A stretch of DNA of 61,105 nucleotides, taken from the NCBI GenBank assembly GCA_003222385.1, contig QHVV01000032.1, positions 1-61,105 of the forward strand, read 5' to 3'. The notes beneath the pieces were generated by a model. It made no database searches and had not been told where the DNA came from. It saw only the letters and a list, made by a program, of their open reading frames with translations. Positions 1 to 61,105 of the stretch are shown piece after piece. The stretch's first letter is position 1; each line of letters begins with the position of its first letter. Position numbers and translations under genes: made by a program. Origin of the DNA: Acidobacteriota bacterium (GTDB lineage Bacteria; Acidobacteriota; Thermoanaerobaculia; UBA5066; Gp7-AA6).

Positions 1-2567
1 TTGCCCCAGTATGCGGGAACGACGGCCGGGAAGTTCGCTTTGAACAGCGCCGTGGGGACCGAAGCCTGGAACGCATCGTCGGCCGCAACGGCGACGCTCA
101 TGAGGGTCTGTTCCGGGCCGAGGTAGACGAGCTCCTTTCCATCGCCTCTCCACCACGGTTGACTCCCCCCGGCCGTCGAGATCTGCCAGCGCCCCCGCTT
201 CTGCGGGAACTGCGTCACGTAAATCTCGAACCGGCCCGACTCGTCCGAGGCATAGGCGATCCAGCGCCCGTCCGGCGAGACCTGGCCCTGCGCCTCCGTG
301 AATTTCGACGCGAGCAGGGCGAACGGCTTTCCGCCATCGGTCGGCGCCACCCAGATATCCCAGGTGCTGCTCGCGCCGAACGTGTGGTACACGAGATAGC
401 GCCCGTCGCGAGTCCAGTCGGTCGGAAACTTGTCGCTGGCGGAGCGAACGGCGAGCCGGGGTTCCCCGCTCCCGCTCGCCGGTTTCTCGTACAGGTCGAG
501 CACGCCGGCGGTACCGGAAGTGAACACGATCCGGCTCCCGTCCGGAGACCAGAGCGGAGCGCGCTCGGCGGCCGGGTCGAACGTCAGCCGCGACCACGCT
601 CCTCTCGTCGAGTCGGAGACCCAGATGTCCGTGTTCGTCTTCGACTCTTCCCTCAGGGCGACGGCGATCCTCTTGCCGTCGGGCGAGAGGCGCGGGGTGC
701 TGTAGTCGCCGGCCTCGCCGACCGTACCGACGCGGCGTCCGGAACGGTCGAACCAGGCGAGTTGTCGGCTCTTCGCGGAAGGGGTCGAGTAAGCGAGCAC
801 GTTCGATCCCGAAACCGAAAAGGGCGCGTACCCCGGGGGGTTTCCGGTGAGAACCCCTTCGGCGACCCGGACGGGATTGCCTCGCAACTGCACGGATACT
901 TCGTCGAACGGATAGGCGACGAGCATTCCCTGCTGGACGGTGAGCAGGTATCCCCCGGCGTACTGGCCCATCGATTCCGAATTGACGACCAGCCGGGCCT
1001 TTCGCGAGTCCAGCGACGCCACGTAAATCCCAGTGTTTTCCCGCTTGGTGCTCCGCGCCCAGAACAGGAATCGTTTTCCGTCCGGCAGAAAGAACGGGAA
1101 TCGATGCCGGTCTTCCGCGCGCGCGACGTCGAATTCGGTGGCCGGCTGCGATTCTCCGCCCGTGTCCTGAACGCGAAAGAGCGGCGTCGGCGAACTCTGC
1201 GAGAAAACGATGACTCCTTGACTACTCCACGAACCGCCTCGTCCTGCCACGGCGTCGCAAAGCCTCTGCGGAGTCCCGCCCGACGCCTCGACTCTCTTCA
1301 GGCTCGTCGGTGTGAAGAACCCGAGGGACCGCCCGTCGGGCGACCAGAAGGGATGAAGAGCGTCCTCGGTACCCGGAAGAGGAACCGCCGTCAGGCTGTC
1401 TAGGGGGCGGATCCACAGCAGCGGCCGCGCTCCCCCGGGATTGGCGACGAAGGCGAGAGTTCGTCCGTCGGGTGACAGAGCCATCTGAGCGGAAGAGAGC
1501 TCTCCGGGAGGGGTGAACATCGTCTTTTCGGGAGCGAGAACCAAGAAGCGCGTCACCGCTGCGCGAAGGGAAGATCGCCTCCAGTCGCGCAGCAGCACGC
1601 CGGCGAGCAACGCCGCCGCAAGCGCGGCCAGCAGCCACGGCAGGAACAGCGCGGCGGTCCGGCGCCGCGGTCCGACGGAAACGGGCGCGGCGGACGTCGC
1701 CCCGTCCTGGATCCACCGGAGCTGCACGCCGATGTCGTGCGCGGTCTGCCAGCGGTCGTCCGGGTCTTTCGCGAGGCACGTCCGCACGACCCGGTCGAAG
1801 GCGGGCGGAGCGGTGGGGACGACCGTCGAGGCCGGCGCCGGCTCCGACGTCATGATCGAGGAAATGAGAGATGCCTGGCTGCGCCCGGAGAACGCCTTCT
1901 TGCCCGTCGCCATCTCGTAGAGCACCGCGCCGAAAGCGAAGATGTCGGAGCGCGCGTCGGCGTCGCGGCCCTCCAGCTGCTCCGGAGCCATGTACTGGAA
2001 GGTTCCGAGGATCGTTCCCTCCGCCGTCAGGTCTCGTCCCGTCTGCGTCGGGAGCGTCGTCAGCGACGCGCCTGATCGCGCCGCCGCGGGCGCCACCATT
2101 TTCGCCAGCCCGAAGTCGAGGAGCTTCACCCCGGACTTCGTCAGCATGATGTTGGCCGGCTTCAGATCCCGGTGGACGACCCCCTGCCGGTGCGCCCGGT
2201 CGAGGGCGTCCGCGATCTCAAGGCCGTACCGGAGCACCTGATCGAACGCGAGCGGCCCTTTCACCAGCCGATTCGACAGCGCCTCCCCCTCGAGGTACTC
2301 CATGACGAGGAACTCGACGCCGTCCTGGTTCCCGACGTCGTAGAGCGCGCAGATGTGCGGATGCGAGAGCTGCGAGATCGTCTTCGCCTCCCGCTCGAAC
2401 CGCTGGCGGACCTCCGGGCTCGCGGAGAGGTGCGACGGCAGGACTTTGACGGCAACCGTGCGGCCGAGGCGCGTGTCGCGGGCGCGGTAGACCTCGCCCA
2501 TGCCGCCGGAGCCGACCTCGCTCACGATCTCGTACGGGCCGAGGCGGGTGCCGGCGGCGAGCGTCAC
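1..2567 (-). CDS. Ser/Thr protein kinase with single TM segment and C-terminal TolB-like (PD40) beta-propeller; C-terminus runs off the left edge
   Basis: Absent from the ORF track because no stop lies inside the window. Reverse complement from GTG at 2567 reads [31 protein letters not shown]...VVHRDLKPANIML...DFGLAK...FQYMAPEQ. A hydrophobic segment (LFLPWLLAALAAALLAGVLL) and repeated SPDG[KR] propeller motifs follow, uninterrupted to position 1. Paralog of 3155..5809. Confidence 0.88.
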   Translation of the reverse strand, partial: MTLAAGTRLGPYEIVSEVGSGGMGEVYRARDTRLGRTVAVKVLPSHLSASPEVRQRFEREAKTISQLSHPHICALYDVGNQDGVEFLVMEYLEGEALSNRLVKGPLAFDQVLRYGLEIADALDRAHRQGVVHRDLKPANIMLTKSGVKLLDFGLAKMVAPAAARSGASLTTLPTQTGRDLTAEGTILGTFQYMAPEQLEGRDADARSDIFAFGAVLYEMATGKKAFSGRSQASLISSIMTSEPAPASTVVPTAPPAFDRVVRTCLAKDPDDRWQTAHDIGVQLRWIQDGATSAAPVSVGPRRRTAALFLPWLLAALAAALLAGVLLRDWRRSSLRAAVTRFLVLAPEKTMFTPPGELSSAQMALSPDGRTLAFVANPGGARPLLWIRPLDSLTAVPLPGTEDALHPFWSPDGRSLGFFTPTSLKRVEASGGTPQRLCDAVAGRGGSWSSQGVIVFSQSSPTPLFRVQDTGGESQPATEFDVARAEDRHRFPFFLPDGKRFLFWARSTKRENTGIYVASLDSRKARLVVNSESMGQYAGGYLLTVQQGMLVAYPFDEVSVQLRGNPVRVAEGVLTGNPPGYAPFSVSGSNVLAYSTPSAKSRQLAWFDRSGRRVGTVGEAGDYSTPRLSPDGKRIAVALREESKTNTDIWVSDSTRGAWSRLTFDPAAERAPLWSPDGSRIVFTSGTAGVLDLYEKPASGSGEPRLAVRSASDKFPTDWTRDGRYLVYHTFGASSTWDIWVAPTDGGKPFALLASKFTEAQGQVSPDGRWIAYASDESGRFEIYVTQFPQKRGRWQISTAGGSQPWWRGDGKELVYLGPEQTLMSVAVAADDAFQASVPTALFKANFPAVVPAYWG

Positions 2568-2577
2568 GGGTTTCGCG

Positions 2578-3084
2578 CTATCCGTGGATCCGCTTCGTCA
2601 GCGCCGGAACGCGGCCCACGAGGCGCGCGTACACGGCGAGCTGCCCGCGGTGGTATTCCTCGTGGGAAATCCCGTGGTTCATCCAGGCGAGGCGCGTCCC
2701 CTTCTTCCCGTCGAAGCGGTTGATGAGCTGCAGCATGTGGAGCTCCCCCGCCGCGCGGATCCTCTTTTCGCCGTCGGTGTGGGTCTGCCGCAGCGCCGCG
2801 AGGAGCTGCCGTTTCGATCGCATTCCCGAGATCCCGCGCGCGTACTCGATCAACAAGCCTTCGTACGACTTGCGCCGGAAGTCTCCGTCGGGACGCGAGA
2901 GCTCTCCGGACATCAGGAGACCCGACTCGATGACGTGCTGGAGGAGCTCGATGATCGAGCGGCTCTTCTCCGACGCGCGGAACCCGAAGTCCTTTTCGGG
3001 AAGGTTTCGCGCCTCCTCCAGGACGCCGCCGCGCGTGTAGGACCAGGCCTCCAGGGCTTCTTCGAGCATGCTGCGAAAGTCCAT
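2578..3084 (-). CDS. DinB-family (DinB/YfiT-like four-helix bundle) protein
   Basis: 168-aa ORF. It has DinB-like helices with conserved His positions (LLQHVIES..., NHGISHEEYHRGQL). Confidence 0.8.
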   Translation of the reverse strand: MDFRSMLEEALEAWSYTRGGVLEEARNLPEKDFGFRASEKSRSIIELLQHVIESGLLMSGELSRPDGDFRRKSYEGLLIEYARGISGMRSKRQLLAALRQTHTDGEKRIRAAGELHMLQLINRFDGKKGTRLAWMNHGISHEEYHRGQLAVYARLVGRVPALTKRIHG

Positions 3085-3154
3085 GCGTTCTCTCAGCCTC
3101 CCTACGGTGTTGCGTGGGAATGATATCTGGGCGGCCGAAACGGACGGAAACGAC

Positions 3155-5809
3155 CTACTTCCGAAGCCCGGACGTCCAGTTGAGAACGAGCGTCATCGGA
3201 TTCGGTGCGCCTTCCGCCGCCGGCATGTTGATCAGCAACCGCTGACCGTCGCGCGTGACGTCGGATCCCTGAGGGTGCGGCGTCAACAGGAGATCCGTTG
3301 GGGCCGACGACTGGAAAGAAGGCGCGGTCTGAATCTGGACGAGCTTCCGCTTGTCGGGGAGCTCCAGGTAGACGAGCTCGCGGCCGCCGCTCGTCCACCG
3401 TGGGCTTCGGCCGCTCGACGTCGAGACCTGGAACTTCTGACCCGTCGCCGGGAACGGCTGAACAAAAACCTCCTCTTTGCCGGTCTCGTTCGACCGATAG
3501 GCGATCCACCGGCCGTCGGGCGAGAAGCGTGCGTCATCCTCCTCGAACGGGGTCGCGAGCAGCGGAGTCGGCTTCCGATCTCCCGTCAGAGGCAGGAGCC
3601 ACAGATCTGATCCGGTCTTCGGATCCCTCTGCCGGTAGACGAGCCAGCGTCCGTCGGGACTGACGTCGATCGGATCCTTCCAGAGGTCGGATTTCAGCAG
3701 CTGAGTTTCGGAGCCGCCGCCCGTCGTCTCCTTTTGATAGAGGTCTCCGATCCCGGCCTTGTTCGAGCTGAAGAAGATCCGTTTGCCATCGGGCGACCAG
3801 ACCGGGTCGGATTCCCGCGCCGGGTCGAAGGTGAATCGCGAGCCGATCCCGCGCGAGTTGTCGATGATCCAAAGATCGGCGCTGCGTGTGGTCGGATCGA
3901 GGCGTTTGACGGCGACCGAAGAACCGTCCGGCGAGATCCGGGGGTCGCCGTCGTACTCGCCGTCCGGTCCCAGCGTCGAGATCCTCCTGCCGGACCGATC
4001 GAACCAGACGAGCTGCTTCGCGGCGTGACTCGCGCCCTCGTAGGCCAGCACGCCGTTGTCGGACGCCCAGAACGCGGCGGAACCCCACGTCGCGACGTAC
4101 TGGACGTCGCGACCGACGACGACCGGCTCGCCGGTCGTGCGGAACGCTTTCGCGTCGAACGGCTGCGCCACGAGAACGTTCTCGCGCACGAATAGGAGAT
4201 ATCCGGGTTTCGCGAAATAGGCCGGAACGTCCAGGTCGGCCACGCGCTTCACTCCTTTCGAATCGAGTGACCCGACGTAGATCCCGCTGTTCTGGGACGG
4301 CTCGGCGCGGGCGAGGTAGAGAAAGTGCCGTCCGTCCGGCAGGAACTGCGGCCGCCAGTGGCCGACTTCCCCGCGCGATTTGTCGAGCGTCGTGACCTGC
4401 TCGATCGGGCCGCCCGAGGCCGAAATGCGAAAGATGGAACTGGCGCCCGTCTTTTCGAACAGGATGACGTTGTCGCGGTTCCAGGAGCAGCCGCGGCCGT
4501 CGGCCATATCGGCGATCTTCTGCGGAGGGCCTCCCGGGATCTCGAACTTCATGAGGCCGGTTCCTCCAAACCCGATGAAACGGCCGTCCGGAGACCAGAA
4601 CGGATCGTACGACTCCCGCGTGCCTTCCAGTTTCTGTGCCTCGCCCGAATCGAGCGAGCGGACGAACAGCCATCCGATGCCGTCGGCGTCCTTCGCGTTG
4701 AACGCGACTTTTCGGCCGTCGGGAGAGACGACGGGGGGGCCGTCGATCGGATCGAAGAGCGTTCCGGGCGGCGGCAGGATCGATGCGCGGACCGGAACCG
4801 ACGGCTTCGGCGCGCGCTGGACGTAACCGATCGTCGGGGCCGCCGCGACGAGGGCCAGAACTCCGGCGATTCCCCAGGCGAGTCTTTCGCGGCTCTTTCT
4901 CCGCGCGACGACCGGCGCGGGCAACCCTGCAGCCGAGCCGCCTTCCGCGACCCATTTGAGCTCCAGCATCACGTCGTGCGCCGTCTGCCAGCGGTCGTCG
5001 GGATCCTTCGCGAGACAGGTCTTGACGACCCGGTCGAACGCGGGAGGCGTCATCGGCGCGACCGCCGAGACCGCAGGGGGCTGCGTCCCCATGATCGACG
5101 AGATCAGCGACGCCTGGCTCTTGCCGGAGAACGCTTTCTGCCCCGTCGCCATCTCGTAGAGCACCGCCCCGAACGCGAAGATGTCCGTCCGCGCGTCGGC
5201 TTCTCTTCCCTCGAGCTGCTCGGGCGCCATGTACTGGAACGTGCCCAGGATCGTGCCCTCCTGCGTCAGATTCGATCCCGCCTGAGTCGGCAGGGCCGTG
5301 AGCGACGCTCCGGAAGAGCGCCCCGCCGGCGCGATCACTTTCGCCAGACCGAAGTCGAGAAGCTTTACGCCGGACTTCGTGATCATCACGTTGCCGGGCT
5401 TGAGGTCGCGGTGCACGATTCCCTGCCGGTGCGCCTTGTCCAGGGCATCGGCCATCTCGATCCCGTAACGCAGTACCTGCTCGAACTCGAGCGGTCCCTT
5501 GAGAAGCCGGTCCGACAGCGTCTCGCCCTCCAGGTACTCCATGACCAGGAACTCGACGCCGTCCTGGTTGCCCACGTCGTAGAGCGCGCAGATGTGCGGA
5601 TGGGAGAGCTGGGAGATCGTCTTCGCCTCCCGCTCGAAACGTTGGCGCGACTCGACCGAAGACGACAGGTGCGCCGGCAGCACCTTGACCGCCACCGTGC
5701 GATCCAAGCGCGTGTCCTTCGCCCGGTAGACCTCTCCCATTCCGCCTGCGCCAATCGGCGCGAGAAGCTCGTAAGGCCCGAGACGGGTTCCCGCGGAAAG
5801 TGTGGTCAC
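3155..5809 (-). CDS. Ser/Thr protein kinase with TM segment and C-terminal TolB-like beta-propeller
   Basis: Kinase motifs [37 protein letters not shown], then TM ([19 protein letters not shown]) and many SPDG[KR] repeats. GTG at 5809 ([14 protein letters not shown]) is preferred over the track start 5974. Paralogs begin at the same motif, and the extra 55 codons are Arg-rich and unrelated. Confidence 0.9.
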
Positions 5810-6003
5810 AATCCGCACTTCCCGAGATAGCTGCTCTCGATCTGCGAAAGCATCTCTTCGATATCCGCGGTGGGAAACGAGTACCGGAGGGCGGCGCGAA
5901 CTGCCTCGATCTTTCTCCTCTCGCTTGAAACGGGATCCCTCCGGAGCGCAGTTCGGAGCGCACGGCGGACCCACACCGCCACTGTCGGGAGCCGCTCGCT
6001 CAT
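5806..6003 (-). CDS. small hypothetical protein (65 aa); tail resembles antitoxin-like helical proteins
   Basis: The third codon position is mostly G/C. Its TGA stop overlaps the kinase GTG start (GTGA at 5806..5809), the coupling pattern used throughout this window. Sequence ...[31 protein letters not shown]. No confident family assignment. Confidence 0.35.
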
Positions 6004-6098
6004 GTCTGTGGGTCCATCTTACTCACGTGTATCAGTCACTCGTTTGCACAAGGAAGGGATTCCTTGCTCCGTCCGGGATGACACAGGCAATGACCCGC

Positions 6099-6410
6099 TC
6101 AGAACCCCAGCGCGAAGAGAACGGCGCTGCGCAGCTCGGCCATCCGCTCGGCCGAGAGCGTCGTGATCAGGGAACCGATCTTCTGGCGGGAGACCGTCTG
6201 AACGTGGTCGAGATTGGCGGCGCACTCACGAGGCATCCCGTCTTCTTTTGTCAGCGCGACCTCCGAGGGGATATCGCGGACCGTGCTCGTCACTGGAGCG
6301 ACGGTGACCTCCGCGAGGTACTCCAAGGTCGAGTCGCGCGTCAGGATCACGACCGGCCTTCGCTTGTCCGGATTCGAGAACCGGTACCACCGTACCTCGC
6401 CCCGCCTCAC
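6099..6410 (-). CDS. mazF: type II toxin, MazF/PemK-family endoribonuclease
   Basis: VRRGEVRWYRFSNPDKRRPVVILTRD...VTVAPVTSTVRDIPSEVAL...ANLDHVQTVSRQKIG is a typical PemK/MazF fold signature. The GTG at 6410 overlaps the antitoxin stop (GTGA), so it is preferred over the track start 6440. Confidence 0.82.
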   Translation of the reverse strand: MRRGEVRWYRFSNPDKRRPVVILTRDSTLEYLAEVTVAPVTSTVRDIPSEVALTKEDGMPRECAANLDHVQTVSRQKIGSLITTLSAERMAELRSAVLFALGF

Positions 6411-6640
6411 GGCTCGGTCCAAACCTGCTCGGATTCCCATACGTCGAACTCCGCGACTCCGACCGGCTGACGCTCGTAACCCTGGCGGTGCTTCCGTTCG
6501 AGATTGCGAGCCCGCTCCCGGGCGAGCGCCTCCCGCAGAGCGTCGCGGGTGAAAGCCGACCGGCTCTTGCCGAGCTTGCGCGCCGCCCGGTCGACGGCTT
6601 CGACCAGGCTCTCGTCGAGTGTCATCTGAACGGTCTTCAT
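6407..6640 (-). CDS. mazE: ribbon-helix-helix (CopG-type) antitoxin partner of MazF
   Basis: MKTVQMTLDESLVEAVDRAARKLGKSRSAFTRDALREAL is an RHH beta-strand plus two helices. GGAG lies 6 nt upstream of the ATG at 6640. The gene is immediately upstream of, and overlapping, the toxin. Confidence 0.78.
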   Translation of the reverse strand: MKTVQMTLDESLVEAVDRAARKLGKSRSAFTRDALREALARERARNLERKHRQGYERQPVGVAEFDVWESEQVWTEP

Positions 6641-6721
6641 GGGCACTCCATGTGGATGATTATAGCTATTCCGATCCTCATCCCTGAAACCCTGCCCGGA
6701 CCGGGCTCGTAGAGAATACGG

Positions 6722-6735
6722 ACTGACCGGTCAGT
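6722..6735. promoter_or_regulatory. perfect 14-bp palindrome ACTGACCGGTCAGT, candidate TetR operator
   Basis: Read directly from the sequence, 12 nt upstream of the tetR-family ATG (6747), in the divergent mazE/tetR intergenic region. Confidence 0.4.
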
Positions 6736-6746
6736 TCCGAAACGAG

Positions 6747-7328
6747 ATGCCGCGAATCAAGACGCCCGACAAGGAACAGGCGATCCTGGAAGCGGCCGCC
6801 CGGGTCTTCTCGGGACGGCCGTTCCACGAGGCCCTGATCGACGACGTCGCCGCTCGCGCGCGCGTCGGCAAGGGCACGATCTATCGGTACTTCCAGACGA
6901 AGGAAGATCTTTTCTTCGCCGCGATCCTCCACAGCTTCGACGAGCTCTCGGCGGCGCTGGCCGTCTCCCTCGAGCGGGAGACGTCGCCGGTCAAACGCCT
7001 CGAGCGGATCGCGCGCGAGGTCCTCTCGTTTTCGTGGGAGCGGCGGGACCTCTTCGCCCTCCTCCTCTCGGACGAGCGGCGGTTCCCCGAGCGGGAGGAG
7101 GAGTTGCAGAAGAGACGCGAGGCGATCTCCCGCCTGGTGCAGGAGGCGATCCTGGAAGGCATCCGCCGGCGCGAGTTCCGCGGAATCGACGCGCGCGTGG
7201 GGGCGGAGCTCTTCCGGGGAATGATCCGCGCCGCGAATTCCCTTCGCCCGAGAGAGGAGACGTTGGACGAGCTGGTGTCGGAGATCGTCGGCATCTTCAC
7301 CCACGGCATCGAGAGAGACGGCCGATGA
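6747..7328 (+). CDS. TetR/AcrR-family transcriptional regulator
   Basis: N-terminal HTH signature ...ILEAAARVFSGRPFHEALIDDVAARARVGKGTIYRYFQTKEDLFFAAI. It is the first gene of the efflux operon. Confidence 0.9.
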   Translation: MPRIKTPDKEQAILEAAARVFSGRPFHEALIDDVAARARVGKGTIYRYFQTKEDLFFAAILHSFDELSAALAVSLERETSPVKRLERIAREVLSFSWERRDLFALLLSDERRFPEREEELQKRREAISRLVQEAILEGIRRREFRGIDARVGAELFRGMIRAANSLRPREETLDELVSEIVGIFTHGIERDGR

Positions 7329-8806
7329 AAACAGCAGGCGCGCGGACGCGGGCGACGTTGGCGGCGATCGCAGTGATCGCGGCGACCACGGTGCTGCCCG
7401 GTTGCGCGACGCGCGACGTCGACGCGCGGGTGTCGTCCAGTCCCGCGACGCCCTGGCAGCCCCCTCCCGAAGGACGCATGCCTCCCGCAAAGCCGACGCC
7501 GCCGCCCGCGATTCCGGCGGCGTATCTCCAGCCGGGAGCGACCATCACGCTCGAGCAAGTCTTAGACGTCGCGCTGCGGAACAATCCCGTGACGCGCACC
7601 TCCTGGCACCAGGCCCGGGCGGCCGCCGCGAACCTGGGCGCCAAGCGAGCCGAGTACTTTCCGGACCTCGAGCTCGACGCGAACGTGACGCGATCCAAGC
7701 AGACGTCGGTCGGGGGACGGTTCATCACGCTCCAGACTACGTACGGCCCTTCGGTCAGCCTGTCCTGGCTCCTCCTCGACCTGGGCGGCCGCGCCGCGGA
7801 CGTCGACGAGGCGAGGAACGCGCTCTTCTCGGCCGACTGGACCCACGACGCCGTGATCCAGAACCTGGTTCTGCAGGTCGAGGTCGCGTTCTACCAGTAC
7901 CAGAACGCGAGGGCGCAGGCCGCGGCCGCCGAGGCGACGCTCAAGCAGGCGCGGGAGAGCCTCGCCGCGGCCGAGGAGAGGCACCGCGCGGGGGTCGCGA
8001 CGATCGCCGACGTCCTGCAGGCAAAGACGGCGGTGTCCCAGGCGGAGCTCGCACTCGAGACCGCGCAGGGATCGATTCAGACGCTGCGGGGAGCGCTCGC
8101 GACCGCCGCCGGCGTTTCGCCCGATATCCCGGTGGAAGTCGCGCCGCTGGCGGAGAACGTGAACGTCGAACAGATCGGGGAAACCGTGGACGCATTGATC
8201 GAGCGCGCGCAGAGTCAGCGTCCCGACCTCGCGGCCGCGCGGTTCGAAGTCCTCAAGGCGCAGAGCCACGTCCGGTCGATCCGGTCGGAGGGTCTTCCGA
8301 CGCTCGCGGCGGCGGGCTCGGTCGGCCGGGTGTACTTCTACAACTCCCCCGGCCTGCCGTTCGCGGACAACTACTCGGGCGCGATCCTCTTCCGCTTTCC
8401 GATCTTCACCGGAGGGCAGAACGTCTACGAGACCCTGGAGGCCCGCGAGCAGGCGCGAAGCGCCGAGGGGCAGGCGGAGACGCTGAAGGACCAGGTCGTC
8501 CTGCAGGTCTGGACGAGCTACTACAACTTGAAGACGGCCGCGCAGCGCATCCGCACCGCGCGCGATCTGCTGACCGCGGCAACGCAGTCGCAGGAGGTCG
8601 CGGCAGGCCGGTATCGCGCGGGAGTAGGGTCGATCCTGGATCTCCTGATCGCTCAGAGCGCCTACGCCAACGCCCGCGCCCAGGAGGCGCAGGCCCGGTC
8701 CGACTGGTTCGTCGCTCTCGCGATGCTGGCGCACGACACGGGCTCGCTCGGACCGCCGGCGGACCGGCCGGTCCCCTCCGCGGGCGAGAAGGGAGCGGGG
8801 CAGTGA
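7325..8806 (+). CDS. TolC-family outer-membrane efflux lipoprotein (OMF)
   Basis: Real start is the ATG at 7325 (MKTAGARTRATLAAIAVIAATTVLPGC, signal plus lipobox), overlapping the tetR stop (ATGA). Two TolC-like repeat halves are present (LEQVLDVALRNNP..., ALIERAQSQRPDL...). The N-terminal part of the track ORF 7034..8806 is spurious. Confidence 0.88.
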   Translation: MKTAGARTRATLAAIAVIAATTVLPGCATRDVDARVSSSPATPWQPPPEGRMPPAKPTPPPAIPAAYLQPGATITLEQVLDVALRNNPVTRTSWHQARAAAANLGAKRAEYFPDLELDANVTRSKQTSVGGRFITLQTTYGPSVSLSWLLLDLGGRAADVDEARNALFSADWTHDAVIQNLVLQVEVAFYQYQNARAQAAAAEATLKQARESLAAAEERHRAGVATIADVLQAKTAVSQAELALETAQGSIQTLRGALATAAGVSPDIPVEVAPLAENVNVEQIGETVDALIERAQSQRPDLAAARFEVLKAQSHVRSIRSEGLPTLAAAGSVGRVYFYNSPGLPFADNYSGAILFRFPIFTGGQNVYETLEAREQARSAEGQAETLKDQVVLQVWTSYYNLKTAAQRIRTARDLLTAATQSQEVAAGRYRAGVGSILDLLIAQSAYANARAQEAQARSDWFVALAMLAHDTGSLGPPADRPVPSAGEKGAGQ

Positions 8807-9957
8807 GCGTCCAGAAAAGAGCGATCGTCCAGAAGAGAGCGCTCCCGTGGGGGATCTCTTTCGCTGCGGCCCTTGTGTTGGCCTTCGCCTGCACCTGCTC
8901 GAAGAAGGACGCGCGCGCGGGTGCGACTCCCGAAGCGGCTCCCGTGACCGTCGCGAGCGTCGCGCGGCAGGACGTCCCCGTGGAAGTCCGCGCGATCGGG
9001 CACGTCGAGCCCTTCACGACCGTGGCGCTGAAGGCGCGCGTGGGCGGCCAGGTGATCCGGGTCGGGTTCCAGCAGGGACAGGACGTTCGGAAGGGCGACC
9101 TTCTCTTCCAGATCGACCCGCGTCCCTATCAGGCCGCGCTTGCGCAGGCGCGCGCGCAGCTCGAACGCGATCGAGCGATCGCCCGGAACGCCGAGGATGA
9201 TGTCAAGCGCTACACCGACCTCGTCAAGAAGGATTACGTGACGCGGGAGCAGTACGACTCGACGCGAGCCGCCGCCGCGGCCGCGGTCGCCACGACGAAA
9301 TCCGACGAGGCCGCCGTCGAAAACGCGCAGCTGCAGCTCTCCTACTGCACGGTCGCCGCGCCCATGTCAGGGAGGACGGGAAGCGTCCTCGTCAATCCCG
9401 GCAACATGGTGAAGGGCAACGACGACAATCCCCTCGTCGTCCTGAACCAGGTCCAGCCGGTTTATGTCTCCTTTTCCGTCCCGGAGTCATCGCTTGCGCA
9501 GATCCGCCAGCGCCTCCGCCCCGGCGAGAAGCTGAAGGTGCTCGCCGCGGCCTCGGGGAACCCGTCCAACACCCAGACGGGTGAGCTCTCGTTCCTGAAC
9601 AACGCGGTCGACCCGGGCACGGGAACGATCCTGTTGAAGGCGACGTTTCCCAACGAGAATGAGGCGCTCTGGCCCGGGGAGTACGTCGACGTCGTGCTGA
9701 CTCTCGCGACCGAGGCGAAGGCGATCGTCGTACCGGCGCAGGCGGTCCAGACCGGCCAGGCGGGACAATACGTCTGGGTGGTCAAGAACGATCTGACCGT
9801 GGAGTCGCGGCCGGTCACCTTGAGCCGGACGCAGGGTCCGCTCGCGATCGTCGCGAAGGGGCTGGAAGAGGGAGAGCGGGTCGTCACGGACGGACAGTTG
9901 CGACTCGCGCCCGGAACGAAAGTGCAGGTCCGCAAGGTCGAAGGAAAGACGGCATGA
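8803..9957 (+). CDS. RND efflux periplasmic adaptor (AcrA/MexA/HlyD family)
   Basis: GTG at 8803 overlaps the OMF stop (GTGA). N-terminal membrane anchor (AAALVLAFACTCSK). Adaptor motifs LFQIDPRPYQAALAQA, coiled-coil segment, YCTVAAPMSGR. Confidence 0.88.
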   Translation: MSVQKRAIVQKRALPWGISFAAALVLAFACTCSKKDARAGATPEAAPVTVASVARQDVPVEVRAIGHVEPFTTVALKARVGGQVIRVGFQQGQDVRKGDLLFQIDPRPYQAALAQARAQLERDRAIARNAEDDVKRYTDLVKKDYVTREQYDSTRAAAAAAVATTKSDEAAVENAQLQLSYCTVAAPMSGRTGSVLVNPGNMVKGNDDNPLVVLNQVQPVYVSFSVPESSLAQIRQRLRPGEKLKVLAAASGNPSNTQTGELSFLNNAVDPGTGTILLKATFPNENEALWPGEYVDVVLTLATEAKAIVVPAQAVQTGQAGQYVWVVKNDLTVESRPVTLSRTQGPLAIVAKGLEEGERVVTDGQLRLAPGTKVQVRKVEGKTA

Positions 9958-12900
9958 ACATCGCCGAGATCTTCATCCGCCGTCCGGTCATGACCACGCT
10001 GGTCATGCTGGGGATCCTCCTCTTCGGGATCATGGGATACCGGTTGCTGCCCGTATCCGATCTGCCGAACGTCGACTTCCCCACCATCCAGGTTTCCGCG
10101 GCCCTTCCCGGCGCCTCCCCCGAAACGATGGCCTCGGCCGTCGCGACCCCGCTCGAGAAGCAGTTCACGACCATCGCGGGGCTCGATTCGATGAACTCCT
10201 CCAGCATCCAGGGCATCACGCAGATCACCCTCCAGTTCAACCTGTCGCGCAACCTCGACTCCGCGGCGCAGGACGTCCAGGCGGCGATCGCGGTCGCCAA
10301 CCGGCAGCTGCCGCCGGAGATGCCGAGCCCGCCCTCGTACCAGAAGGTGAACCCGGCGGACTCGCCGATCCTCTACCTCGCCCTCACTTCGCCGAGCCTC
10401 CCTCTCTACAAGCTCGACGAATACGGGCAGACCATGATGGCGCAGCGCATCTCGACGATCTCCGGCGTCGCGCAGGTCATCGTCTACGGCTCGCAGAAGT
10501 ACGCGGTCCGGATCCAGCTCGACCCGCGCCAGCTCGCCACGCGCGGCATCGGGATCGACGAGGTCTCCGGCGCGGTTCAGAGCGCCAACGTCAACCTGCC
10601 GACGGGGACGCTCTACGGCCCGAGCAAGGCGTTCACCGTCCAGGCCAACGGACAGCTGACCGACGCCGAGGCCTACCAGTCCGTCATCGTGGCGTATCGC
10701 AACGGCTCGCCGGTGCGGCTCGACCAGATCGGCAAGGTCACGAACAGCGTCGAGAACAACAAGACCGCGGCCTGGTTCATCACCGGCAAGAGCATGGAGC
10801 GCTCGGTGATCCTCGCCATCCAGCGGCAGCCCGGAACGAACACGGTAGCGGTCGCGACCGCGATCAAGAAGCTCCTCCCGCAGTTCCGGACGCAGTTGCC
10901 GCCGTCCGCCAGCCTGAACATCCTCTACGACCGCTCCGAATCGATCCGGGCGTCGGTCAACGACGTGCGGTTCACGCTCGTCCTGACGCTCTGCCTGGTC
11001 GTGCTCGTGATCTTTCTCTTCCTGCGCAACCTCTCGGCGACGATCATCCCGAGCCTCGCGCTGCCTCTTTCGATCATCGCCACGTTCGCCGTCATGTACC
11101 TGCTCGGATACACCCTCGACAACCTCTCGCTGATGGCGCTGACTCTGTCGGTCGGCTTCGTCGTGGACGACGCGATCGTCATGCTCGAGAACATCGTCCG
11201 GCACATGGAGATGGGGGAAGGCGTCCTCGAAGCCGCGTTCAAGGGCTCGAAGGAGATCGGCTTCACGATCCTTTCGATGACGCTGTCGCTCACCGCGGTC
11301 TTCATCCCGATTCTCTTCATGGGCGGCATCGTCGGCCGGCTATTCCACGAATTCGCCGTCACGATCGGCGTCGCGATCCTGGTCTCCGGGTTCGTCTCGC
11401 TCTCCCTCACGCCGATGCTTGCGAGCCGGTTCCTCCGGCGCGACCATGGCAAGAAGCACGGCCGCTTCTACGAGGTCTCGGAGCGGTACTTCGACGCGAT
11501 GGTCCGCGTCTACGACAAGGGCCTTCGGTGGTCGCTCGCCCGACGGCGCACGACGATGGCGGTCTCCGCGATGGTGCTCGCCGCGACGGTCTTCCTCTTC
11601 ATGAAGATCCCAAAAGGCTTCCTGCCGAGCGAAGACAACAGCCAGGTCTTCGGCTTCACCGAGGCCGCGCAGGGGATCTCGTTCCAGGCGATGGGCGAGC
11701 ACCAGATGGCCGTCGCGAACGTCGTCCGGGCAGACCCGAACGTCGAGGCGTTCATGTCGAGCTACGGCTCGCGCGGCTCGATCAACGCGAGCAACTCCGG
11801 CGTGGTCTTCATGCACCTGAAGCCGCGCAAAGAGCGCAAGCTCTCCGTCGACGGAGTCATCCAGGAGCTGCGCCCGAAACTCGCGCAGATCCCGGGGATC
11901 AAGGTCTATCTGCAAAACCCGCCGCCCATTCGGATCGGCGGGAGCCTGACCAAGAGCCTCTACCAGTACACGCTGCAGGACGCCGACACGAAGGAGCTCT
12001 ACGAGTACTCGCCGAAGCTCGAGCAGAAGATGCGACAGCTGCCGGGATTCCAGGACGTGACGAGCGACCTCCAGATCGCGAACCCGCAGATCCAGGTCGA
12101 CATCGACCGCGACAAAGCCGCCGCCCTGCACCTGACCCCTCAGAAGATCGAGGAGGCTCTCTACACGGCCTATAGCTCCCGCCAGATCTCGACGATCTAT
12201 GCGCCCAACAACGAGTACCAGGTCATCATGGAGCTCGACCCGCAACACCAGGTGGATCCGGGGCAGCTCTCCTCGCTCTACGTGCGCAACTCCGACGGAC
12301 AGCTCGTCCCCCTCGATGCCGCCGCGAAGCTCGACCAGAACGTCGGCCCGCTCGCGGTGACGCACGCCGGTCAGCTGCCTTCGGTGACGATCTCGTTCAA
12401 CCTGAAGCCGGGAGTTTCCATCGGCGACGCGGTCGCCGCGGTCAACTCGGTGGCGAGGCAGACGCTCCCCGCCACGATCACGACGAGCTTCCAGGGCACC
12501 GCGCAGGCGTTCCAGTCCTCGTTCCAGGGCCTCGGGATGCTGCTCCTGATGGCGATCCTCGTGATCTACATGGTGCTCGGAATCCTGTACGAGAGCTTCA
12601 TCCACCCGCTGACGATCCTCTCCGCGCTGCCGTTCGCGGGCTTCGGGGCGCTCGTGACGCTGCTGCTCTTCCACACGGAACTGTCCATCTACGCGTTCGT
12701 CGGGATCATCATGCTCGTCGGCCTCGTCAAGAAGAACGGCATCATGATGGTGGACTTCGCGATCGAGGCGCAGCGCAAGGAGGGGAAAGACGCGCAGGCC
12801 GCGATCCACGAAGCGTGCCTCGTGCGATTCCGCCCGATCATGATGACGACGATGGCCGCGCTGATGGGCACGCTGCCGATCGCGCTCGGCTTCGGCGCTG

Positions 12901-13136
12901 GCGCCGAATCGCGCCGTCCGCTGGGTCTCGCTGTCGTCGGGGGGCTGCTCTTCTCGCAGATGCTGACGCTCTTCGTGACGCCGGTCTTCTTCACCTACAT
13001 GGAGCAGTTCCGCGAGTGGCTCGGCCGGCGGCGCGGCAAGGGAGGGCCCGCGAGAGAAGCGCTCGAGCCGCGGGCCCCCGAGCGCGAGGAGGAGCGGATT
13101 CCGGCGGCAGCCGCCATGCGATCGGTCACGCCATAA
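9954..13136 (+). CDS. RND multidrug efflux permease (AcrB/MexB family)
   Basis: 1060 aa, opens MNIAEIFIRRPVMTTLVML, with a 12-TM plus two large periplasmic loops architecture. The ATGA overlaps the adaptor stop. Confidence 0.95.
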   Translation: MNIAEIFIRRPVMTTLVMLGILLFGIMGYRLLPVSDLPNVDFPTIQVSAALPGASPETMASAVATPLEKQFTTIAGLDSMNSSSIQGITQITLQFNLSRNLDSAAQDVQAAIAVANRQLPPEMPSPPSYQKVNPADSPILYLALTSPSLPLYKLDEYGQTMMAQRISTISGVAQVIVYGSQKYAVRIQLDPRQLATRGIGIDEVSGAVQSANVNLPTGTLYGPSKAFTVQANGQLTDAEAYQSVIVAYRNGSPVRLDQIGKVTNSVENNKTAAWFITGKSMERSVILAIQRQPGTNTVAVATAIKKLLPQFRTQLPPSASLNILYDRSESIRASVNDVRFTLVLTLCLVVLVIFLFLRNLSATIIPSLALPLSIIATFAVMYLLGYTLDNLSLMALTLSVGFVVDDAIVMLENIVRHMEMGEGVLEAAFKGSKEIGFTILSMTLSLTAVFIPILFMGGIVGRLFHEFAVTIGVAILVSGFVSLSLTPMLASRFLRRDHGKKHGRFYEVSERYFDAMVRVYDKGLRWSLARRRTTMAVSAMVLAATVFLFMKIPKGFLPSEDNSQVFGFTEAAQGISFQAMGEHQMAVANVVRADPNVEAFMSSYGSRGSINASNSGVVFMHLKPRKERKLSVDGVIQELRPKLAQIPGIKVYLQNPPPIRIGGSLTKSLYQYTLQDADTKELYEYSPKLEQKMRQLPGFQDVTSDLQIANPQIQVDIDRDKAAALHLTPQKIEEALYTAYSSRQISTIYAPNNEYQVIMELDPQHQVDPGQLSSLYVRNSDGQLVPLDAAAKLDQNVGPLAVTHAGQLPSVTISFNLKPGVSIGDAVAAVNSVARQTLPATITTSFQGTAQAFQSSFQGLGMLLLMAILVIYMVLGILYESFIHPLTILSALPFAGFGALVTLLLFHTELSIYAFVGIIMLVGLVKKNGIMMVDFAIEAQRKEGKDAQAAIHEACLVRFRPIMMTTMAALMGTLPIALGFGAGAESRRPLGLAVVGGLLFSQMLTLFVTPVFFTYMEQFREWLGRRRGKGGPAREALEPRAPEREEERIPAAAAMRSVTP

Positions 13137-13138
13137 TT

Positions 13139-13231
13139 GGGGACAGACCCCAATTTCGCGGATCCATTCGACGTCCTGAAACCTTCGAAATCGGGGTTGT
13201 CGCCGCTCGTCCGAAATCGTGGTCTGTCCCC
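13139..13231. repeat. imperfect ~20-bp inverted repeat (GGGGACAGACCCCAATTTCG / CGAAATCGTGGTCTGTCCCC) flanking ~53 bp
   Basis: Arms at 13139..13158 and 13212..13231, about 17 of 20 positions complementary by eye. An internal CGAAATCGGGG motif is also present. Located between the RND stop and the proline dehydrogenase start. Confidence 0.6.
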
Positions 13232-13243
13232 GGTTGATCCGGG

Positions 13244-14167
13244 ATGAGCGTTCTGCGGTCGATCCTTCTCTCGGCCTCGGAGAGCCGGTGGCTCCGAGAG
13301 CGCGCGGTCCGGTATCCATTCGTGCGGCGAGCCGTTTCCCGCTTCATGCCGGGCGAGGCGGCCGACGACGCCCTCGCCGCGTCCCGGGCACTCGGCGTCG
13401 GAACGGTGCTGACCCGGTTGGGCGAGAACCTGGGCAGCGCGTCGGAGGCCGACGGCGTCGCGAACCACTACCTGAACCTCCTGGATCGGATTCACGCAGA
13501 GCGGCTCGACGTCGAGATTTCCGTCAAGCTCTCGCAGCTCGGCCTCGACTTCTCGCGCGAAGAATGCGAAGCGCACCTGTACGGCCTCGCCGAGCGTGCG
13601 CGCTCCCGGAACAACTGGGTCTGGGTGGACATGGAGTCGACGGCTTACACGGACGTGACTCTCGAAGTCTACCGGCGGCTTCGCGCGCGGTTTCCGAACA
13701 CCGGCGTCTGCGTCCAGTCGTATCTCTACCGCACCGCCGCCGACGTCGAATCTCTAATCGCGCTCGGCTCCGGGATCCGGCTCGTCAAGGGCGCCTATCG
13801 CGAGCCTCCGGACAAGGCGTTCCCGAAAAAGGAGGACGTGGACGCGAGCTACTTCCGCCTCGCCGAGCGGCTTCTGTCGGCGGACGCGAGCGCGAAGGGC
13901 GTGCGCGGGATCTTCGGGACGCACGACTCGAATCTCATCCGGCGCATCGAAGAGCTCGGGCGGACGAGGGGCCTCGCACCGAAAGACGTCGAGTTCCAGA
14001 TGCTCTACGGGATCGGCCGCTCCGAGCAGCTCCGGCTCGCCGCCGCCGGGTATCGGTTCCGGGTCTTGATCAGCTACGGCGAGGCGTGGTTCCCCTGGTA
14101 CATGCGGAGGCTCGCCGAACGCCCGGCGAACGTGCTCTTCGTGATGCGCAGCCTGGTCGGCGGCTGA
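13244..14167 (+). CDS. monofunctional proline dehydrogenase (PRODH/PutA-like TIM barrel)
   Basis: 307 aa. ...VSVKLSQLG...VWVDMESTAYTD...VCVQSYLYRT...IRLVKGAY...FGTHD...EFQMLYG... matches the PRODH family pattern. Confidence 0.82.
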   Translation: MSVLRSILLSASESRWLRERAVRYPFVRRAVSRFMPGEAADDALAASRALGVGTVLTRLGENLGSASEADGVANHYLNLLDRIHAERLDVEISVKLSQLGLDFSREECEAHLYGLAERARSRNNWVWVDMESTAYTDVTLEVYRRLRARFPNTGVCVQSYLYRTAADVESLIALGSGIRLVKGAYREPPDKAFPKKEDVDASYFRLAERLLSADASAKGVRGIFGTHDSNLIRRIEELGRTRGLAPKDVEFQMLYGIGRSEQLRLAAAGYRFRVLISYGEAWFPWYMRRLAERPANVLFVMRSLVGG

Positions 14168-14174
14168 GACCCCG

Positions 14175-16875
14175 CTATTTTCTTAACGCAGCCGGCCAGT
14201 TCGAAACGAGGGTGACGGGCGTGTTTTGCGCCGTTTGCGGAACAACCGCCATCAGCTCGCGATCGCCGCTCGGGTCGCTCCGGAGAAGGGTCGCATTGCT
14301 CGCGTCGAAAAGCACTCTCGGGACGCCGGTTTCGAATCCGGAGGCGTCGGCTTTCACCTGCACGGACATCTGATTCAGATCGAGCGAGAGATAGGTAATC
14401 TCCTTGCCGCCCCGGAGCCACTCGCCGCCCGAGGCTCCTCCGGCGGAAATCTGCCATTTGCTGCCCGGCCCGGGAAAGGGCGCGACGTAGAGCTCGGGCC
14501 TCCCGGACTCGTCCGACGTGTACAGGACCCACCGTCCGTCCGGAGAAAACCGCGAAAACTGTTCGTCGAACTGTGTTGCGAGAAAAGGGAACGGCTTGCG
14601 ATCGCCGAAAAGCGGCAGGATCCAGATGTCGGACTTCGTTTTGGCAGCCGCTGCGAGAGTTTCGTAGGCGAGATAGCGCCCGTCCGGCGACCACGCTTTT
14701 GGACAGATATCGCCGCTGCCCTGAAGGAGCGTCTCCTCTCCGCCGCCGCCGCTCGACGGCCTCGCGACGATCCTCGTGAGAAGCGTTTTCTCCATCCGGG
14801 TGAAGGCGATCCGGCTTCCGTCCGGAGACCAGACCGGACAGATCGATTCACCGGAGCCGAAACTGAAACGCGTCCGGGTGCCGCGGGCGAAGTCGGAGAG
14901 CCAGATGTCGCCGGCCCCGGTGGTCGAATCGGCGACTTCAGCGGCCAGGCGCTTTCCGTCCGGAGAGATCGAGAACATCCGGTAGTCGATCGGATCGCCG
15001 AACGGCGCGCCGATCGGCTTTCCCGATCGGTCGTACCACGCGAGGCGCGCCTTCGAGCCGCCGGTGCCGCCCGCGTAGACCAGGACCCCGTTGTCCGAAA
15101 CGGAGAAGGCCGCCCGGAAATAACTGGGATCGTAAAGAACCGAGTCGCCGAGCGGAACCGAGTCGCCCGTCAGACGAAGGCGCTTCGCGTCGAAGGGCTG
15201 AGCGAGGAGCGTCTTCTCGAGCACGTAGATCAGGTAGCCCGACGCGAAGGCGACGTTCGATCGGGCGTGAACAAGAAGCGTTCGATCTTTCGAGTCGAGG
15301 GACGCGAGGTAGATCACGTTCATCTCGCTTCCGGTGCCGGACGCGTGCGTTCCGGCCATGTAGAGGAAGTGGCGGCCGTCCGGAAGAAATCGATTCGTCG
15401 AGCCGCGTCACCGGAGTCGCGGCGCCGCCGCCGGCGGAGACGCGATCGACCGCGACGGTTGAATCGGGCGAGAAGAGAATCACCCCGTCCCGGTTCCAGG
15501 ATCCCGACCTTCCGCGCTTCGCATCGCACACTGTGAGGGGCGGCCCGCCGGCGGCGTCGACCTTCTTCAACTTCCCTTCCGCGAAGAACGCGATGAAGCG
15601 GCTGTCGGGGGACCAGAACGGCCACGTCGCGCCTTCCGTCCCCGGAATCGACCGGGCGGCGACGGCATCGAGCGGCCGGAGCCAGAGCAGCTTCTTGCCC
15701 GACGGATCTTTGGCCACGAACGTGATCCGCCGGCCGTCGGGGGATATGGTCAGCGATCCGGAGTCCTCGCCCCCGATCTCGAAAGCCGTCTTCTCCGGCG
15801 GCAGGATCGAGGAGCGGATCGGCGCGGTTTCGACCGGCGCCCGGCGGACATATCCCAATGTCGCGAACCCGGCCGCGAGAATCGCTCCAGCGGCAACACT
15901 CCAGGCCATGCGCTCCCGGCTTCGGCGCCGCGAGACGACGACCGCCGGCGCTCCCGCCTGCGAGCCGCCTTCGACGATCCATTGGAGCTGGAGCTTCGCG
16001 TCGTGCGCGGTCTGGAAACGATCCTCGGGGTCCTTTGCGAGACACGTGCGGACGACCCGATCGAACGCCGGCGGCGTCATCGGCTGGATCGTCGAGACTG
16101 GCACCGGCTCCTCCTTCATGATGTTCGAGATCAACGACGCCCGGCTCGTGCCGGAGAAAGCCTTCCGGCCCGTCGCCATTTCGTAGAGCACGACACCGAA
16201 GGAGAAGATGTCCGTGCGCGGATCGGCTTCGTGCCCTTCGAGCTGTTCGGGCGCCATGTACTGGAAGGTCCCGAGGATCGTCCCCTCCTGGGTGAGGTTC
16301 GCGCTCCCCACCACCGTTGGCAGGGCTGTGACGTTGGCTCCTGCCATGGGATGCTGCCCGGCCGCCGCTTGCTCCCTTCCGGTCGCGTCGAGCGACCGCT
16401 CCAGTGTCTTCGCCAGACCGAAGTCGAGGAGCTTAACTCCCGACTTCGTGAGCATCACGTTGCCCGGCTTCAGGTCGCGATGGACGATTCCCTGCCGGTG
16501 CGCCTTGTCGAGCGCGTCCGCGATCTCGATTCCGAAGCGAAGCACCTGCTCGGTCGGGAGAGCTCCCCGGGCGAGGCGATCCTCGAGCGTCTTCCCCTCG
16601 AGAAGCTCCATGACGAGGTACTCGATCCCGCTTTCGCGCCCGACGTCGTAGAGCGCGCAGATATGCGGGTGAGAAAGCTGCGAGATCGTGCGGGCCTCGC
16701 GCTCGAAGCGCTGGCGCACCTCTTCGGAGGAGGAGAGACGTTCCGGAAGGACTTTGATCGCGACGCTTCGATCGAGGCGGGTGTCGCGCGCCCGGTAGAC
16801 CTCGCCCATGCCGCCCGATCCGAGCAGCGCGAGGATCTCGTAAGGCCCCAGCCGGGTGCCCGATGTCAGCGGCAA
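14175..16875 (-). pseudogene. third Ser/Thr kinase / TolB-like beta-propeller paralog, disrupted by a frameshift near 15390
   Basis: Kinase, TM and the first propeller blades are in the frame of ORF 14938..16875. The remaining blades ([13 protein letters not shown]...NWPAALRK) are in the +1 frame of ORF 14175..15359. After RLDES the first frame becomes Arg-rich nonsense, and the second frame has a TGA at 15408..15410. Confidence 0.8.
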
Positions 16876-16914
16876 GGCGGGGTCAGGATATACCGCGACT
16901 TCGAAGCCCGAAGT

Positions 16915-17334
16915 CTAGGAACCGCCGCGGCCGGAGCCGTAGCAGGCGCGGAAGAGATCGGCGCTGGAGACGGGCGCAAGACCGCAAAGGCCTCGCGCGT
17001 CGCCGCGGATCACGCGGACCTCGCGGATGGGGCTGGTCACCACGCGGTTCCCGAACTCGAGCCGCAGACCGCGGGCCGCGACGAGATCGCGCTTGATCGC
17101 GGTGCCGCCCCAGGTGCAGCCGGTGATCGAGGTCAGCGCGGGAGAGAGTCCGTTGCGGTCGAACCAGCCGCCGGAGATGGAATACGTCCCGTCGTCCTCG
17201 ACCCGAATCGTATAGAGAGAGTTTTCCGTCGAGACGAGCACCTGGTCGCCGCGGCGCAGGTCCCCTTTCCGGATGGCCTCGAAATGCCCCATCTGGTGGA
17301 GGATGGCGTCGACGGTCCGCACGCGGGCGATCAA
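16915..17334 (-). CDS. hypothetical protein (139 aa)
   Basis: Balanced, non-Arg-rich composition (…LYTIRVEDDGTYSISGGWFDRNGL…). Lies 39 nt upstream of the kinase pseudogene on the same strand. No family recognised. Confidence 0.5.
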   Translation of the reverse strand: MIARVRTVDAILHQMGHFEAIRKGDLRRGDQVLVSTENSLYTIRVEDDGTYSISGGWFDRNGLSPALTSITGCTWGGTAIKRDLVAARGLRLEFGNRVVTSPIREVRVIRGDARGLCGLAPVSSADLFRACYGSGRGGS

Positions 17335-17477
17335 GGATCGCGTCCTTTCAGGCAGCGTAGCACGCCGGCCTCCGTCCCTTCTGTGTCAGAGAGTCGCACG
17401 GAATCGCTCCCGCTGGTCCCTCGTACGCAAAAGAAGGGCCTGGAATTCGGGGGGCGCTCCGCCCCCTTTCGAGGTCG

Positions 17478-18563
17478 ATGAGAACCGGATTCGCACAGCT
17501 TCCCCTCCACGGCGGAAAGGCGCCGGCCTGGCTGTTTTCTCGAATGGTCCGGCTCGGGCGCGAGATCCTGGGTCACATCGTGGCCGAACATGGCTCCGAC
17601 GAGGTCCTCCGCCGCTTCTCCGATCCGTTCTGGTTCCAGGCGTTCGGCTGCGTCCTCGGATTCGACTGGCATTCGAGCGGGGTGACCACGACTGTGTGCG
17701 GCGCGGTCAAGGAGGGGATCCGCGGGCTCGAGAGGAACTTCGGGTTCTACGCGGCGGGCGGAAAGGGAAACGTCGCGCGCCGGACCCCGTCGGAGATCGC
17801 GGCCGCCTGCGAGAAGCTCTCGCGCGATCCGGCGGACCTCGTGTACGCGAGCCGCACGTCGGCGAAAGTGGACAGCGCGGCCGTCCAGGACGGCTATCAG
17901 ATCTACCACCACGCGTTCTTCTTCACGCCCGCGGGAAGATGGTGCGTCGTCCAGCAGGGGATGAGCGACGCCACTTCGACGGCGCGGCGTTATCACTGGC
18001 TCGGAGAATCGTTGGAAGACTTCGTCGACGAGCCGCACGCGGCGGTGTGCTGCGACGAAAGGCGGACGACGTTGAACCTGGTCGCGGGCGAGAGCGCGCC
18101 GGTGCGATCGGCGTCCGCCGAAGTCGCGCGGCAGGACCCCGCGAGCACGCTCGCGATTCTTCGCAGACTGCCGACGCTCGAACTGCCGTCGCGGCACGCG
18201 ATCCAGCAGTCCGAAGATATCCACCCCGAGCGAATGAAGAAGATCCTGCTCAAGACCTGGGAAGAGGCGCCGCCCGACTTCGAGCGGCTGCTCGGCATTC
18301 CCGGAGTCGGAGCGAAGACGTTGCGCGCGCTGGCGCTGGCGTCGGAACTCGTCTACGGCACGCCGGCCTCGACCCGGGACCCGGCGCGGTTCTCCTTCGC
18401 GCACGGCGGCAAGGACGGGCACCCGTTTCCCGTTGATCGGACAACCTACGATCGGACGGTCGATGTCCTCCACTCGGCGCTGGAGCGCGCGAAGGTCGGC
18501 CATACCGAGAAGGTCGCGGCGTTGAGGCGTCTCGCGAGCTTTCCCGCCTCCGCTTCCCGCTAA
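17478..18563 (+). CDS. DUF763-family protein with helix-hairpin-helix motif
   Basis: MRTGFAQLPLHGGKAPAWLFSRMVRLGREI... matches my recollection of the DUF763 N-terminus. LLGIPGVGAKTLRALALASELVYG is HhH-like. Confidence 0.7.
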   Translation: MRTGFAQLPLHGGKAPAWLFSRMVRLGREILGHIVAEHGSDEVLRRFSDPFWFQAFGCVLGFDWHSSGVTTTVCGAVKEGIRGLERNFGFYAAGGKGNVARRTPSEIAAACEKLSRDPADLVYASRTSAKVDSAAVQDGYQIYHHAFFFTPAGRWCVVQQGMSDATSTARRYHWLGESLEDFVDEPHAAVCCDERRTTLNLVAGESAPVRSASAEVARQDPASTLAILRRLPTLELPSRHAIQQSEDIHPERMKKILLKTWEEAPPDFERLLGIPGVGAKTLRALALASELVYGTPASTRDPARFSFAHGGKDGHPFPVDRTTYDRTVDVLHSALERAKVGHTEKVAALRRLASFPASASR

Positions 18564-18581
18564 GATCGCGCCGGACGCCAC

Positions 18582-20609
18582 ATGCGCACGCTTTTCCGGC
18601 TTCTTCTGTCTCTGACGGTTTCGGCTCCGATCGCGCCGGCAGCGGACACCGGCGGCGTTCCGGCTGTCCCGGATTCCGTTCCGAAGGACGCCCTGCGCTA
18701 CAGCGTCCTGTCCAGCGGCAACCTCGCCGGCAACCAGGTGGTCTGGAAGTCGGCGGACGGCCGGCGGCACGCCCTCTACCAGTACAACGACCGGGGACGC
18801 GGCCCGCGGATCGACACCGTGACGACGGTCGGGACCGACGGGATCCCGACGTCGACCGAGAACACCGGCGTCGACTACTTGAAGGGACCGGTCGAAGAGC
18901 GTTTCACCATCCGCGATGGCGCCGCCCGGTGGAAGAACAAAGCCGAGAGCGGCGAGCGGACTCTCTCGGGCGCCGCCTTCTTCCCGTCCTTCTACGGCCC
19001 GCCCGACGAGTTCGGACTCCTCGCGAAGGCGCTGATCCGGGCGGGAGGGGCGCTTCCGCTCCTGCCCGAAGGCGAGGCGCGGATCGAGAAGATCCGGGAG
19101 GTCAATCTCGCGGGAGAGGGGAAAGTCCAAGCGGTCACGCTCTACGCCATCCGGGGATTCCAGTTCAGCCCGTCGTACGTGTGGCTCGATTCCGACAACG
19201 TTCTGTTCGCGAGCGGAAGCCGCTGGCTCATGACCATCCGCGAAGGCTGGGAGAAGTCCCAGGAAGAGCTGGCCCGCGCGCAGGATGAGGCAAGCATCGA
19301 GTGGCGCGCGGGGCTGGCGCGGCGGATTTCCCGGAAGCCCGCGGCGGACGTGGTGTTCTTCAACGTCAACGTCTTCGATTCCGAAACCGGAAAGGTGCTC
19401 CGGAACCGGGTGGTCACGCTGCACGGCAATCGCATCGCGTCCGTCGGCTCTTTGGAGAGCCGCGGAGAGAACGTCGAGCGGATCGACGGCGCAGGCGGCA
19501 CGCTAATTCCGGGTCTCTGGGACATGCACGTGCACGTCAGCGACGACGATGGACTGCTGAACATCGCAGCCGGCGTCACCTCCGTCCGCGACCTCGCCAA
19601 CGACACCGACGAGCTGGAGGCCCGGCGCAAGCGCTTCGATTCGGGCCTCGAAATCGGTCCGCGCGTGATCGCCGCCGGCTTCATGGACGGCCCGGGGCCG
19701 TACCAGGGTCCGACGAAAGTTCTCGTGGACACGGAGCAGAAAGTCCACGACGCGATCGCCCGGTACGCCGCGCTCGGTTATCCGCAGATCAAGGTCTACA
19801 GCTCGATCAAGCCGGAGCTCGTGCCGGTGATCATCGCCGACGCCCACAAGCGCGGCATGCGGGTGAGCGGCCACGTCCCCGCGACGATGTTCGCGGACCA
19901 GTTCGTCCGGGCCGGCGCCGACGAGATCCAGCACATCAACTTCGTCTTCCTCAATTTCTTCCGGGACGTCACCGAGACGCGGACGCCCGCGCGTTTCACC
20001 GAGCCGGGAAAGCGGGGCGCCGGACTGGACCTCGACTCCCCCGCGGTGCGGGATTTCATCGAGCTGCTCCGGACCCGACACGTGGTCGTCGATCCGACGC
20101 TGGCGACGTTCGAGTCCATGTACCGGGCACGGCCCGGCACCCTCGACCCCGCGTTTGCCGCCGTGGCCAGCCGGATGCCGACGCAAATGCGGCGCGGGTT
20201 CCTCGCCGGCGGCCTTGCCGCCGAGGGCGACACCGACGCGCTGTACCGGAAGTCCTACGCGAACATGGTGAAAATGGTCGCTGTCCTCCACCGCTCCGGA
20301 GTCCAGATCGTGGCGGGCACCGACACGCTCCCGGGTTTCGGACTCCACCGGGAGCTGGAGCTCTACCGCGAGGCCGGCATCCCGGCGTCCGAGATTCTGC
20401 AGATCGCCACCCTGCGGGCGGCTCGCCTCATGAAAAGGGATTCGGACCTCGGGTCGATCCAGCCCGGCAAGCTCGCGGACCTGACCCTCGTGACGGGCGA
20501 TCCGACGCAGGACATCTCGGCGGTCCGCAACACGAAGCTGGTCGTGAAGGACGGCGTGCTGTTCGACCCCGCCCGGATCTACGAGGCGATCGGGGTGCAG
20601 CCGAAATAA
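18582..20609 (+). CDS. secreted amidohydrolase-superfamily protein with long N-terminal extension
   Basis: Signal peptide (MRTLFRLLLSLTVSAPIAPA). Metal-binding HxH (PGLWDMHVHV). Later HV..., QH and GTD motifs are typical of the amidohydrolase TIM barrel. Confidence 0.82.
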   Translation: MRTLFRLLLSLTVSAPIAPAADTGGVPAVPDSVPKDALRYSVLSSGNLAGNQVVWKSADGRRHALYQYNDRGRGPRIDTVTTVGTDGIPTSTENTGVDYLKGPVEERFTIRDGAARWKNKAESGERTLSGAAFFPSFYGPPDEFGLLAKALIRAGGALPLLPEGEARIEKIREVNLAGEGKVQAVTLYAIRGFQFSPSYVWLDSDNVLFASGSRWLMTIREGWEKSQEELARAQDEASIEWRAGLARRISRKPAADVVFFNVNVFDSETGKVLRNRVVTLHGNRIASVGSLESRGENVERIDGAGGTLIPGLWDMHVHVSDDDGLLNIAAGVTSVRDLANDTDELEARRKRFDSGLEIGPRVIAAGFMDGPGPYQGPTKVLVDTEQKVHDAIARYAALGYPQIKVYSSIKPELVPVIIADAHKRGMRVSGHVPATMFADQFVRAGADEIQHINFVFLNFFRDVTETRTPARFTEPGKRGAGLDLDSPAVRDFIELLRTRHVVVDPTLATFESMYRARPGTLDPAFAAVASRMPTQMRRGFLAGGLAAEGDTDALYRKSYANMVKMVAVLHRSGVQIVAGTDTLPGFGLHRELELYREAGIPASEILQIATLRAARLMKRDSDLGSIQPGKLADLTLVTGDPTQDISAVRNTKLVVKDGVLFDPARIYEAIGVQPK

Positions 20610-20615
20610 ATCGCT

Positions 20616-21992
20616 CTAGGCCGAGACCTCGAGGTTGGCCGCGCGCCACGCCGCCATGCCCCCCACGACGTTCGTGATTCGATGGAATCCCTGCCGCTCG
20701 AGCAGGCTCGTTCCGATCGACGAGCGGAAGCCGCCGGCGCACACCACGGCGAGCGGCTCCTCCCTGGAGAGATCGTCGGCCTTTTCGGCGAGGTCGTTCA
20801 AGGGGAGGTGCAGCGCGGTGGCGATGTGTCCGGATTGCCACTCTCCGGGGCGGCGGACGTCGACGACCCGGACCGCGCCCTCTCGGAGGCGCTCGTCGAG
20901 CTCCGCGACGTTGATCTGCTCGAGGGTCGCAAGACGCAGTCCCGCGCGGTCCCACTCCAGGATCCCCCCGGCCAGGTAGCCCGCGACGTTGTCGAGGCCC
21001 ACCCGCGCGAGCCGCAGTCTCGCCTCGCGCACCTGCTCTTCGTCCTCCGCGACGATCAGCATCGGCGTGCCCGGCGAAACGAGCGCGCCCGCCCAGGAGG
21101 CGAACTGCCCCGAGAGGCCGATGTGGAGCGAACCGGGGACGTGCCCCGCGCCGTACTGCGCGGCGGGTCGGGTGTCGAGGACGATCGCGCCCTTCTTCTG
21201 AAGAACCTCCACGTCTCGGGCTTCGAGAGCCGGCGGATCAGGAAGCTCCGCCAGTTCGGATGCGCCTCCCCGGTTGATCGCGACGTCGCGCGAGAAGTAC
21301 GCCGGCGCTTCCGGAAGGTCCGTCGTCATCATCCGGACGAACTCCTCCTTCGGCATCGGCCGCAACGCGTAGTTGAACTGGCGCTGTTGCCCGATCGTCG
21401 AGCTCGTTTCGCTCGAGATGTTGCGCCCGCAGAGCGAGCCGGCGCCGTGCGCGGGGTACACCTCGACTGAGTCCGGCAGCGCGAGGAGCTTGTCGTGAAG
21501 CGAGTCGTAGAGCATGCCGGCGAGCTCCTGCGCGCTCATCTTCGAGCCGAGCAGATCCGGGCGGCCGACGTCGCCGATGAAGAGCGTGTCTCCCGTCAGC
21601 ACGGCCTTCGGAACGTCGGAGACGGACCGGTCGACGACCAGGATTGAAACCGACTCGGGCGTGTGGCCGGGGGTCTCCAGAAAACGCAGGACGACATCGC
21701 CCATCCGGATCTCGTCCCCGTCGTTCACCGGCACGTAGTCGAACTCCGCGCCGGCCTTCGCGCCGAAGTAGATCTTCGCCCCCGTACGGCGCGCGAGCTC
21801 CCGGTGCCCCGAGACGAAGTCCGCGTGGAGGTGCGTCTCGATGACGTGCCGGATGCGGAAGCCGCGCTCCTTCGCTTCGTCGATGTACGTGTCGACGTCG
21901 CGGCGGGGGTCGACGACGGCGGCCTCCCCGTCCGATCCGATCAGGTAAGACGCGTGGGCGAGGCAGCCCAGGTAGAACTGTTTGAAAAACAT
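20616..21992 (-). CDS. MBL-fold persulfide-dioxygenase-like domain fused to rhodanese domains
   Basis: ETHLHADFVSGH (HxHxDH) metallo-beta-lactamase motif near the N-terminus. C-terminal rhodanese with active-site loop VVCAGGFRSS. Confidence 0.88.
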   Translation of the reverse strand: MFFKQFYLGCLAHASYLIGSDGEAAVVDPRRDVDTYIDEAKERGFRIRHVIETHLHADFVSGHRELARRTGAKIYFGAKAGAEFDYVPVNDGDEIRMGDVVLRFLETPGHTPESVSILVVDRSVSDVPKAVLTGDTLFIGDVGRPDLLGSKMSAQELAGMLYDSLHDKLLALPDSVEVYPAHGAGSLCGRNISSETSSTIGQQRQFNYALRPMPKEEFVRMMTTDLPEAPAYFSRDVAINRGGASELAELPDPPALEARDVEVLQKKGAIVLDTRPAAQYGAGHVPGSLHIGLSGQFASWAGALVSPGTPMLIVAEDEEQVREARLRLARVGLDNVAGYLAGGILEWDRAGLRLATLEQINVAELDERLREGAVRVVDVRRPGEWQSGHIATALHLPLNDLAEKADDLSREEPLAVVCAGGFRSSIGTSLLERQGFHRITNVVGGMAAWRAANLEVSA

Positions 21993-22008
21993 TTCCGAGG
22001 GCGCGATT

Positions 22009-22437
22009 CTAGTCTTCGGCCGGGTCGCGCTCGATCTCGACCGCGAAGTCGGGTGTCAGCCGCAGGGAGAGCGCCGCGAGCCGGCAGGGCCAGCCTTCCC
22101 GGCCGATCCGCGCGGAGACGCGCCGCCAGATCCAGACGGCCAGGTTTTCGGCGGTGGGAGGGACGTTCGCGAACTCCGACACGTCGCGGTTCAGGTTGCG
22201 GTGGTCCAGCGGCGCATCGACTTCTTCCTGGAGGATCCGATCGAGGTCGGTCAGGTTGACGACCATTTCCGACTCCGGGTCGACCGGTCCTTCGACCGAC
22301 ACCTCCAGCCTGTAGTTGTGGCCGTAGCCGTGCGGGCTCTCGCTGCCGTAGACGGAGCGGTTCTTTTCCTCGCTCCAATCCGTTCGCCAGAGGCTTCGCC
22401 CGGAGTTGAAATGGATCGTGCGCGAGAGCCGCACCAC
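22009..22437 (-). CDS. 6-pyruvoyl-tetrahydropterin synthase / QueD-family (COG0720) protein, non-canonical active-site motif
   Basis: Strong by-eye similarity to PTPS (…HGYGHNYRLEVSVEGPVDPESEMVVNLTDLDRILQEEVDAPLDHRNLNRDV…TAENLAVWIW). The CxxxHGH block reads SESPHGYGH. Confidence 0.78.
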   Translation of the reverse strand: MVRLSRTIHFNSGRSLWRTDWSEEKNRSVYGSESPHGYGHNYRLEVSVEGPVDPESEMVVNLTDLDRILQEEVDAPLDHRNLNRDVSEFANVPPTAENLAVWIWRRVSARIGREGWPCRLAALSLRLTPDFAVEIERDPAED

Positions 22438-22501
22438 GGTCTCGAACCTAGCACACGGCTCGGGCTCCGCTAGAATCCCGGCCGCGCCCGCCGCAGCACG
22501 A

Positions 22502-23923
22502 ATGAATCTCTACTCGAGCGCCTCGGAACTGGAAGAAAGCCTCGACCGTTCGGCAACGGTCCGGCGGAACGGGTCGCTCTCGGTCACGAACGCCCCGCGC
22601 TTTCGAGAGGAAGTCTTGGACGGCCTGGTCTGGACGGCCGTCTTCGGCGGCCGGGACGGAAAGGAGAGCGCCCGCGAGGCGATCCGCGAAGCGGCGGCTT
22701 CGCTCGGCATCCTCCCGGCGTCCATCCTTCCGCTCTACGAGGCCCGCGGGCGTGGAGAAGTGTCGGGCTTTACGGTCCCCGCGATCAACGTCCGGATGCT
22801 CGCCTACGACACGGCCCGCGCCGCGTGTCGCGCCGCGAAGCGGCTCGGCGTCGGCGCACTCCTCTTCGAGATCGCCCGCAGCGAGATCGGCTACACCGAG
22901 CAGCGGCCCGGCGAATACGCGGTCGTCGTGCTCGGCGCGGCGATCCGCGAGGAATGGCAGGGTCCCGTCTTCCTCCAGGGCGACCACTTCCAGACCAACC
23001 CGAAGAAGATGCAGGCGGATCCGGACAAGGAGATCGCCGCGATCGAGGCCTTGATCGACGAAGCCATCGCGGCGGGGTTCTTCCAGATCGACATCGATAC
23101 GTCGACGCTCGTGGACCTCTCGAAGCCGACGCTCGAGGAGCAGCAGGCGGTCAACTCCGCGCTGACCGCGCGTTTCACGAAGTTCATCCGGGCCCGGGAG
23201 CCCCGGGAGATGCCGATTTCCGTGGGAGGGGAGATCGGCGAGGTCGGCAAGGCAAACTCCACGCCGGAAGAGTTCCGCGCCTACATGAACGAATACCGGC
23301 GGGCGCTCGGCGACGGAAAGGGGATCGCCAAGGTGTCGATCCAGACCGGCAGCTCCCACGGCGGCGTCGTCGGACCGGATGGCGCCGTTCAGAGAGTTCG
23401 CATCGACTTCGACGCGCTCTCGCGCATCTCGAAAGTCGCGCGGGAGGAGTATCAACTGGCCGGCGCCGTCCAGCACGGGGCGTCCACGCTGCCCGCCGAG
23501 TTCTTCGGCCGCTTTCCGGAGCACGACTGCGCCGAGATCCACCTCGCCACCGAGTTCCAGAACATGGTGTACGACCATCCGGCGTTCCCTCTGCCGCTGA
23601 AGCGCGCCGTCGAGCGCTGGCTCTTCGAGCGCATGGCGGACCAGAAGCAGAAGGGGGAAACCGAGAGCCAGTTCCTCTACAAGACCCGCAAGCAGGCGAT
23701 CGGACCGTTCAAGGAACAGGTCTGGAATCTTCCGGCCGGAACGCGGGAGGCGATCCGCGACTCGCTCGAAGCGAAATTCTCGTTCCTGTTCGAGAAGCTC
23801 GCGGTGACGGGGACGCGCGACATGGTCGCTCGCTACGTCCGCCCGGTCGCAGCCGCGAAGCTCACGGCCGCTGCCGCCGGCGCGCGGGCAGGGTATGTGC
23901 GCGACGACGAGGCCGGGGATTGA
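22502..23923 (+). CDS. class II (metal-dependent) ketose-bisphosphate aldolase family protein
   Basis: Real start is the ATG at 22502 (MNLYSSASELEE). Motifs GFTVPAINV, FLQGDHF, IDIDTSTL, GGEIGEVG, SIQTGSSHGG, VQHGASTLP resemble the F_bP_aldolase class II family. Confidence 0.78.
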   Translation: MNLYSSASELEESLDRSATVRRNGSLSVTNAPRFREEVLDGLVWTAVFGGRDGKESAREAIREAAASLGILPASILPLYEARGRGEVSGFTVPAINVRMLAYDTARAACRAAKRLGVGALLFEIARSEIGYTEQRPGEYAVVVLGAAIREEWQGPVFLQGDHFQTNPKKMQADPDKEIAAIEALIDEAIAAGFFQIDIDTSTLVDLSKPTLEEQQAVNSALTARFTKFIRAREPREMPISVGGEIGEVGKANSTPEEFRAYMNEYRRALGDGKGIAKVSIQTGSSHGGVVGPDGAVQRVRIDFDALSRISKVAREEYQLAGAVQHGASTLPAEFFGRFPEHDCAEIHLATEFQNMVYDHPAFPLPLKRAVERWLFERMADQKQKGETESQFLYKTRKQAIGPFKEQVWNLPAGTREAIRDSLEAKFSFLFEKLAVTGTRDMVARYVRPVAAAKLTAAAAGARAGYVRDDEAGD

Positions 23924-23926
23924 GGA

Positions 23927-24029
23927 CGGAAATCGGAAATCGGAAATCGTGAAGAAGAGGAAGAAGACGAAAAAAGCCTCGGCCCGGCCGAGGTCTCGAT
24001 TACCGATTACCGATTCCCGATTACCGGCT
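23927..24029. repeat. structured intergenic element: 3x CGGAAAT heptamers, purine tract, GC hairpin, 4x CGATT[AC]C heptamers in inverted orientation
   Basis: Read directly: cggaaatcggaaatcggaaatcg (23927..23949), gaagaagaggaagaagacgaaaaaa, cctcgg/ccgagg stem (23977..23993), cgattaccgattaccgattcccgattaccg (23998..24027). Confidence 0.7.
23970..23994 (-). terminator. intrinsic-terminator-like hairpin whose U-run is on the minus strand
   Basis: Minus strand reads ACCTCGGCCGGGCCGAGGC followed by TTTTTT. On the plus strand the run is A6 before the stem, with no T-run after it. Confidence 0.4.
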
Positions 24030-24032
24030 CGC

Positions 24033-25115
24033 ATGACGGCTGTCGTCAAGACGAAGCCGCTGCCGGGGCGGGAGGGAACGCAGGTCAAGTCGGTGCCAGT
24101 GCCGCGTGCCGGCCCCGGAGAGGTGCTCATCCGGGTTCTCGCGACCGCGGTCTGCGGATCCGATCGTCACATCTACAAGTGGGACGAGTCGATGGCGACG
24201 ATCGTGAAGCCCCCGCGCATCTATGGACACGAGTTCTGCGGCGAGATCGTCCGGTTCGGCCCGGAGGCGGAGCGCCAGGACCTGCGCGAAGGACTGTACG
24301 TCTCGGCCGAGATGCACGTCACCTGCGGCCACTGCCGGCCGTGCCGGACGGGACAGCGGCATATCTGCGAGAACACGCGCATTCTGGGGGTCCACGAGGA
24401 CGGCTGCTTCGCGCAATACGTGGTGGTTCCCGCGTACAACGTCATCCCGCTCGACCGGCACGTCGTGCCTCCGCGCGTCGGCGCTTTCTTAGACGCCCTG
24501 GGCAACGCGGTCCACACCACGCAGGTCGCGGACCTCTCGGGAAAGTCGGTCGCGGTACTGGGATACGGCCCGATCGGCGCCATGTGCGCGGAAATCGCGC
24601 GCATCTCGGGCGCGGCGAGGATCGCGATCACCGACGTCCACGCGCAGGCCGCGGCGCACGCGCGGCGCTGGGCGAGCTCGCGGCGCCTTTCGCACGTGTC
24701 GGTCATCGACCTGACGCGCACGAAAGACCCCGCGGGCAGCGTGCGCGAAGCGCTCGGCGGAGGAGCGGATGTCGTGCTCGAGCTCTCCGGCGCCGAGGCC
24801 TCGATCAACCTCGGCCTCGCGGTCGCGCGCCGCGGCGCGACGATCTCGCTCCTGGGAATCCCGAAAGCCCGGTCGGTCACGATCCAGGACTACACGGGCT
24901 GCCTGATCTTCAAAGGGCTGACGCTGCACGCCGTCATCGGCAGACGGATCTTCGAAACCTGGATCAAGATGCTCGATCTCCTGCGCGCGGGGCTCGACGT
25001 CGAGGATATCGTCACCAACGAGTTCGAAGGGCTCGAGAGCTTCCACGACGCGATGGCGCTGCTCGAGAGCCGACAGGCGATGAAGATCGTGTTTTATCCG
25101 AACGGACGACCGTAG
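24033..25115 (+). CDS. tdh: L-threonine 3-dehydrogenase
   Basis: Start is the ATG at 24033 (MTAVVKTKPLPG...). Zn-ADH motifs VCGSDRHIYKWDE, GHEFCGEIV, CGHCRPCRTG. GYGPIGAM Rossmann motif. Adjacent to kbl. Confidence 0.9.
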   Translation: MTAVVKTKPLPGREGTQVKSVPVPRAGPGEVLIRVLATAVCGSDRHIYKWDESMATIVKPPRIYGHEFCGEIVRFGPEAERQDLREGLYVSAEMHVTCGHCRPCRTGQRHICENTRILGVHEDGCFAQYVVVPAYNVIPLDRHVVPPRVGAFLDALGNAVHTTQVADLSGKSVAVLGYGPIGAMCAEIARISGAARIAITDVHAQAAAHARRWASSRRLSHVSVIDLTRTKDPAGSVREALGGGADVVLELSGAEASINLGLAVARRGATISLLGIPKARSVTIQDYTGCLIFKGLTLHAVIGRRIFETWIKMLDLLRAGLDVEDIVTNEFEGLESFHDAMALLESRQAMKIVFYPNGRP

Positions 25116-25140
25116 TCCGGGCATCGATGGGAGCAAGCGA

Positions 25141-25614
25141 ATGCCGACCAATCACCCTCCCAAGCCGGATCTCTCCCAGGAATTGAACGACCGCCGTATC
25201 GCCGAGTTCGCGCTCGAGGAGTCGCGGCTTTCGAACGTCGCCTATCGCTTCCAGCTCGCGCCGAGAGACCGCGTGTGGAAGAACTGGGACCGAACGGAGT
25301 TCGAGCCGAACCGCTACCGGGTCATCGGACTGGCGGGAGTCTGCCTCCTGCGCGAGGAGACGGGCGACGCGCAGAAAGTGGCCTCCAGGGCGCTCGGTGA
25401 CCTCGACGACCTCCTCTACACGGTCGAACGGCCGGCCCACGCCGTCATCGTCCGCGGCGCCGGCGGGACTTCCGAGATCATCAACCGGCCCACCCTCTGC
25501 GCGGAGATCATCGCGCCGGACCCTCCCGCCTTCAATCGCGCCCTCGCGGCTCTCGATTCGGCGTTTCCGGGCGGCCGCGTCGCCGGGAAGATCCTTTCCG
25601 AAGAAGGCTCGTGA
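25141..25614 (+). CDS. hypothetical protein (157 aa) embedded between tdh and kbl
   Basis: GGGAG lies 7 nt upstream of the ATG. The third codon position is mostly G/C. The stop overlaps the kbl GTG (GTGA at 25611..25614). No family recognised. Confidence 0.6.
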   Translation: MPTNHPPKPDLSQELNDRRIAEFALEESRLSNVAYRFQLAPRDRVWKNWDRTEFEPNRYRVIGLAGVCLLREETGDAQKVASRALGDLDDLLYTVERPAHAVIVRGAGGTSEIINRPTLCAEIIAPDPPAFNRALAALDSAFPGGRVAGKILSEEGS

Positions 25615-26801
25615 GCACGACGTCTCTCGTCGGACACCTCGCGGACGAGATCGAAAAGCTCCGCCGGGCCGGAACCTACAAGGAGGAGCTCGTCCTCGAG
25701 TCGCCGCAGGACGCGCGCGTCACGGTCGATGGCCGCGAGCTCGTCATGCTGACCTCGAACAACTACCTGGGCTTCGCGAACCATCCGAGGGTCCGGGAGG
25801 CGCAGAAGAAGGCGATCGACCGATGGGGCGCGGGCATGGCCTCCGTCCGGTTCATCTGCGGCACCGAAGATCTGCACAAGCAGCTCGAGGCGGAGATCGC
25901 CCGTTTCTTCGGGACCGACGACGCCGTCCTGTACATGTCGTGCTGGAACGCGAACGAAGGCCTCTTCGCGGCGGTCCTGGACGATCCGGACGGCCTCTAC
26001 TCCGACGAGCTCAATCACGCGTCCATCATCGACGGCGTCCGCCTCTGCAAGGCGAAGCGCTTCCGAGTTCCGCACAACGACGTGAACGCGCTCGAACGGA
26101 TGCTCGAAGAAGACACGCGCTCGCGGTTCCGCATGATGGTCACGGACGGCGTCTTCTCGATGGAGGGAGAAGAAGCGAACCTGCCCGATCTCGTCCGGAT
26201 CTGCGAGGAGAAGAACGCTCTCCTCGCCGTGGACGACTCCCACGCGACCGGCGTGCTCGGTGCGACCGGCCGGGGGACCGCCGAGGAGCAGGGCGTCTTC
26301 GATCGCATCCCGGTCACGACCGGGACCCTCGGGAAGGCGATGGGGTCGGCGGCCGGAGGGTTCGTCACCGGACCGAAGGCCCTGACCGACACGCTGCGGC
26401 AGCGGAGCCGGACGTATCTCTTCTCGAACTCGCTCCCCCCGGCGGTCGTGGCCGGATCGCTCGAGGCCTTCCGGATGCTCTCCGAGGACCCCGCGCCCGT
26501 GCGCAAGCTCCGCGACAACGCGACCTATTTCCGAAAGGCGATCTCCGAGGCCGGGTTTCGCATTCCCGAGGGCACTCACCCGATCGTCCCCGTCATCGTG
26601 GGCGACACCGCGAAGGCGCTCGCGATGGGAAAGGCGTTGTTCGAGGAGGGCCTGTACGTGTCGGGGTTCGGCTACCCCGTCGTGCCGCACGGGCAGGCGC
26701 GCCTGCGCTGCCAGGTCTCCGCCGCGCACGAGCGCACGGACCTCGACAAGGCGGTGGACGCGTTCCGGAAAGTCGGCCGGAAGTTCGGGGTGATCGCTTG
26801 A
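25611..26801 (+). CDS. kbl: glycine C-acetyltransferase (2-amino-3-ketobutyrate CoA ligase)
   Basis: 396 aa. PLP-dependent alpha-oxoamine synthase pattern (…LTSNNYLGFANHP…, DDSHATGVLG, TGTLGKAMGS). Confidence 0.92.
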   Translation: MSTTSLVGHLADEIEKLRRAGTYKEELVLESPQDARVTVDGRELVMLTSNNYLGFANHPRVREAQKKAIDRWGAGMASVRFICGTEDLHKQLEAEIARFFGTDDAVLYMSCWNANEGLFAAVLDDPDGLYSDELNHASIIDGVRLCKAKRFRVPHNDVNALERMLEEDTRSRFRMMVTDGVFSMEGEEANLPDLVRICEEKNALLAVDDSHATGVLGATGRGTAEEQGVFDRIPVTTGTLGKAMGSAAGGFVTGPKALTDTLRQRSRTYLFSNSLPPAVVAGSLEAFRMLSEDPAPVRKLRDNATYFRKAISEAGFRIPEGTHPIVPVIVGDTAKALAMGKALFEEGLYVSGFGYPVVPHGQARLRCQVSAAHERTDLDKAVDAFRKVGRKFGVIA

Positions 26802-27229
26802 GGACCTGGTCGCTCGTCGGCCTCCTTCTCATGGTCGGCGCGGTGCTCGGTCTCGTTGCCGCCAATTCGCTCGTCGCGCGCTCGCCCGCCGGAATCGCCG
26901 TCCAGGTCGCCGCCCTCGCGCTGATGGCCTGGGCGCGGCTGACGTTCGGCCGCCGGAGCTTTCACGCGGCGGCGAATCCGACCGCCGGCGGCCTCGTGAC
27001 CACGGGTCCGTACCGTTTCATCCGCCATCCCATCTACGCGTCCGCCTGTCTCTTCGTCTGGGCGGGAATCCTGTCGAACTGGTCGGTGCTCGCGGGATTG
27101 CTCGGCGTCGTTCTCTTCGTCGGGGCGTTCATCCGGATGCTCTGCGAGGAGCGGCTCGTCGTCGCGGCCTATCCCGAGTACCGGGAATACGCGAGGACGA
27201 CGAGACGGATCGTGCCGTATGTCTTCTGA
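26798..27229 (+). CDS. ICMT/PEMT-family membrane methyltransferase
   Basis: TTG at 26798 overlaps the kbl stop (TTGA). Several TM helices. GPYRFIRHPIYAS is the RHPxY signature of isoprenylcysteine carboxyl methyltransferase-like proteins. An ATG at about 26831 is an alternative start. Confidence 0.7.
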   Translation: MRTWSLVGLLLMVGAVLGLVAANSLVARSPAGIAVQVAALALMAWARLTFGRRSFHAAANPTAGGLVTTGPYRFIRHPIYASACLFVWAGILSNWSVLAGLLGVVLFVGAFIRMLCEERLVVAAYPEYREYARTTRRIVPYVF

Positions 27230-28076
27230 CCCTCTCGTCCGAAACGTCTCGGACACGGCGCTCTGGGCCGCGGCCTACCGCGCGCGGGAAAACGACCGGC
27301 CGAACCCTCTCTTCCGCGATCCCTTCGCCCGCCGGCTCGCGGGAACGCGCGGTCTGCGGATCGCCGAGACGCTGACGGCCAGCGACTCGTGGGCGTGGGT
27401 CACGCGGACGTATCTCTTCGACCGGTTCATCCGGGAGCGCATCGCGCAGGACACCGACACCGTCGTGAACCTCGCGGCGGGCCTCGACTCGCGACCGTAT
27501 CGCATGGACCTGCCCGCGGCTCTCCGGTGGATCGAAGTCGACCTTCCCGATCTCCTCGCGTACAAGGAGGAAGCTCTCGCCGGCGAGAAGCCCCGTTGTG
27601 CTCTCGAGCGGATCGCTCTCGACCTGTCCGACGCGGCGGCGCGGCGGAGCCTCTTCGAGCGACTCGGCGGCGCGGGCAACGCTCTCGTCGTAACGGAAGG
27701 GCTCCTGATCTACCTGACGGCGGAAGAGGTTGCCATGCTGGCCGGGGATCTCACGCGGCCGGCGGCTTTCCGCCACTGGGTCCTGGACCTGGTCTCGCCC
27801 GGACTCCTTCGCATGCTCCAGAAGAAGACGAAAGGCGAGCTCGACGCCGCGGGGGCACCTTTGAAGTTCGGGCCGGCCGAAGGTCCCGGTTTCTTCCAGG
27901 CCTACGGCTGGCGCCCCGTCGAGGTCGCTTCGATCATCCAGTCGGCCGCGAAGCTCAAACAGCTCTCTTTTGGAATGCGGTTGATCGCGATGCTTCCCCA
28001 GTCCGACGGCCCGCAGGGATCCCGGCCGTGGGGCGGAGTCTGCCTGCTCGAACGAGAGCAGCGCCCGCCGCGCTGA
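27219..28076 (+). CDS. class I SAM-dependent methyltransferase, leucine-carboxyl-methyltransferase (LCM/TcmP-like) family
   Basis: …SDTALWAAAYRARE…LFRDPFA…VVNLAAGLDSRPYR…VVTEGLLIYL… is the typical PF04072-type pattern. Confidence 0.78.
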   Translation: MSSDPLVRNVSDTALWAAAYRARENDRPNPLFRDPFARRLAGTRGLRIAETLTASDSWAWVTRTYLFDRFIRERIAQDTDTVVNLAAGLDSRPYRMDLPAALRWIEVDLPDLLAYKEEALAGEKPRCALERIALDLSDAAARRSLFERLGGAGNALVVTEGLLIYLTAEEVAMLAGDLTRPAAFRHWVLDLVSPGLLRMLQKKTKGELDAAGAPLKFGPAEGPGFFQAYGWRPVEVASIIQSAAKLKQLSFGMRLIAMLPQSDGPQGSRPWGGVCLLEREQRPPR

Positions 28077-28080
28077 TTCG

Positions 28081-28644
28081 GTGAAATCCGGGCGGACTAC
28101 AGCCGTCCTCTGGCGGCGGCTCGACCGCCCCGGCCACGAAACCGCGCGGCTCCAGAGCGCCGGAACCGGCTGGGAGTTAGACGGCGCCGCGGTGTTCCTC
28201 CACAGAAAGGAGCCCTGCTCTCTGACCTACCGGATCGGGTGCGATTCGAACTGGCGGACCCGATCGGTCGAAGTCGCGGGATGGCTCGGGAAGAAGACGA
28301 TCCGCGTGGAGGCAAAGGTCGGGCGCGCCGGCGTCTGGAAGGTCGGCGGCGACGAAGTCTCCCGGATCGAAGGCTGCGTCGACGTCGATCTGAACTTCAG
28401 CCCGTCGACGAACCTGCTTCCGATCCGGCGCCTGAAGATCGCGGTCGGCGAGGAGCGGGAAGTCCGGGCGGCCTGGCTCGAGTTCCCGACCTTCCGCTTC
28501 GAGCCGCTCGAGCAGAGCTATCGGCGTCTCTCGCGGAACCGATACCGGTACCGCAGCGCGGGAGGGAAATTCGAGACCGACCTCGAAGTCGACGGCGACG
28601 GGTTCCCGACCCGATACCCCGGCTTCTGGGAACGGGTCGAATGA
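28081..28644 (+). CDS. putative glycolipid-binding domain (DUF1089-like) protein
   Basis: 187 aa. …VLWRRLDRPGHETARL…VDLNFSPSTNLLPIRRL… resembles my recollection of the Glycolipid_bind family. GTG start. Confidence 0.6.
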   Translation: MKSGRTTAVLWRRLDRPGHETARLQSAGTGWELDGAAVFLHRKEPCSLTYRIGCDSNWRTRSVEVAGWLGKKTIRVEAKVGRAGVWKVGGDEVSRIEGCVDVDLNFSPSTNLLPIRRLKIAVGEEREVRAAWLEFPTFRFEPLEQSYRRLSRNRYRYRSAGGKFETDLEVDGDGFPTRYPGFWERVE

Positions 28645-28677
28645 GCCGAAAGCGCGCTCGGCGCCGGTCGGATTCGG

Positions 28678-30711
28678 CTACCCCTCCAGCCGTTTCCTCG
28701 CGTTTCGCTCGAGAAGGAAGATGAGCACCGCGAACGCGATCGCGCAGAGGATCCCGCCGCTCACGAGACCGTTCTTGAGATCCGGATAGAGCTTCGTTCC
28801 CAGGTCGAGAAAGTCCGGAAGCGACGGGTGCTCCATGTGGAGAACGGTGTCGCCGAAGAATGCGACGAACGCGATCAAGACCCCGCCGAGCGAGCCCCCG
28901 GCGACGAGACCCGTGGCATAGAGCATTCCGGAGGAGAGCTCGGATTCTTCGCCGACGGCATGCTCCTTCCGCCGCCTCCAGGCATCGACCCAGGCCTTGA
29001 CCATGCCGCCGATCCAGATCGGCGCGGTCGTCGAGACCGGAAGATAGGCGCCGACGGCCCACGAAAGGGCGTGCGCCCCGGCAAGCTGCGCCATGAAGGC
29101 GAGGAAGACGCCGACCAGGACGGGCGCCCAGGGCAGGTTCTGCGCGAGCAGACCCTTGATGATCGTGGCCATCAACGTCGCTTGCGGGGCGGGAAGCTGG
29201 GGGCCGCCGATCCCGTGGAGCTCGTTCGGACCGCGGTATGTCCGGTCGAGCATGAAGAGCGTGATCGCGATGACGAAGGCGGACGTCACGACCCCGATCA
29301 CGAACCCGAGCTGCTGGGAGCGGGGCGTCGCCCCGACGAGATAGCCGGTCTTCAGGTCCTGCGACGTGGCCCCGGCGTTGGCCGCCGCGACGCAGACGAT
29401 CGCGCCGACGCAGAGAGCCACGGCCTGGTAGACGTCGCCTCTCCAGCCGATCACGACGAAGACGATGCACGTTGCCATCAGCGTCGCGATCGTCATCCCG
29501 GAGATCGGGTTGGAAGAGGTCCCGATGATGCCGACGATGCGGGAGGAGACCGTCACGAAGAAAAACCCGAAGACGACGATCAGGAGCGACATCAGGAGAG
29601 AGCCGGGGAAGGGCCCGTGCGGGAAGCCGGGCAGTATCGCCAGCACGAGCACGATCGCGAGCGATCCGATCACCACGATCCCCATCCCGAGGTCTCTCTC
29701 GGTTCGCCGGACGCCGGATGCCGGTCCGACTCCGCCCCGGAAGCTCTTGACCGACTCGCGGAACGCCGAAACGATGGTCGGCAGCGTCTTGATGAGCGTC
29801 ATCACTCCCGCGCAGGCGACCGCGCCCGCGCCGATGTAACGGATGTAGGCGCGATAGAGCCAGTTGGCGTAGGAGTTGTTCGCCATCCAGGCATCCGAGA
29901 AACCCAGGTTGTGGAGATCCTGCACCACGCGCGTCTCCGGTACGAAGATGGCGATCAGCGGGATCAGCGCCATCCAGGCGAGAAGCCCTCCCGAGAAGAG
30001 CTCCGACGAGATTCGCGGCCCGATGATGTAGCCCAGGCCCAGGTATTCCGGGGTCACCGCGACGTCGAGCGTGGCCGCTGGATACGTCGCGGACTCCTTC
30101 TTCGTCCGGAAGAAGATCGGGGCCTCCCGCCACAGGCCGAGGATCCCGTACAGGAACTTGTAGAGGAGCGATGCGCCGACCCCCGCGAAGACCATCCTGG
30201 CGAGGTTGCCGCCGCGCTCCCCCGCGATGAGGACGTCGGCGCAGGCCGTGCCCTCCGGATACGGCAGCTTCCCGTGCTCCTTGACGATGAGGGCGCGCCG
30301 CAGCGGGATCATGAAGAGGACGCCGAGCGTGCCTCCGAAGATCGCCAGGATCGTGATCTGGAAGTAGCGGAAGAAGTTCTCGCCTCCCGCAAGGAAGAGG
30401 AGAGCCGGGACCGTGAACACGACGCCCGCGGCGACGGATTCGCCGGCCGAGCCGATCGTCTGGACGATGTTGTTCTCCAGGATCGTCGACTTGCCGATCT
30501 TCTTGAAGACCGCGATCGCCAGGACCGCGATGGGCACGGACGCCGACACGGTCAGTCCGGCGCGCAGAGCGAGGTAAACGGTGGCCGCTCCGAAAAGAAC
30601 ACCGAAGACCATGCCGAGGATGATCGCTTTCGGCGTGAACTCGGCGGGCGCTTCGCCGGCCGGAACGTAGGGCCGAAACTCCGCGCCGGGCTTCTCGGGG
30701 ACGTTCGCCAT
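28678..30711 (-). CDS. OPT-family oligopeptide transporter
   Basis: 677 aa, polytopic. N-terminus …EFTPKAIILGMVFGVLFGAATVYLALRAGLTVSASVPIAVLAIAVFK is the characteristic OPT opening. AAGGAGG lies upstream of the ATG. Confidence 0.9.
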   Translation of the reverse strand: MANVPEKPGAEFRPYVPAGEAPAEFTPKAIILGMVFGVLFGAATVYLALRAGLTVSASVPIAVLAIAVFKKIGKSTILENNIVQTIGSAGESVAAGVVFTVPALLFLAGGENFFRYFQITILAIFGGTLGVLFMIPLRRALIVKEHGKLPYPEGTACADVLIAGERGGNLARMVFAGVGASLLYKFLYGILGLWREAPIFFRTKKESATYPAATLDVAVTPEYLGLGYIIGPRISSELFSGGLLAWMALIPLIAIFVPETRVVQDLHNLGFSDAWMANNSYANWLYRAYIRYIGAGAVACAGVMTLIKTLPTIVSAFRESVKSFRGGVGPASGVRRTERDLGMGIVVIGSLAIVLVLAILPGFPHGPFPGSLLMSLLIVVFGFFFVTVSSRIVGIIGTSSNPISGMTIATLMATCIVFVVIGWRGDVYQAVALCVGAIVCVAAANAGATSQDLKTGYLVGATPRSQQLGFVIGVVTSAFVIAITLFMLDRTYRGPNELHGIGGPQLPAPQATLMATIIKGLLAQNLPWAPVLVGVFLAFMAQLAGAHALSWAVGAYLPVSTTAPIWIGGMVKAWVDAWRRRKEHAVGEESELSSGMLYATGLVAGGSLGGVLIAFVAFFGDTVLHMEHPSLPDFLDLGTKLYPDLKNGLVSGGILCAIAFAVLIFLLERNARKRLEG

Positions 30712-30796
30712 GAGACCTCCTTAGACATGTTGCGGGGACAGGCCCTGCGGGCCTGCACCCGCCGCAGTTCAGAGCGGGGTCATCGAGTTGGCGGGG

Positions 30797-30802
30797 ATTA
30801 TA
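30797..30802 (-). promoter_or_regulatory. candidate -10 box (TATAAT on minus strand) for the OPT transporter
   Basis: Minus strand reads ...ATGACAAGAAGAAAGCTTCATATAATCCCC, about 85 nt upstream of the OPT ATG. The only -35-like hexamer (ATGACA) has a short 14-nt spacer, so support is weak. Confidence 0.3.
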
Positions 30803-30817
30803 TGAAGCTTTCTTCTT

Positions 30818-30892
30818 GTCATCCCCAGCGAAGCGAGGGATCTCTCCGTGATGGAAAATCAGATTCCTCGTCGCTTCGCTCCTCGGAATGAC
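30818..30892. repeat. palindromic REP/MITE-like element (GTCATCCCCAGCGAAGCGAGGGATCT ... AGATTCCTCGTCGCTTCGCTCCTCGGAATGAC)
   Basis: The two arms are imperfect reverse complements. The right arm is near-identical to the reverse complement of 37082..37113. Confidence 0.7.
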
Positions 30893-30931
30893 AACCATGA
30901 GGCGGCCTGCCCGGCCTGCCGGCTAAACCCC

Positions 30932-31147
30932 TCAGGTTCCTCCGAAGCCGATCGTGACCTTTCCGCCCTCGACGATGACCGGAACGCGCCGGCCGCCGGA
31001 AACGCGGATCATCCGGTCGAGCTCCCGCGCGTCGCGCTTCACGTCGATGTAGGTGAAGGGAATTTTCCGACGCGCGTAGTCCTCACGGGCCGCGGTCGTG
31101 TGGGGTCAGCCGTCCTTCCCGAAGATCTCGGTTCGCGTGGTTTCCAT
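30932..31147 (-). CDS. glutaredoxin-like protein with in-frame TGA at the redox-Cys position (candidate selenoprotein, U-P-H-T motif)
   Basis: Not in the ORF track. Reverse complement reads METTRTEIFGKDG[TGA]PHTTAAREDYARRKIPFTYIDVKRDARELDRMIRVSGGRRVPVIVEGGKVTIGFGGT*. GGAGG lies 4 nt upstream of the ATG. TGA at 31106..31108. The full Grx fold exists only if the TGA is decoded. Confidence 0.65.
31069..31097 (-). promoter_or_regulatory. candidate bacterial SECIS-like stem-loop downstream of the in-frame UGA
   Basis: mRNA positions +9..+37 after the UGA read GACCGCG GCCCGUGAGGACUA CGCGCGUC. The pairing is GAC-CGCG with CGCG-(C bulge)-GUC, and the apical region contains a GU. Folded by eye only. 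Confidence 0.35.
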
Positions 31148-31207
31148 CCGACCTCCGCGCCGATCATAAGCCGGCGTGCCGATTTCGGGCTATCATCGAA
31201 AAGACGC

Positions 31208-31903
31208 ATGGCGGCGCGCTTTTCCGTCGTCGGGGGGCTCGTTTTCCTCCTTTCTTTCATGGCTTTCGGCCCCCGCGCCGCGGGCTCCGCCGGTTCCGTG
31301 AGCGGTCGGATCGTGCTCGCGAAGTCGGGCACTCCGCGAGCCGACGCATCCAACGCCGTCGTGTGGATCGAAGGCCCGCGCGGGGCGACCGGATCCGCCG
31401 CCCCGCTTCGAATGGCGCAGGAGTCGAAGCGCTTCGTCCCCCGGGTCCTGATCGTGCCGCGGCACGGGACCGTCGAGTTCCCGAACGACGACCCGGTCTT
31501 CCACAACGTCTTCTCCGTTTCGGGAGCGAACCGGTTCGACCTCGGGCTCTACCGAAGCGGCGCCTCGAAGAGCCGGACTTTCGCGGAGCCCGGCCTCGTC
31601 CGCGTCTACTGCAACATCCACCCGCAGATGGTCGGGTTTCTGATGGTCGTCGATTCCGGCTTCGGCGCCATCACCGGCAAGGACGGGGTCTTCCACTTCG
31701 AAGGGGTGCCCGCCGGCTCGTGGACGATCAAGGCCTGGCACGAAGAAGGATCGGAAACGAGCGTCCCGCTGTCCATCCCGCTCGCCGCGGGCGCGCCGCT
31801 CATCCTCACGATCGACACGACCGCTTACCGCCCCGTCCCGCACAGGAACAAGTACGGCAAGGAGTATCCGCCGCAGTCGGGATCGGACGATGAGCGCTAC
31901 TGA
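31208..31903 (+). CDS. secreted amicyanin-like type-1 copper (cupredoxin) protein with C-terminal carboxypeptidase-regulatory-like domain
   Basis: Start is the ATG at 31208 (signal-like MAARFSVVGGLVFLLSFMAFG). Cu-ligand pattern FPNDDPVFHNV ... YCNIHPQM (H99, C135-x2-H138-x2-M141), the same spacing as amicyanin CTPHPFM. Then GKDGVFHFEGVPAGSWTIKAWHE. Confidence 0.75.
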   Translation: MAARFSVVGGLVFLLSFMAFGPRAAGSAGSVSGRIVLAKSGTPRADASNAVVWIEGPRGATGSAAPLRMAQESKRFVPRVLIVPRHGTVEFPNDDPVFHNVFSVSGANRFDLGLYRSGASKSRTFAEPGLVRVYCNIHPQMVGFLMVVDSGFGAITGKDGVFHFEGVPAGSWTIKAWHEEGSETSVPLSIPLAAGAPLILTIDTTAYRPVPHRNKYGKEYPPQSGSDDERY

Positions 31904-33998
31904 AAGAGCGACTCCGGCTCCGATCACGATCGTTCCACGGGTCGCGAGCGGCCTGAAGCTCCCGCCGCCCGAGCCGCCCCGATTCTCGCTATCGTTCAAG
32001 ATCTTCTTCGCGGCGGCGCTCCTGATCCTGGTCGCCGTGGGCGGAGCGATCGCGATTTCCGCGGCCCGCGCCCGCTCGATCGCCGACTCGAAGATCGCGG
32101 AGGACCTGAAGAAATCGGGGGGCGCCTGGGAGTCGTTTCAGCGCAACCGGTACGACGAGCTCCACCGGGCTCTGGCGGTCGTGGTCAACAACGCCGGGAT
32201 CATCTCGGTCATGACGCAACTCGACCCGACGACCGCGCGGGACACGCTGAAGCTCGAGCAGGCATCGAGTACGCGCGCGAATTTCCTCGTCGCCATCAAC
32301 CAGGAAGGCACGGCGTTCGCGCGCACCGACCGGCCGCTCCCATACTCCCGCGACATGCGCGGCGTTCCCACGGTTGCCTCGGCCCTGCAGGGCGAGGCCG
32401 CGGAAGGGATCTGGCTGTCGGACCAGCATCTGTACCACGTCGTGGCCGCTCCCGTGCTGGAAGGGGGCAGCCGCTCGGTCGGCGCGATCGCCGCGGGTTT
32501 CCAGATCAACGACGAAGTCGCCGCCAGCCTGAAGTCGCTCGTCAACGCCGAAGTGGTTTTCCTCGCCGACGGGGCGCGCCTGAACGAGCCGGCGAAACCG
32601 GTCGTCGCCGCGTCGACGATGAAAGACGCGAACGCTTCCGTCCTCTCGGCGATCCGGAACACTCCGCACCTCGTCCCCGTCGTCCTGCGGGAAGGCAAGA
32701 CAATCGGGCCCCTGGAGCTCGAAGTCTCCGGCGATACGTACCTCGCGTACTTCTTGCCGATCCGCTCGTCCACCGATCAGCTCGTGGGCGCGGCGGTGAC
32801 CCTGCGAAGCCGCGAGCGCGAGCTCGCTCCTTTCCGGCGGATTCAGAACAGCCAGGTCCTCGTGGGGCTCGCGGCGCTGGTGTTCGCATTCGTTCTGTCC
32901 TTTGTCCTCGCCCGCCGGATCACGGGACCCGTGGATCGGCTGGTCCGCGCGGCCGAGGCGGTGCGGATTGGAGACCTCGGAACGGAGGTGCCGGTCGAGT
33001 CGAACGACGAGATCGGGATCCTCGCGCGCTCGTTCAAGGCGATGCTCGAGGAGCTGAAGGAGAAGGCGGCGCTCGAGAAGTACGTGGCCTCGCTCCCCAT
33101 CTCGATCGGCGGAGAAGAAACTCTGCTCGCGGGGCGCACGCCCACGGCCGCCAGCGGGAGCGTGACGTCGCAGAACGAGCCGCAGATCGGCACGCTCTTC
33201 GCCGGCCGCTACGACATCCAGTCGATCCTGGGCAAGGGAGGCATGGGGATCGTCTACAAGGCGCACGACCGCGAGCTCGACGACCTCGTCGCGATCAAGA
33301 CCCTTCGGAGCGAGGTCCTTTCCGCCGACCCGACTCTGCTCGATCGGTTCAAGCAGGAGATCCGACTGGCGCGCCGCATCACGCACCCGAACGTACTCCG
33401 CACGCACGATCTCGGCGAGTGGAACGGGCTGCGGTACCTGTCGATGGAGTTCGTGAAAGGGCTGACCCTGAAGCATCTTCTCGAGTCGGACGAAATCCTC
33501 CCGACGCCGGTCGGTCTGCGCATCGCCAAGCAGGTCTGCGCGGGCCTCGCCGCGGCGCACGAGGTCGGGGTCATCCATCGCGACGTCAAACCGCAGAACA
33601 TCCTGATCGAGCCGACCGGGGGTCTCAAGATCATGGACTTCGGCATCGCCCGTCTGACGGAGGACCGCGGGATGACCGCCACGGGTACGGTCATCGGCAC
33701 GCCGGATTACATGTCGCCCGAGCAGGCGCGCGGAGTCCCGCTCGACTTCCGGTCCGACATCTACTCGACCGGTATCGTCCTCTACGAAGTCTTCAGTGGT
33801 TCTCTCCCGTTCGACCTCGCCGTGGTCCTGAAGCACGTCAACGAGCCGCCGCCGCTCCCGCAGTCGAAGAATCCGCGGATCGACCCGAAGATCGCGGTCA
33901 TCATCATCAAGTGCATGCAGAAGGAGCCGGCCGCGCGATACCAGAGCGTCGGGGAGCTGTACGAGGCACTGGCGAAGGTGACGGCCCAGGCCGCGTGA
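31890..33998 (+). CDS. membrane sensor Ser/Thr kinase: TM, ~290-aa periplasmic Cache-like domain, TM, HAMP, coiled coil, C-terminal kinase
   Basis: TM1 FKIFFAAALLILVAVGGAIAI. TM2 plus HAMP VLVGLAALVFAFVLSFVLARRITGPVDRLVRAAEAVRIGDLGTEVPVESNDEIGILARSFKAM. Kinase motifs GKGGMGIVYKA, HRDVKPQNILI, DFGIAR, GTPDYMSPEQ. Overlaps the upstream cupredoxin gene by 14 nt. Confidence 0.88.
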   Translation: MSATERATPAPITIVPRVASGLKLPPPEPPRFSLSFKIFFAAALLILVAVGGAIAISAARARSIADSKIAEDLKKSGGAWESFQRNRYDELHRALAVVVNNAGIISVMTQLDPTTARDTLKLEQASSTRANFLVAINQEGTAFARTDRPLPYSRDMRGVPTVASALQGEAAEGIWLSDQHLYHVVAAPVLEGGSRSVGAIAAGFQINDEVAASLKSLVNAEVVFLADGARLNEPAKPVVAASTMKDANASVLSAIRNTPHLVPVVLREGKTIGPLELEVSGDTYLAYFLPIRSSTDQLVGAAVTLRSRERELAPFRRIQNSQVLVGLAALVFAFVLSFVLARRITGPVDRLVRAAEAVRIGDLGTEVPVESNDEIGILARSFKAMLEELKEKAALEKYVASLPISIGGEETLLAGRTPTAASGSVTSQNEPQIGTLFAGRYDIQSILGKGGMGIVYKAHDRELDDLVAIKTLRSEVLSADPTLLDRFKQEIRLARRITHPNVLRTHDLGEWNGLRYLSMEFVKGLTLKHLLESDEILPTPVGLRIAKQVCAGLAAAHEVGVIHRDVKPQNILIEPTGGLKIMDFGIARLTEDRGMTATGTVIGTPDYMSPEQARGVPLDFRSDIYSTGIVLYEVFSGSLPFDLAVVLKHVNEPPPLPQSKNPRIDPKIAVIIIKCMQKEPAARYQSVGELYEALAKVTAQAA

Positions 33999-34008
33999 GT
34001 CCGAAAAC

Positions 34009-35088
34009 GTGAAACGGGGAATCCTGCTCCTCGTGCTGACGGCGTCCGGGGCGGTCCCCGCCGGCGCGCAGCAGACCGAGTACTTCGAGCCGCCGCCTCC
34101 GCGGCCGAAGTTCACGCTCAAGTGGGAGGCGCTCTTTCGCTACGACTCGATCTACCACCTCCGGGTGCGTCCGGACATCGAGCGCGGCCGCTTCGAGTTC
34201 CGGCCGGAGGTCGCGTTCGAGCCGTCCGACCGGTGGAAAATCGGAGTCCGCGCGCTCGGGAACCTCGGCACTGACCACAACGATCAGAACGCGCGCAACT
34301 TCGACAACTATCGTTCCCGGGGCGCGACCCTCGATCGCTGGTACGTAGAGGCGAGACCCGGCGGCTGGATCGTTCTCGCGGGGAGTTTCGGAATGCCGCT
34401 CGTTTCGAGCGAGATGCTCTGGGACCGGGACATCCAGACCCCGGGCGCGGCGGTGTCACGCCAGATCGCGACCGGGCTTTCGAGCCTGACCTTCACGGCG
34501 GCCGGGTTCTATGGCCCTCAGCGGGAGGGAGACCGATCCCGAATCGGGGCCGGACAGGCCGTCTGGCGCGGCGGAGACGCCAACCGATTCCAGGTCGAGG
34601 CCGCCGCCGCCTACTGGACGTTCGACCTGGACCGGCTGAAGTCGCACTTCGTCCGGCAGAACAGTCCCGAGTCGTATCCCGGCGGCCAGAAGTTCGAAAG
34701 CGATTTCCGGCTCGCGGATCTCCTCCTGCGATTCCGCTTCCTCGCTCTGCGTCTGCCGGTGACCGTCTCTTTCGACGGGATTCACAACTTTGCGGGACCC
34801 GGCGGTCAGCGGGACGCCCTCGAGGGCGCGGTCGCGGTGGGGTCCGTTGGCACTCCCGGGACCTGGCGGGCGTTCTACATCTACCAGTACGTCGAGCGGG
34901 ACGCGGTGGTCGGCGCCTACAACACCGACGACTGGTGGTTTCACTCGCGCTACCAGGGGCATCGGATCGGCGCCGCCTTCACGGTGCTGCCGCAGGTTTT
35001 CGTCCAGGCGGCGATCGTGTTCCAGCGGCGGCTCGACTTGAAAGCGACGTTGAACCGGATCACGGTCGATCTGGTGAAGATGTTCTGA
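34009..35088 (+). CDS. putative outer-membrane beta-barrel porin
   Basis: GTG start and signal peptide (KRGILLLVLTASGAVPAGAQQ). Alternating amphipathic strands, C-terminal ...VDLVKMF ending in Phe. Confidence 0.65.
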   Translation: MKRGILLLVLTASGAVPAGAQQTEYFEPPPPRPKFTLKWEALFRYDSIYHLRVRPDIERGRFEFRPEVAFEPSDRWKIGVRALGNLGTDHNDQNARNFDNYRSRGATLDRWYVEARPGGWIVLAGSFGMPLVSSEMLWDRDIQTPGAAVSRQIATGLSSLTFTAAGFYGPQREGDRSRIGAGQAVWRGGDANRFQVEAAAAYWTFDLDRLKSHFVRQNSPESYPGGQKFESDFRLADLLLRFRFLALRLPVTVSFDGIHNFAGPGGQRDALEGAVAVGSVGTPGTWRAFYIYQYVERDAVVGAYNTDDWWFHSRYQGHRIGAAFTVLPQVFVQAAIVFQRRLDLKATLNRITVDLVKMF

Positions 35089-35110
35089 GGACAGATAGAA
35101 TCCCTTCCCC

Positions 35111-35518
35111 ATGAACCGCTCCATCCTGGCATGCGTGGAGGACCTCTTCTTCCGGTCCAAAATCGAAGCGACCGGCCGTCACCTGAACGTGTCGGTGCGT
35201 TTCGCGGACTCGAAGGATCTGGCCGCGGCCGCGCGCCAGGAGGACACCGCCGCCATTCTCCTGGAGCTCTCGACGAACGGCGCCTGTTTCGATGCGGTGC
35301 GCAAGCTGCGGCAGCAGGCGGAGACCCGGGATCTGCCGGTGATCGGGTTCCTGCGCCACACCGATCGGGAACTGGCGAAGCAGGCCGAGGCGGCGGGTCT
35401 GACCCGCGTGCTGCCGAGGAGCGAGTTCTCGGAAACCCTTCCCGATCTGGTCATGGATCTACTCGCCCCCGGCACGAAGCGCGAGATTCCGGAAGAGCCC
35501 GAGCTGCCGGACGAGTAG
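35111..35518 (+). CDS. stand-alone degenerate receiver (REC-like) domain protein
   Basis: CheY-like layout: ILACVEDLFF (beta1), AAILLELS (beta3, Glu where the phospho-Asp is expected), LPVIGFL (beta4), AGLTRVLPRSEF (beta5, no obvious Lys). Alignment by eye. Confidence 0.6.
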   Translation: MNRSILACVEDLFFRSKIEATGRHLNVSVRFADSKDLAAAARQEDTAAILLELSTNGACFDAVRKLRQQAETRDLPVIGFLRHTDRELAKQAEAAGLTRVLPRSEFSETLPDLVMDLLAPGTKREIPEEPELPDE

Positions 35519-35525
35519 CCGTCGC

Positions 35526-36659
35526 ATGGCTCGAGGCGTGCGCGGCCCGACGCGGCGCGACATCATCCGGTCGGCCGCGATTCTTCCTGTGGTCGCTCAG
35601 GTTCGAACGAGAGCTCCAGCTCGCGCGGCGTCACTTCCGGTCGTCATCGCGTCGGCGAACATGAAGAGCCCGACCGAATCCGGCGGCCTGAACGCGGTCC
35701 GCAAGGCCTGGGAGATCCTGGCGGCGGGAGGAGATCCGGTCGATGCCGTCGTGTCCGGCGTGAATCTCGTCGAGAACGACCCGGACGACGTCACGGTCGG
35801 ATACGGCGGGATCCCGAACGAAGAGGGGGTCGTCCAGCTCGACGCCTCGGTGATGGACGGTCGGACGATGAAGGCCGGCGCGGTCGGTGCCCTCGAGCGG
35901 ATCAAGAACCCTTCGAAGGTCGCCCGGCTCGTGATGGAGAGAACCAACCGTGTCTTCGTGGTCGGAGAAGGGGCGCTCAAGTTCGCGAAAGCCCACGGCT
36001 TTGCCGAAGAGAACCTCCTGACCGAGCGTTCCCGGAAAATCTGGCTCTACTGGAAGGAGAAGCTGTCGGGCAAGGACGACTGGATGCCGGCCGGGAACGA
36101 GGAGGAAAAGGACCCCGACATCCGCTGGTACATCGAGAAATACGGCGTGGAGGACTTCCGGCCGCAGGGCACCATCAACTGCGACGCGGTCACCGCGAGC
36201 GGCGACATCGTCGGGACGACGACGACATGCGGCCTGTTTTTCAAAATCCCCGGGCGCCTGGGCGACTCGCCGGTCATCGGGGCCGGTCTCTACGTCGACA
36301 ACGACGTCGGCGCCTGCGGCTCGACCGGCTGGGGAGAAGGGAACCTCCGCTCCTGCGGATCTCATACCGTGGTCGAGATGATGCGCCAGGGGAAGTCGCC
36401 CGAGGAGGCGGCTCTGAAAACGCTCGAGAGGATCGTCGCGTTCGCGAAGGACAACCGGGAGAGCTCGGGCCGTCCGAAATTCCAGACCGTGTTCTACGCG
36501 GTCAACAAACGCGGCGAATACGCCGGAGCCTCCGTTTACGACGGCGCGTACGGCTCGACCGGCCGGTTCTCGCGTGCGAAGTTCGCGGTCGCCGACTCCT
36601 CCGGCGCGCGCCTCCTGGAGACCGCGTACCTGTTCAAGAAGGAGAAGCCCTCGCGCTGA
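35526..36659 (+). CDS. Ntn-hydrolase, glycosylasparaginase / isoaspartyl peptidase (asparaginase 2) family, Tat-type signal
   Basis: TRRDIIRSAAIL twin-Arg motif. QGTINCDAVTASGDIVGTTTTCGLFFKIPGRLGDSPVIGAGLYVD parallels HDTIG...GTSTNG..FK..GRVGDSP.PGAGAY of glycosylasparaginases. Confidence 0.85.
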   Translation: MARGVRGPTRRDIIRSAAILPVVAQVRTRAPARAASLPVVIASANMKSPTESGGLNAVRKAWEILAAGGDPVDAVVSGVNLVENDPDDVTVGYGGIPNEEGVVQLDASVMDGRTMKAGAVGALERIKNPSKVARLVMERTNRVFVVGEGALKFAKAHGFAEENLLTERSRKIWLYWKEKLSGKDDWMPAGNEEEKDPDIRWYIEKYGVEDFRPQGTINCDAVTASGDIVGTTTTCGLFFKIPGRLGDSPVIGAGLYVDNDVGACGSTGWGEGNLRSCGSHTVVEMMRQGKSPEEAALKTLERIVAFAKDNRESSGRPKFQTVFYAVNKRGEYAGASVYDGAYGSTGRFSRAKFAVADSSGARLLETAYLFKKEKPSR

Positions 36660-36668
36660 GGCGCTCGA

Positions 36669-36941
36669 TCAGGGCGTCGGGCTCGGTCCGCGGCCTCCCG
36701 AGAGAATCGAGTTGACGGCGTCGATGCGGCGCTCGAGTACGCGGCGGAGCTTCCCGATCTCGGAATCGCCTGCCGCGACGCGCACGCTGTCTCCCTGGAA
36801 CTCGAAACGCAGGATCGCATCCCGGTCCTCGCGGGTCATCCCGAGGATTCCGGCGCGGTAGGCGCGCATCCACTCCGGCGAGGGCTCGGAGTCGAAACGC
36901 AGGCGGAACCAGGTCTTTCCGTCGGCCGCCCCCTCCGCCAT
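36669..36941 (-). CDS. hypothetical protein (90 aa)
   Basis: ATG at 36941 with GAGG 6 nt upstream (the track start 36965 is a GTG further up). Sequence MAEGAADGKTWFRLRFDSEPSPEWMRAYRAG... No family recognised. Confidence 0.45.
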   Translation of the reverse strand: MAEGAADGKTWFRLRFDSEPSPEWMRAYRAGILGMTREDRDAILRFEFQGDSVRVAAGDSEIGKLRRVLERRIDAVNSILSGGRGPSPTP

Positions 36942-37081
36942 CGGCGCCTCGTTCGAGAGATACACGCGGTGGGTGGGGGGCGCTTCGCCGGGGCGGCGCC
37001 GGTTGGGCTTGCGGTACTGGGGTCTTCTGGGAATCGGAGCCTCCTTGGTCGAACCCGCGGGAGATTCTATCCCGGCGCCTT

Positions 37082-37209
37082 GTCATTCCGAGGAGCAAAG
37101 CGACGAGGAATCTCCGGCCCTATAGGGAAAAGATTCCTCGCGGAGCCTGCTCTGAGCGGAGCACTCACTTGGAAACGACGTCGGGATTCCTCGCTGCGCT
37201 CGGAATGAC
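37082..37209. repeat. composite copy of the GTCATTCCGAGG...GGAATGAC palindromic element
   Basis: Outer arms GTCATTCCGAG (37082..37092) and CTCGGAATGAC (37199..37209). Inner hairpin CGAGGAATCT (37104..37113) / AGATTCCTCG (37131..37140). The left arm is about the reverse complement of 30862..30892. Confidence 0.7.
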
Positions 37210-37237
37210 AGCCTGGGGCGAAGGGCTCGGAATGATC

Positions 37238-38563
37238 TCACGCGTCGAACGAGCCGGCCGAGACGATCGTGAACCGGTCCGGGTCCACGCGCTTCGCGAA
37301 GGCGGCGTCCGCCTCTTCCCGGGTGACCGCCCCGACGAGGGACGGGTACTCGTCGAGATAGGAGACGCCGAGCCCGTAGTAGACGGCGGCGTCGATCGCA
37401 TGCGCGATCCCGCCGTTCGACGCGAGGTCTACCTTGAAGCGTCCGACGTGAGAGCTCTGCTCGTCGGCGAGCTCCTTCGGCGTCATCCCTTCCCGGCGGA
37501 AGCGAACGATCTCCTCGAGCGTCGCGGCGACCGCCGCGTCGCGGCTCTCCGGCTTGACCGTGAGGCTGACGGAGAACGGCCCGGCGAGGTGGGTCGCCGC
37601 GAAACCGGAATGGATTCCGTACGTCAGACCCTCGGTGTCGCGAACCCGCACGCCCAGCCGCGACGTGAGCGACGACTGGCCGAGCGCCGAGTTGGCGAGG
37701 ATGCACGCGACGTACTCCGGGTCCAGTCTCGCCAGGTCCGACGGCTGGGCGAGGACGACGTCCGCGCTCGCTTTGTCCGGCATCCGAATCGATTCGGAGC
37801 CGGGGGCCGCAGGGACCGGATCCGGTTTCGGGATCTCGGCAGCGGGGCCGAGCCGCCAGGAACCGAGCCGCCGCTCGAGCCCGTCCAGCATCTTCCCGGA
37901 ATCCACGTCGCCGACCAGAACGAGGAGAAGCGTCCCGGCGCCGTACCGCTCTTCGTAGAACCGGACGAGCTCGTCGCGGGAGACCGACTCGACGGCGGCG
38001 ATCCGCTCTTCGACGGGCCGCCGGTAGAAGGGGTGACCGGGAGGATAGATCCGCCGGTACGCGGCCTCGAACGCCCGGACGGACGTCTCGTCCTGCTGCT
38101 CGCGGAGCACACCCACCAGCCGCTTGCGCTCTTTCTCGAGCTCCTCTTCCGGGAACCGGGGCGAAAGAAGGACCTCCGCGAGGACGTCGAGCAGCACTTC
38201 CACGTCGCGCGAGAGCGACGCGGCGGCGATGTCCACGCCGACCGGGTCCCCGCCGCCCGCCGAGAAGGAGAGGCTCGCGCCGCGGCTCTCGAGCTCCTCC
38301 GCGATCTCGAGCTTGGTCGAGCGGGAGGTGCCCTTCGCGAGCTCGCCGGCCGTCACCGACGCGAGGAGCCGCCGGTCGGGCGGCGCAAAAAGACTCCCGC
38401 CGTTCATCGATCCCGAAACCGCGACGGTCGGATTGAACCGGTTCTCGAGCACGAAAAGACGCGCGCCGTTGCCAAGGGTGCGGCGGCGAACCGACTCCTC
38501 GAAAGACGCCCTGCGACGCGGAAACACCGATGCCTTCGCGGCGCCGGGGACGGGGCCCGTCAC
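37238..38563 (-). CDS. M16-family peptidase, non-catalytic (beta-type) subunit
   Basis: GTG at 38563 overlaps the stop of the upstream M16 gene (GTGA). M16 fold pattern without an HxxEH motif. The N-terminal 335 codons of the track ORF 37238..39568 are an alternate frame of the upstream gene. Confidence 0.82.
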   Translation of the reverse strand: MTGPVPGAAKASVFPRRRASFEESVRRRTLGNGARLFVLENRFNPTVAVSGSMNGGSLFAPPDRRLLASVTAGELAKGTSRSTKLEIAEELESRGASLSFSAGGGDPVGVDIAAASLSRDVEVLLDVLAEVLLSPRFPEEELEKERKRLVGVLREQQDETSVRAFEAAYRRIYPPGHPFYRRPVEERIAAVESVSRDELVRFYEERYGAGTLLLVLVGDVDSGKMLDGLERRLGSWRLGPAAEIPKPDPVPAAPGSESIRMPDKASADVVLAQPSDLARLDPEYVACILANSALGQSSLTSRLGVRVRDTEGLTYGIHSGFAATHLAGPFSVSLTVKPESRDAAVAATLEEIVRFRREGMTPKELADEQSSHVGRFKVDLASNGGIAHAIDAAVYYGLGVSYLDEYPSLVGAVTREEADAAFAKRVDPDRFTIVSAGSFDA

Positions 38564-39924
38564 GCTGCCGGCGGTTCCTTCGGAAGGTAGAGTCCGGTGG
38601 TCAGCCCATCGTCGCGAAAGTAGCTCGCCGCGACACGGCGGACGTCGGCGGCAGTCACGCTGGCCACCAGGTCGGGATAGTCCGCGTACCAGTCCCAGTC
38701 GGCGACCGCGATCGCCTGGGAAAGCGAGGCGGCGACCTGGTCTGTCGAGTCCCGGTCGAAGATCACCTCGGCCTCGATCTGGGTCCGCGCCTTCTGCGCT
38801 TCCTCTTCGGTGATGCCTTCGGAAACGACTCGGGCGACCTCCCGCCGGATCCGCGCCTCGACGTCTCCGGGCAGGACGCCCGGCCGCACGGGCGCGAAGA
38901 TCGAGAACAGGGCGGGATCGCGAAGCTGCCAGGGGACGACCGTCACCGAGAGAGCGAGGCTCTCCTCGACCAGCGCGAGATGGAGTCGCGCCGTCAGGCC
39001 AACGCCGAGGATGTTTCCGAGGACGGCCAGTGCGGCGGTATCGGGATGCCGCGCCTCGACCGTTCTCCAGGAGAGCGCGAGCCACGCGATCTGCGCGGTC
39101 CGTCGAACGACGAAGCGCCTCTCCCCCTCCTGCGGCGGCTCCACGGTGTAGACGGGCGGAATCGGACGCGCCGACGCCGGAATCAGGCCGAAGTGCCGAG
39201 CGACCGTCGCGAGCGCCTCGCGCTCCTCGAAGTCGCCGATCAGGATCGCCGTCGCGTTGTTCGGATGGTAGAAGACGTCGTAGAACTCCTTCAAGCGGTG
39301 GGTCGAGACGCTCTCGATGTCCGTGCGCCATCCGATCGTCGGATGGTGGTACGGATGCTCCCGGAACGCCGTGGCGAACGTGTCCTTGTACAGCACCTGG
39401 AAGGGAGAGTTCTCGCCTCGCTCGTACTCGTTGCGCACGACGGTCATTTCCGGGACCCGGTCGGAATCGCGCAGGAGGGCGCCGCGCATCCGTGACGCTT
39501 CGATGCGCACGGCGGTCTCGATCGAGTCGGAGGGAACGGTCTCGTAGTAGTTCGTCCGGTCGAACCACGTCGTGGCGTTGAACCGCGCCCCCAGGGCCTC
39601 GAGCACCGCGGCGATCGCCGTTCCCTTCTCGCGGTCGAACTCCGGAGTTCCCTTGAACATCAGGTGCTCGAGGAGATGGGTCGCGCCCGTGTGTCCGACC
39701 GCTTCGTTGCGGCTGCCCACGCGGTAGACGACCGCGAACGTGGCGACGGGCGCGACGTCATTGGAGAGCAGCAGCGTCTGGAGGCCGTTCGAGCGGAGCC
39801 GGAATTCGCGGATGCCCGCCTTTTCCCGGACGAAATCGAAATCCGGATGTCCCGGGAGAGCGTCGGAGACGCCGTTTTCGGAAAGGGGGACTTCGGCCGG
39901 GCGACTCTCGACTCGGGTCTCCAA
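38560..39924 (-). CDS. M16-family zinc peptidase (pitrilysin family), catalytic subunit
   Basis: GHTGATHLLEHLMFKGT contains the inverted zincin motif HxxEH. 454 aa. Confidence 0.9.
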   Translation of the reverse strand: METRVESRPAEVPLSENGVSDALPGHPDFDFVREKAGIREFRLRSNGLQTLLLSNDVAPVATFAVVYRVGSRNEAVGHTGATHLLEHLMFKGTPEFDREKGTAIAAVLEALGARFNATTWFDRTNYYETVPSDSIETAVRIEASRMRGALLRDSDRVPEMTVVRNEYERGENSPFQVLYKDTFATAFREHPYHHPTIGWRTDIESVSTHRLKEFYDVFYHPNNATAILIGDFEEREALATVARHFGLIPASARPIPPVYTVEPPQEGERRFVVRRTAQIAWLALSWRTVEARHPDTAALAVLGNILGVGLTARLHLALVEESLALSVTVVPWQLRDPALFSIFAPVRPGVLPGDVEARIRREVARVVSEGITEEEAQKARTQIEAEVIFDRDSTDQVAASLSQAIAVADWDWYADYPDLVASVTAADVRRVAASYFRDDGLTTGLYLPKEPPAA

Positions 39925-39925
39925 A

Positions 39926-40819
39926 CTAGCGCCCGCCCGCGACGTCTTCGCCGCCGTCCACGCCGATGACGTTGCCGCTCACCCAGGCCGCGCCGTCCGA
40001 ACACAGCGCGACCAGAGCGCCGGCGACGTCGGCCGGAGTCGTCAGGCGCCCGGCCGGGTGCATCGAGAGAACCCGCTCGATCATCTGCTCGTTGCCCGGA
40101 ATCTTGCGCAGCGCGGGCGTGTCGGTAACTCCGGCCCGCAGGGCGTTGACCGAAATGCGGTGCGGCGCGAGCTCGACCGCGAGCTGGCGGATGTGCGACT
40201 CGAGAGCGGCCTTCGCCGCCGACACCGCTCCATACGCCGGCCAGACGATGTGGTCTCCCGCCGAGGTCATCGCGAAGATCCGCGCTCCCGGAGCGAGCAG
40301 ACCGGCGAAGAAGAGGTCCTGTGTCCAGTAGACGAAGGAATTGCCCATCACGTCGACCGTCATCTCCAGCTGCGCTTTCGTCATCGCGTTCTCGCGGGGC
40401 TCCGCGAAAAAGGGCTTGAGCGTCCCGAACGCGAGGGAATGGAGGACGACGGAGACGCGACACTCCGGCGCGTCCTGCCCGCAGGCGCGCGAGATCGCCG
40501 CCATGACCTCGCCCCGCCGCGCGTCGTCGGCCGCGTTGACGTTGAAGAACTCGGCCTTCCGGCCGGCTGCAGCGATCTCCGTGACGATCCGGTCGGCGTT
40601 CGGCTGAGTGGACTTCCGGTCGAGGTGGACGCCGAAGACGTTCCAACCGGCTTTCGCGAGCGCGATCGAGCACGCCTCGCCGAAACCGGAAGAGGCGCCG
40701 AGCACGAGGGCCCACCGCGAACGGGTTTCCGAGGTCAAAACGGCGCGGATGTTAGCACGCGAAAAGCGATCCGCCGGGCGACTGATCGTCTGCGTTCTCG
40801 CGCTGTAAACTCCGAACAT
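39926..40819 (-). CDS. SDR-family oxidoreductase, enoyl-ACP-reductase (FabL)-like
   Basis: ALVLGASSGFGEA Rossmann motif. …AYGAVSAAKAAL… is YxxxK-like. The start is uncertain (ATG 40819 or TTG 40738). Confidence 0.75.
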   Translation of the reverse strand: MFGVYSARTQTISRPADRFSRANIRAVLTSETRSRWALVLGASSGFGEACSIALAKAGWNVFGVHLDRKSTQPNADRIVTEIAAAGRKAEFFNVNAADDARRGEVMAAISRACGQDAPECRVSVVLHSLAFGTLKPFFAEPRENAMTKAQLEMTVDVMGNSFVYWTQDLFFAGLLAPGARIFAMTSAGDHIVWPAYGAVSAAKAALESHIRQLAVELAPHRISVNALRAGVTDTPALRKIPGNEQMIERVLSMHPAGRLTTPADVAGALVALCSDGAAWVSGNVIGVDGGEDVAGGR

Positions 40820-40832
40820 GGAGGGGCTTAGG

Positions 40833-42214
40833 ATGCGACGTCGTCGCGTGATCGGAACTCTTCTGCTCGCTCTCCCCGCCTTCTTGGCAGGAGCGCAGCA
40901 GCCGTCTCTCCCGGCGGCTCCGGCGGGGCGGCAGGACCTCGTCGTGACGAATCAGAACCTCGGGGTCGTCGTCGAAAGCCGATCGGTCTCCCTGCCGGCC
41001 GGACGATTCGAGCTGCGCTGGGAAGGGACGCCCGCGGCGGCGCGGACGGAGACGTGGACGGTGACCAACGCGCGCGAGGCGCGCATTCGCTGGCTCGGTC
41101 TCTCCGGGCCGCTGCCCGGGACCGGAGCCGCGGATTCGGAGTGGCTCCGCGGCCTCGTCGGCAAACACGTCCGGATCGCGCGCCCGGGAGGCTCGACGGC
41201 CGAGGCTGAAGTCCTCGCGGTGTACGGCGCGACTGCCGCCCCGTGTTCCGGGAAGGCGCTGAGCTCGTTTACGGCGAGCCCAGTGCGCGCTTGTTGCTCC
41301 GGCCCGAGCCGGGCGCGGCCGCCCGCCCCGACGGAGTCGTCCTGCGCTTCGACAGCGAGCGCGCCGGAAACCGGATGATCACGTCGCGCTATCTCGTCGG
41401 GGAGGTTTCCTGGGAGGCAAGCTACGCGCTGTCGCTCGCCGCCGACGAAAAACGGGGACACCTCGAGGGCTGGTTCGTCGTCGACAACCGGAGCGGCGGA
41501 GACTTCACGCCCTCGCGGCTGCGGTTGCTCGCGGGGACGCTGCGCGTGGCCGCGACACCGGCTCCGCGCCCGATGGTGGATCGCCTCCAGGTCGCGATGG
41601 AGAAGGTCGCTTCGTCCGAGGAGCTCTCGGAGGCCCGGGTCTACGAGGTTGCCTCGCCCCCCCGGCTAGCCGCCGGCCGGACCACCCTTCCGCTCGCCTC
41701 GGACGCCGAGGTCGTCGTCGAGAAGCGCTACGTCGCGCGCTCGACCTACTGGATGGGCGCGAACGAAGAGCCGCAGCGGATCCCGGTCGGAGTGCAGTAC
41801 CGGGTCGCGACGCGGGCGCTCGCGAAGGCGCTGCCGGCCGGCGTCGTGCGCGTGTACGTGGAGGACGGAACCGTCTTCACAGGAGAGGACCGGATCGAGC
41901 ACACGCCCGAGAGAAGCGACGTCGAGATCGAGACGTCGGAAGCGTTCGACCTGACGGCGCGCCGCCGCCAGGTCTCGTTCCAGCAGACGGGCCGCACCGA
42001 GTCGGAGTCCTCGTACGAAGTCGAGATCGCGAGCCGCAAGAAGGAGCCGGTCACGGTGCTCGTGCGCGAACAGTTCCCGGGAGACTGGACGGTCGTCGAA
42101 TCGTCCGTGCCTCCGAAGAAGCTCGCCGCGTTCACGGTGGAGTTCCCGGTCACCGTCCCGCCCGGCGGCGAGGCGAAGCTGACTTACCGGGTGCGGGTGC
42201 GGATCCGGGGTTAG
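40833..42214 (+). pseudogene. DUF4139 (mucoidy-inhibitor MuiA-like) protein, split by a 1-nt frameshift at a C4 run (41239..41242)
   Basis: ATG at 40833 preceded by GGAGGGG, signal peptide MRRRRVIGTLLLALPAFLAGAQQ. Frame 1 is sensible to ...AEVLAVYGATAAP, then turns Ser/Pro/Arg-rich. The sequence continues sensibly in the next frame as VFREGAELVYGEP... to 42214. Confidence 0.72.
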
Positions 42215-44094
42215 GGGATGTAGCCGCGGATCGTCCGGACCGAGATGCCAGGCTTCGCCACCGCCACCCGGACCTCCCGATACTGTCCCGGCGGCTTCTG
42301 GGAATCGGTGCGGAAGGCGAGGACGTACTGCGACCGCAGCTCCTCCTCGATGCGGTGGGTCACCTCGGTGATCTTCGACGCGCTGCCGATCGCGAAGACT
42401 TCGCCCCCCGACTCGGTCGCGATCTGGTTGATCGCCTTGCGCGACTTGAAGTCGGTCAGCGGAATGTTGACCGCGATGAAGTAGATCGGAGAGCCCGCGG
42501 AGCGCGCGTACCGCAGCAGCGTGTCGAACTCGACGTGCGAGCGGTTGTCGGCGCCGTCGGTCACCACGACGAGGGCCTTTCTCCCCTGCAGGGCGCGGAA
42601 CTGATACAGGCCGAGGATGATCGAGTCGTAGAGCGCGGTGGCGCCTTCCGCCCGCGTCTCGCGCGACGCCCGCTGCAGCGCCCCGGAGTCGCCGGTCAGC
42701 TCCTGGAGAAAGCGCGCCCGCTCGCGGAACTCGATCACGAAGCCGTGGTCCTTCTCGCGGATCAGGTTCTGGAAGAGCTCCGCCGAGGCCTCGTGGACGA
42801 AGGGGAGGCCCTTCTCCATCGAGCCGGAACCGTCGACGACGAGGCCGATCGTGAGCGGGAGCTTGTCGGCGACCTCGAAGCCGGTCATCGCCTGCGGGCG
42901 GCCGTCTTCCTGGATCGAGAAGTCATCGCGAGCGAGACCCTTGACGAAGTGCCCGGTCTTGTCCAGGGCCGAGACGTGGAGCTGGACGACGTCGACGCGG
43001 ACGTTCTCGACGGTCGCCGACGGGCCCTTCAGCATCCGGATGTCGTTCGCTTCCTTGCCGTCTTCGGCGACCGCCGTCGCGCGGAGGAAGTTCCCGCGCG
43101 TGTACTGATCGAACGGGATCGTCGCGACGTAAGGCTCGTGCGTCCAGGAACCGACCTTCTTCTCGTCCAAGAAGAGCTCGACCAACTTCGCGATGCCGCC
43201 CGAGATCGACTGAACCGCGACGCGGACCCGGACGCGCCCCGAGGCGGGATCGGGCTGGGGAAGAACCCGGACGGCGACCCGCGCGCTTCCCTCGTTGATG
43301 GCCCAGGCGTCTTCGTCGACGACGCGGCCGGTCTCGTCGTATCCGACCGCCCGAACGGTCTGCTTCAACGGGAGGTTTCCGAGGTCGATCTCGACCGAGA
43401 ACGGGGGCCGGGTCCTCGCGAGCAGAAGCTTGTCGCCGAGGTAGAACTCGACGCGCGTGATCGGAGGCTCGACGTCGGCTTCCAGCCGGAGGAGGCCGAC
43501 CGGGGCTTCACGCGACGGCGGCAGGATCTTCAGCTTGGGATTAGTCGAGTCGGTCGGCTCGCGGGGCTGCGCCTCGTCGGCGATCACGATCGCCTCGGCT
43601 TCGGGCAGTGTCTGCGCCTCGGCCGGCGCCATCTCCGGGCGGAAGGTGATGCCGACTTCCGGCACCGACAGGTCGACCGCGCCTTCGCCGACTTCCCGGC
43701 CTCCGGGCTCCGCCACCACGAGCTTGAGGCGGTAATTCCCGGGCGGCAGCGGGCGGAGAAACGAGTAGGCGAACGTCTTGCCGTCCGTGACGTCCCCCGC
43801 CACGGGGTAGCGGAATGCCTGGACCATTTCCTCCCCGCGGCTGAACGTACCCCGCAGCTCGCCCGCGAAAGAGCGCATTCCGTGCGACGCCGCCGCCTTC
43901 GAGAGCTCCGGCGAGGACAGGCGGATCCGGACGACGGTTTTCTTTCCGGCCATGCCCAGGTACTCCGCGGTGACCTCGAGCGGAAAACGCCCGGCGGGGG
44001 TCTTGATTTCGGTCTTACGGGTTTGCGCGGACAGGGGCGTCCCGGACGACAGAGCAGCCGTGACCAGCAGGAGAAGAAGGGCTCCCCGTCGCAT
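42211..44094 (-). CDS. secreted VWA-domain protein (acidobacterial VWFA-related type)
   Basis: Signal peptide from the ATG at 44094 (MRRGALLLLLVTAALSS). C-terminal VWA with MIDAS-like LVVDGSGSM ... TALYDS ... VVVTDGADN. Resembles the TIGR03436-type family as I recall it. Confidence 0.82.
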   Translation of the reverse strand: MRRGALLLLLVTAALSSGTPLSAQTRKTEIKTPAGRFPLEVTAEYLGMAGKKTVVRIRLSSPELSKAAASHGMRSFAGELRGTFSRGEEMVQAFRYPVAGDVTDGKTFAYSFLRPLPPGNYRLKLVVAEPGGREVGEGAVDLSVPEVGITFRPEMAPAEAQTLPEAEAIVIADEAQPREPTDSTNPKLKILPPSREAPVGLLRLEADVEPPITRVEFYLGDKLLLARTRPPFSVEIDLGNLPLKQTVRAVGYDETGRVVDEDAWAINEGSARVAVRVLPQPDPASGRVRVRVAVQSISGGIAKLVELFLDEKKVGSWTHEPYVATIPFDQYTRGNFLRATAVAEDGKEANDIRMLKGPSATVENVRVDVVQLHVSALDKTGHFVKGLARDDFSIQEDGRPQAMTGFEVADKLPLTIGLVVDGSGSMEKGLPFVHEASAELFQNLIREKDHGFVIEFRERARFLQELTGDSGALQRASRETRAEGATALYDSIILGLYQFRALQGRKALVVVTDGADNRSHVEFDTLLRYARSAGSPIYFIAVNIPLTDFKSRKAINQIATESGGEVFAIGSASKITEVTHRIEEELRSQYVLAFRTDSQKPPGQYREVRVAVAKPGISVRTIRGYIP

Positions 44095-44145
44095 GTTCGG
44101 AGACTCGAACGGGGAACGGGGGGGCCGCAATTCCCGGAACGGCGT

Positions 44146-45147
44146 CTAAGCGGTGGCGGCGAGCCGGCCGTTCGCCTCGAAGAAGTCGACGACCGCCTCG
44201 CGGAACGCGGCGGGCGTCGCGAGATCGCTGATCCGCACGCGCAGCGCCCGGCCGCCGGCGAGGCCATGGGTGTACCAGCCGGTCATCGTCCGCAGCTTGT
44301 GAAGGGCCTCGCGCGGATCGCGGGCCGTCTCCTCGATCCGGGAGAAGTGCCAGAGCATCAGGTCGCGGCGCTCGGTATCGGTCGCCTCGCGCGGCGCTCG
44401 CCCGGCGAGCAGGTCGGCGGCCTGCCGGAAGATCCAGGGGTTCTTCATGGTCGCTCGCCCGATCATGACGCCATCGCAGCCGGTGTCGGCGAGCATCGCG
44501 GCGACGTCGTGCGGGGTCTCGACGTCCCCGTTTCCGATAACCGGGATCGCGAGATGGTTCTTCAACTGCGTGATCTCGCTCCGCCCCGCGCGTCCGGTGT
44601 ACATCTGCCGCGCGGTCCGAGCGTGCAGCGCGACCGCCTCTGCGCCCTCGTCCTCGCAGATCTTCCCGAGGTCGAGGAAGTTCTTGCGGGAGTCGTCGAG
44701 ACCGAGGCGAAACTTAACCGTCAGCGGGATCGTGAGACGGCGCCGGACCTCACGGATGATCCGTCTCGCGAGCGGCGGGTCGCCCATCAACGCGGCGCCG
44801 GCGCAACCCTTCAAGACCTTGTTCGCGGGACACCCCATGTTGACGTCGCACGCATCCGGGGCGAGCTCCGCGACGATCTCGGCGGCGGCCGCCATCCGCT
44901 CGGGATCCGACCCGTAGATCTGGATCGAAAGCGGGCGCTCTTCCTCGGAGAAGAACATCTTCGCGAGCTGCCGCGCGTTGCCGCGCGTGATCGCCTCCGA
45001 GGAGATGAACTCCATCGTGACCAGTCCGACCCCGCCGATCCTCCGCAGCATCAGCCGGTAGAGATGGTCCGTGATTCCGGCCATGGGGGCGAGAACGAGC
45101 GGCGGATCGACGCGAAGTGTTCCGATTCGGAGCATGCAGCCGCACAT
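44146..45147 (-). CDS. dusB: tRNA-dihydrouridine synthase
   Basis: …PPLVLAPMAGITDHLYRLM…, …IQIYGSDP…, DVNMGCP, flavin TIM-barrel Dus pattern. The start is ambiguous (ATG 45147 or 45135; the track gives 45177). Confidence 0.85.
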   Translation of the reverse strand: MCGCMLRIGTLRVDPPLVLAPMAGITDHLYRLMLRRIGGVGLVTMEFISSEAITRGNARQLAKMFFSEEERPLSIQIYGSDPERMAAAAEIVAELAPDACDVNMGCPANKVLKGCAGAALMGDPPLARRIIREVRRRLTIPLTVKFRLGLDDSRKNFLDLGKICEDEGAEAVALHARTARQMYTGRAGRSEITQLKNHLAIPVIGNGDVETPHDVAAMLADTGCDGVMIGRATMKNPWIFRQAADLLAGRAPREATDTERRDLMLWHFSRIEETARDPREALHKLRTMTGWYTHGLAGGRALRVRISDLATPAAFREAVVDFFEANGRLAATA

Positions 45148-45225
45148 TTTATTTCGGGAACGGGTCTTGCGTCTCACTGCCGGAGGGCCGCGTTAAGATC
45201 CGGCCCGCAGCGCGGAGGTAGCTCC

Positions 45226-46293
45226 ATGGAGATCAGTCGGGGGTTGGCAGGCCCGGCGGACGACGTCTGGATCTACAACCGGAAGTTCGATCTCGTCTTC
45301 CTGACCCTTTCGGGCGCTCTCGTCTTTCTCCCTTATCTCTCCTACGGGCTTCTCCAGCGGCTCGGGGCGTCCACGGCCACCGCCAGCCTGATCATCGGCC
45401 TCGCCGTGACGCTTCTCGTCGGAGGGCCGCACATGTACTCGACCTATCTGCGGACCGCGCTCGAGCCGCGTTTTCGCGCACGGTACGGGTTCCTCGCGTA
45501 CCTGCCCATGCTCGTGATTCCCGTGCTCGTCATCCTCGGAGCGGTCTACGCTTTTCTTCTGCTCCTCACGTTCTTCTTTTTCTGGGCATCGATCCACGTG
45601 ACGCACCAGGCGCAGTGGATCTCGGAGACCTACCGCCGGAAAGCGGCGGGTCGGGTCTCCGCTCTCGACCGGCTCTTGGACGGCGCGGTCATCCTCGGCG
45701 CGCTCTACACCGTCGCGATGTACAAGTTCGTCGAGGGCCGCTTCGCGCTCGGCTCGAACCCTCTTCTCTTCCCGGAGTTCCTGAGGCACCGCATCGTGGC
45801 GGTCGCGTTCACCGTCGGTTTCGCGGCGCTCTTTCTCTTCTACGTGGCCCGGACCCTCGGCGAGATCCGGCGCGGCGAGGCGAGCGTCCCGCGTCTCCTC
45901 TTCATGGCCTTCACGGTGGGGCTCGCCTTCGTGATCCCGATCTTCGACAACCTCGACGTCGCGTTCCAGGGATTCAACACGTGGCACTCCCTGCAGTACC
46001 TGGCCCTGACCTGGTTCATCCTTTCCCGAAACGCGGCCCACGGAGAGATCGGAGGCCGGGTCACGCAGCAGCTCGCCGGCGCCCGGAAGACGGGCAGGTT
46101 CTACGGGGCGATGGTCGGGGCGACCGTCGTTTCGGGAGGTTTGTATCTCGTTCTCTGGAGGGGCCTCGGGTTCCCGCAAGACAAGAGCTATTACGTCGTG
46201 GTGCTGACGTTCCTCCTCATCCACTATTTCTACGACCACTTCCTCTTCCGCGACTTCGCGCCGCTCGAGGAGCGGAGCGTCAGCTACCCGTAG
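45226..46293 (+). CDS. polytopic integral membrane protein with conserved-looking His motifs, unknown function
   Basis: Only the last 356 codons of the 1312-aa track ORF are credible (from ATG 45226, MEISRGLAGPADDVWIYNRKFDLVFLTL...). About 8 hydrophobic helices. Motifs WASIHVTHQAQW, FNTWHSLQYL, LIHYFYDHFLF. Confidence 0.65.
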   Translation: MEISRGLAGPADDVWIYNRKFDLVFLTLSGALVFLPYLSYGLLQRLGASTATASLIIGLAVTLLVGGPHMYSTYLRTALEPRFRARYGFLAYLPMLVIPVLVILGAVYAFLLLLTFFFFWASIHVTHQAQWISETYRRKAAGRVSALDRLLDGAVILGALYTVAMYKFVEGRFALGSNPLLFPEFLRHRIVAVAFTVGFAALFLFYVARTLGEIRRGEASVPRLLFMAFTVGLAFVIPIFDNLDVAFQGFNTWHSLQYLALTWFILSRNAAHGEIGGRVTQQLAGARKTGRFYGAMVGATVVSGGLYLVLWRGLGFPQDKSYYVVVLTFLLIHYFYDHFLFRDFAPLEERSVSYP

Positions 46294-46299
46294 CGGTCC

Positions 46300-46923
46300 T
46301 CACTTCGCCAGCGCCTCATAGGTCGCGACCCGCGTATATCCCTTCGGAGGAGCGAAAAGCTCCTCGGGCGCGCCGACCTGGATGTCCAGCAGTTGCGCGT
46401 CCGTGAAAGGTTGGTACTCGTCGTGCGGGTCCTTCTTCGCGTGCTCGATGCGCACCGGCAGCCGGTCGAGGTCGCGCGCCACCCAGATCGTGGCGCGGTC
46501 TCCCGAGGGAAGGTTCATCTCCCAGCGCTCGCACGGATGGAGGCCATGGGTCGCGTCGTCGATCCGGCGGATGGAGCCTCGGAAACGGTCGGCGTACGCC
46601 TCGGCGTCGAAGCGCGGCTGGAGCGGGTAACCCGGAACCGCCTCGTCGGTCGGAGAGGACTTGCTCTCGAAGAGGCGGCGCGTCGACGGCCGGAACTGCC
46701 ACGACTTGCCCAGGTCGGGCCGCAGGATCTTGACGATCTCGGATCCGTCGGCGGTCCCGGCGACCCGCACGCGTTCGCCGCGCACCGCGATTTGAAAGCG
46801 GTCTTCCTTCGAGTACACGAGGACCGCCCGATATCCGTCCTTCGCGACGGTCCTCGGACCTCCGCAGGCGACCGAGGCGAGGACGGCCCCGCACAGGATG
46901 GACCGGGTGAAGAGCGCGCTCAC
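46300..46923 (-). CDS. putative lipoprotein, unknown function
   Basis: Signal plus lipobox-like ...GAVLASVAC. 207 aa with balanced composition. Confidence 0.55.
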   Translation of the reverse strand: MSALFTRSILCGAVLASVACGGPRTVAKDGYRAVLVYSKEDRFQIAVRGERVRVAGTADGSEIVKILRPDLGKSWQFRPSTRRLFESKSSPTDEAVPGYPLQPRFDAEAYADRFRGSIRRIDDATHGLHPCERWEMNLPSGDRATIWVARDLDRLPVRIEHAKKDPHDEYQPFTDAQLLDIQVGAPEELFAPPKGYTRVATYEALAK

Positions 46924-46973
46924 GACTCTCGTTATTCTCTCCCGCTCCGGAGGCGCCGGCGGGAATTGAGAGA

Positions 46974-48557
46974 ATGCCGCCGCCCATGACGTCGATCCCG
47001 CTCCAGCGATATCCCGGACTGCCGCCGCTCTTTCTCGATTTCGTGCGGGGAGCGAGCCGGTTCCATCCCGATCCCCCGACTCTCGATGCCGCGCTCGAGC
47101 GCGGCAAGACGATCCTCTCCGGCGGGCGCCGTCGCCTGCCGGTCACGGCGTTCCGGTTCCGCTCGACCGCCGGCCGACGCGCGGCCGAAGACCTCGCGGG
47201 AGGCCGCGCGGTCGCGGTGCTGGCGGGCCACCAGATCGGTCTCTTCACGGGGCCGCTCTACACACTCGTGAAAGCGTTCGACGCAATCCTTCTCGCGCGG
47301 GAACTCACTCAGCGGGGCCTGCCGGCAGTGCCCGTGTTCTGGGCTCTGACCGACGACCACGACCTCGAGGAAATCGCGAAGACCGCGAAACCCGGTCCCG
47401 ACGGGCCGCAGAGCTTCGTCCTCGAAGGCGCGGACCGATCGAACCGCCGTCCGGTCGGTTCGCTCCCGATTCCCGGCGCCGTTTCACGGATCGTCGAAGC
47501 GTTCCGGAAAGACGGTCCGGGCGAAGAAGCGGCCGAAATCCTGGATCTGGCGGCGCGCCGATACGCCGCCGGAACGACGTACGGCGAGGCCTTCATCGAG
47601 AGCCTCCTCGACTTGACGGAGGACGATGCCCTCTTAGTCGTCGATCCGCTCGAGGAACCGATCGCACAGGCCGCCCGGGAGCTCTTCTCGATCGGGCTCG
47701 AGCGTCGCGCCGAGATCGGCCAGACCCTGCGCCAGACCGCGCTGGCGATCGAACAGACAGGCCGCAAGCCTGCCGTCCCGTTCCGTGAAGAAGTCTTTCC
47801 ATTCTTCGTGCTCGAGGACGGGATCCGGCGGCGCGTCGAGGCCGCCGAGCTCGAAGAGGCCGGGAGCCGGGTGTCGCAAGGAGAGCTCGGCGTCTCGGCC
47901 GACGTCCTGACCCGGCCGGTGCTGAAGTCCGTCGTGCTCCCGGTCGCGGCGAGCGTCCTCGGGCCGAGCGAGATCGCCTACCACGCGCAGTCCCTCACGC
48001 TCTTTCCGATCTTCGACGCTCCCCTTCCGGTGCTCGTCCCCCGGACGTTTCTCGTCGTGCGGGGAGCCGCCGAGCGTCGCGCGGCCCAGGCCCTGGGCGT
48101 GGCCGACGAGGATCTGCTCGCCCCGCGGGCCGCGGCGCGCGAGGCCGCAGTCGTTCCCCAGGCGGATCGGGTCTGCGAAATCGCTCAGCGGCTGGACGCC
48201 GAGATGGCGACGCTCGCGCCCGAAGTCGAGGCGCTCGATCCGACGCTGGCGGGCGCTCTCGAAACCGCGCGCCGGAAAGCCGCGTACCAGCTGGAGCAGC
48301 TCGGAGAGCGGATGCGCAAGGCCGCGGAACGGAAAGACGAAGTCGCCCTGGCCCGCCGGCGGAGGCTGGAGACCATGCTCCTGCCGGGCGGGGAGCCGGC
48401 GGAACGCGTCTATCCCCCAATCGTTTTCCTCCGGATTTGGGGCGAGAGCGTGCTCGACGCGATTCGGTCGGTGGCGGGCAGCGGCGGCCGCGAGGTCCGG
48501 ATCGTCGACGCGGATGCGGCGGCCGATGCGCAGCCGAAGAGAAGCCGTGCCGGTTGA
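46974..48557 (+). CDS. bshC: bacillithiol biosynthesis cysteine-adding enzyme BshC
   Basis: AVAVLAGHQIGLFTGPLYTLVKAFDAILLARELTQRGLPAVPVFWALTDDHDLEEI parallels B. subtilis BshC VVGGQQAGLLTGPLYTIHKI...PVIPIFWVAGEDHDLDEI (from memory). Confidence 0.8.
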   Translation: MPPPMTSIPLQRYPGLPPLFLDFVRGASRFHPDPPTLDAALERGKTILSGGRRRLPVTAFRFRSTAGRRAAEDLAGGRAVAVLAGHQIGLFTGPLYTLVKAFDAILLARELTQRGLPAVPVFWALTDDHDLEEIAKTAKPGPDGPQSFVLEGADRSNRRPVGSLPIPGAVSRIVEAFRKDGPGEEAAEILDLAARRYAAGTTYGEAFIESLLDLTEDDALLVVDPLEEPIAQAARELFSIGLERRAEIGQTLRQTALAIEQTGRKPAVPFREEVFPFFVLEDGIRRRVEAAELEEAGSRVSQGELGVSADVLTRPVLKSVVLPVAASVLGPSEIAYHAQSLTLFPIFDAPLPVLVPRTFLVVRGAAERRAAQALGVADEDLLAPRAAAREAAVVPQADRVCEIAQRLDAEMATLAPEVEALDPTLAGALETARRKAAYQLEQLGERMRKAAERKDEVALARRRRLETMLLPGGEPAERVYPPIVFLRIWGESVLDAIRSVAGSGGREVRIVDADAAADAQPKRSRAG

Positions 48558-49269
48558 CGTCCTCGCGATCGCCGCCCACCCCGACGACGTCGAGCTGACG
48601 TGTGGGGGCACGCTCGCCGGCTTGAAGGCGCAGGGCCGAAAGTTCGGAATCGTGGACCTGACGCGCGGGGAGCTCGGCACGCGGGGGTCCGACGCGATCC
48701 GCCGCAAGGAAGCGGAACGGGCGGCGGAGATCCTCGGTGCCGAGTTCCGGGAGACGCTCGACTTCGGCGACGGCCGGATCTCCGGCACTCGCGAACAGGA
48801 GCTTTCGGTCGTCGACCTGATCCGGCGGGAGAGGCCGAGGCTGATCCTCACCTCCTATCCGGAGGACCGTCATCCCGACCACGCGCGCGCGGGAAGGCTC
48901 GTCACTGACCTCGCGTTCTACGCCGGGCTGAGGAAGATCGAGACGAGTCATCCGGCCCATCGGCCGCAGCAGACGATCTACTTTTCTACCGGTTACCTCC
49001 ACGAGCCGGACTTCGTAGTCGACGTCACGGCGGCCATGGAGACCCGGAGAGCCGCCATCCGGGCCTTCTCGAGCCAGTTTCACAGCGAGGCATCGACGGA
49101 GCCGGTGACCGTTCTTTCGCAGAAGAGCTTCCTCGATGCCATGGATGCGCGCGCGCGCCACTTCGGTTTCCTGATCGGCGTCGAGTTCGCCGAAGGCTTC
49201 CGGTCGAAGCGGCCTCCGAAGCTCGACGACATCGTGGCCGCGTTCGAGGGCTTCGAGCCCGGGTTCTGA
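48547..49269 (+). CDS. bshB: PIG-L family deacetylase, bacillithiol biosynthesis BshB1-like
   Basis: GTG at 48547 gives VPVDVLAIAAHPDDVELTCGGTLA (AHPDD motif). It overlaps the bshC end by 11 nt. Confidence 0.82.
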   Translation: MPVDVLAIAAHPDDVELTCGGTLAGLKAQGRKFGIVDLTRGELGTRGSDAIRRKEAERAAEILGAEFRETLDFGDGRISGTREQELSVVDLIRRERPRLILTSYPEDRHPDHARAGRLVTDLAFYAGLRKIETSHPAHRPQQTIYFSTGYLHEPDFVVDVTAAMETRRAAIRAFSSQFHSEASTEPVTVLSQKSFLDAMDARARHFGFLIGVEFAEGFRSKRPPKLDDIVAAFEGFEPGF

Positions 49270-49282
49270 GCGCGGGCGCGCC

Positions 49283-50407
49283 ATGAAAATCGGCATCACC
49301 TGTTACCCCACCTACGGCGGGAGCGGCGTCGTCGCGACCGAGCTCGGGCTCGCGCTCGCCGAGCGCGGCGACGAAGTGCACTTCATTTCGTACGACCTTC
49401 CTTCGCGCCTGGCGCTTCCGAGGCCCCGCGTGTACTTTCACGAGGTCGTCGCGCCGACCTATCCGCTCTTCGTGTCTCCGCCGTACACGCTCGCCCTCGC
49501 GACGAAGATGGCCGAGGTCGCCGAGCGCGCGGGTCTCGATCTCCTCCACGTGCACTACGCCCTGCCCCACGCGATCTCCGGGATCCTTGCGCGGGAGATG
49601 AGCGACGGCAACGGCGTCCGGATGAAGGTCGTGACGACGCTTCACGGCACCGACATCACGATCGTCGGCCAGGACCGGTCCTATCTCCCGATCACGCGGT
49701 GGGGAATCGAGCAGAGCGACGCAGTCACTGCGGTCTCGCGGTACCTGACGGAGATGACGATCCGCGAGCTCGGCGTGCGGCGGACGGTCGAGACGATCCC
49801 GAACTTCGTGGACCCGAAGCGCTACACGCCGGACGGCGCATCCAGCTTCGCCCGCACGCTGGCGAGCGACGGCGAAGCCGCCATCGTCCACGTTTCGAAT
49901 TTCCGGCCGGTGAAGCGGATCGGCGACGTCCTGGAAGTCTTCGACCGGATCCGACGGCGGATCCCGGCGCGGCTCCTCCTGATCGGCGACGGTCCGGAAC
50001 GCTCGCTCGCCGAGAGGCTCGCCCGGGACCTCGGGTTCGAGGATCGCGCGACGTTCCTCGGAAACGTCGTGGCGATCGAGACGGTTTTGCCGGTCGGGAA
50101 GCTGTTGCTCCTACCATCCGACGCCGAATCGTTCGGCCTGGCAGCGCTGGAAGCGATGGCCTGCGGAGTGCCGGTCATCGGAACGGCCGCCGGCGGCCTG
50201 CCCGAAGTCGTCGAAGACGGCGCGAGCGGCTTCTTGAAGCCGGTCGGCGACGTGGAGGGAATGGCGGAAGCGGCCCTCGAGCTCCTGACCGACGCCGATC
50301 GGTGGGCGCGATTCTCGAAGGAGGCGCGGCGAAGGGCGGTCGAGGAATTCCCGACCCGCGAGATCGTCTCGCGCTACCGGAAACTCTACGAGGAGACGCT
50401 CGGCTGA
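49283..50407 (+). CDS. bshA: N-acetyl-alpha-D-glucosaminyl L-malate synthase BshA (GT4 glycosyltransferase)
   Basis: MKIGITCYPTYGGSGVVATELGLALAERGDEVHFI closely parallels the BshA N-terminus KIGITCYPSVGGSG..ATELG..LA..GHE.HFI. Confidence 0.85.
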   Translation: MKIGITCYPTYGGSGVVATELGLALAERGDEVHFISYDLPSRLALPRPRVYFHEVVAPTYPLFVSPPYTLALATKMAEVAERAGLDLLHVHYALPHAISGILAREMSDGNGVRMKVVTTLHGTDITIVGQDRSYLPITRWGIEQSDAVTAVSRYLTEMTIRELGVRRTVETIPNFVDPKRYTPDGASSFARTLASDGEAAIVHVSNFRPVKRIGDVLEVFDRIRRRIPARLLLIGDGPERSLAERLARDLGFEDRATFLGNVVAIETVLPVGKLLLLPSDAESFGLAALEAMACGVPVIGTAAGGLPEVVEDGASGFLKPVGDVEGMAEAALELLTDADRWARFSKEARRRAVEEFPTREIVSRYRKLYEETLG

Positions 50408-51447
50408 GAGCGTCCGCGCGGCGGACGGCGGCCGGCGACTTCGGCCAGCCGGCGGTCGCGCTCGGAGGGGGGCAGGAACGACGCGCGCCAGGAATTCTCG
50501 GCGAGCTGGCTCATCGTTCGCTCCCCGAAACCGAGCTGTTCGCGCAGGAGCTCGTGTTCGCGCGCCGTCGTGGTCGCGAAGAAGAGCGGATCATCCGCGC
50601 CGATCGCGACACGCACGCCCGCGTCGAGCAGCCGCGGCAGCGGATGCTCCCCGATCGACTCGACGGCGCCCGTCGCGACGTTGCTCGTCGGAGAGACCCA
50701 GAGCGGAGTCGCTTCGTCCGCGAGTCGCTCCAGCAGATCAGGGTCGGACGCGGCCGCGATCCCGTGATCGACGCGATCGGGTCGGAGGTGATCCAGCGCT
50801 TCCGTGACGGAGTCCGCGCCGCCCCACTCTCCTGCGTGAACGGAAGTGCGGAGGCCGAGGGCACGGGCGCGGGCGTAGACGCCGGCGAAGGCCGCCGCCG
50901 GAACCGAAGTCTCGTCCCCTCCCAGCCCGAAGCCGACGACCGAAGCCAGGCCGGTCCGCTCGTGGACGTCGAGCACCCGCTCTGCCGACTCCGGTCCCCA
51001 CTGGCGGACCGCGTCGAGGAGGATGCGGCACCGGGCCGCTCCGAGAGCTTCGGCTTCCCGGAAGCCGCGATCGATCTCGCGGAGACACTCGGAGGCGTCG
51101 AGCCCGCAGCGGGCGGCGATCTCCGGAGACACATAGATCTCGGCGTAAGCGACCCCGGCGGTCTGAAGCGATGCCGCGATCGCCGAGGCGGCCTCGCCGT
51201 AATCGTCGGCGGTGGCGAAGAGAGGGCAGACCTGCGCGTAGAGCGCGAGAAAGCCCTTCGCGTCGCGGACCCGCGAGCGGTCTTCCTCGAACAGGGCGCG
51301 GTCGGCGAAGCGATGTCCCGCCCGTCGGGCGAAGACCTCGAGAAGCTCGACCGGCAGCGATCCCTCGAAATGAAGGTGACAGTCCGCCAATCGATCGAAA
51401 GAGGTCACGGGGAACGCCCGGAACGATCCTAACAGCCCGGCGCGCAC
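50386..51447 (-). CDS. add: adenosine/adenine deaminase family protein
   Basis: …DCHLHFEGSL… (HxH metal site), …SVHAGE…, …RVDHG…, …IGADDP… The start is uncertain (track 51447; GTG 51408 is also possible). The 3' end overlaps bshA convergently by 22 nt. Confidence 0.8.
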   Translation of the reverse strand: MRAGLLGSFRAFPVTSFDRLADCHLHFEGSLPVELLEVFARRAGHRFADRALFEEDRSRVRDAKGFLALYAQVCPLFATADDYGEAASAIAASLQTAGVAYAEIYVSPEIAARCGLDASECLREIDRGFREAEALGAARCRILLDAVRQWGPESAERVLDVHERTGLASVVGFGLGGDETSVPAAAFAGVYARARALGLRTSVHAGEWGGADSVTEALDHLRPDRVDHGIAAASDPDLLERLADEATPLWVSPTSNVATGAVESIGEHPLPRLLDAGVRVAIGADDPLFFATTTAREHELLREQLGFGERTMSQLAENSWRASFLPPSERDRRLAEVAGRRPPRGRSQPSVSS

Positions 51448-51504
51448 GTCGGCTGGACCCGGCGGACAGAACCTTTTGGGCGGCTGTACGTTAATCTAGC
51501 CGGA

Positions 51505-52260
51505 ATGCGGAAAGTCCTTCTGGCCCTGGCGCTCCTGTCGCTCGCGGCAGCGGCGGCCGCCGACGACGAGGTTTTCGAGAAGGCCTTTTCGATGGAAGGC
51601 GTTTCGCGCGTCTCCGTCGAGAACGTCAACGGGAAGATCGAGGCGTACGCCTGGGACCGGCCATACCTGAAAGTCCGGGCGGTCAAGACCGCTCGCGGCG
51701 GCCGAGCCGCGGAGACCCTGCGCCTGACGGAGATCCGGGTGCGGAAGGCGGGCGACGAGATCCGCCTCGAGACGGTCAACCCCCGCCGGCGGCGACTCTT
51801 CGGGTTTCTCGATTTCGGGTGGCAGAACGCGCACGTCGACTACGAGCTGCACCTCCCGACGCTGACGCACGCGCGGCTGGAGACGTGCAATGGAAAGGTC
51901 CTCGCGACGGGCTTCGGCAACTCGATCTCCTGCGACGCGGTGAACGGGTCGATCGAGCTCAAAGACATTTTCGGACCGGTCCGCGCGACCACCGTGAACG
52001 GCTCGGTGCGGATCGTCTTTCGCGGACCGCTGAAGGACTCCCGGATCGAGACCGTCAACGGCAGCGTCGACGTTGCGTTCGCCCGCGCCTCCTCGATTCG
52101 CTACAACCTGGAGACCGTCAATGGACGGATCGAGGGCGATTTCGAGCTCGCCGTTGAAGGGAAGTTCGGACCGAAGGAAGCGCGCGGCAGCTACAACGGC
52201 GGAGCCGAAAACCTCCGTTGCGAGACGGTCAACGGCTCCATCCGTCTGAAGGCGAACTAG
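51505..52260 (+). CDS. DUF4097-type (putative adhesin / beta-helix repeat) secreted protein
   Basis: Signal peptide MRKVLLALALLSLAAAAA. Repeated ..VNG.I.. units (VENVNGKIE, ETCNGKV, DAVNGSIEL, TTVNGSVRI, ETVNGSVDV, ETVNGRIEG, ETVNGSIRL). Confidence 0.72.
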   Translation: MRKVLLALALLSLAAAAAADDEVFEKAFSMEGVSRVSVENVNGKIEAYAWDRPYLKVRAVKTARGGRAAETLRLTEIRVRKAGDEIRLETVNPRRRRLFGFLDFGWQNAHVDYELHLPTLTHARLETCNGKVLATGFGNSISCDAVNGSIELKDIFGPVRATTVNGSVRIVFRGPLKDSRIETVNGSVDVAFARASSIRYNLETVNGRIEGDFELAVEGKFGPKEARGSYNGGAENLRCETVNGSIRLKAN

Positions 52261-52299
52261 CTCCCCTACCTGCCGCCCGCGATCAGCTGCTATCGTTCG

Positions 52300-52641
52300 G
52301 TGCCGCGCATGGAGAACGAGCGCCCGGTTTCCTCCCGCCCGATGCTCGTTCTCTCCTATCTCGCCTTCCTGGGCGTGGTCCCGCTGCTCTTCGCGAAGCG
52401 GGACTCGGAGATCCGCTGGCACGCCCGCAACGGACTTCTGCTGTTCGGCGCGGTCGTCGGAATCGCGATCGCCGCGACGCTCGTCGGGACGCTTCTGCCG
52501 GCGCTCGGCTGCCTCTATGCCACCCTCATGTTCTTCGTGCTCGCGCTCTACGCGTTCATCGCGATCCTCGCGATCGTGAAGGCGCTCGATGGGCAGCGAC
52601 TCCTGGTGCCGGGGATTTCGAGGTATGCCGGTCGGAGCTGA
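52300..52641 (+). CDS. small DUF4870-like membrane protein
   Basis: …[35 protein letters not shown]… followed by two further TM helices. Confidence 0.6.
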
Positions 52642-52972
52642 AGCCGGTTTCGCCCGACCGGAATCCCGCCCTTCCCGCGCGGCGATTGCTCTCGCTGCCA
52701 TGCTCGGGTTCGCCGTCGGCGACTCGTTCCGGCCGGCCGCGGAACAGATGTCGGCGAAAGCCGGCGTCGCCGCCATCGACGCGTACCGCGCCACGGTCGG
52801 ATACGCGCTCGGCCGGACGGGAATCGTCCGGTGTCGCTTCGAACCGTCCTGCTCGGCTTACGGCCGCGAGGCGATCCGCCGGTACGGGTCGCCCCGCGGG
52901 TTCATTCTCACCGCGGGTCGGATCCTCCGGTGTCAGCCGTTTGCGAAAGGCGGGTGGGACCCGGTTCCCTGA
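52625..52972 (+). CDS. yidD: membrane protein insertion efficiency factor YidD, with N-terminal extension
   Basis: …[46 protein letters not shown] is the YidD signature. ATG at 52625 overlaps the upstream stop. Confidence 0.8.
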
Positions 52973-52980
52973 GGTTCCAA

Positions 52981-53814
52981 TTACTGCCGCTGGCCCACGA
53001 ACGCGAACGCGTCCTGGGTCCGGTTGTCGAGCGTGTAGCCCGCGGCGAGCACTCCGCCGGTCGAGAAAGCGGGTGCCGTCTCTTTCACGGCGACCGTGAT
53101 CCGCAAGCCGGCAACGAGCGGCGCCCCCACGGTGGACAGGATCGGCCCCACCCGAAGGAGCGAGTTCGCCGCGACCACGTAGGTCTGCGTTCCTCCGTAG
53201 ATCTCGGAGGTCACGGGATCGATCACGCGGACCTCGACCGGAAGAGCGACGTTCGACGTGTTCGTGACATCCAGGTTCGTGCGGAAGTTCGAGTCGCCGG
53301 AGTTCACCCCGAAAATCTGGAGCACGTTGATCGAATCGGAGGAGGAGGTCTTTTTCGTCAGCGACTCCGTGAGAGGAACCGCGGGGACGAAAAACCCGTA
53401 GGTACCGCCGGGCGCGGCCGTGTAGATGCGTCCCGCGCCGAGGATGGGCGCGCTCGCTTGCCAGCGGAGAGCGCCGACCACTCCGTCGCCGGCGGGCACG
53501 GTCGAGAGCGTGACGTCCGGAAAGAACTTCGTTTCGCGCGCCGCGAGGGTGAACGGAGAAGAGCTGACCGGGGTCGAGGCGGGCGCGCCGTCGGCGACCG
53601 CCGGATAGAGCGTGAGCGTCACGGTGACGCTCACCGACGAATCCGGATTGAAGAGCCAGAGGTCCGTGCGGAAGAGCGCGTTGAACTGACCCTGCACTCT
53701 TCCCGCGGTGATGAACGATCCGCTGGCGGTCGCAGGCGAGTAAGCCGCTGACGCCAGAGAGGTCGCGAGCAGGAGCGGAGCGGCGAGAGAGGCAGTCGCG
53801 AGGGAACGGCGCAT
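52981..53814 (-). CDS. secreted hypothetical protein (277 aa), beta-rich
   Basis: Signal peptide MRRSLATASLAAPLLLATSLASA. GGAGG lies 5 nt upstream of the ATG. No family recognised. Confidence 0.6.
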   Translation of the reverse strand: MRRSLATASLAAPLLLATSLASAAYSPATASGSFITAGRVQGQFNALFRTDLWLFNPDSSVSVTVTLTLYPAVADGAPASTPVSSSPFTLAARETKFFPDVTLSTVPAGDGVVGALRWQASAPILGAGRIYTAAPGGTYGFFVPAVPLTESLTKKTSSSDSINVLQIFGVNSGDSNFRTNLDVTNTSNVALPVEVRVIDPVTSEIYGGTQTYVVAANSLLRVGPILSTVGAPLVAGLRITVAVKETAPAFSTGGVLAAGYTLDNRTQDAFAFVGQRQ

Positions 53815-53892
53815 GAGGGACCTCCTGGAGGAAGGGACGATGCGAGCCGAGGAGTGGTTTACCCGCTAACGGCTGCCTTCAGACGAGGGATC

Positions 53893-53977
<85 letters not shown>

Positions 53978-53980
53978 AAC

Positions 53981-54409
53981 TTACGGCTTCGCGGGACCTC
54001 CCGAGGGATTCGCGGGCGCGGGCGCCGGAGCGGCCGGCGGCGGCGCTGCCGGCGCGCCGGTCGCGGGCTGTGCCGGGGCCGGAACGACGGCGCCGGCGGG
54101 CCGCGGAAGCGGCGCCGGAGCCTTCTGGGTCGCGGCTCTCTGCGGGAGCGTCTTGACGACCGACGAGCGCGGCCTCGCCTCGAGCATCGTCAGGACGAGC
54201 GCGAGCACGATGAAACCGATGAACGCACCGGTCGTCAGCTTGTGCAGAAGCGTCGTCGCGCCCCGCGCCCCGAAGGCGGTCTGGCTGCCTCCGCCCCCGA
54301 AAGCTCCGGCGATGTCCGCGCCCTTTCCCTGCTGGAGGAGCACCACCAGGATGAGGAAGAAGCAGACGAACACGTAGACGACGATCGCCGCGATGTAGGC
54401 AAATTCCAA
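53981..54409 (-). CDS. secG: preprotein translocase subunit SecG, with Pro/Ala-rich tail
   Basis: …[38 protein letters not shown]… is the SecG signature. Confidence 0.85.
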
Positions 54410-54461
54410 GGGACCTCCGCCAAAAAAGGGCAGGAGAGTCTACCGACGCTCCGGGGATGGG

Positions 54462-55186
54462 TCAAGCCGCGCCGGAGCGCGCGATCTGGAAGAACGCGGC
54501 GGGATCGAGGCTGGCTCCGCCGATCAGGAAGCCGTGCACTCCACCCAGCCGGAGGAGCTCCCCCGCGTTGCCCGCGTTGACCGAGCCGCCGTACAGGAGC
54601 CGCAGCTCCCGGCGGGACGACAGGAGCTCGGCGAGCTGTGCCGCCGCGGACGCGGAATCCTCGGGCGTCGCCGCCCGACCGGTCCCGATCGCCCAGACGG
54701 GCTCGTACGCGACCACGAGCGGAGTACCGGCCGGATCGTCCTCGAGCGTCTCGGCCTGCCGGGCGAGCGTCGCCTGGGTCCGACCGGCCTCCCGCTCCGC
54801 CTCCGTTTCTCCGACGCAGTAGATCGGCACGAGCCCGCGCTCGCGCGCCCTCGCCAGTTTCCGCGCGAGGACCGGACCGTCTTCCCCGAACAGGGAGCGG
54901 CGCTCCGAGTGGCCGACGAGAACGTAGCGGCACCCCGCCTCCGCGATCATCGCGGCGGACACTTCTCCGGTGAACGCGCCCGAGCCGTGCTCCGAGAGGT
55001 TCTGGGCGGCAAGCGCCCAACGCGAACGCGGATCCTGCGCCGCGTCGAGCGCCGTGAACGGCGGGGCGAGGACGAGCTCGCAGCCGGGGATTCCATCGCC
55101 GATCTTCGCGCCGAGCTCCTGCGCGTACGTGCGCGCCTGCGCGCGCGTCATGTTCATTTTCCAGTTGGCGACGAAAAGACGTGAAA

Positions 55187-55190
<4 letters not shown>
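54462..55190 (-). CDS. tpiA: triosephosphate isomerase
   Basis: TTG at 55190 overlaps the pgk stop (TTGA). LFVANWKMN, VLVGHSERR, AYEPVWAIGTG, YGGSV motifs. The rest of the 1021-aa track ORF is spurious. Confidence 0.9.
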
Positions 55191-56356
<1,166 letters not shown>

Positions 56357-56360
56357 CGGC

Positions 56361-56404
56361 GAGATCGTAAATCGGAAATCGGGAATCGAGGACCGATAGA
56401 ATCG
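56361..56404. repeat. tandem NNAATCG heptamers in the pgk/ggt divergent intergenic region
   Basis: gagatcg taaatcg gaaatcg ggaatcg aggaccg atagaatcg, read directly. It fills most of the 52-bp gap between the two start codons. Confidence 0.6.
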
Positions 56405-56408
56405 CCCG

Positions 56409-58115
56409 ATGCGTCGCATCACGGCGGTCCTCGGCCTCCTCGCTCTCCTCCTGCCGGCTGCACTCGTCGCGGCGGCTTCGCAGGTCGCGCACGGGAAAGG
56501 CGGCGCGGTCGCCGCGGCCGAGGAAAACGCGGCGAAGGCGGGGATCGAGATCCTGAAGAAGGGCGGGAACGCCGCGGACGCAGCGGTCGCGGTCGCCTTC
56601 GCGCTCGCCGTGACGTGGCCCGAGGCCGGCAACATCGGAGGGGGCGGTTTCTGGATCTCGCGCGACGCAAAGGGTAAGACGATCGCGGTCGATTTCCGGG
56701 AGGTCGCGCCGCGCGCCGCGAGGCGGGACCTCTTCACGAAACCGGGCCGCGGCGGAGGACCGCCGTCCTCCACCGAAGGACCGCTCGCGTCCGGCGTCCC
56801 GGGATCGGTCGACGGTCTGTGGCGCGCGCACCGTCTGGCCGGTCGCCTTCCGTGGAAAGCGGTCCTGGAACCGGCGGTTCGTCTCGCCCGCGACGGATTC
56901 GTCATGACCGAGACGGTCTCTCGCTCGATCGCGGAACCAAAATATCGGAAGCGCCTGGCGTCGGATCGGGAGACGGCGGCCATCTTCCTGCCGAAGGGCG
57001 AGCCGCCGGCCCCGGGGTCTCTTTTCCGGCAGCCGGCGCTCGCGAACACCCTCGAAGAGATCCGGGAACGCGGGAGCGACGGTTTCTACCGGGGACGAGT
57101 GGCGCGCGTGCTGGAGGAGGGCCAGAGGCGCGTCGGAGGGCTCATCACGCGCGGCGATCTCGCGATCTACTCGGCGAAGATCCGTCGCCCGCTTCGGTTC
57201 CGCTTCGGCGCTGCCGAAGTCGTCACCGTTCCGACGCCCGCGGGCGGCCCGGTGCTCGCGGAGATGGGACTGCTCGCCGGCGTTCTCGGGCTCGACAAGT
57301 TCAAGGGGCGCGATCCGGGGTCGGCCCATCTGCTCGCGGAAATCGAAAAGAGGGCCTTTCGGGACCGGAATCGGTTCCTCGGGGACCCATCCTTCCCCGG
57401 CGTCCGCGAGAAGTATTTCACCGACCCGTCGCGCCTGAAGCGGATCGCGGCGACGATCGACCCGCGCCGCGCCACCCCTTCCGACGCGCTCGGACGGTTC
57501 GAGATCGAGCGGGCGTCGACCACGCACTTCTCGGTGGTGGACGCGTCAGGGGCGGCGGTCGGGGTGACGACCACGCTGAACGACTCGTTCGGCAACGCGC
57601 GGGTGGCGCCGGGGCTCGGGTTTCTGCTGAACAACGAGATGGACGACTTCGCGACCGCTCCCGGAAAGCCGAACATCTATGGCCTGATCCAGGGCGAGGT
57701 CAACGCGGTGGCCGCCGGAAAGCGGATGCTGTCGGCGATGTGTCCGTCGATCGCGGTCCTCGGGAACCGGAATGCATTCGTCTGGGGCACGCCGGGCGGA
57801 TCGACCATTCCCACCACGAACTTCCAGGTCCTGCTCGGCATCCTCCTCCGCGGCGAGACCCTCGAGGCAGCTGTCGCGGCGCCGCGTTTCCACCAGCAGG
57901 ATTTCCCCGACAAGATCCAGATCGAGCGCCAGCGCTTCGATGCCGCCTGGATCGCCGCGCTCCGTCGCCTCGGGCACACGGTCGAGGAGCGCGAGCCCGA
58001 CAAGGACCCGATCGGCCGCGTGCACGCGATTGCGCTCGCGCCGGACGGCACTCTGACGGCAGTGGCGGACGCGCGGTCGGGAGGAGTCGGGCTGGTCGTC
58101 TCGGAGACCCGTTGA
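56409..58115 (+). CDS. ggt: gamma-glutamyltransferase
   Basis: Signal peptide. …ILKKGGNAADAAVAVAFALAVTWPEAGNIGGGGF…; autoprocessing site …ASTTHFSVVD…; …GTPGGSTIPT…. Confidence 0.9.
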   Translation: MRRITAVLGLLALLLPAALVAAASQVAHGKGGAVAAAEENAAKAGIEILKKGGNAADAAVAVAFALAVTWPEAGNIGGGGFWISRDAKGKTIAVDFREVAPRAARRDLFTKPGRGGGPPSSTEGPLASGVPGSVDGLWRAHRLAGRLPWKAVLEPAVRLARDGFVMTETVSRSIAEPKYRKRLASDRETAAIFLPKGEPPAPGSLFRQPALANTLEEIRERGSDGFYRGRVARVLEEGQRRVGGLITRGDLAIYSAKIRRPLRFRFGAAEVVTVPTPAGGPVLAEMGLLAGVLGLDKFKGRDPGSAHLLAEIEKRAFRDRNRFLGDPSFPGVREKYFTDPSRLKRIAATIDPRRATPSDALGRFEIERASTTHFSVVDASGAAVGVTTTLNDSFGNARVAPGLGFLLNNEMDDFATAPGKPNIYGLIQGEVNAVAAGKRMLSAMCPSIAVLGNRNAFVWGTPGGSTIPTTNFQVLLGILLRGETLEAAVAAPRFHQQDFPDKIQIERQRFDAAWIAALRRLGHTVEEREPDKDPIGRVHAIALAPDGTLTAVADARSGGVGLVVSETR

Positions 58116-59185
58116 CGGAGCTACTCCTCCCGGTCTATCGCGAAGGTCCGCTGCTCCGCCTTCTCGACCAGAGGATGCTTCCGGCGAACGAGGTCTGGTT
58201 GACGCTCGAGAAGACGTCGGAGGTGGCGCTCGCGATCCGCGAGATGGCCGTGCGCGGAGCCCCTTCGGTCGGGGTGGCGGCGGCGTACGGAGCGGCCTTC
58301 GCGATGAGGAGCGGCCGGACGACGACGGCGCGGGAGCGATTCGAGACCGCACACCACGTTCTCGCGGCGACGCGGCCGACCGCCGTGAATCTGTTCGCCG
58401 CGCTCGAGCGGATGGAACGCCGCTTCCGCGAGGTCGAATCGGAGCCTCCGGAACGGATCGAGACGGCGCTGATCGAGGAAGCCGACGCGATCGCCGGCGA
58501 AGCCCTCGATTCGTCGCGGCGACTCGGGCGTCATGGCGCCGAGCTCCTCGCCTCCGGCTCGACGGTGCTGACGCACTGCAACGCCGGGGCGCTCGCGACC
58601 GGCGGCTACGGCAGCGCTCTCGGGATCATCCGCGCGGCGGTCGAATCGGGAAAAGCGCTCAAGGTCCTGGCGCCGGAGACCCGGCCTTTCCTCCAGGGAT
58701 CCCGCCTGACGGCCTGGGAGCTCGCGCGCGAAGGAATCCCGGTCGAGGTCATCACGGACGGGATGAGCGGCCACTACCTCTCGCGCGGAGAAGTCGCTGC
58801 AGTCGTCGTGGGCGCCGACCGGATCGCCGCGAACGGCGACACGGCCAACAAGATCGGGACCTACACGCACGCCGTCCTCGCGAAAGAGAGCGGGGTCCCG
58901 TTCTACGTCGCGGCGCCCACGAGCACGATCGACCTCGCCTGTGCCGACGGTTCCCGGATCCCGATCGAGGAGCGCTCCGCGGGCGAGGTGCTCTCTTTTG
59001 CAGGACACGCGACCGCTCCGGCCGGGGTGGGAGCGAGGAATCCCGCGTTCGACGTGACGCCCGCCCGCTACATCACGGCGATCGTGACCGAGGAGGGGAT
59101 CTGCCGTCCGCCCTACGAAACCTCGCTCGCCGACGCGGTTGCGCGCGCCAAAGACCTCCGACGCTCCGTTTCCGCCCGGCATTGA
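58112..59185 (+). CDS. mtnA: S-methyl-5-thioribose-1-phosphate isomerase
   Basis: TTG at 58112 overlaps the ggt stop (TTGA). …RGAPSVGVAAAYG…RPTAVNL…THCNAGALAT…ETRPFLQGSRLTAWEL…GADRIAANGDTANKIGTY…PFYVAAPTSTID…. Confidence 0.88.
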   Translation: MTELLLPVYREGPLLRLLDQRMLPANEVWLTLEKTSEVALAIREMAVRGAPSVGVAAAYGAAFAMRSGRTTTARERFETAHHVLAATRPTAVNLFAALERMERRFREVESEPPERIETALIEEADAIAGEALDSSRRLGRHGAELLASGSTVLTHCNAGALATGGYGSALGIIRAAVESGKALKVLAPETRPFLQGSRLTAWELAREGIPVEVITDGMSGHYLSRGEVAAVVVGADRIAANGDTANKIGTYTHAVLAKESGVPFYVAAPTSTIDLACADGSRIPIEERSAGEVLSFAGHATAPAGVGARNPAFDVTPARYITAIVTEEGICRPPYETSLADAVARAKDLRRSVSARH

Positions 59186-59210
59186 CCAGCCGGGCTCGCA
59201 GCATTCTGGC

Positions 59211-59216
59211 TATAAT
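59211..59216 (+). promoter_or_regulatory. perfect TATAAT -10 box 6 nt upstream of the antitoxin ATG (possible leaderless transcript)
   Basis: ctggcTATAATggcgtcATG, read directly. There is no Shine-Dalgarno between the box and the ATG, and no well-spaced -35. Confidence 0.4.
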
Positions 59217-59222
59217 GGCGTC

Positions 59223-59513
59223 ATGAAGAACGCCAGAATCTCCGAGCTGCGGGACAAGCTTTCCGAGTACCTCGCGCGGGTCCGGAAAGGCGAGACCGTG
59301 ATCGTGTACGACCGCGACACGCCGATCGCGCGAATCGATCCGATCGCGCCGGCGCCCAAAGACATCCCGGACTGGGTGCTGGACGCCTATCGCCGCGGAG
59401 TCGCGACGCCCCCGAGAATTCGCGACGGTGCGCGACTGCCGGATCCCGTGAAGCCCAAAAAGCCGGCCCGCCTGCTCGAAGCGCTTCTCGAGGAGCGCCG
59501 TACCGGGCGATGA
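59223..59513 (+). CDS. Phd/YefM-family type II antitoxin
   Basis: MKNARISELRDKLSEYLARVRKGETVIVYDRDTPIARI is a typical Phd/YefM N-terminus. The stop overlaps the vapC ATG (ATGA). Confidence 0.75.
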   Translation: MKNARISELRDKLSEYLARVRKGETVIVYDRDTPIARIDPIAPAPKDIPDWVLDAYRRGVATPPRIRDGARLPDPVKPKKPARLLEALLEERRTGR

Positions 59514-59929
59514 GGTTCTGGGACTCGTCGGGGATTCTCGCCCTGCTGCTCAAGGAAAAGGGGTCGCCCGAGACGTTGAAGCTCTATCGAGAGGATGAGG
59601 ATCAATCCGTCTGGTGCCTGACCGAGGTCGAGATCGCTTCGGCCCTCTCGAGATGCCTCCGGGAAGGGATGGATCCTCAGGATGAGACTGTCGCCCGCAC
59701 CCAGTTTCGAGTCCTACTCGGGCGCTGGATCGAGGTAACGTCAGTGGAAAGCGTGCGAGCAAGAGCGCTTCGGCTTCTCGGAACACACGCCCTGCGCGCG
59801 GCCGACGCTCTCCAGCTCGCGGCGGCTCTCGTCTTCTGCGACGAGCGCACGGAGAGCCTGCCCTTCGTCTGCCTCGACGACCGCCTGGCCGAGGCCGCAC
59901 GCAAGGAAAGGTTTCCCGTCCTCCCCTGA
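59510..59929 (+). CDS. vapC: PIN-domain toxin (VapC family)
   Basis: [14 protein letters not shown]... (N-terminal acidic D), …[11 protein letters not shown]…, …[13 protein letters not shown]…, …[12 protein letters not shown]… is the PIN acidic-residue pattern. Confidence 0.78.
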
Positions 59930-59938
59930 CGGAAAGCC

Positions 59939-60985
59939 ATGCTCGTCCTCGGCATCGAAACTTCCTGCGACGAAACCTCCGTTGCGGTCCTCGACGGGGA
60001 CGGCCGCGTGCTCTCGAACGTTGTCTCCTCGCAGCTCGCCGCGCACGCTCCTTACGGCGGCGTCGTCCCCGAGATCGCGGCCCGAGCGCACCTCGAGAAC
60101 CTCCCGATCACCTTCGAGCAGGCGCTCGCCGAGGCTCACGCGACGGTCGAGCAGATCGATCTGGTCGCGGCGACCGCCGGGCCCGGGCTGATCGGCGCGC
60201 TTCTCGTCGGGCTCTCGGCCGGCAAGGCGCTCGCCTTCGCGCGCGGAATCCCGCTCGTCCCGGTCAACCATCTGGAGGGTCACCTCTTCTCGGCGTTCCT
60301 GCGCGCGGGCGGCGAGCCGGCGCTTCCGGCGGATTTCCCGTTCCACGGATTGGTGGTGTCGGGCGGCCACGCCGAGCTCGTCCGGGTCGAGTCGGACCGG
60401 ATCTCTCCGATCGCGCGGACGCGGGACGACGCGCCCGGCGAAGCGTTCGACAAGGTGGCGCGGCGCGCGGGCCTCGGCTATCCGGGCGGACCCGTCATCG
60501 ACCGGATCGCCGCGCGCGGGAACGGCTCCCGGTACCCTCTTCCCGTGGGCCGCACCGGCGACGGGTCGAACGACTTCTCTTTTTCGGGACTGAAGACCGC
60601 GATGCTCCGGGAGTTTCAGAAACGCGACATCACTGGAGAGCCGGTCGATTCCGCGTCGCTCTCGCCCGACGTCGTCGATCTCCTGGCGTCCTTCCAGCGG
60701 GCAATCGTCGCCGCGCTGCTCGATCGGGTCGAGACGGTCCACCGTTCCGCGGGAATCCGGATGCTGGCGGTGTCGGGGGGGGTCGCCGCGAACTCGGAGC
60801 TGCGGCGCACGCTCTCGGAATGGGGAGAAGCGCGTCGCCTGCGCGTGCTGCTTCCGGAGCGGGCGTACACGACCGACAATGCCGCGATGATCGCGTTCGC
60901 CGGGTTGTTGCACTATCGGAAGAACGGGGCGCCGGAGCGGGCTGCCCCGGTGGCAAGATCCCGGTGGCCGCTGGGGACCTCGTGA
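59939..60985 (+). CDS. tsaD: tRNA N6-adenosine threonylcarbamoyltransferase
   Basis: [19 protein letters not shown]…, …VNHLEGHL…, …VSGGHAELV…, …DEAFDKVAR…GYPGGP…, …VSGGVAANS…. Confidence 0.92.
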
Positions 60986-61105
60986 CCGACAGTCGTCTGA
61001 TCCGCAACTTCTCGATCGTGGCTCACATCGACCACGGCAAGACCACGCTTTCCGACCGGATCCTCCAGCGGTGCGGAGCGGTCACCGAACGCGAGATGCA
61101 CGAGC
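60982..61105 (+). CDS. lepA: elongation factor 4 (LepA), N-terminal fragment; runs off the right edge
   Basis: GTG at 60982 overlaps the tsaD stop (GTGA). [29 protein letters not shown] is the LepA G1 region. Confidence 0.85.

Follow-up and report, generated by a model that had tools for sequence, protein, structure and literature searches.

A probable double-selenocysteine glutaredoxin-fold gene of UXX-star selenoprotein family 1 on an Acidobacteriota contig

A short glutaredoxin-like reading frame on the minus strand of an Acidobacteriota contig is interrupted by TGA precisely where a redox-active Cys would be expected, which raises the question of whether it is a dead gene or a selenoprotein gene and, if the latter, where its product ends. 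The whole stretch of DNA that was analysed, 61,105 nucleotides in length, is referred to here as the window. The reverse complement of 31147..30932 reads exactly as it had been transcribed in an earlier sequence-only reading, that is, from the ATG at 31147, METTRTEIFGKDG, TGA (31108..31106), PHTTAAREDYARRKIPFTYIDVKRDARELDRMIRVSGGRRVPVIVEGGKVTIGFGGT and TGA (30934..30932). The first TGA lies at the redox-Cys position of a U-P-H-T motif (residues 14–17 of the translation), and the GGAGG sequence described 4 nt upstream of the ATG is present at 31156..31152. It was likewise correctly noted that the gene is invisible to an open reading frame search: no standard ORF covers it, and the minus-strand ORFs listed in this region lie in other frames only. 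The claim of a complete fold of ~70 residues holds for the glutaredoxin fold but not for the position of the stop. TGA 30934..30932 had been taken as the stop codon, whereas it corresponds to a second Sec codon that defines the family, and the U-G-V-stop tail and the SECIS in the 3′ UTR had been missed. In the same frame, this TGA is followed by GGG GTT TAG (30931..30923), which gives a C-terminal tail of ...G-G-T-U-G-V-stop, closes the reading frame at 30923 rather than 30932 and brings the predicted product to 74 residues (Table 1). The layout of a TGA, two sense codons and a stop (U-x-x-stop) can be seen at 30934..30923, and the N-terminal U-x-x-T motif is represented by U-P-H-T, hence two Sec residues are predicted per protein.

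Table 1. Positions of the predicted gene and its RNA elements in the window
Feature	Position	Strand	Description and basis
CDS, predicted 74-residue double selenoprotein	30923..31147	-	METTRTEIFGKDG-U-PHTT...GFGGT-U-GV, TAG end; sequence reading and NF041114
Ribosome-binding site GGAGG	31152..31156	-	4 nt before ATG; read from the sequence
Predicted Sec codon 1 (UGA)	31106..31108	-	Residue 14, N-terminal Cys position of the glutaredoxin redox motif; TGA in 69/78 relatives, Cys in 9
Predicted Sec codon 2 (UGA)	30932..30934	-	Residue 72, three codons ahead of the true stop; TGA in 78/78 relatives
True stop, TAG	30923..30925	-	After U-G-V; read from the sequence
Predicted SECIS 1	31068..31098	-	+11..+41 from UGA; hairpin within the CDS, comparative support
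Predicted SECIS 2, apical part	30901..30920	-	GGC(A)GGCC-GGGCA-GGCCGCC; fold, covariance model and family hairpin enrichment

To assign the gene to a family, the conceptual protein with U replaced by C was scanned against NCBIfam, both without the tail (71 residues) and with it. The equivalog model NF041114, "UXX-star selenoprotein family 1," has a cutoff of 72 bits; the query without the tail scored 103.7 bits, the one with the tail 112.8 bits, and a version with X at both Sec sites still 99.2 bits. The parent model NF041212, "Uxx-star family glutaredoxin-like (seleno)protein," gave 87–94.5 bits (cutoff 66), and the NCBI 'Uxx-star' family named in the earlier reading is the right one. Profile positions 2–70 of 70 in NF041114 were covered only when the U-G-V tail was included in the query. 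As the tail residues raise both the score and the coverage, "UXX-star" can be understood as U-x-x-stop, which the window gene carries. The only generic Pfam domain found was Glutaredoxin (37.8 bits, cutoff 22.9). Scores for the Grx3-type (TIGR02181, 28.8 bits against 90), NrdH-redoxin (TIGR02194, 23.3 against 85.75) and YruB-family glutaredoxin-like (TIGR02196, 44.1 against 88.55) models all fell below their cutoffs, and those for the mycoredoxin models in the same scan of the U-to-C protein were far under theirs.

A glutaredoxin-like core and a U-x-x-stop tail are also common to UXX-star families 2 and 3 and the HUGP/GUXX-star fusion (NF041211, NF047338 and NF045501), but these models gave only partial matches of 52–55 bits, far under cutoffs of 100, 97 and 325, respectively. 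Families 2 and 3 are reportedly the subject of a 2025 paper by Haft and Tolstoy. Possible members of these families or of the fusion are three of the relatives collected below (L056, L068 and L074), in which the motif is C-x-x-C and the tail is longer. The window locus itself is very probably a bona fide member of UXX-star selenoprotein family 1, a 74-residue glutaredoxin-fold protein with two selenocysteines. It shares with the NF041114 family the glutaredoxin-like domain, U-x-x-T, the C-terminal G-G-T-U-x-x-stop, the two Sec positions and a score well over the cutoff. There is no essential difference, the window gene being set apart only by His in place of the commoner Tyr (U-P-H-T) and by an imperfect, bulged 3′ SECIS. 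The family, including its double-Sec nature, has already been described, and the gene is an ordinary member of a curated and published family. It appears in a 2026 review as 'Distant Grx-like protein 1' with the motif UxxT and 2 Sec (PMC13188914) and is not named in the main text of the cited GOS paper.

Both TGA positions were then read in frame in the DNA of 80 related loci, taken from a scan at one genome per species. The closest relatives, with up to 87% identity, are found in soil Thermoanaerobaculia MAGs (Acidobacteriota), and the others are spread across Vicinamibacterales, Binatia, Methylomirabilota/NC10, Fervidibacter, Desulfobacterales (Desulfobacterota), Syntrophales, Nitrospirota and further groups. 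At the N-terminal site, 69 loci contain TGA and 9 contain Cys, with two of the 80 cut off upstream of the site; the orthologue comparison proposed in the sequence-only reading therefore did not return Cys throughout. At the C-terminal site, all 78 loci that reach the column contain TGA, and TAA or TAG was never seen. No Cys was found at this tail position among the 78 genomic relatives or the top database homologues, and the tail Sec appears to be obligate in the family as far as these sequences can tell. Exactly two codons and then a stop follow the C-terminal TGA in 74 of the 78 loci (GV in 50, EV in 9, AV in 4, and others), and the genuine stop is mixed among relatives (TAG in 30, TGA in 25 and TAA in 19). 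Ordinary stops would be expected to vary in this way, which the invariant TGA column three codons earlier does not. With both TGA columns recurring in dozens of genomes, and with the family scores given above, the pattern goes far past what chance would produce. Over the 57 codons between the two TGAs, dN/dS against 16 relatives ranged from 0.05 to 0.37, with 13–23 synonymous and 4–18 non-synonymous differences. Judged by these substitutions, purifying selection persists past the first TGA and the gene is translated beyond it.

A structural model was generated with AlphaFold2 from the database version of the protein, in which Trp stands at the Sec sites, and 52 homologues. The model (pLDDT 85, pTM 0.73) has the topology beta1-alpha1-beta2-alpha2-beta3-beta4; it lacks the third helix found in classical glutaredoxins, and the protein ends straight after beta-4. 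Residues 69–72 have pLDDT values below 50, pointing to a flexible tail. No solved close relative was found by sequence search. Foldseek matches with TM scores of 0.7–0.8 include A. fulgidus Grx-1, the E. coli Grx3–glutathione complex, BC3987 and NrdH. The thioredoxin/glutaredoxin fold, the cis-Pro (V-P) and the G-G turn are shared with E. coli Grx3 and the NrdH-redoxins, at these same TM scores. In contrast to classical glutaredoxins and NrdH, the window protein would have Thr for the second active-site Cys, no C-terminal helix, a Sec nucleophile and a second Sec in the tail.

These features suggest how the two Sec residues might work together. Residue 14 would occupy the position of the nucleophilic Cys of CxxC, Thr would stand in place of the second, resolving Cys, and a short Sec tail would replace the C-terminal helix, starting at the GG turn that borders the glutaredoxin active site. 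With Thr for the resolving Cys and a tail that departs from this turn, the Sec at residue 72 is most likely to act as the resolving partner of residue 14. The reduced state of the cycle would be a bis-selenol, the other state an intramolecular diselenide or, in the relatives with Cys at position 14, a selenenylsulfide. Fold reasoning of this kind is consistent with an intramolecular Se–Se redox couple. Animal thioredoxin reductase also carries Sec, in the penultimate region of a flexible C-terminal tail (Gly-Cys-Sec-Gly) through which redox equivalents pass into and out of a buried active site. The two are alike in the placement of Sec in a flexible tail, but the reductase is a large flavoenzyme of unrelated fold, and the partner of its Sec is the neighbouring Cys, not a distant Sec.

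The surroundings of the gene were also examined. On the same strand, an OPT oligopeptide transporter gene (28678..30711) follows downstream. A divergent gene (31208..31903), with 60 bp between the two start codons, encodes a secreted 231-residue protein with a type-1 copper (cupredoxin) domain and a weak CarboxypepD_reg-like match, and beyond it are found a dCache/HAMP Ser/Thr kinase, a porin-like protein and an asparaginase. The same gene layout was seen in ~25 Acidobacteriota loci and in no other phylum, neighbours differing between phyla. An operon with the OPT transporter was considered and downgraded, as the two genes are linked in a single acidobacterial clade only, one in which gene order is generally conserved, and in one relative (L043) the glutaredoxin-like gene alone is inverted. 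We read the arrangement as clade-level synteny around an independent transcription unit rather than as a functional operon. The Bsh genes (bacillithiol), which the earlier reading had cited among its grounds for a possible part of the gene in a thiol-redox network, are real and lie 16–19 kb from the gene.

A different role for the two Sec residues, in which the two selenolates would form a chelating site of very high affinity for soft metals or metalloids such as Cu, Hg, As or Cd, or would carry selenium, making the protein a chaperone or trap, has more in its favour than the other alternatives considered here, although we regard it as somewhat unlikely. It would fit the asymmetry between the two sites, the N-terminal one toggling between Cys and Sec while Cys never replaces the tail Sec, and the cupredoxin encoded by the divergent neighbour in this clade. 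Against it, thiol-disulfide oxidoreductases have this fold and the U/C-P-Y/H-T motif, metal-resistance genes are not consistently adjacent, and linkage to the cupredoxin and OPT genes does not extend beyond the one syntenic clade. That the asymmetry of the tail Sec reflects chemistry beyond the reach of sulfur, in a trap or carrier for a soft metal, metalloid or selenium and not in a glutaredoxin-type reductase, is doubtful. If it did, the protein would, in the Thermoanaerobaculia clade, work together with the OPT transporter and the cupredoxin–sensor-kinase module encoded in synteny with it, and the family would also offer a natural instance of a bacterial 3′-UTR SECIS, with two UGAs 6 nt apart given different readings, the first as Sec and the second as stop. 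A tractable family member would be a useful entry to function, and the window copy itself opens no new question.

Returning to the thiol-disulfide oxidoreductase-like protein with two Sec residues, insertion of the second would depend on an RNA element downstream of the second UGA. As only two codons follow this UGA, SECIS 2 lies almost wholly in the 3′ UTR. In the window it consists of 7 bp with a bulged A and a G-rich loop that starts at +23 after the UGA, and a lower stem could possibly lengthen it to 30892..30925. Its predicted fold (−15.8 kcal/mol, z −0.5 to −1.2) is unremarkable when taken alone. Among the relatives, the hairpin begins ~12 nt past the second UGA, and in 64 of 75 loci its loop starts at +20 to +24. 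Of these 75, 72 have a perfect stem of 5 bp or more at this position, where dinucleotide shuffles lead one to expect 23, and 56 have one of 7 bp or more, where 4.3 would be expected and 200 shuffles gave at most 10. The stems are made up of 43 different stem arms across the family; the bulged stem in the window and that of one relative (L005) fail the perfect-stem test. With a covariance model trained on 9 other loci, the window is hit at 30908..30934 (20.6 bits, E ~0.007 in 1 Mb). No consensus structure emerged when the 3′ region was aligned with MAFFT and passed to RNAalifold, since hairpin positions differ by 1–4 nt between loci, and the covariance model and hairpin-enrichment test were used instead. 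The alignment derived from the covariance model was left out of the pair counts, as it included palindromic hits on the reverse strand. Searches of Rfam gave no match at gathering or permissive thresholds.

These observations also bear on whether only UGA-14 is decoded, with the second TGA a plain stop, G-V-TAG untranslated and the hairpin a terminator or mRNA stabiliser. The window hairpin is imperfect and weak on its own (z −1.2), and an adjoining REP-like palindrome could serve as a stabiliser, both of which would suit such an arrangement. It is nonetheless highly improbable, given a column that is TGA in every relative while genuine stops are mixed, exactly two sense codons with conserved G-V in 74 loci, a tail that adds 9 bits to the family HMM score and completes the profile, and a hairpin that keeps a fixed distance from the TGA, has loops rich in G and in 70 of 75 loci is not followed by a U-tract. 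With a T-run after the hairpin in just 5 of the 75 loci, the SECIS 2 hairpins are not terminators. The palindrome, a strong hairpin (30894..30816, z −5) directly after the 3′ hairpin of the gene, was itself tried as part of the Sec system and rejected: it is a dispersed REP-like repeat, with a second copy near 37082..37112 in the window and more copies in relatives.

Decoding of both UGAs as Sec also requires an element for the first, and the hairpin downstream of the first TGA for which the sequence-only reading had asked is indeed conserved and supported by covariation. SECIS 1 is formed by a lower stem, CGACCGCG/CGCG(C)GUCG, an internal loop and a 2-bp apical mini-stem, closed by the apical loop (C)GUGA, in which G-U falls at +23/+24 from the UGA. 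As a single sequence, its fold (−14.1 kcal/mol, z 0.27) is not significant. Pairs were counted in a gapless alignment of 67 distinct Sec-form sequences. Pair 20-28 is always C-G, 58 sequences have CG and 8 have UA at pair 21-27, pair 18-30 occurs as four pair types (GC, CG, GU and AU), and the lower pair 15-36 is GC in 18, CG in 15, UA in 3 and AU in 2. The covariation score was reached by 0 of 500 column shuffles, and slid registers scored much lower; these statistics are inflated by shared ancestry and coding constraints.

Codon usage at the apex of SECIS 1 follows the presence of the UGA. The apical G-U falls inside an Arg codon (nt 22–24), which in Sec forms is CGU in 53 of 70, AGG in 10 and CGG in 6 but never CGC, whereas only 1 of 11 Cys forms uses CGU (Fisher p ~4e-5). 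In the genes of the window, 40% of Arg codons are CGC and 6% are CGU. Sec forms alone restrict the preceding Ala codon to GCC and GCU. Such codon locking indicates a constraint at the RNA level that is linked to the presence of the UGA.

The published bSECIS consensus describes elements that typically lie within coding regions (PMC13188914, section 5), and SECIS 2 departs from it by its position in the 3′ UTR. The bSECIS criteria are a G in the first two loop positions, a spacing of 16–37 nt, a minimum free energy of −7.5 kcal/mol or below and an upper stem of 4–16 bp. Both window hairpins agree with these values in spacing, loop G and energy. The stem of SECIS 2 is bulged, and the upper stem of SECIS 1, which in the clade of the window has 2 bp above an internal loop, fits the 4–16-bp criterion poorly. 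The evidence for both elements comes from comparative analysis, single-sequence folding being uninformative. In the E. coli fdhF SECIS, the apical residues are spaced as G23/U24. An apical loop with G and then G or U, ~19–21 nt after the UGA, is common to fdhF, the bSECIS consensus and the window elements, and the G-U of SECIS 1 is likewise found at +23/+24. By established bacterial Sec decoding, SelB-GTP-Sec-tRNA(Sec) would bind each hairpin and allow the UGA ahead of it to be decoded as Sec. The true stop two codons further on is itself UGA in 25 of 74 relatives, so spacing alone must separate the Sec-UGA from the stop-UGA. When animal thioredoxin reductase is produced in E. coli, a bacterial SECIS must sit after the stop codon; here, a SECIS after the stop is natural. 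With two Sec insertions in 74 residues, one of them driven by a 3′-UTR SECIS, the gene would be a compact case found in nature.

The corresponding machinery was sought across the 61 kb of the window and ~1 Mb of related loci, and neither selA, selB or selD nor tRNA-Sec came to light; ARAGORN gave no tRNA-Sec in the window or in 60 related loci. Pfam and NCBIfam scans of 40 predicted window genes revealed neither Sec machinery nor another selenoprotein, and a search for internal TGA codons flanked by coding signal gave no second selenoprotein gene in the window. Acidobacteria have been reported with selenoproteins (PMC1794560), and we infer that the organism has the Sec trait. tRNA-Sec-like suppressor tRNAs have also been reported in Acidobacteria and Deltaproteobacteria (PMC5389517), and the public record of the window's own protein (P0001) has W at both sites. 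TGA might accordingly be read as Trp or Gly, or as Cys by a tRNA-Sec-like opal suppressor (selC*-tRNA(Cys), allo-tRNAs), but this is highly improbable as well. TGA terminates 25 of 45 predicted window genes, relatives alternate with Cys and not with Trp or Gly, the SECIS-type hairpins at canonical spacing suggest SelB-dependent decoding, and the curated NCBI model calls the family a selenoprotein family. The genetic code in the window is standard and TGA is not reassigned.

A pseudogene or assembly error, in which a Cys codon (TGY) had mutated to or been misread as TGA in a dead gene, was the alternative raised in the sequence-only reading and is hardly credible, for even though no standard ORF covers the gene and no Sec machinery is visible within the window, TGA is present in 69 independent genomes, the identical protein is encoded on three soil metagenome contigs, dN/dS is low downstream of the TGA and the codon locking is specific to the TGA-bearing forms. 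The reading of a Sec-recoded glutaredoxin-fold gene, which had been proposed alongside it, is upheld by scores over the NF041114 and NF041212 cutoffs, by dN/dS past the TGA and by the downstream hairpin.

Standard gene callers miss the gene, and proteins of the family in the databases either end at GFGG[T/S] or have "W" at both Sec positions, as do public metagenome entries that contain Trp or end at GFGGT. These forms are mistranslation or truncation artefacts. With entries missed, mistranslated or truncated in this manner, the selenoproteome of soil Acidobacteriota is therefore under-counted.

UXX-star family 1 is systematically mistranslated or truncated in databases. Public metagenome gene calls of the selenoprotein, including one identical to the protein encoded in the window (P0001), carry Trp at both Sec positions (public protein database records P0001–P0009, P0013, P0072, and P0085; loci L001–L003), and some of these metagenome records are labeled "glutaredoxin 3". 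The stored sequences of relatives with Cys at residue 14 are truncated at GFGGT. As stored, the close homologue P0005, a JGI metagenome protein, reads GKDT-V-PYTT, with Val at the position that is Sec or Cys in all the others; this Val may be a genuine replacement or an error of sequencing or gene calling.

In 25 of 74 family loci (one-third of those within L004–L083, e.g. L007, L008, L010, and L011), U-x-x is followed by a true stop that is again TGA, with 6 nt between the Sec UGA and the stop UGA. Two UGA codons this close together therefore need to be read differently, the first as Sec and the second as stop, and discrimination between them presumably depends on how far each lies from the single 3' hairpin. 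Variant relatives at L056, L068, and L074 (and L060 and L065) combine a complete motif, C-x-x-C or U-x-x-C, with an extended C terminus (e.g. GEASLRGGIPLFGGT-U-SV) that still closes with a tail Sec, such that tail Sec and dithiol site occur together; these are probably members of other UXX-star families.

The features surrounding the selenoprotein gene and elsewhere in the window are collected in the table. The palindrome next to the gene (core GTCATTCCGAGGAGCGAAGCGACGAGGAATC; folding energy −60 kcal/mol, z −5) shares bases with what may be the lower stem of SECIS2, the hairpin after the second Sec codon. With a second copy in the window and further copies in related loci L004, L008, L010, L011, L014, and L016, it is a dispersed REP/MITE-like repeat common to related Thermoanaerobaculia genomes.

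Features of the window
Feature	Position	Strand	Remark
Ser/Thr protein kinase	~700..2580		
Ser/Thr protein kinase	3155..5974		
Ser/Thr protein kinase	14938..16875		
Metallo-beta-lactamase + double rhodanese fusion	20616..21992	minus	persulfide-dioxygenase-like architecture
Long near-perfect palindrome	30816..30894	minus	between selenoprotein gene and OPT transporter
Signal-peptide protein, type-1 copper (cupredoxin) domain	31208..31903	plus	divergent neighbour of selenoprotein gene
Ser/Thr protein kinase (dCache/HAMP)	31890..33998		
Second palindrome copy	~37082..37112	plus	
BshC-BshB1-BshA, complete	46974..50407	plus	bacillithiol biosynthesis

The cupredoxin domain of the divergent neighbour (FHNV...YCNIHPQM) matches PDB 5fc9 (E 4e-5) and is accompanied by a weak CarboxypepD_reg-like C-terminal domain. 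The frame of this gene runs into that of the dCache/HAMP kinase, an unusual pairing of cupredoxin with sensor kinase that is kept in about 21–24 acidobacterial loci. Four Ser/Thr kinase genes lie within the 61 kb, the first of which was recognized from its translation only, and two of the four products have beta-propeller (TolB/PD40-like) C-terminal regions.

The bacillithiol cluster mentioned in the sequence-only reading was confirmed and is complete, with BshB1 and BshA equivalog scores above cutoff and BshC at its own cutoff; the low-molecular-weight thiol of the organism may therefore be bacillithiol instead of glutathione. A Lactamase_B/Rhodanese pair similar to the fusion in the window is found ~5 kb from the family member at locus L085, a proximity that may be coincidental.

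Follow-up and report, generated by a model that had tools for sequence, protein, structure and literature searches.

YfiBNR of P. aeruginosa and HmsCDE of Y. pestis are redox-responsive systems in which a HAMP sensor of the inner membrane is combined with a regulator in the periplasm and a partner in the outer membrane (PMC3375315, PMC4887326, PMC5550408). The window analysed here, a 61,105-nucleotide stretch of DNA from an Acidobacteriota bacterium, contains a locus that invites comparison with these systems; its assignment as a YfiBNR-type system was rejected, as the YfiR (DUF4154), YfiN and YfiB families were not detected by Pfam or NCBIfam. Accessory binding proteins encoded beside the signalling enzymes they control are found more widely, and include the cytoplasmic haem proteins H-NOX and NosP, which accompany a histidine kinase or diguanylate cyclase, and the periplasmic small-molecule binding proteins LuxP and TorT, which accompany LuxQ and TorS. 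To our knowledge, none of these pairs uses a blue-copper centre.

The locus consists of four closely spaced genes on the + strand, encoding a secreted cupredoxin/CarboxypepD_reg protein (gene 1, 31208-31903, 231 aa), a transmembrane sensor Ser/Thr kinase of TM-dCache_3-TM-HAMP-Hanks kinase layout (gene 2, 31890-33998, 702 aa), a Porin_5-family outer-membrane protein (gene 3, 34009-35088, 359 aa), and a stand-alone CheY-fold pseudo-receiver (gene 4, 35111-35518, 135 aa). Genes 1 and 2 overlap by 14 nt, and gaps of 10 and 22 nt precede genes 3 and 4; the tight same-strand packing described in an earlier, sequence-only reading was thus reproduced in every coordinate, overlap and gap. A possible fifth gene, 7 nt past gene 4 (35526-36659, + strand), has a Pfam match to Asparaginase_2 (Ntn hydrolase) and a twin-arginine-like N-terminus; it occurs in only about half of related loci and probably lies outside the signalling unit. 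On the other side, a gene of the glutaredoxin-like UXX-star selenoprotein family 1 (30935-31147, – strand; 103.7 bits against a cut-off of 72) diverges from gene 1, with start codons 60 nt apart and an in-frame TGA at codon 14 that is kept in 69 of 69 loci. We regard it as a neighbour of the system and make no claim that it belongs. Both this gene and the Asparaginase_2 gene had been overlooked previously. Further out lies a second divergent neighbour, an OPT-family transporter gene (28678-30711, – strand; Pfam match), which is retained in every Thermoanaerobaculia-type locus whose sequence reaches far enough upstream, and which distant loci lack.

The gene 1 product begins with a signal-like segment (aa 1-27), and the ATG at 31208 is favoured over an upstream GTG at 30848 because homologues are 229-231 aa long. 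Its cupredoxin domain (about aa 60-148, 31385-31651) was delimited from phmmer alignments against the PDB, Foldseek matches and invariant ligand residues. Specifically, the motifs FHNVFS and YCNIHPQM align with the ligand positions of the C-terminal cupredoxin domain of NirK, pseudoazurin and amicyanin, placing the candidate type-1 copper ligands at H99 (31502-31504), C135 (31610-31612), H138 (31619-31621) and M141 (31628-31630). These four residues are invariant across alignments A1, A2 and A7, 170 of 171 homologues pooled from all loci carry both motifs, and the ligands stay invariant down to ~30% sequence identity. The AF2 model (pLDDT 80.5) adopts the Greek-key beta-sandwich of cupredoxins, matching amicyanin, pseudoazurin and plastocyanin in Foldseek with target TM scores of 0.57-0.78 (E 1e-5 to 1e-7) and an rmsd of 2.3-2.9 Å for the best-superposed cupredoxins. 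The intact ligand set noted from the sequence is therefore borne out by PDB alignment and by its invariance in homologues, and the amicyanin-type C-x2-H-x2-M spacing is legible in the translation. From alignment and model, gene 1 is a type-1-copper-like protein with a predicted copper site. Identity as amicyanin itself was rejected, since TIGR02657 requires 110.2 bits and gene 1 scores 15.7, and no mau genes lie nearby.

The remainder of the gene 1 product is less conventional. A partial Pfam match to CarboxypepD_reg, spanning only profile positions 28-79 of 82, marks the C-terminal part of an Ig-like sandwich (aa 150-203, 31655-31816). The proposal that such a domain follows the cupredoxin holds in part, in that the match is above threshold in one homologue (35.8 bits) but the window protein, at 22.9 bits, stays below the cut-off of 32.3. 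In the AF2 model, strands at aa 28-39 and 51-55 precede the cupredoxin, and this stretch (aa 28-55, 31289-31372) probably provides strands one and two of the Ig sandwich, in which case the cupredoxin would be a nested insertion within a CarboxypepD_reg-like domain. The protein ends in a conserved tail, PHRNKYGKEYPPQSGSDDERY (31832-31900), with the core motif H-x-x-K-x-G-x-x-Y, whose four named residues do not vary in A1 or A7. The motif occurs in 163 of 171 homologues and is missing from the proteobacterial ones; the tail was modelled at low confidence (pLDDT 41-61).

Gene 2 has the composition of a dCache_3-HAMP receptor fused to a Hanks-type Ser/Thr kinase. Hydropathy places transmembrane segments at aa 38-56 (32001-32057) and 318-336 (32841-32897), enclosing a periplasmic dCache_3 domain (aa 57-317, 32058-32840; Pfam 43.9 bits, cut-off 25.7). 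A HAMP domain (aa 339-391, 32904-33062; 54.4 bits, cut-off 25) and a kinase domain (aa 441-684, 33210-33941; Pkinase E 2.6e-48) follow, in the Cache-HAMP-kinase order read from the sequence. The periplasmic part, estimated there at ~290 aa, is revised to about 260 aa by the positions of the hydrophobic segments. The motifs GKGGMG, VAIK, HRDVKPQN, DFG and SPE are all legible, leaving the catalytic set intact. The sensor region around TM2-HAMP (aa 283-390) matched NF053592 only below threshold (42.4 bits against 194).

The association between genes 1 and 2 extends well beyond this genome. Among Thermoanaerobaculia genomes, the sensor-kinase gene directly follows the cupredoxin gene in 81 of 81 informative loci, and the same holds for 55 of 58 metagenome loci, Vicinamibacteria included; the other 3 lack a same-strand sensor directly downstream, and one metagenome locus has a convergent arrangement. 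Each of the 25 distant loci with sufficient sequence encodes Pkinase, and the 14-nt overlap recurs in the three closest loci inspected gene by gene. Insofar as distant Vicinamibacteria-type pairs have unrelated neighbours on both sides, encoded on the other strand, the pair has the appearance of a self-contained bicistron. Gene order is accordingly conserved in relatives for the pair, and the conserved core comprises genes 1 and 2 alone, not the four-gene architecture first proposed. No dehydrogenase or reductase partner was found near the pair in the sensor-type loci examined, in agreement with the initial remark that no oxidoreductase is encoded nearby, and the expectation that this cupredoxin family might usually adjoin such an enzyme was not borne out in these loci. 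A more distant rhizobial branch adjoins SCO, metallophosphoesterase and cbb3 oxidase genes and has no adjoining sensor, indicating from this respiratory setting that the family is not solely a signalling accessory. We found no publication describing the cupredoxin-sensor pairing, in keeping with the early impression that the architecture is undescribed.

A counterpart exists in a second phylum. On plasmids of Burkholderiales and Sphingomonadales (Comamonas, Novosphingobium, Caballeronia, Burkholderia and Paraburkholderia), 17 of 17 loci have a cupredoxin homologue followed by a dCache_3-HAMP sensor that is likewise homologous, and these sensors end in GGDEF-EAL in place of the kinase (TM-dCache_3-TM-HAMP-GGDEF-EAL). 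The pairing is reciprocal: a reverse search with the sensor N-terminus recovered 15 of 72,556 plasmid records, and all 15 adjoin a cupredoxin homologue. The periplasmic part of the sensor is by itself homologous across phyla, with phmmer E-values, from a small database, of 1e-9 to locus L093 and of 1e-5 to 1e-8 for the L085 and L086 periplasmic parts against acidobacterial kinases. It is therefore the sensor domain, and not the output, that travels with the cupredoxin. The proteobacterial cupredoxin/CarboxypepD_reg homologues share 28-34% identity and four identical ligands with the window protein, and gene order and tight spacing are likewise the same, whereas the C-terminal tail is lacking and the output is c-di-GMP turnover instead of phosphorylation. 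Where the window has Porin_5 and pseudo-receiver genes, these operons encode a group 1 truncated haemoglobin (with an obvious signal peptide in the Caballeronia copy) and DUF3034, whose members carry a signal peptide and, like outer-membrane barrels, end in an aromatic residue; this gene content points to a redox or gas theme. The Porin_5 protein has no detectable homology to DUF3034, so that chance may explain why both operon types have an outer-membrane component. The label 'methylamine utilization protein' carried by proteobacterial homologues was set aside, as no NCBIfam model backs it, and a literature search returned no experimental work on the operon.

Genes 3 and 4 have a narrower distribution. 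The gene 3 product matches Porin_5 (PF16930) at 35 bits against a cut-off of 22, has a signal-like N-terminus and ends in ...VKMF, the final Phe being conserved in 63 of 63 homologues; the signal-peptide barrel ending in Phe that had been read from the sequence is thereby supported, while a sequence search of the PDB gave no match. For gene 4, no Pfam or NCBIfam family matched, Response_reg included. AF2 models the protein with (beta-alpha)5 topology at pLDDT 84.9, the top 50 Foldseek PDB matches are nearly all receiver domains (query TM 0.63-0.77), among them that of FrzS from Myxococcus, and a profile match to the RpfC receiver was obtained at E 0.0076. However, the acceptor position is Glu52 (35264-35266) and Arg103 sits where the conserved Lys belongs; in homologues the acceptor position is Glu in 41 versus Asp in 7, and Arg replaces Lys in 64 of 64. 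These replacements, together with the lack of a Response_reg match, led us to reject a canonical receiver and to assign gene 4 as a pseudo- or atypical receiver, consistent with the degenerate stand-alone receiver originally suggested: the CheY fold is present and the Asp/Lys acceptor pair is not. Like atypical receivers it retains the receiver fold, and it differs from the usual members in these residues, in having no output domain and in an invariant, disordered acidic tail, APGTKREIPEEPELPDE, which carries Thr122 (35474-35476). All 590 homologues come from this clade. Both genes are restricted to Thermoanaerobaculia-type loci (0 of 14 distant loci with enough sequence), within which the receiver-like gene is absent from 6 of 64. 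As the flanking OPT gene is equally conserved, class-level synteny alone is no proof that porin and receiver belong to the system.

Taken together, the domain identities, the invariant ligands, the reciprocal pairing across phyla, the exchangeable output and the lack of an oxidoreductase partner are what we observe. As judged from sequence, genes 1 and 2 may form a two-protein periplasmic sensing unit in which the copper protein is the redox or copper co-receptor of the Cache sensor, a reading to which we assign a probability of roughly 0.55. The mechanism that we infer, encompassing copper binding, protein-protein contact, the kind of signal sensed and what porin and pseudo-receiver do, is as follows. 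The membrane receptor would have the secreted type-1-copper-like protein as co-receptor of its dCache_3 domain; a change at the metal site, whether between Cu(I) and Cu(II) or between the copper-loaded and the empty form, would alter how the cupredoxin engages the sensor; and HAMP would carry the change across the membrane to a cytoplasmic output, the Hanks kinase in Acidobacteriota or the GGDEF-EAL module in Proteobacteria. In Thermoanaerobaculia, the added Porin_5 protein might let the signal in, or might anchor or sequester a partner in the way YfiB does with YfiR, and the added cytoplasmic pseudo-receiver would be the likeliest kinase substrate or adaptor. Thr phosphorylation of response regulators by Hanks kinases is known from several bacteria, and the invariant Thr122 is a candidate phosphorylation site. 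Compared with the co-sensor role put forward in the sequence-only reading, the cupredoxin-sensor part gains from linkage across phyla and the lack of a redox partner, and the porin and receiver drop out of the conserved unit.

Co-transcription could also reflect co-regulation in place of complex formation. The cupredoxin might then simply carry electrons in the periplasm or partner an oxidase, its level being set or matched by the sensor, with the Cache domain binding a small ligand of its own. The gene 1 fold and ligands do match electron-transfer cupredoxins, Cache domains usually bind small molecules, and the rhizobial relatives lie near respiratory and copper-assembly genes. Even so, we consider this account unlikely, given that no redox enzyme is linked in any sensor-type locus examined, that the pairing is reciprocal and outlasts the swap of output domain between phyla, and that neither a Ser/Thr kinase nor a c-di-GMP enzyme needs an electron carrier itself. 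Less probable is a copper-homeostasis module, with gene 1 as a CopI-like buffer or chaperone, a sensor detecting copper directly or via the loaded protein, and a porin admitting it. An invariant Cu-ligand set, an outer-membrane channel gene within the operon and a SCO copper chaperone gene beside the rhizobial relatives would suit such a module; a rigid type-1 site, however, makes a poor exchangeable copper buffer, no efflux pump, multicopper oxidase or CopA/CusA-type gene was found near the examined loci, and the truncated haemoglobin of the proteobacterial operons points to gas or redox rather than metal sensing.

Somewhat more doubtful again is YfiBNR-like sensing of envelope stress or outer-membrane status, whereby the cupredoxin/Ig-like protein would be a periplasmic repressor sequestered by the barrel and the metal site merely structural. 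Strict conservation of all four ligands argues instead for a functional metal centre, Vicinamibacteria-type units have no outer-membrane gene, and porin and DUF3034 are unrelated, notwithstanding the precedent of YfiBNR (PMC3375315, PMC4655355) and the fact that Thermoanaerobaculia and Proteobacteria alike have the tripartite set of outer-membrane protein, periplasmic protein and inner-membrane HAMP sensor. Inherited synteny of functionally unlinked genes is strongly disfavoured: the unrelated OPT gene is as position-conserved as the operon genes within Thermoanaerobaculia, but the pair persists in Vicinamibacteria-type loci where every flanking gene differs, and in a second phylum with another output.

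Under the preferred reading of genes 1 and 2 as a periplasmic sensing unit, the pairing in two phyla suggests an undescribed form of extracytoplasmic redox or copper sensing in bacteria. With amicyanin, pseudoazurin and plastocyanin, gene 1 shares secretion and the beta-sandwich fold, and with amicyanin also the His...Cys-x2-His-x2-Met ligand pattern. It differs from blue-copper carriers in its conserved C-terminal tail and in its fusion with, and probable nesting in, a CarboxypepD_reg Ig-like domain; in contrast to amicyanin, sensor-type loci place a dCache_3-HAMP sensor beside it and not a methylamine dehydrogenase or reductase. The likeness to YfiBNR and HmsCDE lies in a periplasmic accessory protein tuning an inner-membrane sensor with a periplasmic PAS/Cache-like domain and HAMP, and in an operon that also encodes an outer-membrane partner. 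However, YfiR is unrelated in sequence and no metalloprotein, YfiB is an OmpA-like lipoprotein rather than a porin-type barrel, and the output of those systems is a diguanylate cyclase only, compared to a Ser/Thr kinase or GGDEF-EAL here; by analogy, the resemblance to YfiBNR is one of logic, not ancestry. Overall, the arrangement recalls that of H-NOX, NosP, LuxP-LuxQ and TorT-TorS, in which a separate cofactor- or ligand-binding protein is encoded beside its signalling enzyme.

The cupredoxin gene and its neighbours form four closely packed genes on the + strand, as the sequence-only reading had described and the ORF listing bears out. Gene 1 (31208-31903; 231 aa), the secreted cupredoxin, overlaps gene 2 (31890-33998), the sensor kinase, by 14 nt, and gaps of 10 and 22 nt precede gene 3 (34009-35088), the porin, and gene 4 (35111-35518), the stand-alone receiver-like protein, respectively. 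A scan of 30600-37300 revealed nothing promoter-like and terminator-like matches only inside genes, and an Rfam scan of 28000-37500 returned no matches. An Asparaginase_2 (Ntn hydrolase) gene with a twin-arginine-like N-terminus (TRRDIIRSAAIL) begins 7 nt past gene 4 (35526-36659, + strand) and may be co-transcribed with the operon in this genome; it occurs in only about half of related loci. Upstream lies a divergent OPT-family transporter (28678-30711, - strand), which is 75-97% identical among the Thermoanaerobaculia-type loci and thus better conserved than the operon genes, and downstream are two M16 peptidases (37238-39924, - strand). Together with the asparaginase, these genes give the neighbourhood a peptide-scavenging flavour, and the operon might regulate them.

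The 496-nt 'intergenic' region upstream of gene 1 contains a further gene, invisible to the ORF lister because of an in-frame TGA. This gene (30935-31147, - strand; 70 codons) encodes a glutaredoxin-like UXX-star selenoprotein with the TGA at codon 14 (METTRTEIFGKDG[U]PHTT...), and scores 103.7 bits against the NCBIfam model 'UXX-star selenoprotein family 1' (cut-off 72) when the stop is replaced by Cys. The gene recurs in 69 related loci, 69/69 of which keep the TGA in the same place, and its start codon lies 60 nt from that of the divergent gene 1. A hairpin from 11 nt past the UGA is correctly positioned for a bacterial SECIS, with a stability not above that of shuffled sequence (z = -0.49). 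A GTG start for gene 1 at 30848 was ruled out, since homologues are about 230 aa long and the selenoprotein gene occupies that stretch on the opposite strand.

Gene 1 satisfies the fold and ligand criteria of type-1 cupredoxins, and its product is predicted to bind copper. Behind a hydrophobic N-terminus, the motifs FHNVFS and YCNIHPQM supply His, Cys, His, and Met residues that coincide with the ligand positions of PDB cupredoxins in phmmer alignments, confirming the intact type-1 set proposed earlier; aa 76-147 align to the NirK C-terminal cupredoxin domain, a Nitrosopumilus blue-copper protein, pseudoazurin, and amicyanin. The AF2 model (pLDDT 80.5) likewise resembles amicyanin, pseudoazurin, and plastocyanin (target TM 0.57-0.78). 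Membership of the amicyanin family failed, however, with gene 1 scoring far under the cut-off of the equivalog model, and a 'methylamine utilization' function was dismissed because mau genes are absent; NCBIfam holds no cupredoxin-family model for the window protein or for proteobacterial 'methylamine utilization proteins'. The carboxypeptidase-regulatory-like domain said to follow the cupredoxin does have a Pfam CarboxypepD_reg match at aa 150-202, but this is sub-threshold and covers profile positions 28-79 only. Two strands at aa 28-55 that precede the cupredoxin domain probably complete an Ig-like sandwich, which suggests that the cupredoxin is an insertion nested in a CarboxypepD_reg-like sandwich. 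The C-terminal tail (31832-31900; aa 209-231) carries the motif P-H-K-N-K-[FY]-G-K-D-Y in 163 of 171 homologues and frequently terminates ...ERY-COOH. This motif belongs to the acidobacterial kinase-paired proteins and is missing from the proteobacterial proteins paired with GGDEF-EAL sensors; docking to kinase-type sensors is a possible role for this peptide.

Gene 2 comprises dCache_3, HAMP, and Pkinase domains (Pfam) with intact catalytic motifs, and its hydrophobic segments (aa 38-56 and 318-336) bound a periplasmic domain of about 260 aa rather than the ~290 aa first estimated. A literature hit for dCache_3, in PMC8694187, proved to be a false text match. Three more Hanks-type kinase ORFs occur in the window, all on the - strand (3-2597, 3158-6022, and 14941-16914; phmmer E 1e-41 to 1e-49), and the dCache_3/HAMP sensor region is present in none of them. 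Gene 3 reaches the Porin_5 gathering score, and its C-terminal Phe is shared by 63/63 homologues; the porin is plausibly an access route or partner. Gene 4 matched no family, and was modeled with AF2 from 27 sequences (pLDDT 84.9), yielding a (beta-alpha)5 topology whose Foldseek matches are nearly all receiver domains (query TM 0.63-0.77). The receiver-like fold therefore stands, although pseudo-receiver is the better name: Glu stands at the acceptor position (homologues have Glu in 41 cases and Asp in 7), and the conserved Lys of receivers is replaced by Arg in 64/64 family members. Its invariant disordered tail (APGTKRE..EEPELPDE), with Thr in 63/64, makes the pseudo-receiver a plausible kinase substrate in Thermoanaerobaculia.

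The family of gene 1 numbers 4,409 proteins by word-indexed search, and exhaustive searching returned 12,535 clusters (50% identity) with E<=1e-3, or 5,108 with the stricter E<=1e-10. Some members are elaborated, with 5-10 tandem cupredoxin modules in proteins of 800-3,178 aa (P0258, P0262, P0264, P0270, P0292) or tandem duplication of the entire two-domain unit (P0242, P0246, P0248). A genome scan identified 80 loci, all in Thermoanaerobaculia or Acidobacteriota MAGs, to which exact look-ups added three. Wherever downstream sequence exists in these loci, the sensor kinase gene follows the cupredoxin gene; in the longer ones the porin comes next, and then usually the receiver-like gene, which follows the porin in 58/64 and is truly absent from six Thermoanaerobaculia-type loci despite more than 2.5 kb of further sequence (L022, L027, L039, L042, L058, L060).

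More distant loci were found by a metagenome scan that used an alignment of diverse gene 1 representatives (A7) as query and local HMMs to classify neighbours. A gene with the periplasmic domain and HAMP lies directly downstream on the same strand in 55 of the 58 metagenome loci whose downstream sequence is 500 nt or longer, and is convergent in one more. The kinase domain is present in 25/25 distant loci with enough sequence, among which Vicinamibacteria form one clade, and in the 14 distant loci where downstream sequence reaches 4.5 kb or more, neither a porin nor a receiver-like gene occurs. Among the metagenome loci, detection of the OPT gene was confined to those of Thermoanaerobaculia type, and the flanks of the distant pairs are unrelated genes on the opposite strand (e.g. 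an M28 peptidase or ACT-domain protein). Of the four-gene order expected to be conserved, then, the cupredoxin-kinase pair holds and the porin and receiver-like gene do not: given these missing genes and unrelated flanks, the conserved unit is the cupredoxin-kinase bicistron.

Plasmid homologues of gene 1 retrieved by tblastn (28-34% identity across the aligned proteins), annotated as 'methylamine utilization protein' or 'carboxypeptidase regulatory-like', keep all four copper ligand residues. Directly after the homologue in Comamonas, Novosphingobium (two strains), Caballeronia, Burkholderia, and Paraburkholderia is a TM-dCache_3-TM-HAMP-GGDEF-EAL protein. The usual upstream genes encode DUF3034 and a group 1 truncated haemoglobin, so that the operon reads DUF3034, truncated haemoglobin, cupredoxin homologue, dCache_3-HAMP-GGDEF-EAL (plasmid locus L087, 3560-7893; also L084, L086, L091-L094, and L175). 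DUF3034, with its signal peptide and C-terminal aromatic residue (F or Y), is probably an outer-membrane barrel. The Caballeronia haemoglobin has a clear signal peptide, and finding a secreted truncated haemoglobin next to a cupredoxin is already out of the ordinary. On Caballeronia sp. SBC1 plasmid pSBC1_4 (L084, 6590-7006), the sensor is cut to a 138-aa Cache fragment, probably a decayed copy. In a reverse search with the Comamonas sensor N-terminus, 15 of 72,556 plasmids matched, and a cupredoxin homologue adjoins every match. Homology between the two sensor types is visible only through their common Pfam family and phmmer of the periplasmic segments alone (E 1e-5 to 1e-9 in a small local database); pairwise BLASTP between the gene 2 periplasmic region and the proteobacterial sensors gave no significant alignment.

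The cupredoxin thus stays with one particular sensor domain in the periplasm even where the cytoplasmic output is swapped, which is the pattern expected of a co-receptor and its receptor. Mere synteny is a rival within Thermoanaerobaculia, where the divergent OPT gene is always upstream and as conserved in position as the operon genes; this, with the patchy Asparaginase_2 gene, means that within-class synteny alone cannot tell function from ancestry, and it is the distant and plasmid loci that carry the pairing beyond the class. Textbooks treat cupredoxins as electron carriers, and the genes could simply be co-regulated, with the cupredoxin in that role; in line with the earlier remark that no dehydrogenase or terminal reductase is encoded here, none of the sensor-type loci showed an oxidoreductase partner.

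Copper homeostasis is another explanation. A more distant rhizobial branch (L088, 4797-5513; L090, 5049-5429), with the loop C-D-A-H-G-W-M, adjoins genes for an SCO copper chaperone, a metallophosphoesterase, and cbb3 oxidase, has no sensor, and may be concerned with copper delivery or respiration. For the sensor-type proteins, the invariance of the ligands speaks for a metal centre that matters, and the truncated haemoglobin in the proteobacterial operons suggests that redox state or a gas is sensed. The pair might also be an envelope sensor resembling YfiBNR; profile-profile comparison of the porin with DUF3034 found no similarity, so that homology gives no support for a common outer-membrane component, and PDB profile searches with either query gave nothing useful. 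Based on the sensor-domain pairing, the absent oxidoreductase partner, the invariant ligands, and the truncated haemoglobin, we favour the cupredoxin as a metal-state-dependent co-receptor of the Cache sensor, with a probability of about 0.55.

In general form, dCache_3-HAMP membrane receptors would have periplasmic blue-copper proteins as their co-receptors for redox state, oxygen, or copper, and the output so fed would be Ser/Thr phosphorylation or c-di-GMP signalling. Extended to this large unstudied family (thousands of 50%-identity clusters, in at least Acidobacteriota and Proteobacteria), the proposal is tentative, at slightly worse than even odds. If true, it would add to extracytoplasmic sensing a new class based on metalloproteins, and a pairing with Cache-HAMP receptors that is conserved and reciprocal would make cupredoxins signalling proteins; it would also show by what means the abundant, poorly understood Acidobacteriota of soil monitor the redox, oxygen, or copper status of their periplasm. 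To our knowledge, the input signals of most bacterial Hanks kinases are still unknown, and the system offers a candidate for one membrane-bound member. Because culturable Burkholderiaceae, Comamonas, and Novosphingobium carry the same module with c-di-GMP enzymes, the hypothesis is open to genetic testing now.

The view that no system of this architecture had been described agrees with the literature, in which we found no account that couples a cupredoxin to a Cache sensor, Hanks kinase, or c-di-GMP enzyme. The closest parallels are YfiBNR and HmsCDE, likewise accessory-protein sensors with a similar way of working (PMC3375315, PMC4655355, PMC4887326, PMC5550408), which have no protein families in common with the window system. 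The latter would be an accessory-protein-coupled receptor whose accessory belongs to a new class.
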